Shown here piece by piece: positions 1-64,000 of a stretch of 64,000 nucleotides of DNA. Source of the DNA: Cyanidioschyzon merolae (taxonomy: Eukaryota); the NCBI GenBank assembly GCA_000091205.1, contig AP006487.2. One strand, written 5' to 3'. Each line of letters begins with the position of its first letter. Within the stretch, counting starts at the first letter, position 1. The notes below the pieces were generated by a model that saw only the letters and a list, made by a program, of their open reading frames with translations, searched no databases and was not told the origin of the DNA. The position numbers were made by a program, and so were the translations under genes.

Positions 1-1121
1 ATGGCGCAAGGAGTATTCTGTTCAAGCTAGATCGCTATGGCTACGGTGACCATGTCGAGCAGAGAAGCCTCGGAGCAGTCACAAATCCGAGTTTACTGAC
101 GTTCAATCCCGATATGCTTCTCTATATGTGTGTCCTCGCAGGATGTGATTTCTTCGCTGGAATTCCCAGGACAGGAATCCGCAGGGCCCATGCCCTTGTC
201 CAAAAGTATCGCAAACTAGACAACATTTTGCTCGCTGTGCGAAGCAAGAGACTGTCCGAGGATTATGAAGCGTTCGAGCGAGGCTTTCGAAAAGCAATCA
301 CTGCTTTCCGTTACCATCGCGTATTCGACCCCAGAACTCGTCAGGTAGTGCATCTGAATTCGCTACCATCAGCGATGCAAAGCGATGAACTAGACGGTAT
401 TCTTGGGCCGGCTATAGAGGCTGGAATTGCAACCAGGATCGCCGCAGCCGACCTATGCCCCATCCAGAAAATGCCATTCGACAAAGGTGTCCCAGTTGAG
501 GACGTTCAAAATTCGATTATCGAGCATCTGCCTACCAGCAGACGGGCGCTTTCGCGTGCAGGCGGGCGCGTATTCTGGGAGCAAGTTCAAGTTGAACTGA
601 TGCAAGCCTCGGCCCGAAACCGGCCGCACCAATCGCCGACTCAGGTGCCGCTGCCAAAGAAAAGAGCCGCGATTGGGGTAGGCTCACGACCAGTCTCGAT
701 TGCGGTCTCCGCCGAAGAGCGCACGACCTCGATTCCTGAGCTAGACGTGCAGCCGGGTCCAAGCACAGCATTTCATGAATTAAGCGTGGGTGAAGTCGTG
801 ACTTTTACCCAGAGTCAGGTTAGTGAACGCTCAGTTCATAGAGGACAAGGCCCCGCGCTCTCTGAAGACCAGCCGCTCTGCTCTCTATGTTCTTCCCTGA
901 ACTCTCAACCAGCAACTGCTACACACATATTGAAAGAGCCTGGCACTTCTCCTTCCAACGAATCACGCATCCGTTTCCCTCAAGAAACTTCGGGAAGCTC
1001 GCCTCTCGTGGAGTGTACCCCTGAAGCTTCGTGTGCCAGCGCATACAGTCCTTCCGTGGCATCCACGACGTCTCCGTGGCGGACAAACTCACCCGTTGTA
1101 TGGCACGAAACCCATGACTAG
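1..1121 (+). CDS. EXO1: Exonuclease 1 (XPG/Rad2-family 5'-3' exonuclease), C-terminal part; the gene start lies upstream of the window
   Basis: The reading frame is open from position 3 (GARSILFKLDRYGYGDHVEQRSLGAV...) into the listed ORF 114..1121. The block FNPDMLLYMCVLAGCDFFAGIPRTGIRRAHALVQKY..LDNILLAV..FRYHRVFDPRTRQVVHLN matches the H3TH / XPG-I C-terminal region of EXO1 (human ...[28 protein letters not shown]...YQLVFDP). A long low-complexity tail follows, as in EXO1. Confidence 0.6.
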   Translation, partial: GARSILFKLDRYGYGDHVEQRSLGAVTNPSLLTFNPDMLLYMCVLAGCDFFAGIPRTGIRRAHALVQKYRKLDNILLAVRSKRLSEDYEAFERGFRKAITAFRYHRVFDPRTRQVVHLNSLPSAMQSDELDGILGPAIEAGIATRIAAADLCPIQKMPFDKGVPVEDVQNSIIEHLPTSRRALSRAGGRVFWEQVQVELMQASARNRPHQSPTQVPLPKKRAAIGVGSRPVSIAVSAEERTTSIPELDVQPGPSTAFHELSVGEVVTFTQSQVSERSVHRGQGPALSEDQPLCSLCSSLNSQPATATHILKEPGTSPSNESRIRFPQETSGSSPLVECTPEASCASAYSPSVASTTSPWRTNSPVVWHETHD

Positions 1122-1345
1122 CGAGTGCTCGTCTTCAACAATGCGTGTCTCAGGAGTATCGCCTCTCTTTTCGGACGCAGAGGCTGCACCTGTCTCTTTT
1201 CATCTGGTCAAAATGCTTGTCAAAGGAAACTCTTTTCAACACTGAACCAAAGTTGATATTGCCTGCAGGTGCAAAGACGTGAGCAGTGCTGTAGCGTGCG
1301 CCGATTAGAATTCGACATGTATCTCTTCCTCGTACAGTTTAGGAT

Positions 1346-2320
1346 ATGGAAAGTGTCTTTACTAGAGCCTTCGTGTACAGCGTCGTCTATCAACTTCTAT
1401 TTTTCACTGCCTCGGTTGTGCTCGGCACTGACAAACTAACTGACTTCGCTGGTGGCACGAACTTTTTCCTCCTGGCCCTCTACTGTTGCTTGCAGTGTGA
1501 ACGGAGGACGTTCCGCCTTAAAGTTCTCACAACGCTCATCAGCGTTTGGGCGTTTCGTTTATCGTGCTTCCTTTTGTACCGCATTATACTGTGGTCAGAG
1601 GATCGGCGTCTGAAGGAGTTCCGCGCTAGCATTTGGAAGCTAGCGAGTTTTTGGTTCGTTCAAGCGGTATGGGTTTGGGTCACATCGTTCCCCGTGTTGG
1701 CACTCGGCTCGGAAACCTCTCAAGCACTTCCGGTCAAGCCCTTGTGTACTCTGGATTACGCTGGCTGGCTTCTCTGGCTTGGCGGTCTCCTGTTAGAAAC
1801 CGTGGCGGATTTTCAAAAGTTACAACACAAGAAGAGAGCACCGGAACTGAATAAAACTCCTTGGTGCACGGATGGCGTCTGGCGCTTCTCACGGCACCCG
1901 AACTATTTCGGGGAGCTATGTGTTTGGTGGGGAATATTCCTATCCAGTTACGCTGGAGTCGAGGACTCATTCCCGTTGTTCGTTGCCGCAATCGCATCTC
2001 CTGTTTTCGTTATGTTGTTGCTGCTCTTTGTCAGCGGCATGCCTTTGCTGGAACAGTCTATGAATCGAAGGTACCAAGGAAATACGAAGTTTGAGAATAG
2101 AGACGGACGTGAAACGGAAGCTCAAAGACTTGCAGAAGCATTCAAGGCGTACAAGAACTGCACTAGCCCGTTGATTCCGCTACCACCGTTGGTGTACGCA
2201 TCACTGCCGACAGTCATCAAGCGAACAGTTTTCTTCGAGTGGAAGATCTACGAGGCGGAATCAGCTCCTAACGAGTCCCAGAGCGACCGCTCCCGCGATT
2301 CATCGAACGCTCGCATGTAG
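1346..2320 (+). CDS. Polytopic membrane protein of the DUF1295 / steroid 5-alpha-reductase-like family
   Basis: It has multiple hydrophobic helices. The C-terminal signature [18 protein letters not shown] (RHPNY.GE...W.G) is typical of the 3-oxo-5-alpha-steroid 4-dehydrogenase/ICMT/PEMT fold. Confidence 0.45.
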
Positions 2321-3129
2321 ACCGGGACCCAAACAGTACCGAAGAAATCCCGTTTGGGTAAGGTGAGAAAGCGCAAGTCGAGATCATCGGTGACCAAGTC
2401 ATAACCCGAAAATGGTTTTATTACGCGCTACCCGAAGCCTTTACATTCAAAAGTTACAAAGCGTCTCATATATTTCTTTCCTTTTCGGTCCTTGAAGCCT
2501 TCCGGGGGAATCATTCCAAACCATCAAGTATTGTTACAAAATTGTTGTCTCTGTTTCATAGCGAGTTTTTCCATACGCGTTTTCCAGTGATTTCGAAGAC
2601 TACTTTGTCTGCGTTATGCACAGACAAACCTGAGCTGGCCTACTCATAGCGAAACTACAGAATGTGCGGAAGAAAGCCGCCGTCCGGTCGCTCTGCAGCG
2701 AGTCGATGCACTAAGTTCGTCTCTTGTGTACATCGGCCCCAGTGCACATCTCTCTGAGTGGTATATCAAGACATGCCACATCGTTTCGCTCTTGTCAACG
2801 AAAATGAGGATGAGTATGCGTGGCAGAGAATGCGAAAGTGTGCAGTGACACAATCGCTGGGCTAAAGCATGCTGGCAATGAACGTGTTGTAAATCTTCTA
2901 TTTCTGCGAAAAATCATCGACGACATGCAAATCGAAGTTCACCGCGTGCATCGACGACACCGTCGTTGAGGCCGACTTCGAGAGTCACGCCGATACCTGC
3001 ATGCAGAGCGGCTCATCCGAGGAGCGCGTTTCCTCACACATGGAGGCGCGTGATAGTGCTCCAACTGCATCTAGTATGCCATCATTGAGGCTGACGGCGA
3101 CGGCGACGGCGACGGCGACAGCGAGGCTG

Positions 3130-3770
3130 ACATATGCACACGTATCACGTCCGCGTCCGCCAGCGCATCTACCACGTTCAGACGCATATGGTGGCTCCCC
3201 GAGTGCATCGACGACATCATCATCGACGGCGACGGCGAGGCCGACATGTGCACACGAAGCAGCTCATCCGCCACAAGTGCATCATCTAGGCTCAGGCGCA
3301 TGTGGTGGCTCCCCGAGTGCATCGACGACATCATCATCGACGGCGACGGCGAGGCCGACATGTGCACACGAAGCAGCTCATCCGCCACAAGTGCATCATC
3401 TAGGCTCAGGCGCATGTGATGGTTCCCCGAGTGCATCGACGACATCATCATCGACGGCGACGGCGAGGCCGACATGTGCACACGAAGCAGCTCATCCGCC
3501 ACAAGTGCATCGTCTAGGCTCAGGCGCATGTGGTGGCTCCCCGAGTGCATCGACGACATCATCATCGACGGCGACGGCGAGGCCGACATGTGCACACGAA
3601 GCAGCTCATCCGCCACAAGTGCATCGTCTAGGCTCAGGCGCATGTGGTGGCTCCCCGAGTGCATCGACGACATCATCATCGACGGCGACGGCGAGGCCGA
3701 CATGTGCACACGAAGCAGATCATCCGCCACAAGTGCATCGTCAAGGCTCAGACGTGAGCCATATAAACCA
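3130..3770. repeat. Tandem minisatellite, 114-bp unit x ~5 (38 codons per unit), flanked by (GCGACG)n-like simple repeats
   Basis: Unit starts at 3184, 3298, 3412, 3526 and 3640 (gcat[a/g]tggtggctccccgagtgcatcgacgacatcatcatcgacggcgacggcgaggccgacatgtgcacacgaagcagctcatccgccacaagtgcatc..). Both strands give long repeat-driven ORFs (3001..3945 +, 3071..4054 -). Confidence 0.9.
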
Positions 3771-5476
3771 TACGACGAAGAAGTTGTTGTCGTTGTGGTT
3801 GTTGGCGAGGCCGACGGCGACGGTGAAGGCGACGGTGAAGGTACTAAGATCGGATGCAAGACGGTGCGGTCCTGATTTATCCACAACGGCAGAGCAAGCA
3901 CGTTGCAACTGCAGAGAACAGTGCAGATCACGAACACACAGATGATATTCTTTGCAATCGACATTTTGCTGTGCTGTAACTTACGTGCCGTGTGCGCGCC
4001 CTTTGTAAACTCCAACCACTGTAGTATATATGTGCGTTGCACGCAGCCGCTCAATAATTACGCGGCGATCGCGAGGCATGCGTGCTGTCCCTCCCGTACA
4101 GCGAACAGCGCACTACGCCAGGATCCGCCACGTGTGGATCCGGAGGCTCGATGCGCGGGGGAATCCTGGTGAGTGAATCGCGGCGCGGGAGAAATCGCGG
4201 CGGACACGTGGCAGCGCTCTCCTCCACGAATGCAGCTGGCCGTGCAGCAGATGATCCAAGTGATCTTTTAAGTATTTAGACATAATGGTCAGCTTCATCA
4301 CTGTTCCCTGCGAAGGCCCTGCAACAATACGTAGATGGGGAGAACAAGCATATTTGCAGACGAGATCTCGTACGTCGAGTAGTCCCGAAAACTATAAAAG
4401 TCTTCGTATGGAGCATTTATGGCAATTGTAAAGGACCTTTCTGTGAGTGAGTGAGTGGGTTCAGACCTGCGTAACGCAGTACCACCTCTCGGGGAACAGG
4501 TAGGTTGCTTTCCAGTGAGTGGCGCATTGTGATGTAAAAGGCTGGAAGCTTCAGTTAGCGTGCGCGAAACTCAAGAGACTTCAGATCTGATAAAACACGA
4601 CTTTGCAAGGTAAACGACACGTATTTGCGCCTGAGAGAAAAGCCACCCGCATAATCATTGCGCTGAAAAATTGCCGATACACGACATATCTCGGGGGCAC
4701 TGCTCCCGGAACAGCACCTCCTGGAGGCCAAGACCGGTGGATTCTAGGGGCTGAGTCTGTCGAAAGCATTCCATACGAAGATGCGTTAGGCTTTAGATGC
4801 GCTGCGTCCAGGTAAGGCAGCCGCACCGCAACCTAGATGGCGGCAGAGATCGTTAGGATGCCTGGAGCATCCGATTGCAGCTTTGGGAATGCTTGAAGTG
4901 GACACTAGCACATGCGTGCCAGCGGCTAGGCCTCAAGACAGTGATTTGATGTTGCCATATGAAATAGTAATTTCCTATACTTCGAAAGAAAGCCGCTATC
5001 CTGCAAGTTTTACGCCTCATCTTCCACAGAAACGAACGCGTCTCTCCAATGGCTCAGTGAGTTAGTTCTTCTTCGCATTCTTTTAGAGTATAGGTCATTT
5101 TGCACGCCGCTCCGTTCGACAGCATGGAGCAACGTCTTGCGAGGAAGCAGCAACGCTGATTAACAGCCAACGTGACACGCAGGCATCGAGGCCATACCTC
5201 GGTCTCGACCGCCGCTAATGGTTTTTCTGTCGAATGGCTTCTCGTACCTGTATACTGGCCAGTTTCCGACGTTGCAGCACACAACGCCGCGGAACAGACG
5301 TCCGTCAAGGCGACTGATGCATGAATACGAAACAGTTGCTTCGCAATGTTGGGCAATGGCCGCGATGCAAAATCTTCCAGAAACAACTCAGCGGTAGTAA
5401 AGAAAAGGAAGATCCTGCGAGTCATAAGACGAACTGATTCTCTATAACCTCAAGCCTTCGTTTTGGCTGTTCGAAC

Positions 5477-6184
5477 CTACTGTGGTTTGGTACGGACCGT
5501 TATAGGGCCCTCAATCTTCGTACAGCAGCTGAGGCGCCAGCTGTCCGGCGCTTGCTTATTCTCGAATATTCGAGCTTCCCGCCAGCCACGGGGATTTGTG
5601 TTATACTGGCCCTCAGTGATATCGACGATGCATGTGCCACATTGGCCGCCACCGCCACAGTTTGTTAGCTTGCCTCTCAAAGTGTACACATCGATTTTGT
5701 TTTCAAGCAAGACCTTTCTCAGGTTTGAACCCACAGGGGCTTCGAGGACGCGCGGTTCGCTTTTGCCCTTTTCATAGACGGTCACCTGCACCTTCTGAAC
5801 TGAGCCAGCTGGCGTCCATGAGAGAAGCAGATTATGTCGTCTAGGTCTCAAGCAAACTTTGTTATTTTGACAGTAGCTGGAGACGTGCTGGGAACGCTTT
5901 CCGGGGCGGCTCTCTACGAAGAAGCGCAATGAGGGTACACCTACGGTAATAAACGAGGACTCGACCCTGCTGCGGGTGTCCATTCTGAAAGTTCCAGGTT
6001 CCAAAGTTTGTAAAACGGCTGTGTTCGTCCCTCCGTGCCCGGTCTGCAACATGTACTCCCGCTTCCGAGCAACGCAGTGCTTTAGCCTCAGGAGTCCCAG
6101 CCGGCGTGTACTCGTCTGCCGCGTCCGCTCTGCGCGACGTCGCCGATAATGAAGGGCTACGCGCGCGATTTCGCATGACGGCAA
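5477..6184 (-). CDS. 2Fe-2S ferredoxin-like (plant-type ferredoxin fold) protein; the true start is probably an internal Met
   Basis: The C-terminal domain VQVTVYEKGKSEPRVLEAPVGSNLRKVLLENKIDVYTLRGKLTNCGGGGQCGTCIVDITEG...RLSCCTKIEGPITV has the beta-grasp ferredoxin architecture. The cysteine pattern is C-x5-C-x2-C ... C, compared with plant Fd LPYSCRAGSCSSCAGK ... LTCVAYP. Confidence 0.5.
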   Translation of the reverse strand: MPSCEIARVALHYRRRRAERTRQTSTRRLGLLRLKHCVARKREYMLQTGHGGTNTAVLQTLEPGTFRMDTRSRVESSFITVGVPSLRFFVESRPGKRSQHVSSYCQNNKVCLRPRRHNLLLSWTPAGSVQKVQVTVYEKGKSEPRVLEAPVGSNLRKVLLENKIDVYTLRGKLTNCGGGGQCGTCIVDITEGQYNTNPRGWREARIFENKQAPDSWRLSCCTKIEGPITVRTKPQ

Positions 6185-6310
6185 ATGGTGGGCGCAGGAT
6201 AAAGCGTTCGGCTTTCAGTGAAGGTTCAGAGCCCGACGCTCGCACAAGCACTGTATAGCAGTTTTCTCTGCGTGTCGCGCCAGCTACGTCAGTGTATCAT
6301 CTCCAACCGA

Positions 6311-6910
6311 GTCACAATAAAACGGGAGGGGGCCTGTTCGATATCTCGAGCGAACACGCTCAAGTAGGGTTTCCTTCCCACTTGCGCCAAGACCAGTCCT
6401 CACAGGCTCTATCTGTGACTGCCTCTGTTTCCTCTCTCTTATCTCCTGCTGTAAACACGCGAGTCGTTCATGCCCCTCCAGCTCCGTAGTCAGCAGTCGA
6501 AGGGTGTTGATATTCGCGTTAATGTCCGGATCTGGGAGCTTCCCGCCGCTGACGACGCATTTCAAGCGCAGGCGGGAGGGACGATCTTCGCCTCACTTGT
6601 CTTCCGCAGCGTCTTTGCATGCATGCTTGACGCGCCCAGCGCAACGGTGGCAGTTGACTGCGGTCAGGTGCTCCCACATGACCACCATAACGCGTCCAGA
6701 TCAGAGCGCCGCATGTAACTTTTGAACGCTTGCTTCCTGGCTCGATACATGCGATAGACGGGTCCACGTGGGCTCCACTGCATGCCCTCATTCGTTGCGA
6801 TGCTCGGTGTCGTCCCAGAAGATCACGGGCATCTGCTGGGCGATCTCCTGGACGTGTACTCTGTTAGCTGTGCACGCAAGCCCACGCTGCTCCAGTCGAT
6901 ACGGGATTTG
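6311..6910. repeat. Dispersed repeat family R, copy 1 (600 bp)
   Basis: About 98.5% identical (roughly 9 mismatches by eye) to 11960..12559 in direct orientation. Both begin gtcacaataaaacgggaggggg and end ccagtcgatacgggatttg. Confidence 0.9.
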
Positions 6911-7299
6911 AGAAGCGCAACAATGTCCATGAATAATCAAGGGCCAAAAGAGTTATCCAAGGTAAACAACGAGCCGGGAAATTCCGATTCGTCTACGCTA
7001 CCTTTTTCCAATTCGTTGACGCACGCTCCACTGGAACCGTCCGCTGAGGTGAATCCGCCTCGAGTCCAAAACCCGTTCCGATGCAAACACAAGAAGCGGA
7101 AGCCTCTGGGTGTAAATTCAAGGGCTTCATCATACTACCGCGGAGTATGGTTGCGCCTACGGCTGTTAAGAAATGAGAATTTGTCTTTCGAATGGAATAG
7201 ATGAGATAACGTGGGAGCATCGGTAACCTTTGGCATGGGGCGTAGAAGAAGTCGTCAAGGGAACAAGCAGACAATATCCGTCGTCAGCCTAGCAGCGCG

Positions 7300-7500
7300 A
7301 ATTTCGGCGCTCATGAGTTGCCATGAAGCAGCAAGATCGAAACCTTTGAGACGTTCTATTTGAGAATGCTGTGCGTAATGAACGGGGAAGATCGACGGTC
7401 TGAGATTATCATGTGGAAAATGAAAACGGTTACTGCACGAACCCTTATTCAAGAGCGTCGCAAATCATCTTGACTCCGGTGACGAATCGAACTCTAGTGA
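7300..7500. repeat. Fragment related to the 3' part of repeat family X (compare 17650..17880)
   Basis: Shared blocks are aagatcgaaacctttg[a/c]ga and agagcgtcgc[a/g]aatcatctt..tcc[g/a]gtgacg. Confidence 0.6.
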
Positions 7501-8593
7501 CCACAATCTGAAGGAGTTACGAAGAAAGGACCACCCGAAATCCTCAAACGACTTACGCATCCATTACTTCTCATGACTGCGCTAGGAACATTAAGTCTGG
7601 AAATCGAAGCAGAAGGTCGGAAAATACTTCGAAAGGCATGAATAAGGCGGGCAGCTTGGTACACCATTTTAATCCTAAACTGGTGGTAAGCATTCAAAAT
7701 TGTAAATAGAACTGCACTTTTGAGTGCCATTTCTTGGAAATGGTACTGGAAGGAAGAACTGTTAATACATGAAGCTTCATCACAAGACTGCTTGAACAAC
7801 CTTTGCGGGCCGTTTCCGATGCTGAAAAGACGCGACGGTCCCGCTCTAAAGATAAACCAACGTCATGGATGGCGTGAAGTCGACCTTGAATCTATGGTCT
7901 CTGTGCGCGGTCGAGACGACCGTCTCGTGGCAATGCAGACTAGGTATCTATCCGAATTACATGTTTTCAAAAGAAAGAGCACGGAGCTTTCCATAGAATT
8001 TCCAGAACGCTTTTTTTGAAAAACTACAAAAAACCATTTTCCCAGCACGGGAGCATTTACAAACAGAGTCCGGGCTCGATTACGCTAGCCTGTTGACGCA
8101 CATCTGCACAAGTGAAACGCTGTAGCGTTTTCCATACACTGGTGCGTTATTTTGTAACACAAAGTCTTTTACTCACTGCTGACGCGATCATAAATTCTTG
8201 GAATTATATCACGTAAGGTCTGGCATCTCACAATACCAAAACATATTTAGTCTTGTCGCGCAGCTCCGCAGCATCAAGCTCGAGTCCGCATGGCGCTCTG
8301 GAATAAGTTCTCTTGAACGTTTGCTTGCTCTTGAAGTCAGTGCAACTCTTAGGCTGAAGCGCGTTCCAAGAGGGAATTTATGGTGGCTGCATACATGCAC
8401 GTAAAGGATCCTGATTCATGGCTCGATCAAGGGCATCATTATGCCCAGCGGGCATCACTGGCGCCACTGGCGGGAGCGACACGCTGATGCGTGTAGGTTG
8501 ATTTCGGAGCACGCATATGGCAGTCCATACGTGCGAGCGGCGCGCTGAGCTGCTCTTAATCTTCTCGCGTGTTGCTGGTATCGACGAAGACAC

Positions 8594-9679
8594 ATGGACA
8601 GGTCGCCTCTAGAGAAAATAGAAGGGCTTGCACTCCGGATACTAAGCAATTTAGATATAGTGGGTTTGTCTAAAGAATGGGCAGCTGCTGTCCGCATATT
8701 GTGTGTCTTGCACCGGATCAGATGCATAGAATGGCAGCAGTATGGACCGTTTGCCGTATGTAACCAGGGAAGTTTTACCTTTCGTGACCTTTTTTACCTC
8801 AGCAAATCTGACGAGGTCCTTAATCCTCTTGGTGCAGGGACAAGCGCTGCTTATGCTTCTTCCCCATTTCGGGAGAAACTCTCAGTTCGAAGCACCCGCC
8901 GCGGCCTGATGCTGCTCGAAAAAGTCTTTCAAGAACCAGAGTTGCGGTACCAGCTGGGTGCGCTTCCTATGCCGAAGGGCATTCTATGGGCGCCGTCAGG
9001 ATTCGTTTTACAATGGAGCCCAAACAGGGATGTCCACCATGAACTCGAACTCAGTAGCGTCGTTCCGGTGCCGCCAGAACTTGGTAGAGCGAGTACAACC
9101 TTTCGCTTACGGCTCCACGAAGCGCACTTTGGGAACCCGAATTTTGGAGCAAAGCTCCGAGCAGTGTTGGTCGTGGAGAAGGAAACAACTTTTCGAGCAC
9201 TGCTGAGGGGCATCCATGATCCCCCTGGTAAGTTTCTTCGCTACGCGCAGCTAAATAGAGTAGCAATGATTAGCGGCAAGGGTTACCCAGACCGGGCCAC
9301 AAAGGTGCTCGTGCGGTATCTCGCAAAGACGGAGGGAATTCCGGTTTTCCTGTTGACCGATTGTGATCCGAACGGTATCGCGATTGCGCTCCAGTACGAT
9401 GGTGCAACAGAACGCATCGGCGTTCCTCTTCATGGCCCCGAAAACGCTGGCTTTGCAGCACTTCGTCTACTTGTTGATCATGACCACAGTCTGTTGAAAC
9501 AGCTCCAACGTCGAATCACTTGCATGGACGGCATTGGAGCCAGCCTGCAGCCGCCACTAGCATGGATGGCTGCGACGGGATACAAAAGCGAAATCGAAAG
9601 TTTGAGCAATCCCGACCTCACTGAATTCGTCATCCGTGCACTCAAGCAAAGACTCAAAGTGTACTCTGTGCACAAATGA
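8594..9679 (+). CDS. SPO11: SPO11 / DNA topoisomerase VI subunit A family protein
   Basis: The 5Y-CAP catalytic tyrosine motif is FRDLFYLS (compare RDIYY). The Toprim glutamate is in LVVEKETTFRALL (compare IVEKEAVF). The Toprim DxD is in VFLLTDCDPNGIAIALQY (compare LVDADPHGIEI). Length is 361 aa. Confidence 0.8.
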   Translation: MDRSPLEKIEGLALRILSNLDIVGLSKEWAAAVRILCVLHRIRCIEWQQYGPFAVCNQGSFTFRDLFYLSKSDEVLNPLGAGTSAAYASSPFREKLSVRSTRRGLMLLEKVFQEPELRYQLGALPMPKGILWAPSGFVLQWSPNRDVHHELELSSVVPVPPELGRASTTFRLRLHEAHFGNPNFGAKLRAVLVVEKETTFRALLRGIHDPPGKFLRYAQLNRVAMISGKGYPDRATKVLVRYLAKTEGIPVFLLTDCDPNGIAIALQYDGATERIGVPLHGPENAGFAALRLLVDHDHSLLKQLQRRITCMDGIGASLQPPLAWMAATGYKSEIESLSNPDLTEFVIRALKQRLKVYSVHK

Positions 9680-9752
9680 CTGGCTTCAGCAAGACCCAAA
9701 TGCCCCTTGCGGAATTCGAAATCCGTGCGCGCATTTGAAGAACAATCAAACG

Positions 9753-11489
9753 CTAATTTGCGGACGGGTGATAAGCTTCAGCAAGACACAAAAGTCTTTC
9801 AGCTGCTGTCGCCAATTCTTGCCGCGACCAAGGATCGTGCGGCAGATTCGGCAGGCAAGCACGACACCAGAGTTGCAATGCCCAAGAATGGATATCGGCT
9901 CCGGTGCTGCGAGACTGTTCCAGCCTCGTCCTGCAATGCAGAAAATGCACGAAACTTTTCCCTTGATCATCGTGTCTCTCACCGTGAGCTGCATACCGTC
10001 GAATTTCGCGTGGAAATGGATGCGGTAGCATTAGGACCGTCTTTGATTCAGAAGTAAAACTGCTTTTTTGATTCAAAAGCTCATCTATGGAGGCGGTGTC
10101 CAAGGCACGGCAAAAGTTGCTGAGAGCCTCTGGTAAGGTAGACTCATCATTCGCAATAGGATGCTTGACGAAGCCAGGCAGCCGTTGTTTCAGTCGCATA
10201 CACCATCCCTTATCGACGAATTGCCGGAGCCAGCCTGCCGTGGATAGATTGCAAAGATCGAAGTTCTGCGTCGGTACGTCATTGCTCCCGGCAGAGTTCC
10301 TAAACAGCGAAAATGGTGAAAATCCGGCCCGCAAATCGAATATGCAACGATGGCGAAGGCCCAAAAGGTTACCGCTCATTGCGACTCGAAGCCTATGCTC
10401 CAGCGGATGGGCGTCCAATATTCTATTCACAGCTAGCGCGGTGGCAACACTCGCAGTCCAGCCAAACGAATTACAAGTAAGATCCTCGAAAGACAGGCCC
10501 CGTGCATCTAGCGTCCACAGCCGTTCGCGTTGCGTATTCCGCAGATTCCTCGCACGAACAGGCAAGTATGCGATGTGATCATTTTCCCCCGAAGCACTCG
10601 ACGTGTACAAGCTGCTAACAAGTAGCGCCTCTCCAATTTGCCCCACATTGACATCCAGCTTCGGATCAATGGAAAAGATAAAAAAATTCTTTTTCGTGCC
10701 GAAAAGATCCGAAAGTTCTTCAACGAGCCCTGATAATACACCACCATTCCCTGCGTGCTCCAGGGACCCATGGATGTCAAATCCCGTGAGAGAATCACAG
10801 GTTTCCGCGAAATAACGTACTGCATCCAGGAGCTCTTCGGATTGTTTTTTGCTTTGCACGGCATCGTAGCCCCTTTGAAATAACTCTAGGTCGCGAACAA
10901 ACTGGTTCGATAATGGTGTGTCTGCGATATCGGGAATTCTGGTTTCAGCAAACGTGGTCGAGGATGCCTTTGTAGACTCCAGATCGTGCAGCAGAGTCTG
11001 AGTTCGAATTTTTGACCGACTACTCAGGGGGAACGCTTGGAAGTCTGTCCAGTGCCGTACACTTTCCTCGAAATTATACGCGTCCGGTGATTTCACCGTT
11101 CCGGCCTGTCGATCAACCTGAAAAGCATGCCTTCTGTCATGTTGGCTGGAAGAGAGGCGTTCAGTCGGACCCTTCCATAACGTCTTCGAAATTGGATCTT
11201 CGTGCGGTTCGAGTGCCCTGCTGATAGGAGCTTCACTGCAATCAAGTGAACAGTGATCCAGTGCAACAAGTCTCGGCACGACTTGGCCAGCAGTAGGTCC
11301 TTCATCTGGCTCCCAGAAAAACTCCCGACGCGCTGCCCAAAACCTTTCCTCGACAGACGAGAGACATTCGTGAGAAACCCCACCACTCGAGACCAGAGTG
11401 CTATTGTAATATAAGAGGTTCCAAAAGTGTGACCCGCAGTAGCTTGCAGCTTCTCCCAGCTGTACTACAACAGAGTTTTTCTCTACCAT
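9753..11489 (-). CDS. Misato/DML1-like tubulin-superfamily protein
   Basis: The N-terminus VVVQLGEAASYCGSHFWN matches the Misato/tubulin GTPase N-terminal signature (Misato ..LTLQLG.....G.HFWN). A length of 578 aa is typical for Misato/DML1. Confidence 0.55.
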   Translation of the reverse strand: MVEKNSVVVQLGEAASYCGSHFWNLLYYNSTLVSSGGVSHECLSSVEERFWAARREFFWEPDEGPTAGQVVPRLVALDHCSLDCSEAPISRALEPHEDPISKTLWKGPTERLSSSQHDRRHAFQVDRQAGTVKSPDAYNFEESVRHWTDFQAFPLSSRSKIRTQTLLHDLESTKASSTTFAETRIPDIADTPLSNQFVRDLELFQRGYDAVQSKKQSEELLDAVRYFAETCDSLTGFDIHGSLEHAGNGGVLSGLVEELSDLFGTKKNFFIFSIDPKLDVNVGQIGEALLVSSLYTSSASGENDHIAYLPVRARNLRNTQRERLWTLDARGLSFEDLTCNSFGWTASVATALAVNRILDAHPLEHRLRVAMSGNLLGLRHRCIFDLRAGFSPFSLFRNSAGSNDVPTQNFDLCNLSTAGWLRQFVDKGWCMRLKQRLPGFVKHPIANDESTLPEALSNFCRALDTASIDELLNQKSSFTSESKTVLMLPHPFPREIRRYAAHGERHDDQGKSFVHFLHCRTRLEQSRSTGADIHSWALQLWCRACLPNLPHDPWSRQELATAAERLLCLAEAYHPSAN

Positions 11490-23467: not shown

Positions 23468-24491
23468 TGACGGAACGCCATCCAATATTATCGTCAATCG
23501 CTTTTGGGTTGATTTCAAAGTCACCGGACGGTTTGTCCGTCATCATAATCAATCTCTAGAGCAGCGTCAAAAGAAGAAAGTTTGAAATGGCTTCGTTGCA
23601 AAAGCATAGACGCGTCTTGCTTTGATCACGTAAGCCTTTACGCACTTACGGCCTTTCTTGTACTACTGCATGACGTAATGACCGAAGACAATCGCATGAA
23701 AGCAGGATCACGAGAGCAGCATGTATCTGCAAGATCGATTCATGGCAGCAAGAGGCCAGTCTACATGTCGGCCGCCTGGCTGCAGTGGGACTTCCGACAG
23801 CTGGCCACTTCCGCCCGAGGGGACGTAGTGGCGAGATGCTCGAGGGCCCGTTCGCATTGGCAGGTCAGCCGTCACAACGCCGAGTAGGAGCGAACGTTTG
23901 CCAAGACTCGCCATGAAATTACAACGTACGTGGACGTGGTAGCATCAGCTGCAAACTCACGGTGAGCGAGGAGCAACCCATTCGATAATCGATGCATGGA
24001 GGCAATTCAGCGGGGCGTCGCAGATGCGGAGAACGCCGGATGATACCACAGATCGTTCACAGTCACAGCATGCCATATGCTTGATGTCAATCGAATTCTA
24101 CTCGAACGGAGAGAGTGGATGACGGCATGCATGCGGCTACGTTTCGTTTCATGTGCTTCGTAGTTCGTGTGGTTGAATGCAGAGTTTCCAGAGTGAGGCG
24201 CTCTAAAGAGTCTCCTTGGTGGCGTCAGTCACACGTGATATCAATGCATCAAAGAAATGCCTCCTTTCGAGCCGCTGAACGCCGTGCACAGCGCTAACCT
24301 AGACGAGCAGTCGCTTCGCTTGGATGGCGGCTTCACGGGCGCTGCCTCACGCGCAACTGTGGCGACCTTAGTTACACGGAAAAAGGGCTTCGCAACGTTC
24401 TCAACACGGAAAGACGCTCCGCATAACTTCAATTGCTCCGCGACTCGATGGAACTTACGATCCAGCACGAGCTCGTAGCTGCGAATGGTCC

Positions 24492-26231
24492 TCACGCACT
24501 CGCAGGTTCACACCGCAGCGCATTCGACCCGAAATGTTTCTCCAACTTTTTGAGAGCCTCAGATACCCAAGTAGTGAATGTCGCGGAATTGTCACCTGCG
24601 AGAACCAGAAGTGCTGGTCGGATCACCCACAGATACCATTCTTCTGGACTCCTCTTGCCTCCAGAGTCGACGACCATCCGGAGCTGTGCAATTTTCTGAC
24701 TTAAAAGCTCCATCCATTCTTCTACTGTCATCGTGCCTGCAGCGTTCGCGGCGGCAACGGTCACGGCAGACGATTCGGTGTATGCATGGTGACGAGCGGA
24801 GCCGTCTAATACGCGCCTGTACACCCGCTGCTTTTGCGTTTGCTGTTGTGTCGTCACTGAAGGACAGTGACGCGTCTCCACGATGCTCTCGAAAGGCGTC
24901 GTGGTGCTTAGCGTGCGGGTCTGCTGCTGGTGATGGTGCTGCTGCTGCTGCTGCTGCCGTTGCATTCGTTTGCGGGACTCGCGATGACGCCGGCAAAGTG
25001 CCTCAAATTCACGCGAAAAGCGGGTTAAACGATTTTCAACCGGTGCTTCTAATGACTGAATCGGGGAGAGTGCTTCCTGACTTTTCCCAGTAAGCGATAA
25101 TTCGGCATTCTCGTGATTATCCAGATACGAGTCGGGGGTCAAGTTGATGTCAAAGGCCTGTAGGAATGATTCGAGAAGTCTCTCACCGGAGACACTCACG
25201 GTCCAAAGACTCAGAGATTGCATCGCGGCGGCAGCACCGGTGGTGTCCTCAGGTCCCTCGCATAACGTTCGAAGCATTGCCAGCTTTTCTTGCCAGGAGA
25301 GCATCGCCTCGAAAGCGCGGTACACAAACAGCATGCACGCCTCATCCCAGCGGAGCATTGTGGCTGTCGCTCGATCGACTGCAGCTGCGTCCATGAAGAT
25401 CCTACTCCGCGAGTAATCTAGCTTGGAGATGAGTAATCGAGCGAAATGTTGGAAGAGCGCGGGGTCCGTGTCCTGGATCATACGGCACGTCGTCAGCTCG
25501 CTGTCCTGAATGGGTGCGGTACCATTTCCGATTTGCGTCGCCAAGCGTGGAACTAGTACAGCTTCCACAATGCAGCGTCTGCACGTCTCTAGGTTGCTAT
25601 GATGTGGCTCCGGGATGCGTGACCCGCTGCTTTCAGACCATTTCCAGACACGAACAATGTCTCTGAAAATGGCATAGAGAGGAGCCGTCTGACGGTCGCT
25701 CCACAGCGGCGCGACCATTCGAAGCGTTTCCATGGAGTCTCGGGCTGCGAGAGCGTTACCGAAGCAGAGTAGCTGCTTTAGATAGGGTAAGATGAGCTCA
25801 CGCAGTTCAGGTTTAACGCTGGTAAAGCGAGTCAGCGAAGCAGAACTGTCGCGGGACCACGCTTCCAGGCGGCTTCTCGTCTCTGTTAGGGCGCTGACGA
25901 TCTCTGTGAGCTCTGGTGACGGGTCCATGACACGGGGCTTTTCCACACCTCGTGCTTCAGTGTCAGCAGTTTCGGACTTGAAATACTCTTCAAGAAGTTG
26001 AGGTAGGAAGAGGGCCTCAACCTGTAAGCATAGCGACTGCAGTCGCGCCGATACTTGCTCAGCCTCCCCAGTCGAGTGCCGTAAAACGAACGCGAGCGCT
26101 CCAGGAAAACAGTCAGCGGCTTCTGAGGCTCCCAGCACATGCTCAAGTTTGCCTATCGTTACTTTCAGAAGCTCGATATCCAGCGGCACTGAAACAGCAG
26201 CACAGCGGTTTTCTAGCTGTGTGTTTTCCAT
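24492..26231 (-). CDS. Hypothetical protein (579 aa) with Q/H-rich low-complexity insert
   Basis: Long uninterrupted ORF with coding-like composition. QQQQQQHHHQQQ is encoded by a (CTG/CTGCTG) run near 24930..24960. I could not recognise a domain. Confidence 0.4.
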   Translation of the reverse strand: MENTQLENRCAAVSVPLDIELLKVTIGKLEHVLGASEAADCFPGALAFVLRHSTGEAEQVSARLQSLCLQVEALFLPQLLEEYFKSETADTEARGVEKPRVMDPSPELTEIVSALTETRSRLEAWSRDSSASLTRFTSVKPELRELILPYLKQLLCFGNALAARDSMETLRMVAPLWSDRQTAPLYAIFRDIVRVWKWSESSGSRIPEPHHSNLETCRRCIVEAVLVPRLATQIGNGTAPIQDSELTTCRMIQDTDPALFQHFARLLISKLDYSRSRIFMDAAAVDRATATMLRWDEACMLFVYRAFEAMLSWQEKLAMLRTLCEGPEDTTGAAAAMQSLSLWTVSVSGERLLESFLQAFDINLTPDSYLDNHENAELSLTGKSQEALSPIQSLEAPVENRLTRFSREFEALCRRHRESRKRMQRQQQQQQHHHQQQTRTLSTTTPFESIVETRHCPSVTTQQQTQKQRVYRRVLDGSARHHAYTESSAVTVAAANAAGTMTVEEWMELLSQKIAQLRMVVDSGGKRSPEEWYLWVIRPALLVLAGDNSATFTTWVSEALKKLEKHFGSNALRCEPASA

Positions 26232-26455
26232 GGTTAATGGTTCGCAGTTGATCCGGTACTCGAATCTCTAGAGCATACTAAAAGCCAAAGCTATACTCAG
26301 TAAACTTATTATCTCTGTCTCCACAGTTTGTGACCGACCAAAGATTTCGTTAACCGTTGTCCAGCGGAGAGAAACGGCGGCCTCGCTGATTTGGCTTTCA
26401 ACTTGAATTTGTTTAACCTCAGCTGCGTTGAATCGAATGCATTTTCACAGTCCAT

Positions 26456-27818
26456 AGCAGGAAATCGAAAAGACTAGCCAATGAACCGAACAGATCGTAG
26501 AGGGATTACCTGCAGGAATATACTCGTGAAGGAACAGTGCATGGAGGTCTGCATTCCTCCTTCAGGTCAGTTATGCAACAGGACTCAGATGGCTGAGGAA
26601 CTCTGTAAGAACCAAGAATACGCGCTCCGCGCCAAAAGCCGATATTCTCGAAGACTGGATGCGGTCAATGGTAGAAAGCTACCCGTTGATCACCTGTTCT
26701 GGAAGGAAATAGCGACGATAGTAGCCACCATGGGCGACTCTGTTTCCCACCAGCTTGTTCGTGTGGTGCTGAAAACTCTAGGGTACAGTCGCTAAAGAGA
26801 GTCCGGGTCCACGCATGGGCATCTTCCACCGGCACCAAAATGGCAGCGTTCCTGGAACTCAGCGATCAGTATGACGTCCACGGACGTCGGTTTGTTTTTT
26901 TTCCAGTCGATGCGGCTTCCTTCGGACGAGGCGGTCGGTGCGTTTATGGGTATCCTCGGAGATGGCGTCTGTGCTGTGTACGAACGAACTTGTAGAGAAC
27001 GAGCATGTCATCAACTGTTCGAGCTGCAGTGGATTCTTTTGGCGGCCTCAGTTTCGCTCATAGACAAGACACATACAAGAGCAGCAACGAATTCGTCGAA
27101 TCACTGAAGACGGTTCTCTGACGTCTTCTGACAACCTTCCGTTGGACAACGTGACATTTCACGATTCTTCTTGCGTTCGAGTCTCTGCAGATTCTGTTGG
27201 AATAGAGCCGCTTTTCATTCCTCCGTACGCGCCGTAGTTTAACGCCATCGAAGAAGTCTTTCTTATCGTCGAACGTGGTGATCGCTCCACTGGGCGAACC
27301 GCTGAAGCGTTCAGCACACCGGGACGCCCGGGTACGCCTCGTCGCTCTTCCGCAAGTCCACCTCTGTCCGGAGACGTCCTTACGTCAAGGCGTAAAAAAG
27401 TGCGTCCATTTAAAGCAATAAAAAATCTGACGGCTGAGCTGGGGTGTACACTTCAGAGGGTCGAGACGGAGATAAGCCAGCGGAGCGCTTCGGCAACAGA
27501 TATGCACGGCGAGCTGACAGAGCACCGGGTAGCATAGAGGGCACGGGTTCGATCACTCCTTGCATGGCTGCGTTCCGTCAGAGGCGATAAACGCATGGGG
27601 TTCGTGAACCGAGAATGCAACGCCGCCAACAATATGAGGCGATGTGTGGCGCTGAAGACGAGACCCGAGGAGATGAAGCGATCCAGCTTCATGGGGCGTC
27701 CTCGAAGCCTCCAGGTATCCAAGGAGAGGATGAAACGCATGGCAGGGGGCCGGTCGAAAAGGCTGTGGTGCGTCTACCAGTTGGTATTCATTAACCCTAG
27801 GGTTCTAAAAGTTTTCGT
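26456..27818 (+). mobile_element. Composite element family T, copy A (1363 bp): Tc1/IS630-like DDE remnants plus TnpB-like RuvC-III tail
   Basis: Near-identical to 40969..42330. The DDE order is preserved: VFSQSMRLPSDE.., SLIDKTHTRAA (compare DNAPCHTA), LFIPPYAP*FNAIEEVF (with an in-frame stop). The tail carries MGFVNRECNAANNMRR. Confidence 0.55.
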
Positions 27819-27849
27819 GCCACTGCCCTTTGCGTATTTGTCGCTTTCC

Positions 27850-28200
27850 ACTACCCTGCTCGATCTGTTGCGGGCTTTTTCTGTGACTGCTTCCTTGTTC
27901 CTCTATCTCCTAGCCCAGGCTTTAAATATGCAGATCTGTCATGTCCCTTCAGCTTCATGGTAAGCAGCCGAAGAATGTTGATGGTACCCTACGGGTTCGG
28001 ATTTTGCTGCTTCCCGCTGTCCTTGACGCACGTCACGCACATGCGGAGCTAACTATTCTGCATCGCATCCCATTTTCATATTCGTTGAATACAGTCTCGG
28101 TGTCCAGTTCGCCATGGTGACACCTGAATATTGTCAGGTGTTCCCGCACGTGTCGACCGTGACTATTCATCCCCAGGAGCCGTTCTGTGAACCTTCAACT
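27850..28200. repeat. Diverged member of repeat family R (~75% identity, by eye, to the 6400..6600 portion of R1)
   Basis: Blocks ttctgtgactgcttcc..ctctatctcc..cttcagcttcatggtaagcagccgaagaatgttgatgg align to R1 ctatctgtgactgcctctgtttcctctctcttatctcc..cctccagctccgtagtcagcagtcgaagggtgttgat. The indels are not multiples of 3. Confidence 0.55.
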
Positions 28201-28210
28201 CTTGATTCGT

Positions 28211-28740
28211 CGCTTGGTACAAGCCCCTGACCGGCGCAGAGGGCTTTCCTGAATGCATCCTGCAGTTTCCGTCCTTGGCGCTTTACACTGAAACTACGGG
28301 CGTCTTCTGGGCAAAACCCTCTGTGAGAATGCTGCTCGGTGCAAGCGCAAGCGCACGCTGTTCGATGCGACAGAGAATTTCCGGAACATGGTGATGTTCA
28401 TGATGGAACAATCACCAGAAGCAAAATCCGCGCCGGAAAACGAGTCGAAAAACCTCGATCAGTCTCTGCCGTCATTCTCAAAAGCAGTGGCGCGCTTCCG
28501 ACTGGAGGCGTTTGCTGAGATGACAAGAGTCCGAGTACGAGACCTTTTTCCATACGGGCCGAAGAGATGGAATCCTCTAGCAGTAGATCCCGTAAGGGAT
28601 ATTTTGCTGGTGCGGAATCCCGTTCCGCCCGCAGCCATCCATAGATGAGAAATAATGCTTCGAGCGGAATCGATCATCTGATCGGAAAGGATCAGTGAAC
28701 TTTCCGCAAGAGTCTGTAAACAAGTCGTCAAAGGATGATG
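28211..28740. repeat. Dispersed repeat family X, copy 2 (core only)
   Basis: Near-identical to 17097..17626. Confidence 0.85.
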
Positions 28741-29322
28741 TTTTGCGAAGCTTTCGTTTGCGTGCTCTCCACACATTCATAGCGTTCCTCGACTATAGAC
28801 CTTCAGCGGCGAGCTTGCTTGATCCTGACGGGATTTTCGCGCGAACCTTAGAAAAAGAACCAGGAACATCGCACGCAACTACCGGCAGCAGTCAGCATTG
28901 TCTTTGGAGCATTTCTCAGGCGCATGCTTCAAAATTAGGAGATCTTGTGCTTTAACGAGCCTCGCTGCTCTAGAGCAGCTCGTTTTGTTCTCTTTTCCTT
29001 ACCTAAGTATAGATGCGCATCGCGAACGCCACTCCTGAGCAAGCGTCAAAGATAGGTCAGTGTGATTTTCCCCAATAGCAGATGAGCATCTCCAGGCTGC
29101 ATGCGAATAGTTTCGGCAACCGGCTCGATCAGCCTTGAAAGACTTCACGCAGATAGGGTTCCAGCAAAAGGCAGACAGGTAAACGCTACAACTCGATTTC
29201 CAGCGCACGCGTATGCCGTGGGTATCCACGGGGTCAATCGACTCATCATGCTTCTGTTTCTCGCTGAGAGCACTTTCGAGGCGGATAGGGCTCCGTCGTG
29301 TCTGTCGAGAAGCCAGTGCGCC

Positions 29323-29395
29323 TTTTTTAATTGCTTAAGATCTGTGCATTCGAGATAAGCTGGTACGACGCATCGATCTTAAGCAATTAAAAAAA
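29323..29395. repeat. Perfect 20-bp inverted repeat (ttttttaattgcttaagatc / gatcttaagcaattaaaaaa) around a 32-nt loop
   Basis: Read directly: left arm 29323..29342, right arm 29375..29394, and the two are exact reverse complements. Confidence 0.9.
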
Positions 29396-29974
29396 GTGTA
29401 CTGGCAACATCGTTGCAGGCAAGCCGTTGCTCCAACACAGCAGCCGTGACCAGCGATACCCTTTTTGTGGATCGGTAGTGTGATGGCGCTGAACTCAGCT
29501 TGGGAACCGCTGCGCAGGAACAGTGCCTATGGCATGAAGCGCTTCTGGCGGAAATCTTCACCACGAGAAAGATGCTTCACGGTATGCGATGTTGCCATCG
29601 AGGCTCTTGCTCGAATAGAGCTATCTCCGACGGAACTGTCGCTACATCTCGAAATGCCTTTCTAGACGTCACACCGGGCGATTTTATGACGTATAGAATC
29701 GATCTACTTGAGATGATCTTTCCGGAAATAACACTGAGCAGTTCCAAGCTTTTTGGAGCAGATTCAATTTGAACAGATTCAGATGTCGCTCAGAACGATT
29801 CCTAGTCATCTGGAATCGATGCATCTGAGATCACTTTTTTTGGATGCCGTACGAAACAATTCGTAGAGGTACATCGAATGGGCCTGTCGCATCAGACACC
29901 ACTGAATGCCACGTACAGCAGCTGCCAATGGTAACACATGAACGCGCGCTGCCGACGCTTCGCCAGAGGCACCA

Positions 29975-30295
29975 GATATCGGTAATCATCCTGTCATCGC
30001 TGATCCTTGGTCCCTATCAAAGATCCATCAATCAAGAAAACTCGCGATAGTCCGCCGATATCGAGAGTCATCCTCAAACCACGGATCCTTGGTCCCTGTC
30101 AACGATCCATCAATCAAGAAAACTCGCGATAGTCCGCCGATATCGAGAGTCATCCTCAAACCACGGATCCTTGGTCCCTGTCAACGATCCATCAATCAAG
30201 GAAACTCGCGAAAGTCCGCCGATATCGATCGTCATCCTCTAAGCACGGATCCTTGGTCCCTGTCAACGATCCATCAATCAAGAAAACTCGCGATT
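29975..30295. repeat. Tandem repeat, 82-bp unit x ~3.7, followed by (GCC)8 at 30303..30327
   Basis: The unit gatccttggtccctgtcaacgatccatcaatcaagaaaactcgcgatagtccgccgatatcgagagtcatcctcaaaccacg recurs at 30002, 30084, 30165 and 30247. Confidence 0.85.
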
Positions 30296-31346
30296 GGCAT
30301 GGCGCCGCCGCCGCCGCCGCCGCCGCCATGAATGGCTTAGGCTACCCGCGCGCGTCGAAAGTACACATATTTCTTACTTGGTGTTTTCCATACTTGCGCA
30401 GTGTCGGTTGTTGCCCAGATGAGGTTCTCCGATGGGTAACGGTATGCTGAACACAAACAATTTACCACAGTGGACTTTTTAACCGGTCCGTCTGTGACGG
30501 GCATGCCTCAAGCCCAGCCACGTGCGAAGAACACGTGTTCTGCGCTTGGTGGAAATTTTTGGAAAGTATTTCACGTTCTATCCCGCAACCAACGACAAAA
30601 CGCTGGTTTTTATGCTCCAGTTTTCTTGTATATCCTTCCTTCTAACCTTGCAGACGTCTTGTGGTGGACGTGATGTCCCAGTCAGCGGGGGCGGGGCAGG
30701 GAGGGGTATCCGTGCTCGCTACCACTGCTTGGATAGTGCGCCGTCCATTTGTTGAAGGCGTCCTATACAAAAACGACGCATTGATCAGTTCGTTCGGCGG
30801 CCACCATAGGTTCCAGATTGTCACGTTTGCCCAAACTGCCCCGTTCCTAATACGAGCGAGCCCTGTCCGAAGTATTGCCGAGGCGCAGCAACTTTTGGCG
30901 GCGTCCACCATAAGAAGAGCACAGCTTCCTTCCATTCGTCTTTGAACCAGACTCTCTGACGGCCGCGAGTGCTCCAGTTTACAAATAATTGGACGCTGGG
31001 GCTCTAAACTCTGCGGGAAACATTCAGCAACATCCTTTGCCAATGCAATAGGAGCGCTCAATAGCCCGCAGATGGTACAGTCTGTGCATCCGCATCCAGT
31101 TTGCCCATGGACCAAAACGGGACTGTTTCTATCATATTCAGAGGAGGCTTCTCGGATGCAGTCACCGTGCAGGTGCCTCGAGCACCGCGCCCCGAATCAG
31201 CAGTGCGAGGCCTCCGTTGGTCAGGGAGTGTTGCCCTCGTGAACACATGCAGGCATCGATGCATGAGAGCGAGTCTCGTTGAAAACCTCTCGAGCCCAGC
31301 ACGGCTCGACTCGTGTCAAATACCATCCTAGCCAGCCTTAGCTCCT

Positions 31347-32372
31347 TCATTTTTTCTTGCGCGTCGGTATTCGCGGTGGCGTGATGGAGCGCGGTATGCC
31401 GCCTCCAGTATACGTTGACACCACATTATTCACAGCTGAACCAACAGAGATGCCGAATTTGGCTTTCTTATCCGTCGGCTTGAGAATCTGAAAACTACAC
31501 ATGAGCGTTTCATCTACGCTCATCATCGCGCCAGCGTTATCAAATTCTCCGCAGTAGTTTGGAGCCGAGAAAATTGTAACAAGGCGGCGGTCACAGAAGA
31601 ATTCATATCCATCCTCAACGACCTGATGGGCGCGACAGATGAGATCGAGCTCAAATTTTTCGAGGAAACGTTTCACAACGTCTGGTCCGAAGGTGAAACT
31701 AACTCCTCGATCGTTTTCGCCCCAGCCTTTCACATCCTTATCCGGATCACTCCATAAAAGATCACAGAGGAGGCCTTGGTCGGGCACGTCCGTCGGACGT
31801 GGAAGTTGCCGAATTTGATTCATCGAAGTGAGTTCTGGCGAGAGACCACCATGACAACAGAAAATCTTTTCATCCACAATGGCAGCTACAGGCAGGCAGT
31901 TGAACATATCACAAAAAGTTTTCCAGAGCTTCACGTTGTATCTTCGCCGGCACTCGTCGTAAAAGCCATAAATTCGATTGATGCTTGCCGACTCGTGGTT
32001 GCCGCGCAAAATAAAAAAGTTGCACGGGTAACGAATCTTGTACGCCATAAGCAAACATATGGTTTCCAAGGACTGTTTGCCGCGGTCCACATAGTCTCCA
32101 AGAAAGAGATAGTTCGCCTCGGGAGGATAGCCTCCATAGTCGAAGAGTCGCAGTAGATCCTGGTACTGTCCGTGGATATCGCCGCAAATCTTGACGGGGG
32201 CTTCGATCTCGAGAAGCATCGGTTGTTCGAGTAGAATTCGGCGCGTCTCCATACACAACCATTTTATTTCATCCTCTGCGAGGTTTACCTGACGACCGTG
32301 TCGCCCCCTGATTTCTAGAAGACGCTCAATAATGTTGTCCACATCGTAACCCATGTTCCAAACGTTGCCCAC
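31347..32372 (-). CDS. PP1: Serine/threonine protein phosphatase PP1 catalytic subunit
   Basis: Colinear, very high identity to PP1 over the whole length: [72 protein letters not shown], and the C-terminus ..TPPR. A single uninterrupted ORF of 341 aa. Confidence 0.92.
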
Positions 32373-32900
32373 GAGTGCCGAGAAAACCCCACTGCAACGC
32401 CTGGGACACCCTCTTTACCTCACGACGTGAACGGTTGAAGAGGTTTACAGACAGCCCTGTTCGCTTCCGTGGCGACGCAGCCACGAGTGTGTACACGCGG
32501 TGCAGATGCGAGCGGAAGTTGGCTTCCCAAGGAAACGGCCAGCAGCAGTGCCCTCCGTTCCGTAACAGTCCTCCCAAATAGAGGCAAAGCACCCAAGACA
32601 AGCACACCAGCAAACGCGCTGCCAGACCAGGTGACTATCAGCGCCACCGACCCGAAAGCTGCGTCTGCGCAAACAGTACGTTGTACTGCGCGTGAAGCCA
32701 CAGCAACGGTGCACAGAAGTCGTAAAGGGGCGACGCGCGCGCGCCGTGTAGCGAAGACTCGCCAGCCGCAGCCGGCCGGCGACGTGCGCGCGAAATCGAA
32801 CGCTTCGCGCCGAGGAAGCAAAAAGAGTCAAACTTGCCCATGATGAACCTCTCATCCCAAGGAGTCCTTGCGTGTGCGCCCCGACGTACAACAGCTGCCC

Positions 32901-33686
32901 TCAGAGTTTATTTGCAGCCCAGATGCCAAAGGCGATGACCGCCAGGAGCCCCAACATACTCATGACAAAGATGGGTAAATTGCTCGTATCACGGGTGATG
33001 GCTACTTTGCTGCCTAGCTTCTTGGCGAAGCGCCGTTTCCGCGCTCCACACTGAGGACAGCGAAAGGTTTCCGGTTGCAGTTCGAGTGGCATACCGAATG
33101 CCTTCGTCGAATATTCCCAGCCGCAGTCCACGCATAGCCAGCTTCCGGGCCAGATCTCGTAGTCTGCATTCACGTCAATGTCGGCACTTCCAAGCTCTTC
33201 GTATTCATCCGCCTTGGGTTTCTTCCGTCGAGGCCCAATAGGTGGCTGCTGGACTGGCGACTGCCGCGGCGCAGCGCTCGCTTCAACCTGAGCGCCTGCC
33301 GGGGTGTCGTCAACACGCCCTGACAGGTCGTCAGCGCGACCTGCGTTGGCGCCGGCAACCGGACTCTTTCCGTTCCCACTGGACACCGATTTGCTCTCCG
33401 CCTGCTCCGCTGAGTGAGGCACGTCCCCGCCCATGTCTGACCGGTCCTGCCCGCTGCTAGCACTGCACTGAACGCTGAGCCGCGTGCTGCGTGTGCAGAC
33501 TCTGCCCTTTGTGCTTACCGCTCGCGGGCACGTGGACGAAAATCGTTCCCATCTCGTGCACGAGCGTCTTTGCGTGAAACCACTGTTTACTGCATACAAC
33601 CACATCTGACTGGAAGTTAGCTCTGTGCAAACCGTGAGACAAGCGCGTTGTCCCGTTGATGCAGCTAGCGTCGTGCCGCAGAACAC
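32901..33686 (-). CDS. Rubredoxin-domain protein with C-terminal transmembrane anchor (RubA-like)
   Basis: The rubredoxin motif is WLCVDCGWEY...FRCPQCGARKRRF (compare Y.C..CGY.Y....F.CP.CG..K..F). It is followed by the hydrophobic helix LPIFVMSMLGLLAVIAFGIWAA at the C-terminus. There is a long N-terminal extension and the true start is uncertain. Confidence 0.55.
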   Translation of the reverse strand: MFCGTTLAASTGQRACLTVCTELTSSQMWLYAVNSGFTQRRSCTRWERFSSTCPRAVSTKGRVCTRSTRLSVQCSASSGQDRSDMGGDVPHSAEQAESKSVSSGNGKSPVAGANAGRADDLSGRVDDTPAGAQVEASAAPRQSPVQQPPIGPRRKKPKADEYEELGSADIDVNADYEIWPGSWLCVDCGWEYSTKAFGMPLELQPETFRCPQCGARKRRFAKKLGSKVAITRDTSNLPIFVMSMLGLLAVIAFGIWAANKL

Positions 33687-33788
33687 AGACTCACCCCGCG
33701 ATAGCCGCGCCGTCGAAAACGCCCGTGGCGTTCCGGCCCGCCAACGACTACGCCACTTCGCTGTACTCGAGGGTGCGGCCCACGGAGG

Positions 33789-34760
33789 TTGCGTAGAACA
33801 GAGCCGTCCACGCAGATGAGTGTTTCCAAGGTCTGGCTACTGGTTCCGACCGGCCGACCAGGTCAGCTGTGGCAAAGTCGTGTTGCGGGAGAACCGCCAC
33901 CGCTCACGGACGCACACGTCCACGAGACGCTACGGAGCCTAGAGGCGCAGGGCTTTCGCCTACTCGTTCAAGTGCGTTTACCTGCACGCCTATGCAAAAC
34001 CACGTGCGAGCGAGATAATGAAGGCACTACTGACCGAATGTTTCTCATTTTTGTGGGAAAATCAGGGGAAAGCTTGCTGCGTGGCCAGTCCTTAACGACT
34101 GCGAACTTGGAGTGGCGTTGCGTATTCAGCACGATGGACGCCACCGATGAGCAAAAGGGAGAACTTGGACAGCAGAACTCTCGTCCGCATGGAAAGCCTG
34201 GCCTGCTCGCCAACTTTTGGAGCGCGCTTGAAGATCGTGCCGAGTCGGCTGCAGCTACGGCGCTTGGAGAGCAGTTGACCCTGGGCTCAGAGGAGCCTGG
34301 CGACGATGCCCACCAGCGGCAAACCACTCGACCACCACGTAGTTCAGTTCAAAGTAGCCTTGAGCTAGAGTGGACTCAGGAACCCATGGATGACTCTGCC
34401 GAGGATCTACTGACATCGGACTCAGAAGACGAGGACGCGGTTGTCAATGAAGCGCGACTGCGTCTCGAACGCTGTTCCCAGCAATGCGTGCGTTTCGGTG
34501 ACCCGATGCCGCTTTTACTCTCCGAGCGTCGGAATCGCCAGGCGTCGCCGCGGGAGCAGCGATACTGTAAGCAATGCGGAGGTATGCTCAAATTTGTATT
34601 GCAATTTTTCGTGCAAAAGTGTCTTTTTCTATGTGAGCGACTTGCATTTGCGAACGCTGGACTCGATTTCCCAAAAGAGGTATTCAGCACCGACATTGAG
34701 TCCGCCGACGTCTTCCACTGCGAGGCCGGATGCGGTGCCGCTGAGCTCGATCTGCAGTGA
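33789..34760 (+). CDS. Hypothetical protein (323 aa), acidic and serine-rich in the middle with a Cys-rich C-terminus
   Basis: Long ORF only; I recognised no domain. Confidence 0.3.
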   Translation: MRRTEPSTQMSVSKVWLLVPTGRPGQLWQSRVAGEPPPLTDAHVHETLRSLEAQGFRLLVQVRLPARLCKTTCERDNEGTTDRMFLIFVGKSGESLLRGQSLTTANLEWRCVFSTMDATDEQKGELGQQNSRPHGKPGLLANFWSALEDRAESAAATALGEQLTLGSEEPGDDAHQRQTTRPPRSSVQSSLELEWTQEPMDDSAEDLLTSDSEDEDAVVNEARLRLERCSQQCVRFGDPMPLLLSERRNRQASPREQRYCKQCGGMLKFVLQFFVQKCLFLCERLAFANAGLDFPKEVFSTDIESADVFHCEAGCGAAELDLQ

Positions 34761-36789
34761 AGCTACTTTGTGGAATCCTTGGAAAATTAGTATTATCGAC
34801 TGTGTGGGATCCCGAGAATGAGGATCCCTCACTGCTGCTTGAAACGAGGTCATGCGGCGGCACGAAACCGCCAGTGGTCAAGAGCTTGGATAAGCGTTGC
34901 GCGCTGCGTAGACGCCTCCGCACGAGCCACGACGCTCCTAGCCGCACCAGAGCGATGACGAGGACGCCTTGCATCGGTAATGAATAGTTCTGCTGCAGTT
35001 ACATCTTGCCGTGTACAGAGACTCAGCGGTTACGTCACTTGCGCTGGAGAGCACTGCTGGCGCTCAGATACTCGCGTTTTAGTCTTAATTATCCCGCAGC
35101 GTTTTTTGCTAATCCCACGTCAACACGAGAGAGAACGAACTCGAACTCGCTAACTCGGACGAACACACGAATGTTTGCGTTTTCCGAATGTCATGAATAC
35201 TAGCCTTAGAGGGTTTTTGTGCGACTGCGTCCTTTTCTTCTCTCTCATCTCCGGCTCTCAGTACGTCGCCCTCACCTATCTCCCCAGTTCCCTTGCCAGC
35301 AGTCGAAGGATACTGGAGAGAGCATTCATGTCCCGATTTCGCAGCTTCCGGTTGCTGTCGACACGTTTCGTGCGCATACGATTGTTGCGATGAATTCCTC
35401 GCTTACCTTTTTCATCTTGTTTGCGTACGCTTTCGGTGCGCATTTCGCACTTGCATCAACTTGCTCTGGGAAGGTTCCCGTAAATGTCCAGGACATATCC
35501 TTTTTCACGTGCCGCCATGTGGGGCGCGAACACTCGCTTCGTGGCCGTTTAAGTGCTCTTGATTGGAACTGAAGTCTTGCGTGGATGGCGTCTGCCGTTT
35601 TCGGACTCGGCACAGTAGCCTGTGATCGCACGCCTCAGCGGGGCGATTCACGAGGCGAGTACGCTGTCCGCTGCATGCGCTGGCGCATCTTGTTCCATTC
35701 GGCAGAGGATTTGTGGTACGTAATGTTGTGTATGATGAAACAAGCAGCGGCGGGTAAATCCAGACCGGAGAACCAGTCGTGTGGTATCGATTTGCATGCG
35801 CTCCTTTTGTACAGCTCGGTGACGCACCCGCCAATGACTTCGATCACAGCCATGACACAAGCCCGAGTCGTTGACCGTTTTCTATGCAAACACAAGAGAC
35901 GCTTGCTTCTCGGCGCATGTCCCATGAAAGGCGTCATTCTGCTGCGGAATCCGCTTCCGTCCATGAACTAACACAAAGGAGGATTTTTCTTTCAAACGAA
36001 ATCTATTTTTTGAGGTGACGATTTCAGTTAAATTTTGTGATGCGCTTTTAACAAAGTAGTCGAAGGGCGACATCAAGTCACGTTTTCCATGTTCCACGCA
36101 GCGATTAGCATCCCTGCGCCCACGAGTTGCCTCGAAACAAAGAGATTGACAACATGATTCATGGATGATTTCAGCACGTTACTTGACCGGTAAAATCAAA
36201 ATTGGAGGCTTGCAAGTATAGAATGAATAACAATATTGCTTATTTTACAAACCTTGGCTTGACGGCAACGAGAATCGTCCTGATTCCGATGACGTTACGA
36301 ATTCCAGCGGCAGACTCGAATGAGCCATGCTGCAGTGGAGACTAGGAGTCCTCACTCTACTTGAGGATTTGAAATCTCTTATTGATGCGCTTCGAATGCC
36401 AAACCAGTACATGTAAAAAAGTTCGGAAAAAGTCGCAAGGCAGAAACAGAACGTTCCGCCCAGCACTCCGTGCTAGTCAGACACCGGTTTATCGAGCAAC
36501 TGTACATCCCGCGCCACGGCGAGGCGCGCGTTTCGCTGCACAGAGCGAAATCTGCGATGCGCGGCAGATCGCTGCGGCGGTTATACTCGCGCGCTAATAC
36601 TCGCACTCTTGTACTCGCCCAAGTACACTTCTGCAGTCATACTTGCGTCGTTACAGTTGTGCAGCGTCATTTGCTGCAAAACGGAGGCGATCCTTATTCG
36701 ACGGACTCTGTTGAAGCAACCGCTTGAGGTGTTATTTATTTACTGCAAAACGCGAACACTGTAAGGCTCCAATACTACGAAAGCCATAA

Positions 36790-38283
36790 ATGTCGCGACA
36801 GGTTCAGGACACAATGGAGGGGTTCTTCAAGAGCTGCAAACGTCAACGAATAAACTTGACGTCCACGAAGACAAAGCAGGGCCTTGCGGCGACCGAGTGT
36901 CTCAAGGAGAAACAATGCTCGAGCCTGGGAGCTACACCAGAAGGAACCGGAGCCGGCCGTGCGCCTCAGCGCTCGCCCAGAAGAACGCAACAGGCCGGGG
37001 CTCAGGCTGGAGCGAGTGCACCAGACGCACCACCAGCGGGACGCGCCGTCGAATTCCAGCGCGTTTGCCGAGCACTCGAGACGCTGCTCAGGGACGGCAC
37101 CTCAGAGTCTCTTTTCATCGCAGGGCTCCCCGGCAGTGGCAAGACCTACGTTGTCGAGCGAGCCCTCGCAGCTTTCAGAACACGTCTCCAAGGCGTGCAT
37201 ATCAATCTCGCGGGGATTCTGCGAGATGATATGCTGATCGAGACGCTCGCCAATGCCCTAGCTCCTCCGAAGACAACGGGAGCGAGGTTGCGTGCCAACG
37301 GTGCTGGTCAGGCGCGTCGCCAGGCGACTCGTTCGCTTGGCGCGAACCCGCAAGCGATCGATACGCTGCTTCAAAGCCGCCTCCAGGGCAATCGTCGACC
37401 ACTCTGCCTGGTGTTGGACGAGATCGATCTCTGGTTGACACAGCGTGGACGACGTTCCCTCGCGTATTCGCTTCTAACGATACCAACGCGTTTCCCGGAG
37501 CATTGCTGCATCATCGGCATCGCGAATGCACTGGATTTCACAGAGCGAGTGCTGCCGGCGCTGCGCTGTGCTACAAGCATCGAGCCGAACGTGCTCATTT
37601 TCACGCCTTATACAGCTGAAGATCTGATCGCCATTGCCGTGGAGCGGTTGCTAGAGCAAGGATGCGCTCAAACGGCATCCCGGGACGGCATCGAGGCGTC
37701 TGCACTGGAGCTGGCAGCTCGTAAAGTCGCAGCCGCACATCAGGGCGATGTTCGAACCATGCTGAGCGCCTGTCGAAGCATCGTGGACAAGGCAACAGAG
37801 ACCAGGCCTAGCGCGCATTCAGCGGTCGCCGCGCTGCAGGCAGTGGTCACTCAACTGTACAGCAAGCCTAATGCCAATTCCGTCCTGGAGACGATTCGAT
37901 CCCTGCCGACGCAGCAGCAGATGATTCTGTGGGTGCTCGCCCAGAACGCACACAGCACCGCCATTACACTGCGCGATTTGTGCGCAGAGGCGCGGCGTCT
38001 CTTCACCAAGCTTCGTTTGGATCCCGTGGATCTCTCGACGCTGCATGAGATTTGCAGTATCTCTCTGCGACATCACGGTATGGTAACGTATGCAGCGGCG
38101 TGTAAGCGTGGAGCGCAATACGGCCTCTCTTTGCCAAGCGCCAAGGTGCGGCTGCAGATCGCCCCTGCTGATGTTTACGATGCCCTCAGAGCGACTCCAA
38201 GTTTGCACGCGCTGCTCGGTTCCGCAGCGGTTCCGAGTTACGAAAGCGCCCATGGGCACGTTGAATGTGCACGCACTGCTTGA
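36790..38283 (+). CDS. CDC6: Cdc6/Orc1-family AAA+ ATPase (no BAH domain, so more likely CDC6)
   Basis: Walker A is FIAGLPGSGKTYVV and Walker B is LCLVLDEIDLW. Sensor-1 is IIGIANALDFTERVLPALR. The FTPYTAEDLIAI and sensor-2 block ALELAARKVAAAHQGDVRTMLSACRSIVDKA matches Cdc6/Orc1 (FCARKVAAVSGDARKALDVCRRA). Confidence 0.65.
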   Translation: MSRQVQDTMEGFFKSCKRQRINLTSTKTKQGLAATECLKEKQCSSLGATPEGTGAGRAPQRSPRRTQQAGAQAGASAPDAPPAGRAVEFQRVCRALETLLRDGTSESLFIAGLPGSGKTYVVERALAAFRTRLQGVHINLAGILRDDMLIETLANALAPPKTTGARLRANGAGQARRQATRSLGANPQAIDTLLQSRLQGNRRPLCLVLDEIDLWLTQRGRRSLAYSLLTIPTRFPEHCCIIGIANALDFTERVLPALRCATSIEPNVLIFTPYTAEDLIAIAVERLLEQGCAQTASRDGIEASALELAARKVAAAHQGDVRTMLSACRSIVDKATETRPSAHSAVAALQAVVTQLYSKPNANSVLETIRSLPTQQQMILWVLAQNAHSTAITLRDLCAEARRLFTKLRLDPVDLSTLHEICSISLRHHGMVTYAAACKRGAQYGLSLPSAKVRLQIAPADVYDALRATPSLHALLGSAAVPSYESAHGHVECARTA

Positions 38284-38351
38284 ATCTGCAAAGGCTGGGA
38301 ATTGCGAAAGCATCCCTGGGACTGCGCTCCTTGGCGTCTGACGCGAATGCG

Positions 38352-40658
38352 CTAGCTTCGGGCTGCCCGCCGCTGACCCTCGACACGTATCGTTTGCTCG
38401 AGACGCCTTGCCGCCACAGCCAGCTCCGCCGGTGCATAGGTGCGCAAGCGAAGCAGATCAAGATAGAAGCACGTCGAGTGTTGGACGTAGCGATCACGCA
38501 CGCGGGCTGTTCGGGCCTCAGTAGCCTCGAATGCTGGATCGAACTTCCACGAGGCGTCCAGCGCACGCGTATCCCAACCGACGGCCTCCGCGGTGCTTCG
38601 CAGGGTTCCGGTGCTCGTGTCGACCGGAAACAGCGCGCTTGCGTTTGGTGCTTGATCGGGCACCTGGGCAGTAGATTCCTTTCGTGCGGGTGGCGTTATC
38701 GCTAACGCCGTGCCCTGCGTGCCAGTGACCTTCAGCTCGGCCAAGTAAAGATAACGGTCGCGCCAGCACTGTATGACGCGAAGCGCTCTCCGGGCATCCT
38801 CGAAGAGGCCCGCCAGATCCTTGATGCGCTCGTGGAATGCACGCCAAACCATTCCTTCGCGAAGCTCGTTTTCCGGATCGGGGAAAACACATGCACCGTT
38901 GATCGGCGATGATATCGTGTCTAGGTCTACGAATGCCTCGCCTGCAATGCTTCTTTCATTGCAAAGGAGAAACGCCAAGTCACCGAGCGCATCTCCGCGA
39001 CGTACCTCTGCAGCTGGGCTACCGGCTTGCAGTCGGCAACAGCTGCAACGACAGTAGCGATCGGAGCCGCATCGTCGCGATTGCTCGCCGGAAAGCGCTT
39101 CCTCGAGACGCTGCAGATGCTCCAGCGTCTCAGCAACTCGAGTTGCTTCCCGGGCAAGTCGATTGGCGCAGCGTACGTGCCTGTCGACACGCACCTGCAA
39201 GGTTCGTAACAGTTTCTCTTGTGTCTGAAGCAAAATCTCCAAGTCAGGAAGACCCCCCTCCAGCGCAGTCAAGTTGCCGCTTTCGCCGAATGCAGTGCAT
39301 TCCCATCGAGAGCGCTGCATTGGATGCTGTATCAAGCCTGTGATCCATTCATCGATCCGAAGGCGATATTTCCAGTGCCAGAAATGCAGCGCGGCAACCA
39401 AGGCGTGCGGCCTCAACGACGCAAACCACGCCCTCCAGGACGGACCTGAAGGCATCCGGCAGCTTGGTGCGTCGGGCAGCGGGTGCCGTCCTGCAACCGC
39501 AACCACCGGCGGAGCTTCCTCAAAAGTGGGCGCTCCCGCTGCACGCATCCAGCGGAGGTCCTCCGGACACCTGAGAAATGCATCCACCAGGGGACTCTGT
39601 CGCAGAACCGGATGGCTCAGGACGCGGCCCAGGAAGCGCTCCAGGTCGCGCGCGACCTGCGCTGCAATTCCTCTGCTGAACATCGCTCGGAGTTCCAGCC
39701 AAAGCGGAATCGACGGTAACACAGGAATGATACAGGCTGGATGGACTCGCTCAAGCGACGACCTGAGCTCCAAAAAGTCTGCGGCACATCGCCACACGGC
39801 GTATTGGTTTCCTTGCGGGTCCCGCGGTGCCGTATGTTCGCGAACTTGACTCGCCGTGTCCGGCACTTCGAGGTGCCTCTGTCCTCGCCATGCAGCATCG
39901 GTTGGGTCGTTCTCCAGTGAACCTCGACTCGTTTTGGATTTGCCGGGCAGGATCACCGACACCAGGAAGCCCCCTTTCCTGTTCTGACCGAGAAATCCGA
40001 AACATCGCAGGAGGCGCACTGAAAGACGGCGATCGTTCGGTTGCCTTGGCTCTCGTAAAGTGCTTCGATGAACGACCCGCACTGAAGGCGAGCCACAACC
40101 CCAGGATGTCGCTGTTCGCTCCAAGTGTAATCGCTCACCTGCGAAAAAATGCTGCTTCTCGGACATGGCGCTCTGCGTGATCATGGGAGGCTCCATTGCG
40201 CAGCAGTTTGCAACACTGCTGCTGCTGCTGCTGCTGCTAAGCGTCCGGGCGTGAGCTCCTGCAGCGCTCTGCGTTTGCCTTTCGTGACACATACCTGCGA
40301 CCCGCTTCGGATACTCTTCCGCAAACGTGCCTGTGGTTGCTCGTTCGTCAGCATATGTGCTGCGTTGTTCGCCGCTTGCCTCCAGAAGCAGTGCGCAGCA
40401 ACTCGAAGCGCGCGCTCTTGCACCGGCCCGCGAACTGTCAAACCGTTCCCTGTTGCTTCCAGCGGCATCCGCGACGGACTCTCTGGCCACTATCCAAAGC
40501 GTGTGCTTGCGCTTCTCAGAGTCAGGCTTGGACCGGCCGGTGTCCGCTCCAGATTCCCAAGAAGGCGCCGCGGCGAGTTTCGAGAAGCCACAAACGCGAT
40601 GCGCTTCTGAGCGCCATCCAAACTGCATCGAGGACGCCCGAGCGAAAGTCCACAGCAA
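38352..40658 (-). CDS. PX-domain protein, sorting-nexin-like (possible SNX-BAR)
   Basis: The PX-like block AVWRCAADFLELRSSLERVHPACIIPVLPSIPLW....ARDLERFLGRVLSHPVLRQSPLVDAFL matches R(R/Y)SDF..L...L...P.LP.K....R..LE.FL..L...P.L. The C-terminal half is helical. Poly-Ser is encoded by the (GCT)n run at 40213..40236. Confidence 0.5.
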   Translation of the reverse strand: MLWTFARASSMQFGWRSEAHRVCGFSKLAAAPSWESGADTGRSKPDSEKRKHTLWIVARESVADAAGSNRERFDSSRAGARARASSCCALLLEASGEQRSTYADERATTGTFAEEYPKRVAGMCHERQTQSAAGAHARTLSSSSSSSSVANCCAMEPPMITQSAMSEKQHFFAGERLHLERTATSWGCGSPSVRVVHRSTLREPRQPNDRRLSVRLLRCFGFLGQNRKGGFLVSVILPGKSKTSRGSLENDPTDAAWRGQRHLEVPDTASQVREHTAPRDPQGNQYAVWRCAADFLELRSSLERVHPACIIPVLPSIPLWLELRAMFSRGIAAQVARDLERFLGRVLSHPVLRQSPLVDAFLRCPEDLRWMRAAGAPTFEEAPPVVAVAGRHPLPDAPSCRMPSGPSWRAWFASLRPHALVAALHFWHWKYRLRIDEWITGLIQHPMQRSRWECTAFGESGNLTALEGGLPDLEILLQTQEKLLRTLQVRVDRHVRCANRLAREATRVAETLEHLQRLEEALSGEQSRRCGSDRYCRCSCCRLQAGSPAAEVRRGDALGDLAFLLCNERSIAGEAFVDLDTISSPINGACVFPDPENELREGMVWRAFHERIKDLAGLFEDARRALRVIQCWRDRYLYLAELKVTGTQGTALAITPPARKESTAQVPDQAPNASALFPVDTSTGTLRSTAEAVGWDTRALDASWKFDPAFEATEARTARVRDRYVQHSTCFYLDLLRLRTYAPAELAVAARRLEQTIRVEGQRRAARS

Positions 40659-40968
40659 CTATGTGTGCGGTGGCGGGCACCAGCTTTTGTCGCACGCGAG
40701 TTCCGTCACTGTTGACACAAGTCTTCGTTCCGCAAGAGACACTTCCGCTCTTTCGGTTCGTTCGCAGTCTTCTCGGCTACTTTTCTAAAGGCACAGGGCG
40801 AAATGCGCCCCGTCACCGAGCGCTGCTCAGCACTCGTCCAGAAAGTGGCACCACGAAAACGTCAAGTACAGAGATATCACCAAACGGTGTTGCGAGTAGC
40901 GTCCGCTGGATCCAGTGGAGGCGTTTTTAGTCTTTCAATTCAATTCCTTCGTCTGCGCTGCAGTGCGT

Positions 40969-42330
40969 AGCAGGAGATCGAAAAGACTAGCCAATGAACC
41001 GAACAGATCGTAGAGGGATTACCTGCAGGAATATACTCGTGAAGGAACAGTGCATGGAGGTCTGCATTCCTCCTTCAGGTCAGTTATGCAACAGGACTCA
41101 GATGGCTGAGGAACTCTGAAACAACCAAGAATACGCGCTCCGCGCCAAAAGCCGATATTCTCGAAGACTGGATGCGGTCAATGGTAGAAAACCACCCGTT
41201 GATCACCTGTTCTGGAAGGAAATAGCGACGATAGTAGCCACCATGGGCGACTCTGTTTCCCACCAGCTTGTTCGTGTGGTGCTGAAAACTCTAGGGTACA
41301 GTCGCTAAAGAGAGTCCGGGTCCACGCATGGCCATCTTCCACCGGCACCAAAATGGCAGCGTTCCTGGAACTCAGCGATCAGTATGACGTCCACGGACGT
41401 CGGTTTGTTTTTTCCCAGTCGATGCGGCTTCCTTCGGACGAGGCGGTCGGTGCGTTTATGGGTATCCTCGGAGATGGCGTCTGTGCTATGTACGAACGAA
41501 CTTTTAGAGAACGAGCATGTCATCAACTGTTCGAGCTGCAGTGGATTCTTTTGGCGGCCTCAGTTTCGCTCATAGACAAGACACATACAAGAGCAGCAAC
41601 GAATTCGTCGAATCACTGAAGACGGTTCTCTGACGTCTTCTGACAACCCTCTGTTGGACAACGTGACATTTCACGATTCTTCTTGCGTTCGAGTCTCTGC
41701 AGATTCTGTTGGAATAGAGCCGCTTTTCATTCCTCCGTACGCGCCGTAGTTTAACGCCATCGAAGAAGTCTTTCTTATCATCGAACGTGGTGATCGCTCC
41801 ACTGGGCGAACCGCTGAAGCGTTCAGCACACCGGGACGCCCGGGTACGCCTCGTCGCTCTTCCGCAAGTCCACCTCTGTCCGGAGACGTCCTTACCTCAA
41901 GGCGTAAAAAAGTGCGTCCATTTAAAGAAATAAAAAATCTGACGGCTGAGCTGGGGTGTACACTTCAGAGGGTCGAGACGGAGATAAGCCAGCGGAGCGC
42001 TTCGGCAACAGATATGCACGGCGAGCTGACAGAGCACCGGGTAGCATAGAGGGCACGGGTTCGATCACTCCTTGCATGGCTGCGTTCCGTCAGAGGCGAT
42101 AAACGCATGGGGTTCGTGAACCGAGAATGCAACGTCGCCAACAATATGAGGCGATGTGTGGCGCTGAAGACGAGACCCGAGGAGATGAAGCGATCCAGCT
42201 TCCTGGGGTGTCCTCGAAGCCTCCAGGTATCCAAGGAGAGGATGAAACGCATGGCAGGGGGCCGGTCGAAAAAGGCTGTGGTGCGTCTACCAGTTGGTAT
42301 TCATTCACCCTAGGGTTCTAAAAGTTTTCG
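40969..42330 (+). mobile_element. Composite element family T, copy B (1362 bp)
   Basis: Near-identical to 26456..27818, with the same DDE remnants and a MGFVNRECNVANNMRR tail. Confidence 0.55.
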
Positions 42331-43044
42331 TTCTACCGAGTGGAGCCAGCCATGCCCTCTACAGAATGCTCTCGGGATTTGTATGCTCTGCCGCCCAGTC
42401 TCGAGAGCTTATACCGGCCTCTGGTAGTCATTCGCAGACCTGAATCCCTACCGACCTTCGTTTCCTGGCAGCGTCGATCATGTATCTTTGATGAACTTGT
42501 CAAAGGCTGCGGCAGGCCGTCAGAATGCCGTAGGATTCCACTCGAGCAAGGTCGAAGGCATTCGCTCGCACGCATGCTTGCGAAGAAGCTGAACAGAGCT
42601 CGCCTTATCCAGACCACGTATACGTTATATCGATCAATACACTACGCGTCTTCCGTGCATATTGGCCATGCATCATGAAGTGTGCGACCATGCCTCTGGA
42701 GATAAAGCGCACAGGTTTGGTGCTCCCGAAGCCTGCCCCAGCAGAGGGCGCCCCCGGCACAGGCGGAGCTTTCTTTGAGCGCTGGGAACACTTGCACGCA
42801 GTAACGCAGCAAGCCTAGTGTTAACCGTGGATTACATCGAATCTGATCACGCAGTCTGTTTGCACTCTGTATCAGCTTTGTTTCTAAGGGAAGCGACGCG
42901 GGCGTCAGCGGCTCGCTACCGCTACGCAAGCGGGTGCCGCTCGTCCGCTTGCATTTCAACGATCCAGCAGCGCTGTGCTTGCGTTTCCGGTGTGGGAGAA
43001 GCTGGTGCAATCCTCTCTAGCAGACTGAGTTCGTCGCCGTTTGG

Positions 43045-44355
43045 TTGCTCATGATAGACGCTGGAAGTGTCGATGGAGCCTCTGCGAACGATTCCGCTGA
43101 AGTCTACCCGCAACCGCACGCTGGTCTCAGCGATGCAGGTGTTGGACACAGTCGAGTACCCGGCCTGGAGCGTTGCACGTCGCCACCAGGGCAGACAGCA
43201 AAACCGATAAACTGCTTGGTTGTTGGTATGGCTGGGAGCGGTAAGTCGTCCCTGGTTTCGCGGTTGGTCTCGCACGCGAATGAAAAGCAGTGGGCCTGGA
43301 AAGCGATCAATCTCGACCCAGCTGTGCAGACGCTGTCGTTCCCAGCTGATCTGGATATCCGCGACACTGTGTCGTACTCGCGTGTCATGGAAGAGTACAG
43401 GCTCGGTCCGAATGGTGCAATTCTGACGGCGTTGAACCTTTTTGCAGCCCAGTTTGAGCGTGTACTCGATTTTATAGAGAGTGCTTGTGGTCCAAGTCGC
43501 GAAAATGCAACCGCGAATGAAAGCGACCAGGTGCTCGCGAGCTCGACGGCGCCACGTTTCATCTTCTTCGACACACCTGGGCAGATTGAAGCGTTTACCT
43601 GGTCTGCGTCAGGTATGATTGTGACGGAAACGCTGGCAGCGGTTGCCGAGTACCCCACTGTATTGCTGTATGTAGTGGACATTCCGCGCTGTGTTCGGAA
43701 CGTGCTCACATTTACGAGTAATATGCTCTACGCCTGTTCGATGTTGTACAGATCACGAATTCCTCTCCTTGTTTTGTGGAACAAGTGTGACTGTGTCTCC
43801 AGGGAGGAGGCAGATCGTTTAGGAACATGGATGCACGATTTTGAGGCTTTCGATGCAGCCCTCGAAGCCGGTAACGAAGCGAGCCGCACCCCTGGCGGCG
43901 GTGACTATGCGGTGAGTTTCTCACGTAGTCTCGCGCTAGCCCTGAACGAGTTCTATCAACAGGTCCCGTGCGTGTTTGTCAGCGCAACCACCGGCGAGGG
44001 TATGGATCGGCTCTTCGAATCGCTAGAGCACGCGCGAGTCGAGTACGAGCGCAGCGAATACCTCCAGCAAGTGCGTCAGCGGAAACGAGAACGTACAGCT
44101 GCTGAAGAACGCCGGCTGGAAAGGGAACGCCATCGTTTTCGGGCTGCGCATCGATCGACTGGAGATGGTGACAGCAACCAGGCGGGCGCCTCCGCCACGA
44201 CAGAGGCCACGAGCCGTGATCGTTTGCGCATGCGTCTGCAACGTGCTCAGCGGAACGGGTATCACGAGCACCAGGATGCTTCCCCTAATGAGGACGAGTC
44301 TGAAATGCGCCGACTTGCTGAGCGCTTTTCGCGAACGGGCCCGCGCTCCACCTGA
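43045..44355 (+). CDS. GPN1: GPN-loop GTPase 1 (XAB1/Npa3 family)
   Basis: The P-loop is GMAGSGKSS and the GPN motif is YRLGPNGAIL. FIFFDTPGQIEAFTW and LVLWNKCDC complete the match. There is a charged low-complexity C-terminal tail. Confidence 0.85.
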   Translation: MLMIDAGSVDGASANDSAEVYPQPHAGLSDAGVGHSRVPGLERCTSPPGQTAKPINCLVVGMAGSGKSSLVSRLVSHANEKQWAWKAINLDPAVQTLSFPADLDIRDTVSYSRVMEEYRLGPNGAILTALNLFAAQFERVLDFIESACGPSRENATANESDQVLASSTAPRFIFFDTPGQIEAFTWSASGMIVTETLAAVAEYPTVLLYVVDIPRCVRNVLTFTSNMLYACSMLYRSRIPLLVLWNKCDCVSREEADRLGTWMHDFEAFDAALEAGNEASRTPGGGDYAVSFSRSLALALNEFYQQVPCVFVSATTGEGMDRLFESLEHARVEYERSEYLQQVRQRKRERTAAEERRLERERHRFRAAHRSTGDGDSNQAGASATTEATSRDRLRMRLQRAQRNGYHEHQDASPNEDESEMRRLAERFSRTGPRST

Positions 44356-45132
44356 TGGAAATGCGGTTGCGGAGCTGGCTCTGTCGATGCCCGCTGCTAC
44401 GTGTGTGTGTGAACGCGCGCGCCCAGCCCCCGGACCAGGCAGGCCGTATACGCGTTCGGTGTCCATCGCAAAGTGCACCGGCACCGGCACCGGCGAGTCT
44501 CCCGCAGAGTCCCACAGCGAACGAGCACCAAGCAAGCGTCGCCCCGTACTCTGGTTTGGTCTCAAGTCCATGTGCGGGGCGCTGGTACAACGAGCGCTCT
44601 TCGTTCGAGGGCGCAAATATGCGCTTGCGCGCAGTCGCCTCGACCGTGGTTCGATACTGCCCACGGTGTCTGTTCGCGAGCGCTGCGAATACCCTGAAAG
44701 CGCCTGATACGCGATAGGTGGCGCCATGCGGGCTTCATCGGCGCCGCACAGGCGCTGCGTGCGCGTACCCGAATGGCGAGCGTGCAGGGCGGCAGCGGTA
44801 CGCTGCTGGCGCACGATAATCGCTCAAGGCGCTCCGCTACAGCGCGCGTGCAGTGACGTGTCCTGTGCGTGTCTTTGGTATGCGACACGCATTGGCAGTG
44901 CGCGTGCATGCGCGATGCGTGTCGCTGTCCTCGTTGGTAGAGCTGGTGGAGTCTCCTTTTGGTGTCTGCTGGGGATTTCTCCATTCAAGGGGGTCTTGCA
45001 TTCACTTGGGGCGAATATCGAGTTCATAGCGTCTATGACCCGAACCGGCGCCGCCTAGTGAGCGATGTGATTGCGGAATCGCCATGTGCTGGACGTGCGT
45101 GGTTGCGGCTCGGCGAGCAGCTGGGGGCATCC

Positions 45133-47190
45133 CTAGAACTCTGCAGAGTCCAAGCAGTCGTCCGCGTCAGACGCCATGAAGTCTGTATCGCACGCTGCGT
45201 GTGCGTCCAGGTCATTGACGCGGTGCATCCAACGATCGAGCGCGGTTTGTGCTGGCACGTGGGATTTCGGCGATGAGGTTACTTTTCCTCTGGATTCGCG
45301 GCTTTCAGTATTCTTCGTCTTCGATGCGGCACGGCGGCGCTGTAATTGCTCTAGATAAGCATCGTGTGTGGATGGTTTCCCTTTTTTAGACCAGGCCGCC
45401 TTGGGGAGTCGGCCGGCTCGGGATGGACGAGGCGAATCATCTGAGGCGCTCTGGGGAGCCTCCAGTGCTCGCGGTCTATTTTCGTCCTGCACAAAAATGC
45501 TGTCTCCTGCATAGAGCATGGTTGCCGCATCGGAAACGAGCCGGAGGGCGGCTCGCTGACGTTTGGTGCTCATTTCTCCTCGGCCGCTGCTAGTTTGGCG
45601 CAAAGTTGCCAAAGCTTTCTCGAGCGCAGGTGCGGCGGGTACCGCGTTGGCCGCATCCGATTTAGAAGCACGTTTGCGTGTTGGTTTGGTGGGCATGGGA
45701 TGCATCTCAAAGCGGACTCGTTTCGAGTGCCGCTTGTGGGTGTGCAGTGCCGTCGATGCTGTAGCTGCATCCTTGGATTCAGATTTCAGCTCACCGACTG
45801 TGCTGACGCTCTCCGTGCATGTGGTGTTGATAGATTCTTCTCCAGAGGCGCCCGGCGACAAAGGTTCTGCGGACTTGCGTTGAATCTTTTGCCGTCCGCG
45901 TTGTTCTGTGCCTGTCGTTGTTTCGCTCGCGCTTGGGGCTTGCTCCGCTCCCCTTCTGGGACGACGCTTATTCTGAGAAGCGCCTGAAGTTCGGCTCGCT
46001 GATGGTGAACTGGATGCAGGCATCATCTTGATCTTTCCTGATGCTGGATCTAAACTGCTTTGGAAGTGCTCGCGTGTTGCCGGGGTCATGCGATCATGCA
46101 GTGGCATCATCACAGACGCAGCCGCAGCGTCACCAGAGAATGGATCCTCTGTAGCGCGTTGCCCGCACTGGGAAGCGCTTGCTCTATTCGGGTCCCGCGA
46201 CGACGTTTTCCGCTTGTTGGCGGATGCAGCATGAGCCACTCGATGCGAGGAGGCAACCATGTTCTCGAATTCGCTGCGGGTGCCTTTTTCGCAGCTTTTG
46301 CTGTTGCTCGCTTCCGCGCTGTTTGAACTATCAACGGGTTGTTTGCGCGGACGCCCCCTTTTCCGTCTTGTCGGCGAGCGGAGCGGTAGGGTCGCAACCT
46401 CAGACCCAACTATAGCTGAGGCAGTTTGCAGAGACCCTGTTCGGCTTCTCGTTCCGCTCGCACCCAGGATGAGGTCGGGGTGGTGGAAACGGACGCGAAC
46501 AAGCTGCTCTAACAGTCGCCGCGCTTCGCGAGAGATCGATTGCGGTATCTTGCGCATCTGCTCTGCGGTATTGCTGGCCACGGGCCAGTCCGACGGGTTC
46601 TGCTTCGTGGCTGGGGTCTCGCCGGTGAGCTCCTCATCCACTACGAGCAGTGGGCCGCGCTGGTGCGAACGCGTTCGCGTCGCATGCGGCCTCGCTGCCC
46701 GCCGGCTTTCCAAGTCGACTTGATTCCGTACCTCCCGCCAGGAACGATAGCCTTCGATCAAAATCTCACGCCAGTTTTTCGGAAACGCTGTCCCTTTCCC
46801 ATCATTTACGCTTTGAAAGGCGCGGACGGTCGCAACAGGCCACCCGGCAGTGACCATGTGCGCCGCACGCATCCGGCCGCAGAGACGGTACCGAGAACCA
46901 GACTCGGTCTCGATGACTGTATATTCGCGCCCGTCTGTCTGCACGTCCACTACAGCCGAAGTTTGCCACAGCAACGATGCATCCAGAGGCGGTGCAGGAA
47001 CACCAGCGGCGTTCGATTCCGCCGCCGCTTCCCGCGTGCCCCACACTGTAAAATATGTGTTTTGTTTCTTTGCTGTCGTCGAGACATTCTCTCGATCTTC
47101 ATCTGAAATTCTATCGTCTTCAGCAAGGACAGGCTCAAGGAACCAGTCGTAGATCGGGGGAAACTCCATCACCACACGTCTACCAGGCAA
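45133..47190 (-). CDS. SANTA-domain protein with AT-hook (KNL2/Mis18BP1-like centromere licensing factor candidate)
   Basis: The N-terminal ~120 aa (IYDWFLEPV..TYFTVWGTRE..SLLWQTSAVVDVQTDGREYTVIETESGSRYRLCG..TAFPKNWREIL) fit the SANTA pattern (DW...vGrr...W.TS.I....T..GS.Y.L.G...GFP..W). The AT-hook is RRKRGRPRKQP. A C-terminal RPSRAGRLPKAAW loosely resembles a CENP-C-like motif. Confidence 0.4.
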   Translation of the reverse strand: MPGRRVVMEFPPIYDWFLEPVLAEDDRISDEDRENVSTTAKKQNTYFTVWGTREAAAESNAAGVPAPPLDASLLWQTSAVVDVQTDGREYTVIETESGSRYRLCGRMRAAHMVTAGWPVATVRAFQSVNDGKGTAFPKNWREILIEGYRSWREVRNQVDLESRRAARPHATRTRSHQRGPLLVVDEELTGETPATKQNPSDWPVASNTAEQMRKIPQSISREARRLLEQLVRVRFHHPDLILGASGTRSRTGSLQTASAIVGSEVATLPLRSPTRRKRGRPRKQPVDSSNSAEASNSKSCEKGTRSEFENMVASSHRVAHAASANKRKTSSRDPNRASASQCGQRATEDPFSGDAAAASVMMPLHDRMTPATREHFQSSLDPASGKIKMMPASSSPSASRTSGASQNKRRPRRGAEQAPSASETTTGTEQRGRQKIQRKSAEPLSPGASGEESINTTCTESVSTVGELKSESKDAATASTALHTHKRHSKRVRFEMHPMPTKPTRKRASKSDAANAVPAAPALEKALATLRQTSSGRGEMSTKRQRAALRLVSDAATMLYAGDSIFVQDENRPRALEAPQSASDDSPRPSRAGRLPKAAWSKKGKPSTHDAYLEQLQRRRAASKTKNTESRESRGKVTSSPKSHVPAQTALDRWMHRVNDLDAHAACDTDFMASDADDCLDSAEF

Positions 47191-48522
47191 AGAGAGGCAG
47201 TTGTTACCGCGTGCGCGCGCGCGCGGATGCTTCCACAGCGTCGAAGATAGAGGATTTTTAAATTGACATTGGCCAGCGTTTCCAGAGACTGTGCCCCATT
47301 TTTTTCTTTTCTTTCTCTGTCAGCGCGCAGTGAGGCATCCAACAAACCCCCTACTTCCATATTCCATAACATATACTTCTTCTCGAGTATACAGGTCGTT
47401 TCATACATACAATCGTGATGGTAGTGCCTGCAGAATGAACCCGCCATAGCGCCGGTAGCGCCGGTGCAGATGCATCACCTACATACAGAACGGCTTTTCC
47501 ATACCACTGAGGCCGACGGTAATAGCGGCACAACGCGCTTCGCAGCAGGCACTCATGGTGAGCGCGACATGCACCAGGTCGGTGAAAAAACTACCATCAA
47601 CTCAGAGGAATCACGTACTGGGGATGCGTTGCCTAGGCGCGAAACTACAGGGACCGTTGCCTCTTTCTGGGTCTCTGGTGGCAATGGCGCATCCGTGGGA
47701 GACCTGATCAGACTCATGGGATTCGCGCCATAAAAAATGCATAGATCGAGGCAGATTCCCGCCACGGGGCTTGTCTATTTACCGCACGTATCATCGAAGA
47801 AGCACGTTGCCGACGGACTTATGATAGCGCATCACAAGTCGCGCAAGATTGCTTTTCGGGGCCGTATCGCTACGCTGTCGGGCGTATTCAGCAGATCCCA
47901 CCAGTTCTGGAAGCACGGTCAGTCGTTTGCTGTACCGTACTGCGCCCGGCGAAAAGACGCGCGCGGGTGTACCCGCTTGCCATGCACAACGCGAGATCGA
48001 GATATCTAACCAGAACCAGACGGATGTGCAAAAACAGCGGGACATCGGGCAAAAGTCTTCCACTGTTCCGCGAGAGCTCCCGTCTTTGTCAGCTTTTGTT
48101 TGCAAGTCTCTGGGGGTTCAGCGACCCTGCGAGACCCGAACCTTCTGAAGCCTCCACGTGAAGCCTGGTCCGATACTTGTTGCAATCACGTGCATCATCT
48201 CGACACTCACGATCAATAAGCTCAATAGTCTGCGTCGGGGTCACAGAACTCGTCGACTCTACATAAGAAAACGGAAACGCTGGCATGCAGTCCGTTTCAA
48301 CACTCCCGCGACCGATGCAGCCCCACAGGGCGGCTCGTCTGCAACGTCGCCCGCTCCACTGACGACGAGCTCGACGTCAGCCACTTGAGTTCAGGTGTTG
48401 GTACTTGGTGGCCTCTGCGGCCGTTTATGCCTCAACGGAAGCCAAAAGAAACTTGATGACACTGAGTACAGCTTCTTGAATAGGGGTTTTGCTGTTGACT
48501 GTTTGCCTCGCGTCCGAGCTCG

Positions 48523-49939
48523 ATGCTGTGTTCTCGTGGCACTGCCGTTCAGCGTCTTCGTGGACTAGCGGGACTCTTTCACAGCGTTCGTCCGCTCTCC
48601 AGCACGGGCAGCGCAGTGCAAGACGAGGATGTTTACATTCTTTCTTTCGCAAGAACGCCTATCGGCTCTTTCGGTGGCAAGCTTGCTCACTTGACAGCCG
48701 TTGAACTGGGGGTTATTGCGGTGAACGCTGCACTCGCGCGAGCTGCACGTCTGGAGCCGGACCTGGTCACGGACTGCTACCTGGGGCAGGTGCTTACAGC
48801 TGGCTGTGGCCAGTCGCCTGCACGTCAGGTTGCACTCCGAGCCAACTTGCCGGAAACGGTACGCTGCCTCACAGTCAATAAGGTGTGTGCGAGCGGCATG
48901 AAGGCAATCACTTTAGCGTATGATGCAATCCGGCTGGGACACGCTGAAATCGTTGTTGCCGGTGGCATGGAGAGCATGAGTAATGCACCCTTCTATCTAA
49001 TGGAAAACGAGCAGTTGTTGAGTCGGCGCAAGTATCTCATTCGAGGCCGCCTCGCTCGGGAGCTCGGCAACCGCGTGCTCTACGACGGACTGCTCCTGGA
49101 CGGGCTCCTGGACAGCTACAGCCGGCGGGGTTCGTTGAAAGGCGCATCAACGGCAGTTGGCGCTGAAGAAGACAACGCTGACGCAGGCTATCCCATGAGT
49201 TACTACGCGGATCGTTTGGCGTCGAACATGGGTATTCTGCGTGAAGAGCAGGACAACTTTGCCGTGCATAGCTACTCGCGCGCCGCCAAAGCGACTGCAC
49301 AGCAGCTTTTTGCCAAAGAGATCGTGCCCGTAGAGCTGCCTACCGAGTTTGCGACGCACTCATCCCCGGAACGCTTCTCGGACTCTAGTAGAACTACGTC
49401 TGGGGGCCCGGACACCGAAACCCATGGCACCATTGTGAGTCCCGAGCACCTTGCCCTGCTCAAGAGCGATGAAGAGCTCGAACGACTCGAGCAGATTGAT
49501 CGGATGCCGAGGCTGGCGCCGCTGTTTCCCGGCGCTCGCCCGTCGGGTGCCAAAGGTGGCCCAGAGGGACCCGCTGGCGGCACGATCACTGCAGGAAACG
49601 CTTCTAAGCTAAGCGACGGAGCAGCAGCGCTGGTCTTGGCCTCAGGACGAGCTGTTCGTCGATATAACTTGCTGCCGCTAGCGCGCATGCTTTCGCATGG
49701 TGATGCTGAGCAAGACCCGGAACGCTTTGCCACGACACCGGCGTTGGCGTTACCGCTCGCGCTCTCCAGGGCCGGCCTGAAGCTCTCGAACCTCGACTAC
49801 CTGGAGATCAATGAGGCCTTCGCCTGCGTCCCCATTATGGTACTAAGGTTGCTTGCCGCAACACATGCAGCAGAGGGAGCTTTTCTGGATCCAGTACGAG
49901 CGCGCGCCGCAGCTGCTGTGAGCGCAAGCGCTTCCAGTT

Positions 49940-49977
<38 letters not shown>

Positions 49978-50277
49978 CTTCCTCGTTCGTTGGGATCAGC
50001 AGGTACGGGAACCAGTGCTGGTGGCGTCTCTGCACCAACGGGTCTCAGCTCGAGTGCCGCTCTACCGGATATCATCAGCAGTGAGCACGTCAACGCCTGG
50101 GGTGGTGCGATTGCGCTCGGGCACCCATTGGGCTGCTCTGGAGCGCGCATTGTGGTGACCCTCACGAACATCCTGCGCAGTCGGACGGCTCGGTACGGTG
50201 CTGCAACGATCTGCAACGGCGGCGGTGGCGCGACTGCCCTAGTTCTCGAGCGGGTAGATATGACGAGCGGCGGTTGA
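48523..50277 (+). CDS. ACAT: Acetyl-CoA C-acetyltransferase (thiolase II) with N-terminal presequence and low-complexity insertions
   Basis: The core matches thiolase: ILSFARTPIGSFGGKL, VNKVCASGMKAI, NEAFA and GGAIALGHPLGCSGARIVVTL. An R-rich N-terminal extension suggests organellar targeting. A poly-Ala run is encoded by (GCA)12 at 49941..49976. Confidence 0.9.
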
Positions 50278-50742
50278 AACTGGGCCAAGCATCTGATCAA
50301 GATGGATCCCGCGTCGCCATATGCACATCGCCAGCTTCCCTACGGTGCGTAAATGCCGCCGCTACGCATACGGTGCGAAACCTTACTGGGCGGCTCCTCA
50401 ACCAGCGGAATCTAGCAAATGGATGCAGTCTTTACTTTGGATATTCTGTGGGTGAATTCTCGTTGATTCGCGTCACGCTGACCGGTTCCCTAGGCTATAT
50501 ACCGATGTGGCGATCTGGAACACCGCGTCCTGGCAAGCGCATACCTGAGCCCATGAATCGATAGATGGAGAGCACGCTACGGAGATCTCTTCAGCGGTCG
50601 GTATGGAAAAACGCGCGTTCGTTTCCGGAGCGCCGCTGACGTCCAAGCTGCTGGTATGCAGTTTACCCGCCCAGCTGCCAGAAGCCAGTTGCCACAGGCG
50701 CTGGCGCCACTGGTCGGCATGGCTGCCTCCGGAGTCGCCGCT

Positions 50743-53700
50743 TCACTCGTATTCGGATGCAGCTTGTGGTGTTTCCGTAGACGCAACCTGCGATACCGTT
50801 TCAGGCCAGATCACTTCCAGTATAGGCGCGTAAGTGTGCGCCAAATGCATTCCCAAGTGTTGAATTTGGCTGTGGAAATGCCTGAGCTCCTCATGCCAAG
50901 TGCCAAAAACGCGATACGTCGCAGGGAGCTCCCTGACTTGCCGTGCACTCAACAACTCGGCAAGGCGCCTCTCCAGCAATGTATCTAGCGCATCTGCTTC
51001 TACCTGCGCCGCTCGCAGACGACGGATAATCTCTGTTCTCGCAGCGACGTCGAGGTCCAGCGATACCAGGGTGCATTCGATGGCATCAAGGATGCGTTCG
51101 GCGACGTTCGAAGTATTCAGGCCGTGCCCACTTGCCTTGATGGCAGCGTGCAGCGCGCTCCAAACCTCATCTGGCTGAGCGCCGAGATTTGCTCCTGTGT
51201 ACACGCAGTGGCGCGTACGCAGGAGCATCGCCGCTTTCTCGACAAGACACCTGCCTGCGTTTCGCCATGAGAGGAGACGATCCCGATCCAGGAGGAGCAT
51301 CTCGGGGATTTGCTCGGGGCTCAGCAGGCTCTCCGCCTCGGGGTGTGTAAACGTCCAGATCAGTACACGCTGCAGCGTGAATCCCAGCGTTGTCATCAGA
51401 TCCCGCTGCGTTCGTCGATGCGGGTTCAGCAAAGGTCTAGTGCCCGCGGTAGCCGATTCTGCGTCGATCCTCGGAGCGGGCATCTTGGCGCCTTCTGAAC
51501 CAGACTGGATGCCAGCGGACGCGCCGAAAGTCGCTAACCACTGACGACTTCGGGGCAGGCCCGGGAACTTGTTCATCATGACAGCGTACTCCCGCGCAGG
51601 CCCAAACTGCTGAACCAGCGGTATCATGCGCTCGATCCGAGCGATACGCAAATCTCGTTGACGATCCTCAATGAGATCGAACAGCTCCTCCCAGACATGC
51701 ACGATGGCATCTTCGATCAACGAATGCTGATTGATGCGCTCCTGCAGGGCTTTTGCGACCGCGTGCCGCGTCGGCGGCCGTAGCACCGCCTTCTCCCCGG
51801 TGACTCCAGCGGCACGATCGGCTGCTGGTGCCCATGCTTGCACGAGTGACGCGTCCTTAGCCGGCATCTGGACCAGGAAAAGAACCTGCACGGCAATAAA
51901 GATGATATGCGCGAGCGACTCCAGTGCGACTTGGCGTAGCAGCGTCTGATTCGATGTCGATGTCGTCGAGTTCTCTGCCTCGATGAGCGCTTCCAGGCGT
52001 TGACGCCAATAAGACGGATCCAGTTCTCTGTCGATTACATCATGCATCCGCTCGACCTCGGCAGCGTAGAGCGTACGGCGTTGCCGTTGTGGATCCTCTG
52101 CAGGGAAATCGTCCTCTCGCCGAGCGGATAACGACGATGATTGGGGCGTTTTCGAGGGTGGCGGCGGCGGCAGCAACTGCCGCAAGACCTCCCGCAGATC
52201 GCGCACTGCATCCACGAAGAGGGTTACGTAGGCCTTACAAACAAGCGCCTCGCGAAAACGATCAAAATAAGCTTTGCGTAGCCAGCAGTGGATACGCCTC
52301 GAGAGCGCGCTTGGAATCGGCCAGGCGGCAGCGCATGAACTTTGCACCCGTTCGCGGAAAGATGGCAAGTCCACCAGGATTTCGTGCGCGAGAACAGTGT
52401 TCACGTCGAGACCAGCGGCTGCTACTTGGTTGGTATCGCGCACCAGTCCGGAGACGGCGTCCAGTTCGGCTGTTAGGGCGCCGGGCTCTGTCTCCGGCGC
52501 CGCAGAGACCAACCGAGTTGCCAGCCGCTGGACATAGCGCTCGGCCTGGACACCGCCGACGAGTCTCGTCATTTCATGCAGCCGGTCTTGTAACTGGTTG
52601 ACTTCGCGCTCCCAGTATCCGATCGTCTGGTTTGCCACTGTCGCCGATTGATGTGTTGTCGCGCTCCTGACAGTACCGCGTAGCTTGTCCAATGCGGCGA
52701 GTTCGTGGGCGAGTCCCTCGAGAAGCTGCGCCGCATCCCTGCGTTTCCACGCAATGAAGGCTCGTTTCCAGCATCGCCAGGACTGGACGAATCCAGCAAT
52801 GTTCCGCTCAAACTGGTTGTCAGTACGGGGTTTGGTGGCAGCAGCAGCAGCAAGCTGTGCAAAGCGATCTACCAAATTGCGTGCGAAAGCACACAGATGC
52901 TCCGCTGTTTGGTCGCCCAGCGCATATTCTGGGAACCTGTGCACCAGGAACGAGGCCAGGAACACCCGTCCATCACCTCGGCTGTGAAGCCTGCATTCAG
53001 AGGGTGCTGCCGAGTTTGCCGCATCCATCGCAATCAGTGCACGCTCCTGGGCCTGAATCCAACCTGTGAGCGCTTTCAAAAGCTGATCAGCATGCTGAAT
53101 ACATGCCGGTACCTGTAGATGTTCTCTGGTGGCCTCCTCGAACGATATTCCAGCCCGTAAAGGAAAGCCCGCTCTATGTAGATAGCAACATGCTGCGGCG
53201 GCAATTTCGAGCTCCTGACAAGGCACCGCATGCGTTGCCTGACGAGCTGGAGGCTCTGGCCGTGAGCACGACTCTTCTGCGCTCTCATTCTGGTTTGCAC
53301 TTTCCCTCGATTTTCTTGTTGCGTTCGCCTGCGATCCACGGAGTTCTGGCGAAATCCTCTGCTCCGATATAGGGTAAGCGGACGCGCTTTCCAAATACGT
53401 CGCGGAAGCTGAATCCGGGTGAGGAGACGCTCGCTCGGCAAGCTCTTTGGACGATGTATCAGTTTGCACGGCATCGTCCGTTTCTGGGTAACGACCCTGA
53501 CCGCGACACTGAGACGGGCTACCATCGCCGGGTACTATCGCCAGGCGGCGGTGCAGCGCTCTCGACGCGTTACGCACCCTTCTGGCGTTACGGACTCGCT
53601 CTCGCTCCCGCTTCACGGCCGCTGCCTCCATGGCACGCTCTTTGGCTAACCATTGATGTCGATAACGTTCTGCGAGCGCTGTGCGAGCTTCAGCTGCCTT

Positions 53701-54369
53701 GAGCAGCACTCTTTTCCAATGTTGGCGAACTCGCTCTTGTCTATACCGTTGTTTCTCCTCTCGGCGGCGGGCTGCAGCCTCAAGCTCTGCCTGAAGTGCA
53801 TCAAGAGAAACTCTGCCTTCGAAAGAGTGGCTTGCTGAGAGCCATAACTGACGCCGCCGTTGCGCACTGCCGCTCCGTGGCGACTCGGTCACGAAGCAAC
53901 GACGTCGCTTGTCAGCTGAGGCCGGCCGCTTCTCGGCCTTTTCGGGAGATTCAACGAGACGAGGCAATAGAAGGCAACGACGCTGCGGATGAGCGTCGTT
54001 CCCGAGCCTGTCGTTGGTGTTGCGCCCAACGCCTTCGCCTGGGCTAGAAACGCCGCTGCTCCAGGGTTCACTAGCGCGCCCGGGAGTAGTGCATGGCGAG
54101 CACCAGGAAACCTGAGAGTCTGCTGCCTCTTTCGCAAGCGATGATTCACTTCCGTATTTCTCCTTTCGATCCAAACACCATTCGATAATCCATTCGTTGC
54201 TCTGTGTGTCCATGCTTCGAGAACTCCCGTTCCGTTCCAGGCGATAATGCTCACGAATGAACAACCGATGCGGTAGCGATTCGCGGTGTCTCCCATTGGC
54301 CTGCGCAACGGCCGTGTGACAGCCGCCATTGCCAAGCGCCCGTGACAGAATAGGCCGCAATCCCGCCAC
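50743..54369 (-). CDS. Large hypothetical protein (1208 aa) with basic coiled-coil segment
   Basis: Long ORF with a charged heptad-like stretch EEKQRYRQERVRQHWKRVLLKAAEARTALAERYRHQWLAKERAMEAAAVKRERERVRNARRVRNA. No domain is confidently recognised. Confidence 0.4.
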   Translation of the reverse strand: MAGLRPILSRALGNGGCHTAVAQANGRHRESLPHRLFIREHYRLERNGSSRSMDTQSNEWIIEWCLDRKEKYGSESSLAKEAADSQVSWCSPCTTPGRASEPWSSGVSSPGEGVGRNTNDRLGNDAHPQRRCLLLPRLVESPEKAEKRPASADKRRRCFVTESPRSGSAQRRRQLWLSASHSFEGRVSLDALQAELEAAARRREEKQRYRQERVRQHWKRVLLKAAEARTALAERYRHQWLAKERAMEAAAVKRERERVRNARRVRNASRALHRRLAIVPGDGSPSQCRGQGRYPETDDAVQTDTSSKELAERASPHPDSASATYLESASAYPISEQRISPELRGSQANATRKSRESANQNESAEESCSRPEPPARQATHAVPCQELEIAAAACCYLHRAGFPLRAGISFEEATREHLQVPACIQHADQLLKALTGWIQAQERALIAMDAANSAAPSECRLHSRGDGRVFLASFLVHRFPEYALGDQTAEHLCAFARNLVDRFAQLAAAAATKPRTDNQFERNIAGFVQSWRCWKRAFIAWKRRDAAQLLEGLAHELAALDKLRGTVRSATTHQSATVANQTIGYWEREVNQLQDRLHEMTRLVGGVQAERYVQRLATRLVSAAPETEPGALTAELDAVSGLVRDTNQVAAAGLDVNTVLAHEILVDLPSFRERVQSSCAAAWPIPSALSRRIHCWLRKAYFDRFREALVCKAYVTLFVDAVRDLREVLRQLLPPPPPSKTPQSSSLSARREDDFPAEDPQRQRRTLYAAEVERMHDVIDRELDPSYWRQRLEALIEAENSTTSTSNQTLLRQVALESLAHIIFIAVQVLFLVQMPAKDASLVQAWAPAADRAAGVTGEKAVLRPPTRHAVAKALQERINQHSLIEDAIVHVWEELFDLIEDRQRDLRIARIERMIPLVQQFGPAREYAVMMNKFPGLPRSRQWLATFGASAGIQSGSEGAKMPAPRIDAESATAGTRPLLNPHRRTQRDLMTTLGFTLQRVLIWTFTHPEAESLLSPEQIPEMLLLDRDRLLSWRNAGRCLVEKAAMLLRTRHCVYTGANLGAQPDEVWSALHAAIKASGHGLNTSNVAERILDAIECTLVSLDLDVAARTEIIRRLRAAQVEADALDTLLERRLAELLSARQVRELPATYRVFGTWHEELRHFHSQIQHLGMHLAHTYAPILEVIWPETVSQVASTETPQAASEYE

Positions 54370-54523
54370 AGCAGGCGCCGGCCGTCAACGGCAATCTGCA
54401 GCGATGCATGTCGCTCTGTTTGTGACCGTGACATCATGGATGATGCCTGCCCGCCCCCGACCCGCTCCTCCGAGACCTCGATCCGATTGCCACGTCGCCT
54501 CGGCGATCGGAACATCCCAGCAA

Positions 54524-56140
54524 CAACATCGAAAACTATCGCCGGTTAATATCGAGCACTTTATGAAGCGCACCTTTTGGACGTTGTACGCGCAGTAGCC
54601 TCACATTTACTAGCACATGCGCTTGGAAACTGATTGAATCGATACCCGGGTTTTCGATGGATGCAAATGAGGAGCCGGTGGCGGTATCGCTCGAGTTGGT
54701 AGCGACTTCGGCAGAGATGTCGCTACGAGGGCGAGCGGCACTCCAGATGGTCCAAGCTCATCGTGATATGCTGGACCTCGAACCGGACGGGCGCCATATC
54801 CAAAGGATGGTTGAAACGAGATGCCTGCCTTCATTGCATCTTTCGCTACTTTATGTTCCTGAACAGGGCTCTCCAGAGAAAAACCTGCTTGCCTCCTTGT
54901 ATCCGTGCATCCAGGCCCCTGAGAAAAACCCATTCAATGCGGCACCGGTATGCCGGATTACGGCGCAGGCAACCATCGTAGATATTTGTGTTATGTACTG
55001 CATCGTGTCTGGAGTGAGCTACGGCTGGTCTCTGCGAGCAGGCATGGGACATGCGAGCATCATCTCGAAGAGCATTGGCGGAGCTCGCTCGACGATACGC
55101 ATCCGCTGGTAGAAAGTATAGAAGAGTCAATAGGGACGACAGAGAACGACAGAGTATCAAACCGCATGCAATTCGTGCAATCTAAGCCCAAGTCGAGCAG
55201 AAGGACTCATTTTCAATCGTTCAAGATAGATGATATGAAAGGATTTGTGATGGGTATCGATCCGGGGTCGACAAGAATATCGCGATGGTCGCCATGCCTC
55301 TGTATGATGAGAACGGCATCAGATTTCTGAAAGGCAAGCAGATGACACTGCTCATTTTGTGCAGGGCGTAATATCTTCGCGAGTCATAACGAACAGACGA
55401 AAGAAGCCATACCAACAAATGGAATGATAGCGTCAGAACTGCTTTTGTACGCGCTGAGGAATGTGATGAGCAGAGAAGCATGCTTCGTGCGTCTCAGATA
55501 GAGAGTACACAGATGCGTAACTGGCTCCCGCAGGCATCTTTAGCTGGAGTCCATGAGATGGCGCTGAAATCGCAAACGATTCCTGTTGTACAAGCGCAAG
55601 AAGCACGCATTCTCTAGGTCCTTCAGTGAGTTGGAACAGCGAGTGAAAGACAATGCGCGTCATTCGGTAATAGAGTATGAAGTTGGACATTCCAGCATGC
55701 GCACTGGCTGCACATCTATTCAATCGACAAGAGCGTTCACCAAGAGCAGAAACCTATGCGGGACGATTCCCACTGGAGGCGTTCAGGACAACGCGCATGC
55801 GCATCATGAGTACGACTGCACACTGAAACAGATCGAGAAGAAAAGCGTGGAACAGAGCGCGATACACAATATCATGCAAGGCGAGCTGATGAAATGCCAG
55901 ACACCGAGACATCCTCAGGTGAGAGGCGTACTATTGTGTGATGCCACCAGCGATCATCCATACGAGTACTTTCTGCATCGAGACTTGAATGCCTCAATCA
56001 ACAATCGGGAATGTGTGTGTTGCTGCCAGAGCGTCTATCAACTTTGTTTCCTGCATATTTTCCACGAAATTGATTCGTGCTCGGTGTAGACATTTCGATG
56101 AAACGTTGGAGTCTTCCGAGGCAAGACAAAAACTGTGACA
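54524..56140 (+). mobile_element. TnpB/Fanzor-like element, copy 2: conserved 355-bp leader plus inactivated RuvC gene
   Basis: The leader 54524..54878 is about 96% identical to 19564..19916. ORF 54950..55330 carries RuvC-I FKIDDMKGFVMGIDPGSTRISRW (Fanzor-type GIDPG). ORF 55586..56089 carries ..LEQRVKDNARHSVIEYEV..SSMRTGCTS.. followed by RuvC-III HPYEYFLHRDLNASINNRE. In-frame stops separate the pieces. Confidence 0.55.
54950..56089 (+). pseudogene. Inactivated TnpB/Fanzor-like RuvC nuclease gene (copy 2)
   Basis: RuvC-I and RuvC-III segments are in the same frame but interrupted by stops at 55328 and 55343. No clean RuvC-II could be read. About 75% identical by eye at nucleotide level to copy 1 over the homologous part. 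Confidence 0.5.
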
Positions 56141-56497
56141 AGCAGAGCGGGAATCGGATGCTCGCATGCAGCTACACACCCGTAAGGTACGGTGCAGCAA
56201 CCCAAAAAGGCTGGATCACTGCACCTTTATACCGGAAACGATTTTCCATGGATATTCCTAGACGAAGGTTAGCGTTCCATTATTCGATACGACTGAGCAA
56301 ACGTGCTTGTGGTGATGCCGCACTCGCCCGTGTCGCGCTCCAGCAGCAGGAAACGAATCCCCGCCGCCCGGTGAAAAATCGCAGCAGACGCTGCGGCAAC
56401 GTTCGCCGCCCGTGCTCTAGAACAGAACGAATTACCACGATTTCAAACTAAAGAGAAGTTTGAGGTGTATCCTTTATAGAGACGTACTTGCCGTGTC

Positions 56498-57235
56498 ATG
56501 TTTCCTGCTCCAGGTTCTAGCGCGGGGGGTCAGTCAATGGAGGCGTCCCTTGACGAGGCAGGACTTCCGCGCAAGACTGTGCTAGCCTGCGTTCAGGCCG
56601 TTCTCCAAGAGGGCGGCCTGTCGTCAAGCGCTGAACAGCAGCCTCACAGCGCGCCTTCCGTGAGCTCAAGCCCGTCGCGAGTAGAACATGCGATGGTAAC
56701 AGAGGGGCGACCGCGTGATGCGATAACCGTACAGAACGGCGCTCGTGAGCACGTCAAGCGAGAAGCCTCCACAGAGGAAACGCAACTGGGCGCCACGTCT
56801 CCTGCGACGCTGCAACTCACAGAGGAAACAGCGTGCTCCAACATGGACGCTGAGTGCTCGAAGGACGAGAGTTCACCCCAGAATGGTCCAGAGCCAGCCC
56901 TAACGCTACACCCGGACGCACGTGACCTCATCTGCGCCTGTGCGAACACGTTCGTTCGGTCAATTGCAGTTGAGGCGAATAAGGCAAAGGCCAGAGACCA
57001 GAAACGGACAATCTTCTCGAAACATATCCTAGCCGCCTTGGAGCAGATGGGCCTTGAAGCTTACGTCCCAGTATTGCAGCCACTGCTGGAACGTGTGGAG
57101 GATGAGCAGGTGGAACGCCAACGGCGAAAAACTGGTCGTGCTCGCTTTGAACACACAGGTTTGAGCATAGAGGAGCTCAAAAGACAACAAGCGGAACTAC
57201 TAGCTGCTGCTCGAGAGCAAGCTCTGTGGCCTTGA
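56498..57235 (+). CDS. Histone-fold protein of the NC2-beta (Dr1) / NF-YB / Dpb4 family with a long low-complexity loop insertion
   Basis: The helix alpha1 region is LPRKTVLACVQAVL. Helices alpha2-alpha3 ARDLICACANTFVRSIAVEANKAKARDQKRTIFSKHILAALEQMGLEAYVPVL match SEAN.I...EKRKTI..EHV..AL..LGF..Y. A charged C-terminal tail follows. Confidence 0.45.
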   Translation: MFPAPGSSAGGQSMEASLDEAGLPRKTVLACVQAVLQEGGLSSSAEQQPHSAPSVSSSPSRVEHAMVTEGRPRDAITVQNGAREHVKREASTEETQLGATSPATLQLTEETACSNMDAECSKDESSPQNGPEPALTLHPDARDLICACANTFVRSIAVEANKAKARDQKRTIFSKHILAALEQMGLEAYVPVLQPLLERVEDEQVERQRRKTGRARFEHTGLSIEELKRQQAELLAAAREQALWP

Positions 57236-58079
57236 CTGCACGCACAATTGCCAAAAGCTGTCAGCGATCGACGCTATGATGAGCACGGTGCATCATCCTT
57301 AACAGCCAAAAACATCAGCTGTTTGTGGATATGCCCAAAGTCGTTTGCGTAGCGATGATGGCCTCCATGTTCAGTGTGTACCAGAAAAGAAAAGCCGTGA
57401 AATGGCCTCGAAGGCGCGGAAGTCGGTACACTGGTGGCGCAGCTCGCCCCGAGATATAGAAATCGAATCCACAGTCGCTTCCCTGGGTTGTTGTCGCAGG
57501 CAGCAACGCAGGATACGGGGAATGCTTGAGAGGAGCTGTAGTCTCCGCTTGCCTAGCTCGTTGCCGGCAGCAGCAAGGATGCTCTCGGGCTATGTTGGTT
57601 CGCTGGATCGATCCCGGTCCATAAAAAATTCGAGACGATGAACATGAGAACCCAGTTATCGGCACTAGAGTTTTTTCATTCAGCATCTTTGGTGATGTTC
57701 ATGAGCGATAACAAAACGATCGCTTTGCCTCTGATTGCAAGCGGTCTCAAGAGTGCCTTTGGTGCCCGGGGGAATATGGTGCAGTCCGCTGTAGCGCCGA
57801 AGGATGCTGCGGATTACAGCTACCGCAACATTTCATTATCCTAGACTCGTACAGAATCTATTGCTCATCGAGAGCGCCTACGAAGCGCCGGCCCATCGAT
57901 GCGATTTTGGTCGATACGCAGCATGGAGCCGGAAGGCGGCCCCCCGTTTGAAATAGAATCAGACGGCTGTACATCATGGCGAGAAAAAGTCCCAATAACT
58001 TTAAACACTCCAAACCGTCCTAGCAAGTCAGAATGTCCAGGCAGATTCGTTCGCTCAAGCGCTGACGAACAAGGCCGAG

Positions 58080-60620
58080 TTACTTGCGGTACGCCATGCG
58101 CCGCCAGAGCGCAGCTGCGTCGCTCGGAACATATGGTGCTCCAGGGCGTCGTCCGTGCCGCCCTAGTGTCGACGGGGCGTACATTGCCTGCCGAGCCGCC
58201 TGAATACCTTCGTGAATGGTCTGCACTAAACCCGAGGCCAACAGTATGATTGCAGCGTTCAACACAATGGTTTCGCGGAGCAATACCAGGTGCTCTGAAG
58301 ATAAACTGCTGGTCTCTGCTCCGACAGCGTTGTCGTCGATACCCGTATTCGTGAGTACCTCCTCGAGGAGTCGTGCATTCTCCACGGCATTGGCACCAAT
58401 CACAGCAGCTAAATCGCCCTTGCTGTACATCTGGTAGCGATGCGGTTGAAGAGGTATCTCGGCGACCTGGGCGATCTCCTCGCCGTCTGCATTGGGGCCG
58501 CGGTAGCAAACCTCGCGCACAGAATTCTGTCCCCAGGGTAGAAGACAGCCCAGATGCTGCTCTCCCGTTGGAGTGTCCTCGTTTGATGCCTCTGGCACCA
58601 GACAAGTGAAGAGCCAGGCTCTTACTGGACGGAAGAACGCGACTGCGTCCGTCAGCGCCTCCAGTTCTGCAGTTCCACTGGGAGCATGGAGACCCGGCGC
58701 AGTCACCAAACGATCAAGGTCGTAGGCATTCAAGAGCGGAGCCACTAAATCTCCCAAAAGCGGTGCTGGCGATGTTGCCACATCTTCCGCGGTAGCCGTT
58801 TCATTCAGTAGGAGTCGAATATCGCGCTTCGCGAGACCTATCGGTGATCGATAAAGCGCTATTCGCAATCGATCAAAAGTTGCACAGGACTCGGCTAGAG
58901 TCGGATAGGGGTTCAGCCCAACAGCAAGCAGGAAAGGGGCATAAGTCGTGCTCAACGTGCTCCGCCAGTCGTCGATGATACAGACGCGGGCACCTGCTGA
59001 TGTGGCAACGACGGCAGCGCCCAACATAATATGGGGAATCATGGCGTTGGAGAAGAGCAGCCCTACTATGGTGGATCTGGAAAGCGGCCCTGAAGGCTGT
59101 GGTGTCCGTGGATGAGCACTTATGTAGGCGGAAAGCTTTGGCAAGTGCGGAAGCAGCAACTGCGCGAGCGCTGCTCGTGCAGAGCCGTGCAAGACGCCAT
59201 CTGCAGCCATCGCGAGAATGCACAGCTTCCGGGCAACTGCGATGGACTCTGCTCGCGACAGGGCCGGAAGCAAGTGCTTCTGTTCATTGGACGATGCCGG
59301 GGCATACGCGCCTGACTTTCCTGCATACTGATATTGTTCGTCAGCGCTCAGCAGTGTAAACAGGCAGCGGGTATCTTCAATACTCAACGGCAACTGGCGA
59401 ATGATAGCCTCGTAGAGATCGGAGACGTCTGCGAACCAGCGGCGCGGCACGGGAGCCGTCTTGTTCGCTATTCGGTCGCTGTGCTGCCTCTGCAACAGTG
59501 CTTCCAGGTGGAAGCGCAGGCGAGCCCACACCATACCCAGAGGCGATGTCAGCGTTCGCGCAGCTCGCTGGTACGCCGGCTTCTTCGCTGGTGGACGCAA
59601 CGGCTGCGGAAACGCTCGCCATCGCTCTGCAAGCTCCTCTCGACCAAGGAAGACGCTGTCTAGTCGCTGTTGTAACTTCCAGAAAAGTCCAAGTATGATG
59701 AGGGCGATGGCACTGATCCAGAATGCCGGTACCGGGAACCGTCCGCCCGGACGGATTGTTTCCAACCCGGGGAGTCGCAGCGGCTCAACGGTAACCATAC
59801 GCCGCTCTCCTTGCCAGGCTCGTCCAGCATGCTCCATTCGTGCCTCATCTGCACGGTCGAGGAAACGTAAAGAGTATCGAACAAGATGACGGGATCTCAT
59901 CCACAGGTGTCTGCATGCGTAGGGCGTTACCCGACGTGCATCAGCAAGGATTTGCGTTGATGACTCGCGACCCCGTCCAAAGCGGTTGCGGGTGTATGCA
60001 TGTTGGCCAGGAAGACGCGTAGGTGTGTTGCTGATCCAGCGCACCAATGGAGCAGAAAACTGAAGTACCGGGAAACCCCATCGAGCCCGCAACGCCCGCG
60101 CCATCCCCAAGGAGCGACCTGTCTCCACATCCGAACGCTTCGGGAAACCATGACACCTATCCAGACTAGTAGACAGAAGCGTTGACGTACGCGCACCCGT
60201 CTCGCTTCTGGAGAGCATTGCACAGTGTTGGCACATGGAACAGGCGTTCGACCGGGGCCTCACGCCGGGCGGCATAACAGGATGCCTGCGGCTCGCAACG
60301 ATACCACTATCCGTTTCGGTGGCTGCTCCTGTATCCAAAAAGGCGCTCCAGGCGACAGGACGGTTCTTGGTCCATCGGTTTGGTATCAAGCTTCCAGTTG
60401 TCGGCCTCACGGTAGTGATTTCCTCTTGTTGACGCTTTGATACTTGCTGCTGCACCATGAAAGCTCGCTGCCGACAGCCACACAATGCAGAGGCCTCCTC
60501 AGCGCAGACAAACAATACCCTCCGACAGAAAGCAAGGTCGTTACTAGCACTACGAATGGTAAACAGTAGTAGTTGTTGTTGTTGCTCTCTTGACTGGGTT
60601 TGAAAAAGCTTTTGCGTCAC
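58080..60620 (-). CDS. Hypothetical protein (846 aa) with C-terminal glycosyltransferase-family-3 (TrpD/YbiB-like) fold
   Basis: The C-terminal block GDLAAVIGANAVENARLLEEVLTNTG...EHLVLLRETIVLNAAIILLASGLVQTIHEGIQAARQAM resembles the C-terminus of anthranilate phosphoribosyltransferase-like proteins (..vLlNAAaaL.vaG....l.eG...A.e.i.sG.A). The N-terminal 400 aa are unrecognised. Confidence 0.35.
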   Translation of the reverse strand: MTQKLFQTQSREQQQQLLLFTIRSASNDLAFCRRVLFVCAEEASALCGCRQRAFMVQQQVSKRQQEEITTVRPTTGSLIPNRWTKNRPVAWSAFLDTGAATETDSGIVASRRHPVMPPGVRPRSNACSMCQHCAMLSRSETGARTSTLLSTSLDRCHGFPKRSDVETGRSLGMARALRARWGFPVLQFSAPLVRWISNTPTRLPGQHAYTRNRFGRGRESSTQILADARRVTPYACRHLWMRSRHLVRYSLRFLDRADEARMEHAGRAWQGERRMVTVEPLRLPGLETIRPGGRFPVPAFWISAIALIILGLFWKLQQRLDSVFLGREELAERWRAFPQPLRPPAKKPAYQRAARTLTSPLGMVWARLRFHLEALLQRQHSDRIANKTAPVPRRWFADVSDLYEAIIRQLPLSIEDTRCLFTLLSADEQYQYAGKSGAYAPASSNEQKHLLPALSRAESIAVARKLCILAMAADGVLHGSARAALAQLLLPHLPKLSAYISAHPRTPQPSGPLSRSTIVGLLFSNAMIPHIMLGAAVVATSAGARVCIIDDWRSTLSTTYAPFLLAVGLNPYPTLAESCATFDRLRIALYRSPIGLAKRDIRLLLNETATAEDVATSPAPLLGDLVAPLLNAYDLDRLVTAPGLHAPSGTAELEALTDAVAFFRPVRAWLFTCLVPEASNEDTPTGEQHLGCLLPWGQNSVREVCYRGPNADGEEIAQVAEIPLQPHRYQMYSKGDLAAVIGANAVENARLLEEVLTNTGIDDNAVGAETSSLSSEHLVLLRETIVLNAAIILLASGLVQTIHEGIQAARQAMYAPSTLGRHGRRPGAPYVPSDAAALWRRMAYRK

Positions 60621-60679
60621 TCAGGTACCGCTGCGACGGTCTCGAAGCGACGTGCTCTAGAGAAAGCCCTGCAGGAGCC

Positions 60680-61250
60680 ACACGACTCGAAAAAAGAGCA
60701 AGTCGTTACGATGAAGCGTTACCTGCGTAACGACTAGAAACAGCTGCTTCTGAGCGACACGACTCGAATAAAGGGCTAGTCGTTACGATGAAGCGTTACC
60801 TGCGTAACGACTAGAAACAGCTGCTTCTGAGCGACACGACTCGAATAAAGGGCTAGTCGTTACGATGAAGCGTTACCTGCGTAACGACTAGAAACAGCTG
60901 CTTCTGAGCGACACGACTCGAATAAAGAGCAAGTCGTTACGATGAAGCGTTACCTGCGTAACGACTAGAAACAGCTGCTTCTGAGCGACACGACTCGAAT
61001 AAAGGGCTAGTCGTTACGATGAAGCGTTACCTGTGTAACGACTAGAAACAGCTGCTTCTGAGCGACACGACTCGAATAAAGGGCTAGTCGTTACGATGAA
61101 GCGTTACCTGTGTAACGACTAGAAACAGCTGCTTCTGAGCGACACGACTCGAATAAAGGGCTAGTCGTTACGATGAAGCGTTACCTGCGTAACGACTAGA
61201 AACAGCTGCTTCTGAGCGACACGACTCGAATAAAGGGCTAGTCGTTACGA
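60680..61250. repeat. Tandem array, 77-bp unit x ~7.4, each unit containing a perfect 12-bp inverted repeat (ctagtcgttacg ..15 nt.. cgtaacgactag)
   Basis: Unit starts at 60680, 60758, 60835, 60912, 60989, 61066, 61143 and 61220. The units are nearly identical; the first is slightly diverged (aaaaagagcaagtcg). Confidence 0.9.
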
Positions 61251-61457
61251 AGAATCGCCTCCCAAAAGGAGCTTCCCCGGGAACGCTTTACCGTGTAAGG
61301 CTTCGAACGGCTGAGAACGAGCCCAGGCGATACGCGTTACCGCCACCACTTGCATGTGTGCTCCGCGTGGCATCTCCAGTCGATGCTTCTGCACTGCTGT
61401 TCCAAAGTCGTTACACATGACGGTTTTTTCTGGGGGTACTTGTTGCCTTCCTAACAT

Positions 61458-61955
61458 ATGGGTAAACGGGTGTTCGTAACAGTGGGTACAACGCGCTTCT
61501 CGGGACTCGTTCAGGCGCTAGAGAACGAGCAGGTTCTCCGGTCGTTGCGCAGGGCTTGGGACTGCGACACACTGGTGGTCCAGCACGGATCAGGTCCAGC
61601 ACCAGCGAGAGCTTGCATCGAGCGTCATGGTATGACCCTGGAAAGTTTTCCGTACTCGGATTCATTACGGGATGAACAGGAGAGAGCGGACCTCATCATT
61701 TCGCACGCTGGTGCGGGCTCGATCCTCGAAGCACTCGAACATGCTAAACCGTTGGTTGTCGTCGTCAACGAAAGTTTAATGGATAACCACCAATGGGAAC
61801 TTGCCCGTGCACTTGCAGAACGAAAGGCGCTCGTCGCTACCACGTGCGCTGAGCTAGGGCAGGCGTTGGAGCAGGCTCGTCGTCACCGGCAGCAGAGACC
61901 GTTGCCACCGGCTTGTCGTGGGGTGCTCACGCGAGTTCTCTTCGAAGAGAGCTGA
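61458..61955 (+). CDS. ALG13: UDP-N-acetylglucosamine transferase subunit ALG13 (GT28 C-terminal domain)
   Basis: The match is VFVTVGTTRF ... LIISHAGAGSILEAL..KPLVVVVNESLMDNHQWELARAL. Length is 165 aa. Confidence 0.75.
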   Translation: MGKRVFVTVGTTRFSGLVQALENEQVLRSLRRAWDCDTLVVQHGSGPAPARACIERHGMTLESFPYSDSLRDEQERADLIISHAGAGSILEALEHAKPLVVVVNESLMDNHQWELARALAERKALVATTCAELGQALEQARRHRQQRPLPPACRGVLTRVLFEES

Positions 61956-63842
61956 GAGAGCATCAGGCGTTTATGCACCTACGGGAATGAATCGGGCCTG
62001 GAGGCATGCGTTCAACTGGTACACGGAATGGTGACCGAACGCCGAAACACCGACACTAGTACTTTTTGGAGGGAATCGCTTAAAGAAAACCTGGCGACTG
62101 GTAGTAGTTTCATTGTAAAACGATATGGAAGCTGCTCGCCTGTGTCGATACTTGACTCGTGCTAGAAAGATGCATGCTATCGATGAAATCGCATGGGCTT
62201 TCATGCCAAACTAGTGTGCACTTCTCTTTCTCCAGAGCGTACAGTATTGATTCTACAACGCTGGTACTCAACCTCATGGTATCGTTGAAACGGTACGGAT
62301 TCACGTCACCATTCACGCGTCCTCGTGCTCGGAAAGCATCGACCTCTTATCGGTTTGTTGGTAGGCACGTTGCCTTGGTCGTCGCCCAGCAGATGCGAGA
62401 ACCTTCTCCAGTTCGCATTCGTGGCATCTCCCTATCGCACACTTTTTCGAATGCTAAAAGGGCTTGGTTGTTCGTCAGTGCGAATGAATTGATCACTGGT
62501 GTGCCTCAACTCGAAAGTCTACATCGTTCACAGAGGCTGCGTTCGAATCGACTCGGAAACGGCAAAGAACAGCGCGATCCAATCTGTGTTTCATTGGTCT
62601 AGAGGATCAAAGCCAGCACCAACATGGAAAGGGAATGCTTCGATAGATTCAAACCACTTACAACAACGCAACGTTCATGATCTTTGGTGGCATTTAGCGA
62701 GCACTGCTGTTTCGCCATGCGATCGGAAACGACAGCGTCGATGACTGCCTTTATCGTCGGAGTCTAACGATATGTAATCCATCCTGAGGGTGAGCGTGTC
62801 ACGGTGCAATTGTGACAGAGACACTTGAAGGACGGGCCAGGGAGAAAGCAGGGTCCCTGAGCTATTTAACAGGTCTACAAAAAGCAGGCGCACAGACCCG
62901 AACTCCTGTGCAGCGTCGCAAAACCGACCTAGACGAGAACCGGGTTCTCCTTATTCAAACAAGTCTTGGAGCAGGAAACACTTCCTCGCTCCATAGCCTG
63001 AATATCTGCAGCAAACCGAGCTGTGGAAACTGGATTCGTGAGATACTCGACTGACACTTAACCCATAGAGCAGAGGAGAGGGCTCTCGGGGAGAGCCCGC
63101 ATCCACCGCAGAGTCCACGTGTCCCCCTTTCCCGACGACTGAATTATAGTGCGTTTCAGTACTTCCGACCTCGAATTTATGGTTCGCTGCGTTTCGAACA
63201 GGTGATGCTGAGCAGCACCACAAGAACAGGCATCTCGAGATCGCTCTACGGTGTCTAGACTGCAGTCAACGCAAACCTACCAGATCGGAAACAAAGAAAC
63301 CCAATTTCGGGAGAGCAGCACCGGGTCAACGATACCAGCCTCCGTATACGATAACATTACCGCTATCGTTCTGTCTGGCTAGTGCTAGCGAGTAGCGAAT
63401 GCACGTAGGCATGCATACTAGGGGTACTGCACGTCATGGAGTTGCCTGCAGCGCTTCCGCATACCCTCAGCGACTGCGCGTTCGTGCCTGTGCATGCCGA
63501 CATTGGATGCATTCGCAGTTGGATCCAAGTTTAACAAGACTGCATCTCGGTGGATACAGACCAGAGCGACGACTCGGCCGCAGACGAGTCACCGCTGCTG
63601 CCCAAGGCATCTGCTAGACGCTCAGGTGCTCTCACGGGTATCCCCGTGTACTCCAGACAAGTCTAGATCGCGTTCGATACACTAGCAGCCTGCTCCCCGT
63701 ACATCTGCTGCAAAGTGGCAACGACAAGAGGCGCAAGCGTCGACACCATCGCTCTTCCATCGAGCCGAATGTGTTCCTGTCCGACTCAGTCACCCACGAG
63801 ATCCTTAATCCAGGCGTCCCAGCAGCCCGGTGGTGCCGCTGC

Positions 63843-63882
63843 CGTTGTTGTTGTTGTTGTTGTAGTCGTTGTCGTTGTCGTG
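63843..63882. repeat. Trinucleotide microsatellite (GTT)6-7 followed by (GTC/GTT) variants
   Basis: Direct read: gttgttgttgttgttgttgtagtcgttgtcgttgtcgtgg. Confidence 0.8.
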
Positions 63883-64000
63883 GATCCCGGAAATGCCGAG
63901 GGCGCTACCGACCCTGCATCCAGGGCAGGCATCGAGTGGTGGCATTGTGAATCGCCTCCATGCCGTTTCTCGTGTGCTCCGTCGCTGGGCTCGGGACCAT

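Follow-up and report, generated by a model that had tools for sequence, protein, structure and literature searches.

Fanzor1 genes are known inside Mariner elements (PMC3627910), and Fanzor1 associates with Mariner and hAT DDE transposases, the guide RNA being encoded at the right end (PMC10711439). In PUl-1 and PUl-2 of Pythium ultimum, as well as in PGv-1, a Mariner/IS630-type transposase lies upstream and Fanzor1 downstream (Bao and Jurka, 2013, Fig. 3; PMC3627910). The red alga Cyanidioschyzon merolae has a published Fanzor1 family, CMe-1 (Bao and Jurka, 2013, Mobile DNA 4:12; PMC3627910). CMe-1A, with no terminal inverted repeats (TIRs), no target-site duplication and no transposase, was left without a class in that work and has stayed unclassified since 2013 (PMC3627910). 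Here we describe a repeat from the same genome, Family T, with the transposase and Fanzor1 parts in the order seen in the PUl elements. It is a new dead member of the known Mariner-Fanzor1 kind, and its copies are very probably the immobile relics of a C. merolae lineage of two-gene DNA transposons in which a DDE gene was followed by Fanzor1.

The window, meaning the whole stretch of 64,000 nucleotides that was analysed, comes from C. merolae 10D chromosome 5. It contains copies A, B and C of the family, and a fourth copy, D, lies ~0.8-1.5 kb beyond its left edge. The four known copies, like their parts and the other pseudogenes described below, lie on the + strand; they are spaced 13-15.6 kb apart and fall inside ~45 kb. 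Copies A and B were as nearly identical as the original prediction, made from the letters of the window, had claimed: self-BLAST of 26448-27818 against 40961-42331 gave 98.4% identity over 1372 nt, with 22 differences, and B was found to end at 42331 rather than 42330. Copy C (13326/13387-14281 in self-BLAST) was ~70% identical to both and reached 14833. A MAFFT alignment showed that the 3′ end TTTTCGT is common to A, B and C, past which their 3′ flanks are mutually unrelated. Copy D matched A at 97% identity for 116 nt and at ~70% thereafter.

At the left side, homology of A to C and of A to the CMe-1A consensus continued ~60 nt beyond the start first proposed, reaching ~26396 (A) and 13326 (C), and none of 1000 shuffles equalled the A-C leader score. 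From this leader homology, the TTTTCGT end and the unrelated flanks, we redefined the whole element as 26396..27818 for copy A. Copy B occupies 40931..42331, with its 98.4% block starting at 40961 and a leader at 40931-40960 that is rearranged or deleted, and copy C, of an older lineage, occupies 13326..14833. The sequence AGCAGGA..ATCGAAA, taken earlier as the 5′ terminus, is thus internal CMe-1 leader sequence. Likewise, the TA noted earlier just before A and B belongs to the conserved CMe-1 leader, which reads TATAGCAG in the published consensus, and is not a target-site duplication.

No TA duplication was seen at the redefined ends, where the flanking dinucleotides are GG and GC (A), AG and TC (B), and TT and TT (C). 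TIRs had been reported as missing and were not detected: comparison of the left 150 nt with the reverse-complemented right 150 nt gave scores at chance for A, B and C, whereas the positive control, the metagenomic element L022, scored 41, its shuffles reaching 27 at most. When the ends were compared with the TIRs of L022 and two similar elements, L020 and L021, only the right end of A reached p ~0.05, and this was not reproduced in C or CMe-1A. An extension of the CMe-1A homology past TTTTCGT into the beginning of the hairpin (A, GCCACTG; D, TCCACTG) was rejected, the alignment scores being at chance in all copies. None of the copies has an intact ORF. No intact or full-length member of the lineage was found in a metagenome scan, which sees only copies keeping a 22-base motif and does not include the 10D genome itself; apart from chimeric assemblies, its only matches were orthologous to A, B and C and came from strains ~99% identical to 10D. 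The lack of TIRs, TA duplications and a full-length member, and ends that are unlike those of CMe-1A, count against the main reading.

The original prediction joined Tc1/IS630-type DDE sequences to a TnpB/Fanzor RuvC tail, and both parts were verified by profile or homology searches. The DDE part, which had been described as scattered remnants, proved to be one entire, decayed ORF of ~310 codons. In copy A it occupies 26481..27396 (40994-41908 in B; ~13412-14340 in C) and carries at least four frameshifts and three in-frame stops. Pfam DDE_3 (PF13358; gathering score 28.6) matched a single frame at E=3.6e-8 (33.8 bits) and the stitched, frameshift-corrected ORF at E=2.2e-11 (44.2 bits). The NCBIfam IS630 profile (NF033545) matched over positions 23-272 of 299 at E=1.3e-17; at 64 bits the match is under the 100-bit naming cutoff, as expected of a pseudogene. 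Residues 19-270 aligned with the intact L022 transposase at 29% identity (E=2e-21) with D/D/E in register, the aligned pairs being AFLLQVSYATGLRW/ADILCVSKSSVQRW, PVDAASF/SIDETGF, LDNVTFH/LDNASIH and FNAIEE/FNPIEK. The reconstructed protein has an N-terminal HTH (26551-26601 in A) and the catalytic D, D and E, with ~34 residues between D2 and E. All the peptides quoted earlier are present in the sequence, including LFIPPYAP*FNAIEEVF at 27220-27261 (A) and IPSFAPRLSPIEGVF at 14139-14183 (C), but '..PSDE..' and 'SLIDKTHTRAA' belong to a reading frame other than that of the transposase; the true D1 and D2 motifs, which replace them, are PVDAASF (26903-26923) and LDNVTFH (27142-27162). Zero matches were returned by a word-indexed search of a 5.8-billion-protein index and by a PDB sequence search. 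Judged by these alignments, the DDE part belongs, as a pseudogene, to the IS630/Tc1-mariner transposase family; the HTH and the DDE_3 fold signature are shared with that superfamily, whereas neither TIRs nor a TA target-site duplication, its hallmarks as an element, occur in T. A search for TIRs around the DDE segment alone, as a nested mariner would have, detected none.

The remainder of the element is CMe-1 sequence, a published family that had gone unrecognised in the original prediction; on homology, both the tail and the backbone belong to it. In copy A, local alignment placed the leader (26396..26460, ending in TATAGCAG) on nt 793-859 of the CMe-1A consensus, and the spacer (27397..27425; 41909-41937 in B) on nt 868-897, which is the 5′ UTR directly before the Fanzor ATG (0/300 shuffles equalled the score). 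Because the leader and spacer correspond to these two segments, the DDE ORF occupies a single defined site in the CMe-1 5′ UTR, between nt 859 and 868, in all copies. A C-terminal Fanzor1 remnant, aa 612 to ~734, follows at 27436..27799 (tblastn, blastn; from 41948 in B), and then a T-specific 3′ end (27800..27818, ..TTCTAAAAGTTTTCGT) without the CMe-1A 3′ hairpin. In copy C, the leader (13326-13386) and DDE pseudogene are followed by CMe-1A nt 896-969 with aa 1 to ~55 (ATG at 14365), fused to aa ~644-728 at 14542-14793. Altogether, CMe-1A homology covers nt 793-859, nt 868-897 (reaching at least nt 969 in C and D) and nt 2738/2840 to ~3107.

The published CMe-1 protein matched the A/B tail through its residues 612-728, at 48% identity over 110 aa (tblastn, E ~1e-25 to 1e-27), and its residues 643-728 matched copy C (E ~3e-17). 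By blastn, the tail was 74% identical to CMe-1A nt 2738-2971. In the remnant of A, the RuvC-II region (ELGCTLQRVETE) and RuvC-III with D replaced by E (FVNRECNAANNMRR, 27601-27642) are present together with a Zn-finger region that has decayed, and one in-frame stop interrupts the reading frame. The RuvC-III signature of C is SRDFNAAINIRRRAV (14617-14661); the core RDFNAAINI is retained there and reads RECNAANN in A and B. Across the family, 84-92% of the Fanzor ORF is deleted, and with it the DEF-TS part and the upstream D of RuvC-I. The tail is thus, as far as its sequence tells, a remnant of the Fanzor1/TnpB family, and the deletion and in-frame stop exclude a potentially active nuclease. 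Profile searches had been proposed for the two halves. The DDE_3 and IS630 profiles matched the DDE part significantly; the Pfam search of the tail gave zero matches, a result that is uninformative since intact CMe-1 itself scores only E=0.5 against PF07282.

The Fanzor deletions differ between the two lineages. Copies C and D keep the ATG and ~55 codons fused to aa ~644, and A and B keep aa 612-643 and have lost the N-terminus. The two deletions are therefore non-nested, which points to a full-length ancestor with DDE followed by Fanzor1 and agrees with the earlier interpretation of the copies as deletion derivatives of a transposase-plus-Fanzor1 element. Such an ancestor would have been ~3.3 kb long (3.6-3.8 kb in the PUl elements), with a short leader, an IS630/Tc1-mariner-type DDE gene, a ~40 bp spacer, a CMe-1-type Fanzor1 and a short 3′ end. 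By analogy with the intact metagenomic relatives described below and the PUl elements, the DDE enzyme would have been the cut-and-paste transposase, and Fanzor1, an RNA-guided TnpB-like nuclease, would have had an accessory role. Two independent internal deletions, of CMe-1A nt 898-2737 in A/B and of aa ~56-643 in C/D, would have taken most of the Fanzor ORF, and both lineages may have decayed afterwards by frameshifts and stops. The present copies, having neither TIRs nor an intact ORF, would accordingly be immobile. Over its initial 68 nt the A/B tail is closer to CMe-1A (84%) than over the remainder, so the A/B junction could have arisen by recombination with a CMe-1A copy instead of a simple deletion.

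The differences between A and B are concentrated at the 5′ edge and their leaders have diverged, indicating that the blocks of identity are mosaic. The near-identity of A and B is therefore poor evidence of recent transposition. That A and B are 98% identical, and that A and D have a 97% patch in common, most likely stems from local duplication or ectopic gene conversion between same-strand copies lying in a cluster. On that reading, Family T illustrates clearly how gene conversion can homogenise dead repeats dispersed in C. merolae, and it cautions that near-identical copies need not mean recent transposition.

The clustering could also have arisen without any transposition, if segmental duplication or repair-associated copying had multiplied one decayed copy into four within ~45 kb. 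The uniform strand and spacing fit such a history, as do the failure of the 22-base motif scan to detect a copy elsewhere, the ~15-20 nt 3′ of the Fanzor stop that all copies share in the absence of TIRs, and the mosaic identity, which speaks for active recombination between copies. However, the flanks are unrelated up to sharp ends and unique genes lie between the copies, which is untypical of segmental duplication, and local hopping of a DNA transposon yields the same clustering. The scan, moreover, reaches only as far as its motif and leaves aside the 10D genome. On balance we regard multiplication of a single dead copy as unlikely.

The reading of Family T as the remains of a two-gene transposon gains from comparison with intact elements. 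The original prediction had suggested looking for an intact transposase and Fanzor between TIRs, and distant relatives of this description were found in metagenomes: L020, L021 and L022 (JGI 3300008963, JGI 3300007033 and ENA ERZ27280271, respectively) are intact, ~3.5 kb long and TIR-bounded, with a DDE_3 gene followed by a Fanzor gene. In L022, a 395-aa DDE_3+HTH transposase abuts a 662-aa Fanzor between 41-nt TIRs, and L021 and L020 are alike. A Peptidase_S74 gene flanks L021, which is therefore possibly viral. These are the closest intact relatives found, and their gene order and spacing are those of T and, in order, of its proposed ancestor, which would match the PUl elements too. The distance from the left end to the DDE ATG is 85 bp in T, and the TIR-to-ATG distance is ~50-110 bp in the relatives. 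Their Fanzors are, however, 31-43% identical to CMe-1, their 3′ UTRs measure 190-260 bp against ~20 bp in T, and they are intact with TIRs of 28-41 nt, neither of which applies to T. PUl elements similarly have 24-33-bp TIRs, TA duplications and intact ORFs, all of which T lacks, and the similarity of the T transposase to that of PUl-1 is weak (31% over 55 aa).

A second decayed tandem of DDE_3 and Fanzor1 was present in the window at 18.3-21.1 kb, outside Family T. Its upstream part, an older IS630/Tc1-like DDE_3 pseudogene at 18320..18850, matched the T DDE at 35% over 75 aa (tblastn, E=3e-6) and Pfam DDE_3 at E=6e-6 as a stitched ORF and 2.6e-4 in a single frame. Directly downstream lies F1 (19166..21130), a near-full-length Fanzor1 pseudogene of a different lineage, which was matched in tblastn by P0088 aa 57-702 (E=2e-40) and by CMe-1 (E=2e-16). 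The earlier claim that the T tail is related to Fanzor-like loci at ~21.0 and 56.0 kb was correct, since homology was found; the HRDLNAS motif lies at 21002 in F1 and at 55976 in F2 (54660..56044), a 5′-truncated relative of F1.

Family T and CMe-1A share a genome, and the T leader, spacer, Fanzor N-terminus (C and D) and C-terminus are collinear with CMe-1A at 70-84% nucleotide identity; both lack TIRs. They differ in that T has the ~935 bp DDE_3 transposase ORF and has none of the 5′ 790 bp of CMe-1A, to which the TE-N2_CMe part belongs; the 3′ hairpin and the bulk of the Fanzor ORF are missing from T as well. Amino acid identity of the T tail to any CMe-1 protein is 45-55%, whereas CMe-1 proteins are 80-92% identical to their own consensus. 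Actual CMe-1A copies run from consensus nt 6 or 648 to ~3145-3152; T starts at ~nt 790 and ends ~20 nt past the stop codon. There are ~4 copies of T and ~150 of CMe-1A. Most parsimoniously, the Fanzor-only CMe-1A would be a derivative of the same backbone minus the transposase gene, although secondary insertion of a bare ORF could equally account for the DDE ORF, and the polarity of loss versus gain rests on parsimony with relatives as distant as 31-43% Fanzor identity.

The insertion scenario, in which a Fanzor-only CMe-1, otherwise mobilised, gained a bare IS630/Tc1-like ORF in its 5′ UTR by nested insertion or gene capture, implies that this transposase was never its own mobiliser. Relative to the 150-copy consensus, the DDE segment is indeed a clean ~935 bp insert at nt 859/868 without TIRs or a target-site duplication of its own, neither T nor CMe-1A has TIRs (PMC3627910 for CMe-1A), and the CMe-1A copies fetched had no DDE neighbour. 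It would nevertheless take a coincidence for a bare ORF to land precisely in front of the Fanzor ATG and also match its orientation. The same order and tight spacing occur in the three intact TIR-bounded relatives, at the independent F1 locus and in PUl-1/2, and the left end-to-ATG distance of T falls within their range; we consider capture quite unlikely. That T is a non-autonomous element serviced in trans by the CMe-1 Fanzor, with the Fanzor 3′ part kept as a functional right-end ωRNA/reRNA or cis-acting end, is highly improbable: the 3′ end and the final 90-120 codons did survive both independent deletions, and in TnpB and Fanzor systems the guide RNA scaffold is encoded there (PMC10711439); the 3′ region of the CMe-1A consensus also folds somewhat better than shuffled sequences do (z = -2.5), but the T tail does not (z = -1.3), a six-sequence alignment showed no covariation (covariation term +0.64), the CMe-1A 3′ hairpin is missing, the whole window gave zero Rfam matches, and the tail, only ~74% identical to CMe-1A, evolves like a pseudogene.

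Fanzor1 in Mariner-type transposons is already known, and a decayed two-gene element is unsurprising in kind; its value is local. It provides the first relic-sequence evidence that CMe-1 of this red alga formerly lay immediately downstream of an IS630/Tc1-type transposase gene, and it offers CMe-1A a classification and an origin, a modest addition. Tentatively, Family T and F1 may be fossils of the autonomous partners of the C. merolae Fanzor elements, in which case CMe-1A would stem from an IS630/Tc1-mariner DDE-Fanzor1 transposon, would have lost transposase and TIRs, and would still have reached ~150 copies. If so, elements carrying Fanzor alone can be maintained or multiply even when they have no canonical cognate transposase, and a candidate route would be Fanzor-triggered homology-directed copying in a recombination-proficient alga. 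How a Fanzor element with neither transposase nor TIRs attained ~150 copies is a testable question that this raises.

Other repeats lie beside T and F1: 12837-13203 resembles 17545-17908 and 7324-7549, and 16946-17626 resembles 28062-28740. We rejected them as parts of the elements; with their own fixed 3′ end and zero CMe-1A homology, they form a separate family.

Self-BLAST of the window and a three-way alignment confirmed Family T as a repeat with three copies and a common 3′ end (..TTTTCGT), past which the flanking DNA was unrelated between copies and no homology was found. Copies A (26448-27818) and B (40961-42331, one nucleotide beyond the originally predicted end at 42330) were 98.4% identical over 1372 nt. 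Copy C was ~70% identical to both from 13326/13387 to 14281, and the three-way alignment carried this diverged copy out to 14833. Exact protein matches place the window on chromosome 5 of Cyanidioschyzon merolae 10D, among the CME0xx genes. An orthologous metagenome contig, L007, extends beyond the left edge of the window and yielded a fourth copy, D. It lies on the reverse strand of that contig (L007:11426-12900), ~0.76-1.47 kb to the left of the first window position, with its 5′ part cut off by the contig end.

A single frame of copy A matched the DDE_3 profile with 33.8 bits (E=3.6e-8), above the Pfam gathering score. The frame-stitched ORF of ~320 aa, with at least four frameshifts and three stops, matched DDE_3 (E=2.2e-11) and positions 23-272 of the 299 in the NCBIfam 'IS630 family transposase' model (E=1.3e-17). 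Its residues 19-270 aligned with an intact metagenomic transposase (29% identity, E=2e-21), with the HTH (AFLLQVSYATGLRWLRN), D1 (PVDAASF), D2 (LDNVTFH) and E (FNAIEE) motifs in register. This segment is thus, judged by its sequence, a dead yet complete IS630/Tc1-mariner-type transposase gene. The original prediction therefore named the correct superfamily but described scattered remnants where there is a whole decayed gene; the peptides it quoted occur where it placed them, and PPYAP*FNAIEEVF is in the right frame, but PSDE and SLIDKTHTRAA are not.

One Fanzor1 family, CMe-1A, has been described in Cyanidioschyzon merolae (Bao & Jurka 2013, PMC3627910). Its 3169-bp consensus, represented by ~150 copies each ~80% identical to it, encodes a 734-aa Fanzor1 protein, CMe-1; its first 635 bp are the repeat TE-N2_CMe, and it was described as having no TIRs, undetermined TSDs and an unknown class. 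We used the consensus and the protein, both from the supplement of that paper, as probes. By tblastn, CMe-1 matched copy A at 27436-27762 (aa 612-721, 48% identity) and B likewise (E ~1e-25 to 1e-27), and C at 14539-14793 (aa 643-728, 52% identity, E ~3e-17 to 3e-19). At the DNA level, the T tail was 74% identical to CMe-1A nt 2738-2971. These matches indicate that the predicted TnpB/Fanzor-like RuvC-III signature belongs to a genuine Fanzor1 C-terminus, with a recognizable RuvC-II region (ELGCTLQRVETE), a decayed Zn-finger and RuvC-III. A Pfam search of the tail gave no match, which does not count against this assignment: on PF07282, intact CMe-1 itself gets no better than E=0.5. The retained tail gave no convincing sign of a conserved RNA structure, and Rfam returned no match.

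Against 43 CMe-1-like proteins from a large database, the T tail reached only 45-55% identity, whereas these proteins were 80-92% identical to the consensus in the same region. This divergence rules out T as a recent CMe-1A derivative and indicates an old or decayed side lineage. Many CMe-1 family proteins (P0049-P0087) matched the recently added family PF26935 (DUF8286) weakly, so Pfam appears to hold a DUF model covering part of the CMe-1 Fanzor1 lineage. Intact CMe-1 Fanzor genes in metagenome strains carried two to four tandem copies of a ~75-77-nt segment at consensus nt ~2117-2195 (L017:5221-5376, L018:4540-4621 and L019:4426-4654); this in-frame expansion of the Fanzor ORF varies in repeat number from copy to copy.

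Homology to CMe-1A also extended to the left of the DDE gene. In copy A, a 65-nt leader at the left of the predicted start (26396-26460) aligned with CMe-1A nt 793-859 and ended in TATAGCAG. Copy C carried the same leader (none of 1000 shuffles reached the A-C alignment score) and B a rearranged form of it. Therefore, the 'AGCAGGA' taken as the 5′ terminus and the TA preceding A and B are internal sequence, and the TA is not a target-site duplication. Directly after the DDE ORF, 27397-27425 corresponded to CMe-1A nt 868-897, the UTR adjoining the Fanzor ATG (0 of 300 shuffles). By these alignments, the DDE ORF sits in all copies at one precise site of a CMe-1-type backbone, between nt 859 and 868. 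After this spacer, A and B skip to CMe-1A nt 2738. The 'extra' sequence of C aligned with nt 896-969 and beyond; C keeps the Fanzor start codon and ~55 N-terminal codons (MDIEVKDRRGLMSP…), joined to aa ~644 (…AV/AQRAPVRGLL), and the junction in D is the same (…ETVV/AQRARVRGLL). Fanzor aa 612-643 are thus kept in A/B and missing in C/D, and aa 1-55 are kept in C/D and missing in A/B. Since these deletions are different and non-nested, the copies point back to a common ancestor with a DDE gene and a full-length Fanzor1 gene. The data show directly how T is built, that its genes are pseudogenes and that there were two deletions.

T shares the backbone of CMe-1A but not its termini, and the CMe-1A 3′ hairpin is missing. 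As predicted, no TIRs were detected in T, by a test in which the positive control worked; there was no TA duplication at its redefined ends, and these ends had no significant similarity to the TIRs of relatives. T has the protein families of a Tc1/mariner transposon and lacks its element-level features.

The next most CMe-1-like intact Fanzors (31-43% identity to CMe-1) were directly downstream of DDE_3 genes at three metagenome loci. The search for longer members yielded, in the relative L022, a ~3.5-kb element with 41-nt TIRs in which an intact 395-aa HTH+DDE_3 transposase (Pfam E=2.7e-23) abuts an intact 662-aa Fanzor (P0090). L021 has 32-nt TIRs, a DDE gene called as a fragment and an intact 698-aa Fanzor (P0089), and L020 has 28-nt TIRs, an uncalled DDE gene and an intact 702-aa Fanzor (P0088). 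In the window, the Fanzor-like locus F1, predicted as a tail at 20990, is indeed a Fanzor, but a decayed DDE_3 gene upstream had been missed (~18320-18850; 35% identity to the T DDE, E=3e-6; Pfam DDE_3 E=6e-6). A Fanzor1 pseudogene of nearly full length comes next, at 19166-21130, and the locus is 24-36% identical to CMe-1 and P0088 at the aa level. The stretch 18320-21130 looks like a decayed ~3-kb DDE-Fanzor1 element of another lineage than T, with an older, IS630/Tc1-like DDE_3 pseudogene. These loci indicate that the DDE-Fanzor1 tandem is recurrent in this clade, supporting the predicted Tc1/mariner-type transposon with a Fanzor passenger.

The fetched CMe-1A copies, running from consensus nt 6 or 648 to ~3145-3152, had no DDE neighbour. 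By parsimony, CMe-1A is a derivative of a DDE-bearing element that lost its transposase gene; we consider the alternative, capture of a bare DDE ORF by a Fanzor-only element, improbable. A more speculative reading is that CMe-1A spread after loss of transposase and TIRs. By analogy with the Pythium ultimum Mariner-Fanzor1 elements PUl-1/2, L020-L022 and the Fanzor literature (PMC10711439), the ancestor of T would have moved by DDE cut-and-paste with Fanzor as an accessory RNA-guided nuclease, and the T copies would be inert today. Both the CMe-1 family and the link between Fanzor1 and Mariner-type transposases were already published; new are a CMe-1 lineage bearing a DDE gene, a second DDE-Fanzor relic in the C. 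merolae genome, intact TIR-bounded relatives and the origin of CMe-1A implied by T.

Despite the 98.4% block, the leaders of A and B have diverged or been rearranged, and of the 22 A-B differences, 3 fall within the block's first 16 nt. In D, the first 116 nt available (DDE 3′ part) were 97% identical to A, after which identity dropped to ~70%. In copies this old, such a mosaic suggests that the A/B near-identity and the A/D patch probably arose by ectopic gene conversion or recombination and not by recent transposition. All four copies lie on the + strand within ~45 kb, a clustering that could stem from either local duplication or old local hopping. A 22-base motif shared by A, B and C was used to scan metagenomes and matched 13 contigs, all of them orthologues of the same region from strains ~99% identical to 10D; the scan detected no further T copies.

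Other features were also observed. F1 and F2, another Fanzor-like locus, share a 357-bp block of 95.5% identity (19561-19916 and 54522-54878) and are otherwise ~65-70% identical, a further mosaic patch that suggests conversion between dead repeats at dispersed sites. The gene flanking the L021 element (L021:2-376) encodes a Peptidase_S74 (endosialidase chaperone) domain (E=1e-14). Because such domains typically occur in phage tail-fibre proteins, the element may lie in a viral genome. A separate repeat family without homology to CMe-1A occupies 6310-7549, 11959-13203, 16946-17908 and 28062-28740, with a fixed 3′ end at 7549, 13203 and 17908; two copies are just upstream of DDE-Fanzor elements (T copy C and F1), and one fragment is 244 bp downstream of copy A. 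Fragments of CMe-1A nt 65-252 (TE-N2_CMe part, ~76% identity) occur at 14870-15059 (-), inverted 37 bp past the 3′ end of copy C, and at 47350-47519 (+). Tandem arrays with periods of 114, 82 and 77 nt lie at 2981-3850, 29960-30294 and 60598-61334, respectively, the first inside long ORFs on both strands (3001-3945, +; 3071-4054, -).

Follow-up and report, generated by a model that had tools for sequence, protein, structure and literature searches.

Relation to Known Fanzor1 Elements

The TnpB proteins of IS200/IS605 and IS607 elements are the family from which the Fanzor proteins descend (PMC3627910, PMC10432273). In Cyanidioschyzon merolae, the CMe-1A family of Fanzor1 elements comprises approximately 150 copies, with a 3169-bp consensus that encodes the 734-residue protein CMe-1 (Bao & Jurka 2013, Mob DNA 4:12, PMC3627910); its members share approximately 80% identity with that consensus, and just this one Fanzor1 family is given for C. 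merolae in the 2013 paper (PMC3627910). The motifs of CMe-1 follow the order FVVGADPG, KQRAFANFF, VVAYGAG, VDEFRTS, HHELGCTLQ, and NRDFNAAINI, and the glutamate of (V/I)DE(F/Y)xT(S/T) is taken here as catalytic after Bao & Jurka 2013 (PMC3627910). Fanzor1, the eukaryotic and transposon-borne homologue of the RNA-guided RuvC endonuclease TnpB, differs from the latter by a large N-terminal helical extension and by GxDPG instead of GIDLG, and the red-algal Fanzor1 lineage is without the canonical CxxC...CxxC zinc ribbon.

The window analyzed in this study is a stretch of 64,000 nucleotides of C. merolae DNA, in which a first-pass annotation had recognized, from the letters of the sequence, a decayed Fanzor/TnpB-like copy at 54524-56140 and a paralogue of it. 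Three proteins encoded in the window agree exactly with the C. merolae 10D entries BAM79296.1, BAM79299.1, and BAM79301.1. Both copies are confirmed. The first (copy 2) extends over 54466..56296; the paralogue (copy 1) was located at about 19.5-21.3 kb and, with its upstream remnants, occupies 19072..21321. The two copies lie on the plus strand, i.e., in direct orientation, with 35 kb between them.

The window copies reside in the same genome as CMe-1A, agree with it in protein architecture and in the order of the motifs, and are collinear with almost the entire 734-residue CMe-1 protein; as in CMe-1A, terminal inverted repeats are not evident. However, both window copies are dead, and their protein identity to CMe-1 is approximately 28-30%, as compared with 32-34% to two intact environmental relatives, P0075 (702 residues) and P0076. 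At the nucleotide level (blastn), similarity to the CMe-1A consensus amounts to 57-64% over 130-450 nt, at 20591-20718 and 55587-56015, and thus falls short of the approximately 80% identity that defines the CMe-1A repeat family. Since the window copies are far from CMe-1A and somewhat closer to P0075 and P0076, they represent an older or separate lineage that is related to, but apart from, CMe-1A. Further CMe-1A fragments are present in the window at 14322-15120, 27435-27784, 41947-42297, and 47335-47519.

Fanzor1 nucleases characterized by both structure and biochemistry are SpuFz1 (PDB accession numbers 8GKH and 9CEU-9CEZ), GtFz1 (9CER), and PpFz (9CF0/9CF1). Their catalytic logic is that of a RuvC-I aspartate, a glutamate, and a RuvC-III aspartate (D383, E541, and D606 in SpuFz1); the two aspartates and the GxDPG and RDxNAxxN motifs are shared with the window copies, and the glutamate may be, although the sequence identity is 13-15% and the window copies are pseudogenes. 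TnpB and Cas12f-like proteins have the same split RuvC domain and a similar C-terminal RD-NA--NI motif, but no significant direct sequence match links TnpB to the window copies or to their intact relatives. Neither an omegaRNA nor inverted repeats were identified at the window copies, and Rfam gave no match there.

Evidence for Fanzor1 Homology

When CMe-1 was compared with the whole window by tblastn, copy 2 was found with an E-value of 2.3e-16 and copy 1 with E-values of 3.3e-15 and 4.8e-9. P0075 matches more strongly than CMe-1 does, at an E-value of 2.5e-40 in copy 1 and of 2e-26 in copy 2; for P0075 and P0076 taken together, the values are 2.5e-40 (copy 1) and 1.1e-35 (copy 2). Profile A3, built from five intact relatives from red algae, matches six collinear fragments in copy 1 and four in copy 2, the best of which lies at 55568-56086 (E-value of 3.5e-28). 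A green-algal Fanzor1 profile detects CMe-1 at an E-value of 1e-22 and has no significant match when it is compared directly with the window copies (E-values of 0.19 and 12).

Comparison with the TnpB-like fold (WED/REC/RuvC/NUC) of solved Fanzor1 structures was made on P0075, not on the pseudogenes. The AlphaFold (AF2) model of P0075 has a pLDDT of 65 and a pTM of 0.49 and is poor in the C-terminal 110 residues. In a Foldseek search of the PDB, the top seven matches of this model are Fanzor1 chains (SpuFz, GtFz, and PpFz; E-values of 1.6e-11 to 3.8e-8), all with a probability of 1.00, and these are its sole significant matches; Cas12j, Cas12i, and Cas12f come next and are not significant. The best matches thus belong to Fanzor1 and not to an unrelated family, as the first-pass annotation anticipated.

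The HMMER comparison that it had suggested with TnpB and Cas12 families (Pfam, NCBIfam, and PDB sequences) was unproductive, even for intact members. The frame-stitched copies gave noise only in Pfam and NCBIfam scans (DUF460 at an E-value of 0.1 at the GIDPG stretch, Colipase-like, and DUF5919), without any match to OrfB_IS605, Cas12f1-like_TNB, or the NCBIfam transposase models, and no match to PDB sequences by phmmer, and an alignment of the two copies found nothing at E ≤ 0.01 in a word-indexed collection of 5.8 billion proteins. The intact relatives and their profile likewise have nothing significant in Pfam or among PDB sequences; the only Pfam signal of the relatives is Cas12f1-like_TNB, located at the C-terminal RD-NA--NI motif, at E-values of 0.23-0.52 (11-12 bits, where the curated cut-off is 26.3). 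Because intact members of the family also fail these tests, the negative results for the copies are uninformative. As direct HMMER matches are absent, the link to TnpB and Cas12 rests on the Fanzor1 intermediates, the structure comparison, and the literature, and the window copies are assigned to Fanzor1 through transitive homology via the red-algal Fanzor1 proteins. Elsewhere in the window, an exact-protein look-up of the 584-residue ORF at 48523..50277 returned no record.

Extent, Reading Frames, and Motifs of Copy 2

As delimited by frameshift-aware alignment and tblastn, copy 2 is a Fanzor1 pseudogene that is decayed and 5'-truncated but keeps a 3' terminal remnant. It spans CMe-1 residues ~157-726 and P0075 residues 163-702, so that roughly the first 155 codons are missing. 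In a frameshift-aware protein-to-DNA alignment with P0075 (54472-56106), 191 of 564 positions are identical, with 12 frameshifts and 6 stops; the corresponding alignment with CMe-1 covers 54473 to ~56160. Similarity to copy 1 stops at approximately 56296, which is taken as the 3' limit.

The reading frames, motifs, and stop codons that the first-pass annotation had listed for copy 2 are all present where it placed them. The ORF at 54950..55330 (126 residues) includes FQSFKIDDMKGFVMGIDPGSTRISRW, and the ORF at 55586..56089 (167 residues) includes LEQRVKDNARHSVIEYEV, SSMRTGCTS, and HRDLNASINNRE; TGA stops are at 55328-55330 and 55343-55345. Its assignment of GIDPG to RuvC-I and of HRDLNAS to RuvC-III also holds, since both align with the motifs of CMe-1 and P0075. 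The RuvC-I motif GIDPG (55253..55267, plus strand) has GADPG as its aligned counterpart in CMe-1 and GNDPG in P0075; the catalytic aspartate is kept, and a frameshift follows directly after it. The RuvC-III motif HRDLNASINN (55976..56005, plus strand) aligns with NRDFNAAINI of CMe-1 and P0075, again with the aspartate kept. Between them, VIEYEVG (55667..55687, plus strand) corresponds in the alignments with CMe-1 and P0075 to the VVAYGAG/VIAYGAG strand of Fanzor1; the stretch VIEYEV..SSMRTGCTS had previously been likened to PSSKTCSSCG of TnpB, a comparison that these alignments displace. LEAFRTT (55773..55793, plus strand), within IPLEAFRTT, aligns as a degenerate form of the Fanzor1 VDEFRT(S/T) motif and is the equivalent of DE-x-x-TS in copy 2; it is read in a different frame, and alanine takes the position of the putative RuvC glutamate. 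The proposed reconstruction from the two copies yields a collinear order of RuvC-I, RuvC-II, and RuvC-III.

Near the 3' limit, a conserved terminal block, GTTCCATTATTCGATA (56274..56289, plus strand), is common to copy 1 (21299-21314). Two intact elements, L011 and L012, also carry it in their 3' flanks in the form GTT(C/T)CATTATTC, and the block GTTCCATTATTC is common to the window copies and these two elements. It is a candidate for a remnant of the right end or of the omegaRNA region; the consensus fold of the four 3' ends is weak (-3.2 kcal/mol).

Copy 1 and Comparison of the Pair

Copy 1 is a decayed Fanzor1 pseudogene of nearly full length that corresponds to CMe-1 residues 16-697. Frameshift-aware alignment gives 197 of 709 identical positions, 11 frameshifts, and 9 stops with CMe-1 and 215 of 671 identical positions, 8 frameshifts, and 9 stops with P0075. 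The counterpart of the RuvC-I motif is SVDQG (20286-20300, plus strand), which aligns with GADPG and GNDPG; the putative RuvC glutamate motif is INEFWTK (20801-20821, plus strand), in which the glutamate is kept and the preceding aspartate is replaced by asparagine; and the RuvC-III motif, as judged from the alignment, is HRDLNASTKI (21002-21031, plus strand).

Outside a short tract described below, the two copies are 53-62% identical in nucleotides and approximately 32% identical in amino acids. Depending on the reference protein, each contains 8-12 frameshifts and 5-9 in-frame stops, which are spread along its whole length. The two are old paralogues that have both decayed neutrally, and neither copy is capable of nuclease production. 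Since neither retains an intact ORF, they are pseudogene, not functional, members of Fanzor1.

High-Identity Tract

The segment that had been described as a conserved leader preceding the ORF is a tract of 357 nt at 54522..54878 (plus strand) in copy 2, with a 95.5% identical counterpart at 19561..19916 (plus strand) in copy 1. Identity changes sharply at the edges, from 62% in the adjoining shoulder to 95.5% within the tract and then to 53% in the body, and 184 nt (54647-54830) are free of mismatches. In both copies, the upstream remnant, the tract, and the downstream remnant follow each other in Fanzor1 order with no extra sequence, and the tract is collinear with residues ~175-300 of CMe-1 and P0075, in the N-terminal helical region. 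Its frameshift-aware alignment scores are 101 (copy 2) and 76 (copy 1), as compared with 29 ± 4 (maximum of 46) for shuffled sequences, and profile A3 matches at 54703-54978 with an E-value of 1.2e-6. One stop and three frameshifts in the tract are common to both copies. We also considered the tract as the in-frame N-terminal exon of one long ORF and rejected this, as three reading frames are needed to follow Fanzor1.

By its alignment, the tract is an internal piece of the Fanzor1 ORF that encodes part of the helical N-terminal half, rather than a leader. The ORF had been expected to begin behind the leader; instead, copy 1 keeps remnants from CMe-1 residue 16 onward (19072), upstream of the tract. 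The proposed size of about 1.2 kb and 400 residues is likewise too small, since the ancestral ORF, to judge from CMe-1 (734 residues) and P0075 (702 residues), was approximately 700 codons long.

Between strains, no other segment varies as much as the tract. When the orthologous copy of another strain (L009) is compared with the window, divergence per 100 nt is 4.2 in the tract, as against 2.9 for the remainder of the pseudogene, 1.0 for flanking intergenic DNA, and 0.7 for a neighboring gene, i.e., the tract is without between-strain constraint. The tract peptide is changed at 6 of 69 residues in L009 and also in L010, a metagenome contig on which the upstream flank of copy 2 is joined to the body of copy 1, with the junction exactly inside the tract. 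In L009, copy 1-type and copy 2-type bases form a mosaic; we do not regard this as proof of repeated conversion, because substitutions specific to the reference-strain lineage explain the mosaic equally well.

Scans with Rfam found nothing on the whole window at gathering thresholds and nothing on 54300-56500 at E ≤ 1, and folding of the tract is not distinguishable from that of shuffled sequences (z-scores of -0.66 on the plus strand and -1.85, mildly low, on the minus strand). Among the 5.8 billion proteins, the tract peptide is represented by only two clusters, one of which (P0079) is located on the contig of the chimeric locus L010. A metagenome scan for the tract yielded at least 600 candidate stretches, at least 6 of which were confirmed; further copies of the tract were found neither within the window nor among the metagenome matches listed, which puts its copy number at two or more.

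Origin of the High-Identity Tract

It is highly probable that the region is a non-functional Fanzor1 relic in which the near-identity of the tract arose from ectopic gene conversion between two pseudogenes. The host of the relic is the nuclear genome of C. merolae 10D, where an active Fanzor1 would once have carried out omegaRNA-guided DNA cleavage. Two old paralogues would then have decayed neutrally, gathering frameshifts and stops, until a relatively recent ectopic (non-allelic) conversion, in one or a few events, homogenized the 357-nt tract. In all probability, one copy recently received the tract from the other, and gene conversion is what we infer, from the pattern, to be the homogenizing mechanism: near-identity is short and sharply bounded within older, diverged paralogues, the copies share a chromosome and an orientation, and tract variability between strains is raised. 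On the other hand, a flank identity of 53-62% is low for homology-driven conversion, which suggests that the conversion may be older than some of the divergence in the flanks or may have involved a third copy; such a donor may lie elsewhere in the genome, as this view is based on a pair of copies and a small number of strain variants.

Selection for an acquired function of the tract, such as a guide-RNA-like leader noncoding RNA, a regulatory element, or an ORF of 69-83 residues, could also account for 95.5% identity beside flanks of 53-62% and for 184 nt without a mismatch; ORFs of 83 residues (19653..19904) and 151 residues (54657..55112) begin in the tract, which also contains a perfect 8-bp hairpin (GTAGCGAC...GTCGCTAC) and has the minus-strand fold z-score of -1.85. 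This is nevertheless unlikely, given that the tract diverges between strains by 4.2 per 100 nt, as against 0.7-1.0 in the flanks, that 6 of its 69 peptide residues are altered in L009 and L010, that the ORF of copy 1 and that of copy 2 have different ends, that Rfam (E ≤ 1) and the plus-strand fold (z-score of -0.66) give no signal, and that copies 1 and 2 have no comparable neighboring gene in common. The data do not support selection for a role as leader, omegaRNA, or peptide. We consider it quite unlikely that the tract is actively maintained, either as an RNA or regulatory module domesticated from the REC-coding region of Fanzor1 or as a recombination substrate that duplicates or excises the 35-kb interval; the L010 junction is the one expected if the interval were duplicated or excised by recombination in the tract. 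Independent insertion of a younger mobile sequence into two Fanzor remnants, e.g., a non-autonomous element like TE-N2_CMe, has precedent in that the 5' 635 bp of CMe-1A are 95% identical to this separate element of about 70 copies (Bao & Jurka, PMC3627910), and several more repeats, 350-1400 bp long and 92-98% identical, are dispersed in the window. It is very unlikely here, however, as the tract of each copy is in register along Fanzor1 with no extra sequence, shows no similarity by blastn to the CMe-1A consensus, the 5' 635 bp included, and occurs at only two loci in the window, the metagenome matches listed, and the protein collection.

Two further readings concern the relic as a whole. 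C. merolae has very few introns, and taking the stops and frameshifts as introns, programmed frameshifting, or sequencing error in a copy that still functions would have to accommodate 8-12 frameshifts and 5-9 stops distributed over the full length of each copy, 32% amino acid identity at approximately 55-62% nucleotide identity, as expected of neutral decay, and a degenerate glutamate-bearing motif in copy 2. Sequencing error is excluded by independent metagenome contigs that carry the same sequences at 98-99% identity. The RuvC-I and RuvC-III aspartates are kept in both copies, and intact proteins are still encoded by a portion of the CMe-1A copies (Bao & Jurka, PMC3627910), but this reading is so improbable as to be effectively refuted. 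The idea that the motif matches are due to chance in a region unrelated to Fanzor/TnpB draws on the failure of the stitched copies to match a TnpB family in Pfam, NCBIfam, or PDB sequences or anything among the 5.8 billion proteins; it is refuted by E-values down to 2.5e-40 (tblastn) and 3.5e-28 (profile) against bona fide Fanzor1 relatives, whose own link to solved Fanzor1 structures is significant and whose intact members fail the Pfam and PDB tests too.

Implications

Beyond annotation, the importance of the locus is small, since Fanzor1 of C. merolae has been known since 2013 and both copies are dead; they are an ordinary, divergent transposon relic. The description as a leader with a TnpB-like ORF of 400 residues is corrected to that of an ordinary Fanzor1 gene of approximately 700 codons. 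Scans of Pfam, NCBIfam, and PDB sequences miss the older Fanzor1 lineage entirely, so that negative profile results do not equal absence. The pair offers a clean, small case in which pseudogenes of a very compact eukaryotic genome have probably undergone ectopic gene conversion. In addition to CMe-1A, C. merolae is shown to have one or more older Fanzor1 lineages, intact relatives of which (P0075 and P0076) persist in environmental sequence data.

Identification of the two copies as Fanzor1 relics

The window has a eukaryotic look, being composed of long intronless ORFs with ORF-free spacers between them (GC content, 0.49 to 0.60), and three of its proteins are identical to Cyanidioschyzon merolae 10D BAM79296.1, BAM79299.1, and BAM79301.1. 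Several JGI and ENA metagenomes hold contigs that are 98 to 99.5% identical to the window, which independently confirm both loci studied here with some strain variation. Besides copy 2 (~54466-56296), a paralogous copy 1 is present on the same strand at ~19.1-21.3 kb, as proposed in the first-pass annotation. The two share a tract of 357 nt (54522-54878 in copy 2 and 19561-19916 in copy 1) with 95.5% identity by blastn, which reported three later stretches as only weakly similar; in a global alignment, the rest of the copies is 53 to 62% identical, and similarity is gone past ~56296/21321.

ORF 54950..55330 of copy 2 with FQSFKIDDMKGFVMGIDPGSTRISRW, ORF 55586..56089 with LEQRVKDNARHSVIEYEV, SSMRTGCTS, and HRDLNASINNRE, and the TGA stops at 55328 and 55343 are all present as annotated. 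Copy 2 has GIDPG (55253-55267) as its RuvC-I motif and HRDLNASINN as its RuvC-III motif; the corresponding motifs of copy 1 are SVDQG and HRDLNASTKI. The glutamate motif, which is VDEFRT(S/T) in Fanzor1, reads INEFWTK in copy 1 and LEAFRTT in copy 2, where it is in a different frame from the annotated ORF and has Ala at the glutamate position. The sequence VIEYEVG, taken earlier for a post-RuvC-II block, pairs with VVAYGAG of Fanzor1 and not with the start of the TnpB zinc ribbon (...TSxxC...).

The frame-stitched pseudo-proteins of both copies matched nothing meaningful in Pfam, NCBIfam, or the PDB sequences, or among 5.8 billion proteins in a word-indexed search, and these negatives alone would have spoken against the family assignment. 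A Fanzor1 family, CMe-1A, was described in the C. merolae genome by Bao and Jurka in 2013 (PMC3627910); it has ~150 copies roughly 80% identical to a 3169-bp consensus, is without TIRs, encodes the 734-aa protein CMe-1, and has its 5' 635 bp in common with the non-autonomous element TE-N2_CMe. With CMe-1 (Additional file 3 of that paper) as the query against the whole window, tblastn matched copy 2 at 55244-56020 (residues 426-684, E 2.3e-16) and copy 1 in two segments (residues 540-697, E 3.3e-15; residues 291-480, E 4.8e-9). Weaker collinear matches lie upstream, among them residues 246-288 inside the copy 2 tract (54763-54891) and residues 69-124 ahead of the copy 1 tract (19238-19411).

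A metagenome search with CMe-1 yielded 43 relatives, including the intact proteins P0075 (702 aa) and P0076 (698 aa), which are just 42 to 43% identical to CMe-1. No known relative is closer to the window copies than these two (copy 1, tblastn E 2.5e-40; copy 2, 1.1e-35). With A3, a profile of five intact red-algal relatives, six collinear reading-frame fragments were detected in copy 1 and four in copy 2, with E values down to 3.5e-28, and a green-algal Fanzor1 profile built from proteins of the 2013 paper matches CMe-1 (E 1e-22). An AlphaFold2 model of P0075 was built from a 26-sequence alignment (mean pLDDT 65; N-terminal helical domain good, RuvC moderate, C-terminus poor). In a Foldseek search of the PDB, this model significantly matched seven Fanzor1 chains and nothing else (E 1.6e-11 to 3.8e-8, probability 1.00): Spizellomyces SpuFz (9CEZ, 9CEU, 9CEY, and 8GKH), Guillardia GtFz (9CER), and Parasitella PpFz (9CF0 and 9CF1). 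Cas12j, Cas12i, and Cas12f rank next with nonsignificant E values. The intact relatives also have no significant match in Pfam (top, Cas12f1-like_TNB, E 0.23 to 0.52) or to a PDB sequence, and therefore the negatives for the window copies are uninformative. The Fanzor family call was thus correct, on the basis of the CMe-1, P0075/P0076, and A3 matches and the resemblance of the P0075 model to Fanzor1 structures; the membership of the copies themselves is one of transitive homology over overlapping regions. Many CMe-1-like proteins (P0036-P0074) bear the precomputed Pfam label PF26935.1, which was not reported in a Pfam search of P0036 and CMe-1.

Extent and decay of the genes

In frameshift-aware protein-to-DNA alignments, residues 16-697 of CMe-1 are collinear with 19072-21090 of copy 1 (197/709 identical, 11 frameshifts, 9 stops) and residues 157-726 with 54473 to ~56160 of copy 2 (178/601 identical, 12 frameshifts, 5 stops). 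With P0075 as the reference, copy 1 has 8 frameshifts and 9 stops at 32% identity, and copy 2 has 12 frameshifts and 6 stops at 34%. These collinear alignments and the A3 fragments indicate an ancestral gene of ~700 codons, in place of the ~1.2-kb ORF of ~400 aa outlined earlier. Copy 1 spans nearly all of this gene, and copy 2 is cut short at its 5' end, near residue 157, where it adjoins the start of a divergently oriented 1208-aa ORF (50743..54369). Decay, previously noted for copy 2, is thorough in both; they are relics without function. Between the copies, amino acid identity is 32% at ~55 to 62% nucleotide identity, as would be expected of neutral drift.

The similarity between the copies runs ~200 nt beyond the annotated ORF and ends just past GTTCCAT(T/C)ATTCGATA (56274-56289 in copy 2 and 21299-21314 in copy 1). 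The block also follows the intact genes at two metagenome loci (L011 and L012), in the form GTT(C/T)CATTATTC, and the four-sequence consensus fold of the 3' ends is weak (-3.2 kcal/mol). The block is a plausible candidate for a remnant of the right end or of the omegaRNA region.

Origin of the high-identity tract

The tract, regarded in the first-pass annotation as a leader, aligns with residues ~175-300 of CMe-1 and P0075: VNIEHFMKRTFWTLY pairs with MNLERF(M/T)KRA(V/I)(F/Y)AL(Y/F), and HRDMLDL...GWLKRDACLHCIFRYFMFLNRALQRK pairs with HRRVLGL...GWLKSKRYLPLILRYFVFLNNTIERE. It keeps register with the flanking remnants and passes through three reading frames and one stop in both copies. Against CMe-1 residues 140-300 it scores 101 (copy 2) and 76 (copy 1), compared with 29 +/- 4 (maximum, 46) for 60 shuffles and 30 to 38 for the reverse complement, and A3 matches 54703-54978 (E 1.2e-6). 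Rather than a leader, the tract is thus an interior segment of the dead ORF. Since it is collinear with the Fanzor1 protein, its independent insertion is excluded.

There is no support for selection acting on the tract: in a comparison with L009, a diverged strain's ortholog of the copy 1 locus, the tract has 4.2 differences per 100 nt, against 2.9 for the remaining pseudogene, 1.0 for the intergenic DNA around it, and 0.7 for the gene next to it, and 6 of 69 residues of the tract-encoded peptide are changed. The tract has no Rfam match at E<=1, and its folding z-scores are -0.66 (plus strand) and -1.85 (minus strand). No further copies were found in the window or among the metagenome loci listed, all six of which belong to these two loci; the tract peptide occurs in just two clusters of called proteins, one of them on the contig behind the metagenome locus L010. 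Identity steps sharply from 62% to 95.5% in the tract and then to 53%, a 184-nt core is without mismatch, and the frameshifts of the tract are common to both copies. Together these features fit ectopic gene conversion between the two pseudogenes, which have the same orientation and are 35 kb from each other. The overall reading, in which both copies are Fanzor1 relics and the tract is a piece of their ORF, is very likely, and conversion specifically, as suggested by the identity pattern, is probable.

Over 19137-23282, the pseudogene diverges from L009 three to six times as much as adjacent intergenic DNA and genes; either constraint acts on the intergenic DNA of this compact genome as well, or exchange or mutation is faster in the repeat copies. 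In L010 (Ga0080006_1116134, 1-17100), DNA from upstream of copy 2 in the window (44654-54878, 99.2%) is fused to the copy 1 body with its downstream region (19561-26800, 98.6%), and the crossover is inside the tract. Its SNP patterns match different strains on the two sides, resembling the metagenome locus L006 on the left and L009 on the right, and thus L010 is most likely a chimera produced by assembly across the repeat; the junction is nevertheless the one that unequal crossing-over or circular excision would create.

Related repeats and relationship to CMe-1A

Three more C-terminal CMe-1 remnants were found by tblastn at 14539-14793, 27436-27762 (residues 612-721, 48% identity, E 2.5e-25), and 41834-42295 (E 2e-25). 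The CMe-1A DNA consensus also recovers these, along with 5'-end fragments at 14870-15120(-) and 47335-47519. The latter, a solo fragment (75%), is inside the 5' 635 bp common to TE-N2_CMe (PMC3627910); the former is the inverted 5' end (15120-14870, 71%) of a cluster at 14322-15120, which also has a 3' end (14556-14787, 72%) and a start-of-ORF region (14322-14429). The remnants at 27436-27762 and 41834-42295 are each carried by a copy of a dispersed 1372-bp repeat (26448-27818 and 40961-42331, 98.4% identical), an older relative of which lies at 13326-14281 (~70%). The window is rich overall in young-looking repeat pairs, with dispersed intergenic pairs at 6310-6910/11959-12559 (601 bp, 98.5%) and 16946-17626/28062-28740 (684 bp, 91.7%). 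Tandem arrays lie at 60675-61257 (period ~77 nt, 95 to 98% identity), 3110-3754 inside ORF 3001..3945 (~114 nt, 87 to 95%), and 29975-30294 (~82 nt, 86 to 92%). At L012 (Ga0102680_101607), a 137-aa ORF (871-1284) with a match to DDE_3 of Pfam (Tc1/mariner-type transposase) is followed just downstream by the intact P0076 gene (1520-3616), a pairing that echoes the Fanzor1-Mariner associations of Bao and Jurka (PMC3627910).

The CMe-1A DNA consensus has no match to the tract and is just 57 to 64% identical to copies 1 and 2 over short stretches, whereas identity of roughly 80% defines the family; the two copies thus represent a separate, divergent lineage not listed in the 2013 paper (PMC3627910), although Fanzor1 in C. 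merolae has already been published.

Follow-up and report, generated by a model that had tools for sequence, protein, structure and literature searches.

Cyanidioschyzon merolae is a model alga known for its almost repeat-free genome, and a sexual cycle as well as several strains are now known. Between two diverging genes of this alga lies a tandem array of 77-bp units, and the question arises what this array is, how it came into being and whether it does anything for the genes on either side. An original prediction had proposed a regulatory repeat, a nucleosome-positioning or insulator-like element, or a replication-slippage-prone minisatellite. The window, i.e. the whole stretch of 64,000 nucleotides that was analysed, was compared with metagenome contigs carrying the same locus and with two relatives of C. 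merolae.

The array is likely to be a minisatellite (VNTR) of recent origin that is near-neutral and changes through slippage or unequal exchange; it was encountered at no other locus and in no lineage besides that of C. merolae. A segment of 77 bp, in which a 12-bp inverted repeat was present from the outset, was amplified head-to-tail, and the resulting array has been continually reshuffled. What the original prediction had observed was confirmed in part, and its interpretation was supported in part.

In the literature searched, neither the array nor any nuclear minisatellite of C. merolae was found to be described. The paper on the finished C. merolae genome stresses the small number of repeats and transposons in a gap-free sequence (PMC1955436), and a resequencing note deals with SNPs and small indels alone, from short reads (PMC7291098). 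Work on the centromeres describes a single CENH3 region per chromosome and gives no coordinates for the chromosome of the array (PMC3744952); as regards a centromeric or satellite repeat, the array has 49% GC and measures only 580 bp.

Position of the array and its neighbouring genes

The sequence was read directly at 60400-61700, and Tandem Repeats Finder, applied to the 64-kb window, placed the array at 60675-61254 with a period of 77, 7.5 copies, 97% matches, no indels and a score of 1097, which bears out the predicted array of about 7.4 units of 77 bp at 60680-61250. Seven full units and a partial unit of 41 bp follow each other head-to-tail, as was also seen when the units were set in register and typed, and no strand is assigned to the array. 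There is no deviation from the 77-bp register, the 580 bp corresponding to n x 77 + 41. The unit-type map of the window array, which is that of C. merolae 10D, reads JCCEBBC. The GC content of the array is 49%. As further observations, the ratio of observed to expected CpG at 60675-61254 is 1.70 as compared with 1.12 across the whole window, and the hexamer AATAAA is present on the plus strand in every unit.

A recent expansion had been proposed on the grounds that only the first unit was diverged. This reason was inaccurate, as unit 4 has two of the changes of unit 1 and units 5 and 6 have another one. The expansion itself is nevertheless a reasonable assumption, because the copies are 97% alike and the relatives lack the array.

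The right neighbour on the plus strand (61458..61955) encodes an ALG13-like protein (Glyco_tran_28_C, E = 2e-24) identical to C. merolae 10D BAM79316 / XP_005535602. The DR1/NF-YB-like and CDC6-like proteins of the window are likewise identical to their 10D counterparts (BAM79314 and BAM79308, respectively), and the genes are intron-free open reading frames (ORFs) in mixed orientation, as expected for C. merolae. A strand-switch region of the trypanosomatid type was rejected, as gene orientation is mixed and the organism is C. merolae. The left neighbour on the minus strand (58080..60620) is an ORF of 846 codons, the C-terminus of which is weakly similar to Glycos_transf_3.

Between the end of the array and the ALG13-like ATG (61458) there are 203 bp, in agreement with the roughly 200 bp originally given. 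On the other side, an ATG had been assumed at 60620, 60 bp from the array, and this was wrong: the codon is a GTG that serves as mechanical ORF start, and the first in-frame ATG follows at 60458. The array thus lies between diverging ORFs, with a distance of 203 bp to the ATG of ALG13 and of 217 bp to the first ATG on the other side. The first ~70 residues of the left gene are unconserved in its orthologues, the conserved part starting near residue 240. As Met241 is invariant in a three-way alignment, just before the conserved YSLRFIDRADE block, the true start may lie far downstream of 60620. Of the left-flank sites that vary in natural populations, eight out of 15 are found within the 270 bp next to the array (60405-60625 region), as compared with seven in the following 1,730 bp of the ORF, which suggests that the SNP-dense stretch is unconstrained and is either non-coding or a fast-evolving N-terminus. 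With an N-terminus both unconserved and rich in SNPs, the real intergenic region would measure at least ~1 kb, of which the array makes up 580 bp.

The protein of the left gene was found in the homology search only as JGI metagenome calls (P0034) and in the two relatives. The same search yielded no NCBI protein of C. merolae 10D for this gene, although those of the neighbours (BAM79314 and BAM79316) are on record. Eight versions starting with an ATG were looked up, the one from the first ATG (M55) in the gene-position index, which lacks the NCBI chromosome, and seven later ones in the protein collection, and none is on record.

Distribution of the unit

Many JGI metagenome contigs encode precisely this ALG13 protein, and ten of these were fetched by looking up this protein. 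Three additional contigs were obtained by scanning a metagenome collection for an exact 24-mer, giving 13 metagenome contigs with the unit. In 13/13 contigs, and hence in 14 assemblies together with 10D, the unit was found at the same locus with the same flanks. Further copies were not detected in the 64-kb window (best nhmmer hit E = 0.1), and no exact match was obtained in viral contigs or prokaryotic genomes, for which reason a viral or prokaryotic origin was rejected. A high-copy satellite dispersed through the genome, which would have spoken against the original prediction, was seen neither in the window nor in the metagenome contigs, viral contigs and prokaryotic genomes.

The sharply delimited inverted repeat in the unit, with CTAG at both ends, might suggest a mobile element, namely a MITE or the hairpin-and-CTAG end of a Helitron-type element, that was amplified in tandem. 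In Helitrons, the 3' end bears a hairpin with CTRR behind it, and tandem arrays can arise from ends of this type. An origin of this kind is hardly to be expected, however, as a dispersed copy was found neither in the window nor in the metagenomes or the viral and prokaryotic collections, and there is no target-site duplication and no transposase or Rep gene nearby. Moreover, the module of 39 bp is far shorter than any MITE, and C. merolae was reported to have extremely few transposons (PMC1955436).

Variation among near-identical haplotypes

The flanks of the contigs are 99.2-99.8% identical to 10D. Assembled array lengths of 118, 195, 272, 349 and 580 bp were found, always n x 77 + 41 and corresponding to 1.5-7.5 copies, of which the short ones are lower bounds, as they probably stem from short-read metagenome assemblies that may collapse 77-bp repeats. 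A length polymorphism between isolates, which was to be looked for according to the original prediction, may be present as judged from the assembled copy numbers, but the short versions may reflect such a collapse. Only two assemblies, the window and contig L011, resolve a long array, both with 7.5 copies and 580 bp. Contig L012 terminates inside the array, and the map of L013 is a subsequence of that of L011. Copy number probably differs among near-identical wild haplotypes.

The chance that the array is an assembly artefact and absent from the organism is close to nil. Tandem repeats misassemble easily and the metagenome contigs disagree on copy number, but the repeat stands at the same place in 14 independent assemblies, the array of the independent contig L011 likewise measures 580 bp, and the 10D genome was finished without gaps (PMC1955436).

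In 47 full units, 11 unit types with 10 variable positions were distinguished. The resulting maps read JCCEBBC in 10D, GDAHDCI in L011, ABBD in L004, L008 and L010, GKA in L006 and FFCE+ in L012. They fall into at least four families, and the flanks differ by 0-13 sites in 2.8 kb. L003, L006 and L008 are 1-3 flank SNPs apart, yet their arrays read A, GKA and ABBD, and the window and L011 differ in unit order at an equal number of 7.5 copies (JCCEBBC versus GDAHDCI). Differing unit types on flanks that are 1-3 SNPs apart go beyond what a collapse in assembly can produce, and the array thus turns over faster than its surroundings. Identical units occur next to each other (CC, BB, FF), and units at the edges are more diverged. 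The variant units are interspersed in an allele-specific way that evolves faster than the flanks. Among the readings originally offered, that of a replication-slippage-prone minisatellite is supported by these findings, as the array was seen at no other locus in the sequences searched, is absent in syntenic relatives and differs in unit order among wild haplotypes.

The locus in relatives and the frequency of minisatellites

Orthologues of the left gene share 55% identity in Cyanidiococcus yangmingshanensis (contig L014) and 53% in a metagenomic relative (contig L015), and both relatives keep the order ankyrin - ALG13 - left gene - DR1. The divergent intergenic regions of the two, with 366 and 328 bp, contain no minisatellite. 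A progenitor of the unit was not recognisable in them: alignment to the collapsed C. merolae region gave 40-49% identity, which is essentially random, and blastn-short found only 10-12-mers. Without the array, the intergenic region of C. merolae measures 419 bp from the first ATG, which corresponds to the ancestral size. Judged from these comparisons, the array arose after the C. merolae lineage had split from both relatives.

Two additional, unrelated minisatellites were found in the window, one at 3110-3751 (114 bp x5.6, 94% matches) and one at 30002-30294 (82 bp x3.6, 95% matches). The contig of the metagenomic relative contains another two, at 4443-4583 (51 bp x2.8) and at 11027-11286 (90 bp x2.9, 100% identity), where the matching places in C. 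merolae are free of such arrays. This makes five arrays in about 92 kb, roughly one per 18 kb and each of them lineage-specific, which indicates that minisatellites arise and disappear here as a matter of routine. An inverted repeat is absent from the units of the other four, and the hairpin is thus peculiar to the 77-bp array.

Some features of these repeats may be mentioned separately. The period of the array at 3110-3751 is a multiple of 3, and the array is open on both strands (ORFs 3001-3945 on the plus and 3071-4054 on the minus strand). Its plus strand encodes a repeat of 38 residues rich in Ser, Thr and Ala (…GGSPSASTTSSSTATARPTCAHEAAHPPQVH…), the exact ORF of which is absent from the protein collection. 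The 82-bp minisatellite is directly followed by (CGC)8 and a 16-nt near-palindrome (CATGGCGCCGCCGCCG/CGCCGCCGCCGCCATG) up to 30330 and lies within a stretch of ~5 kb (26.2-31.3 kb) without an ORF of at least 160 aa. In the metagenomic relative, the 90-bp minisatellite is located 137 bp upstream of a Tcp11-like gene. Trinucleotide runs in the window comprise (CTG)12 at 24921-24957 in the ORF 24492-26231 on the minus strand and a perfect (CAG)12 at 49940-49976 in the ORF 48523-50277 on the plus strand, both of which are probably homopolymeric amino-acid tracts.

The intergenic regions of the relatives contain short elements of their own. Positions 5676-5716 of L014 from Cyanidiococcus yangmingshanensis, about 40 bp upstream of the ALG13 start, are occupied by a perfect (GAAC)10 microsatellite, which reads CGTTCGTT… in the direction of ALG13. 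In C. merolae, AGTCGTTAC stands in a roughly equivalent position; the likeness could be a coincidence or might reflect a shared TCGTT-type element. Both relatives have in common an E2F-like string, TTTCCCGCG, between ALG13 and the left gene (about 5780-5795 in L014 and about 5790-5800 in L015), in place of which C. merolae has CTTCCCCGGGAA at 61271-61282. An E2F site was rejected, as TTTSSCGC occurs at chance level in the window and is absent from this intergenic region of C. merolae.

The inverted repeat and its folding

A module of 39 bp, CTAGTCGTTACG-n15-CGTAACGACTAG, was found seven times at no more than one mismatch, as compared with 0.00 expected occurrences. In composition-matched shuffles of the 77-bp unit, 0/5000 reached an arm of 12 bp, and the probability of an arm of at least 10 bp was 0.0008. 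Because none of the shuffled units reached 12 bp, the 12-bp inverted repeat is a real feature and not due to chance. The original prediction of a perfect 12-bp inverted repeat in each unit holds for units 2, 3 and 7 (3/7), whereas the arms are reduced to 11 bp in units 5 and 6 and to 10 bp in units 1 and 4.

None of the modules is assigned to a strand. Unit 1 (60699..60737) has 10-bp arms due to a CTAG>CAAG change and a 15-nt spacer, and the same CAAG variant with 10-bp arms is present in unit 4 (60930..60968). The perfect arms of unit 2 (60776..60814), CTAGTCGTTACG / CGTAACGACTAG, enclose the spacer ATGAAGCGTTACCTG, and perfect 12-bp arms are also found in unit 3 (60853..60891) and unit 7 (61161..61199). 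In units 5 (61007..61045) and 6 (61084..61122), a C>T change in the first base of the right arm leaves a G.T pair and arms of 11 bp. The last, partial unit retains the left arm alone (CTAGTCGTTACGAAGAA, 61238..61254), as the array stops within the spacer. From reading the sequence, unit 2 further contains an inner palindrome, CGTTAC-CTGC-GTAACG, with 6-bp arms and a 4-nt spacer, which overlaps the spacer and the right arm of the module.

A single-stranded unit folded only slightly better than its shuffles (z -2.1 as DNA and -1.3 as RNA), and two units folded far better (z = -5.1), as expected from repeated complementary arms. The right arm is complementary to the left arm of its own unit, leaving a loop of 15 nt, and to the left arm of the next unit, leaving a loop of 38 nt. 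Pairing of arms between units was observed directly (inverted-repeat pairs I5-I7, I10 and I11).

Classical cruciforms have short loops, and long non-palindromic spacers disfavour extrusion. To call the units cruciform-capable was therefore overstated, as the spacer of 15 nt is non-palindromic and the fold of one unit is only modestly above that of shuffles. A long near-perfect palindrome of the cruciform type, with little or no spacer, is not present in the array, where arms of 10-12 bp flank a 15-nt spacer. Extrusion would be costly because this spacer is non-palindromic, and from the energetics of cruciforms it is unlikely to be frequent in the duplex DNA of the array.

These findings bear on a structural role, in which cruciforms or positioned nucleosomes (two units measure 154 bp) would separate the two promoters as a boundary. 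Such a boundary would fit the presence of seven inverted repeats at regular distances and the single-stranded DNA folds, with z of about -2.1 for one unit and -5.1 for two units against shuffles. It is nonetheless very unlikely: each extruded unit would leave 30 unpaired bases in its 15-nt spacer, which would be unfavourable both energetically and kinetically, the arms are imperfect in 4/7 units, and the relatives do without the array.

Search for a function

Three out of 24 positions in the hairpin arms are variable as compared with seven out of 53 elsewhere in the unit, so that the arms are no less variable than the rest, as far as this can be judged from a low-powered test on few changes in a homogenising array. 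The changes in the arms (T26A, A34T and C52T) are all uncompensated. Selection on the hairpin thus receives no support from the test for constraint.

Each unit contains two inverted copies of GTAACGACT and one GCGTTACC, which amounts to three CGTTAC cores per unit and 22 in the array. Outside the array, the half-site GTCGTTAC occurs five times as compared with about 1.3 expected occurrences. One isolated half-site on the plus strand (60537..60544) lies 131 bp to the left of the array and may have remained from the progenitor sequence or from a former copy. Another one on the plus strand (61407..61414) is found on the right side, at 153 bp from the array and 44 bp ahead of the ATG of ALG13, and its context AGTCGTTACACATGA resembles AGTCGTTACGATGA of the unit. 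An additional copy of GTCGTTAC at 36647-36654 is found 143 bp upstream of the CDC6-like ATG (36790). In the unique flanks, three half-sites of the CGTTAC type occur in 800 bp, which is in the top 1.7% of windows. This local density is compatible with relics of the progenitor and with a local cis-element alike. As a general promoter motif, CGTTAC was rejected, since it is not enriched in non-coding DNA (0.37 per kb as compared with 0.36 per kb in coding DNA).

The regulatory, nucleosome-positioning and insulator-like readings originally offered received no positive support from the analysis. A regulatory role of the array would, as far as sequence comparison allows, be improbable. In its most explicit form, the array would be a promoter VNTR, that is a homotypic cluster of sites for a sequence-specific factor, and its copy number would tune or insulate both divergent genes. 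Consistent with such an arrangement are the position in a divergent intergenic region, the non-random inverted repeat and the additional GTCGTTAC or CGTTAC sites of the unique flanks, among which one precedes the ATG of ALG13 by 44 bp. The same applies to the spacer variants T50C and C52T, located within the 4-nt spacer of the inner palindrome or bordering on it, and to the copy number of exactly 7.5 in both long assemblies. Yet a tunable promoter element of this kind seems unlikely, given that CGTTAC is no commoner in non-coding (0.37) than in coding DNA (0.36 per kb), that the arms are as variable as the rest of the unit with uncompensated changes, and that relatives with the same gene pair have neither the array nor such a cluster of motifs. 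In addition, the arm centres are 27 bp apart, which would be an odd geometry for a dimeric factor, and no match to a known cis-element of C. merolae was obtained, the CmMYB1 paper that was searched giving no motif. That a putative nuclear factor binds GTAACGACT / CGTTAC, also as single sites near both flanking genes, and that the number of units sets their expression or mutual insulation, would be rather improbable as well.

Products of the array were considered at the level of RNA and protein. The matches to Rfam in the array region were at chance level only, with none at gathering level in the whole window, and ARAGORN found no tRNA in the window, including permuted tRNA; a permuted tRNA gene would be seen, because a tandem array presents it in normal order. 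A coding repeat was not found, as each of the six frames is interrupted by 4-6 stops in 77 codons and the period cannot be divided by 3.

Tandem genes for box C/D snoRNA-like RNAs on the plus strand were weighed in particular. Each unit would give an RNA of ~59 nt of the form AGUCGU-UA-CGAUGA ... CUGA-GCGACA with a terminal stem of 5 bp. The arrangement of these elements is similar to the family consensus, and units 5 and 6 can be aligned to snoZ40 by cmscan from end to end, including the D box, a C-like box and the terminal stem. C. merolae does possess C/D snoRNAs, 11 of them intronic (bioRxiv 10.1101/2025.12.01.691491). There is nevertheless very little chance that the units are such genes. 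With 15.8 bits (E = 7.9), the snoZ40 alignment is no better than chance and falls short of the gathering score of 50. The C box CGAUGA has one mismatch to RUGAUGA, and half of it lies within the 12-bp hairpin, the main feature of the predicted fold. In 13/47 units, G5C disrupts the 5-bp stem GUCGU/GCGAC without compensation. A guide would have to pair with rRNA or snRNA over 10 nt or more; with E. coli 16S/23S, which served only as a proxy for the conserved rRNA core, the putative guides upstream of the D and D' boxes paired over at most 8 nt (longest 6-8) and no better than shuffled sequences. No counterpart exists at orthologous loci.

Proposed mechanism and significance

As a young, near-neutral minisatellite, the array would be changed by replication slippage and/or by unequal exchange between sister chromatids or homologues together with gene conversion. 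Pairing of single-stranded arms within or between units could stabilise slipped intermediates that are out of register, and such intermediates would favour the gain or loss of whole units. The only certain effect of the array on its neighbours is to space their upstream regions apart in steps of 77 bp. A specific function is not required for any of the observations, and the array is regarded as selectively near-neutral. Against near-neutrality stands the non-random inverted repeat, which implies that something specific created it, and a protein-binding palindrome is conceivable; the local density of CGTTAC in the flanks could also be a real cis-element.

A hypervariable locus with allele-specific unit maps would serve as a strain and population marker in C. 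merolae. It also means that a streamlined genome still makes and turns over intergenic minisatellites within less than 0.5% flank divergence. C. merolae allows precise editing by homologous recombination. If the regulatory reading were true, the locus would be an easily engineered test case for the control of a divergent gene pair by a promoter repeat, and if the number of units set the expression or mutual insulation of the pair, red algae would thereby have their first described functional promoter VNTR.

Comparison with known systems

CRISPR arrays show a superficial likeness to the array, in which a palindromic module of ~39 bp alternates with segments of ~38 bp. They were rejected, as the intervening 38-bp segments are identical and not unique spacers, and the host chromosome is eukaryotic and nuclear. 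Tandem clusters of box C/D snoRNA genes occur in trypanosomatids, Euglena and plants. They resemble the unit in order of length, in C-like and D boxes, in a short terminal stem and in being confined to one strand, but the unit remains below the Rfam thresholds, has an imperfect and buried C box, has no guide in the proxy test and is unconserved in relatives.

The fragile sites FRA16B and FRA10B and the PATRRs are AT-rich near-perfect palindromes with little or no spacer, often kilobases long. Repeated self-complementary units and a structure of the single strand that promotes instability are common to them and the array, whereas the latter has 12-bp arms, a 15-nt spacer and a balanced composition. 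For yeast, Vinces et al. are said to have found in 2009 (Science) that unstable tandem repeats in promoters alter nucleosome occupancy and expression. Like these, the array is located between divergent genes of a compact genome and is variable among close relatives. The yeast repeats are mostly AT-rich with short units and a measured effect on expression, whereas the array has a 77-bp unit and 49% GC and is known from its sequence alone.

The closest likeness is found in minisatellites or VNTRs with interspersed variant repeats, such as human MS32 and CEB1 and those in intergenic regions of yeast. The array resembles them in that units within the range of 10-100 bp, highly identical to one another, follow each other head-to-tail, and in the sequences searched one locus only was seen. 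The array also shares the allele-specific unit orders, diverged edges, identical adjacent units and turnover faster than the flanks that are characteristic of the MS32/CEB1 type. As compared with this type, its copy number is small (at most 7.5) and only probably polymorphic, as the assemblies may collapse repeats. It differs from most minisatellites in the 12-bp inverted repeat within the unit and in its host, which has one of the most repeat-poor eukaryotic genomes. Apart from the internal inverted repeat and the position between diverging genes, the array is an ordinary minisatellite.
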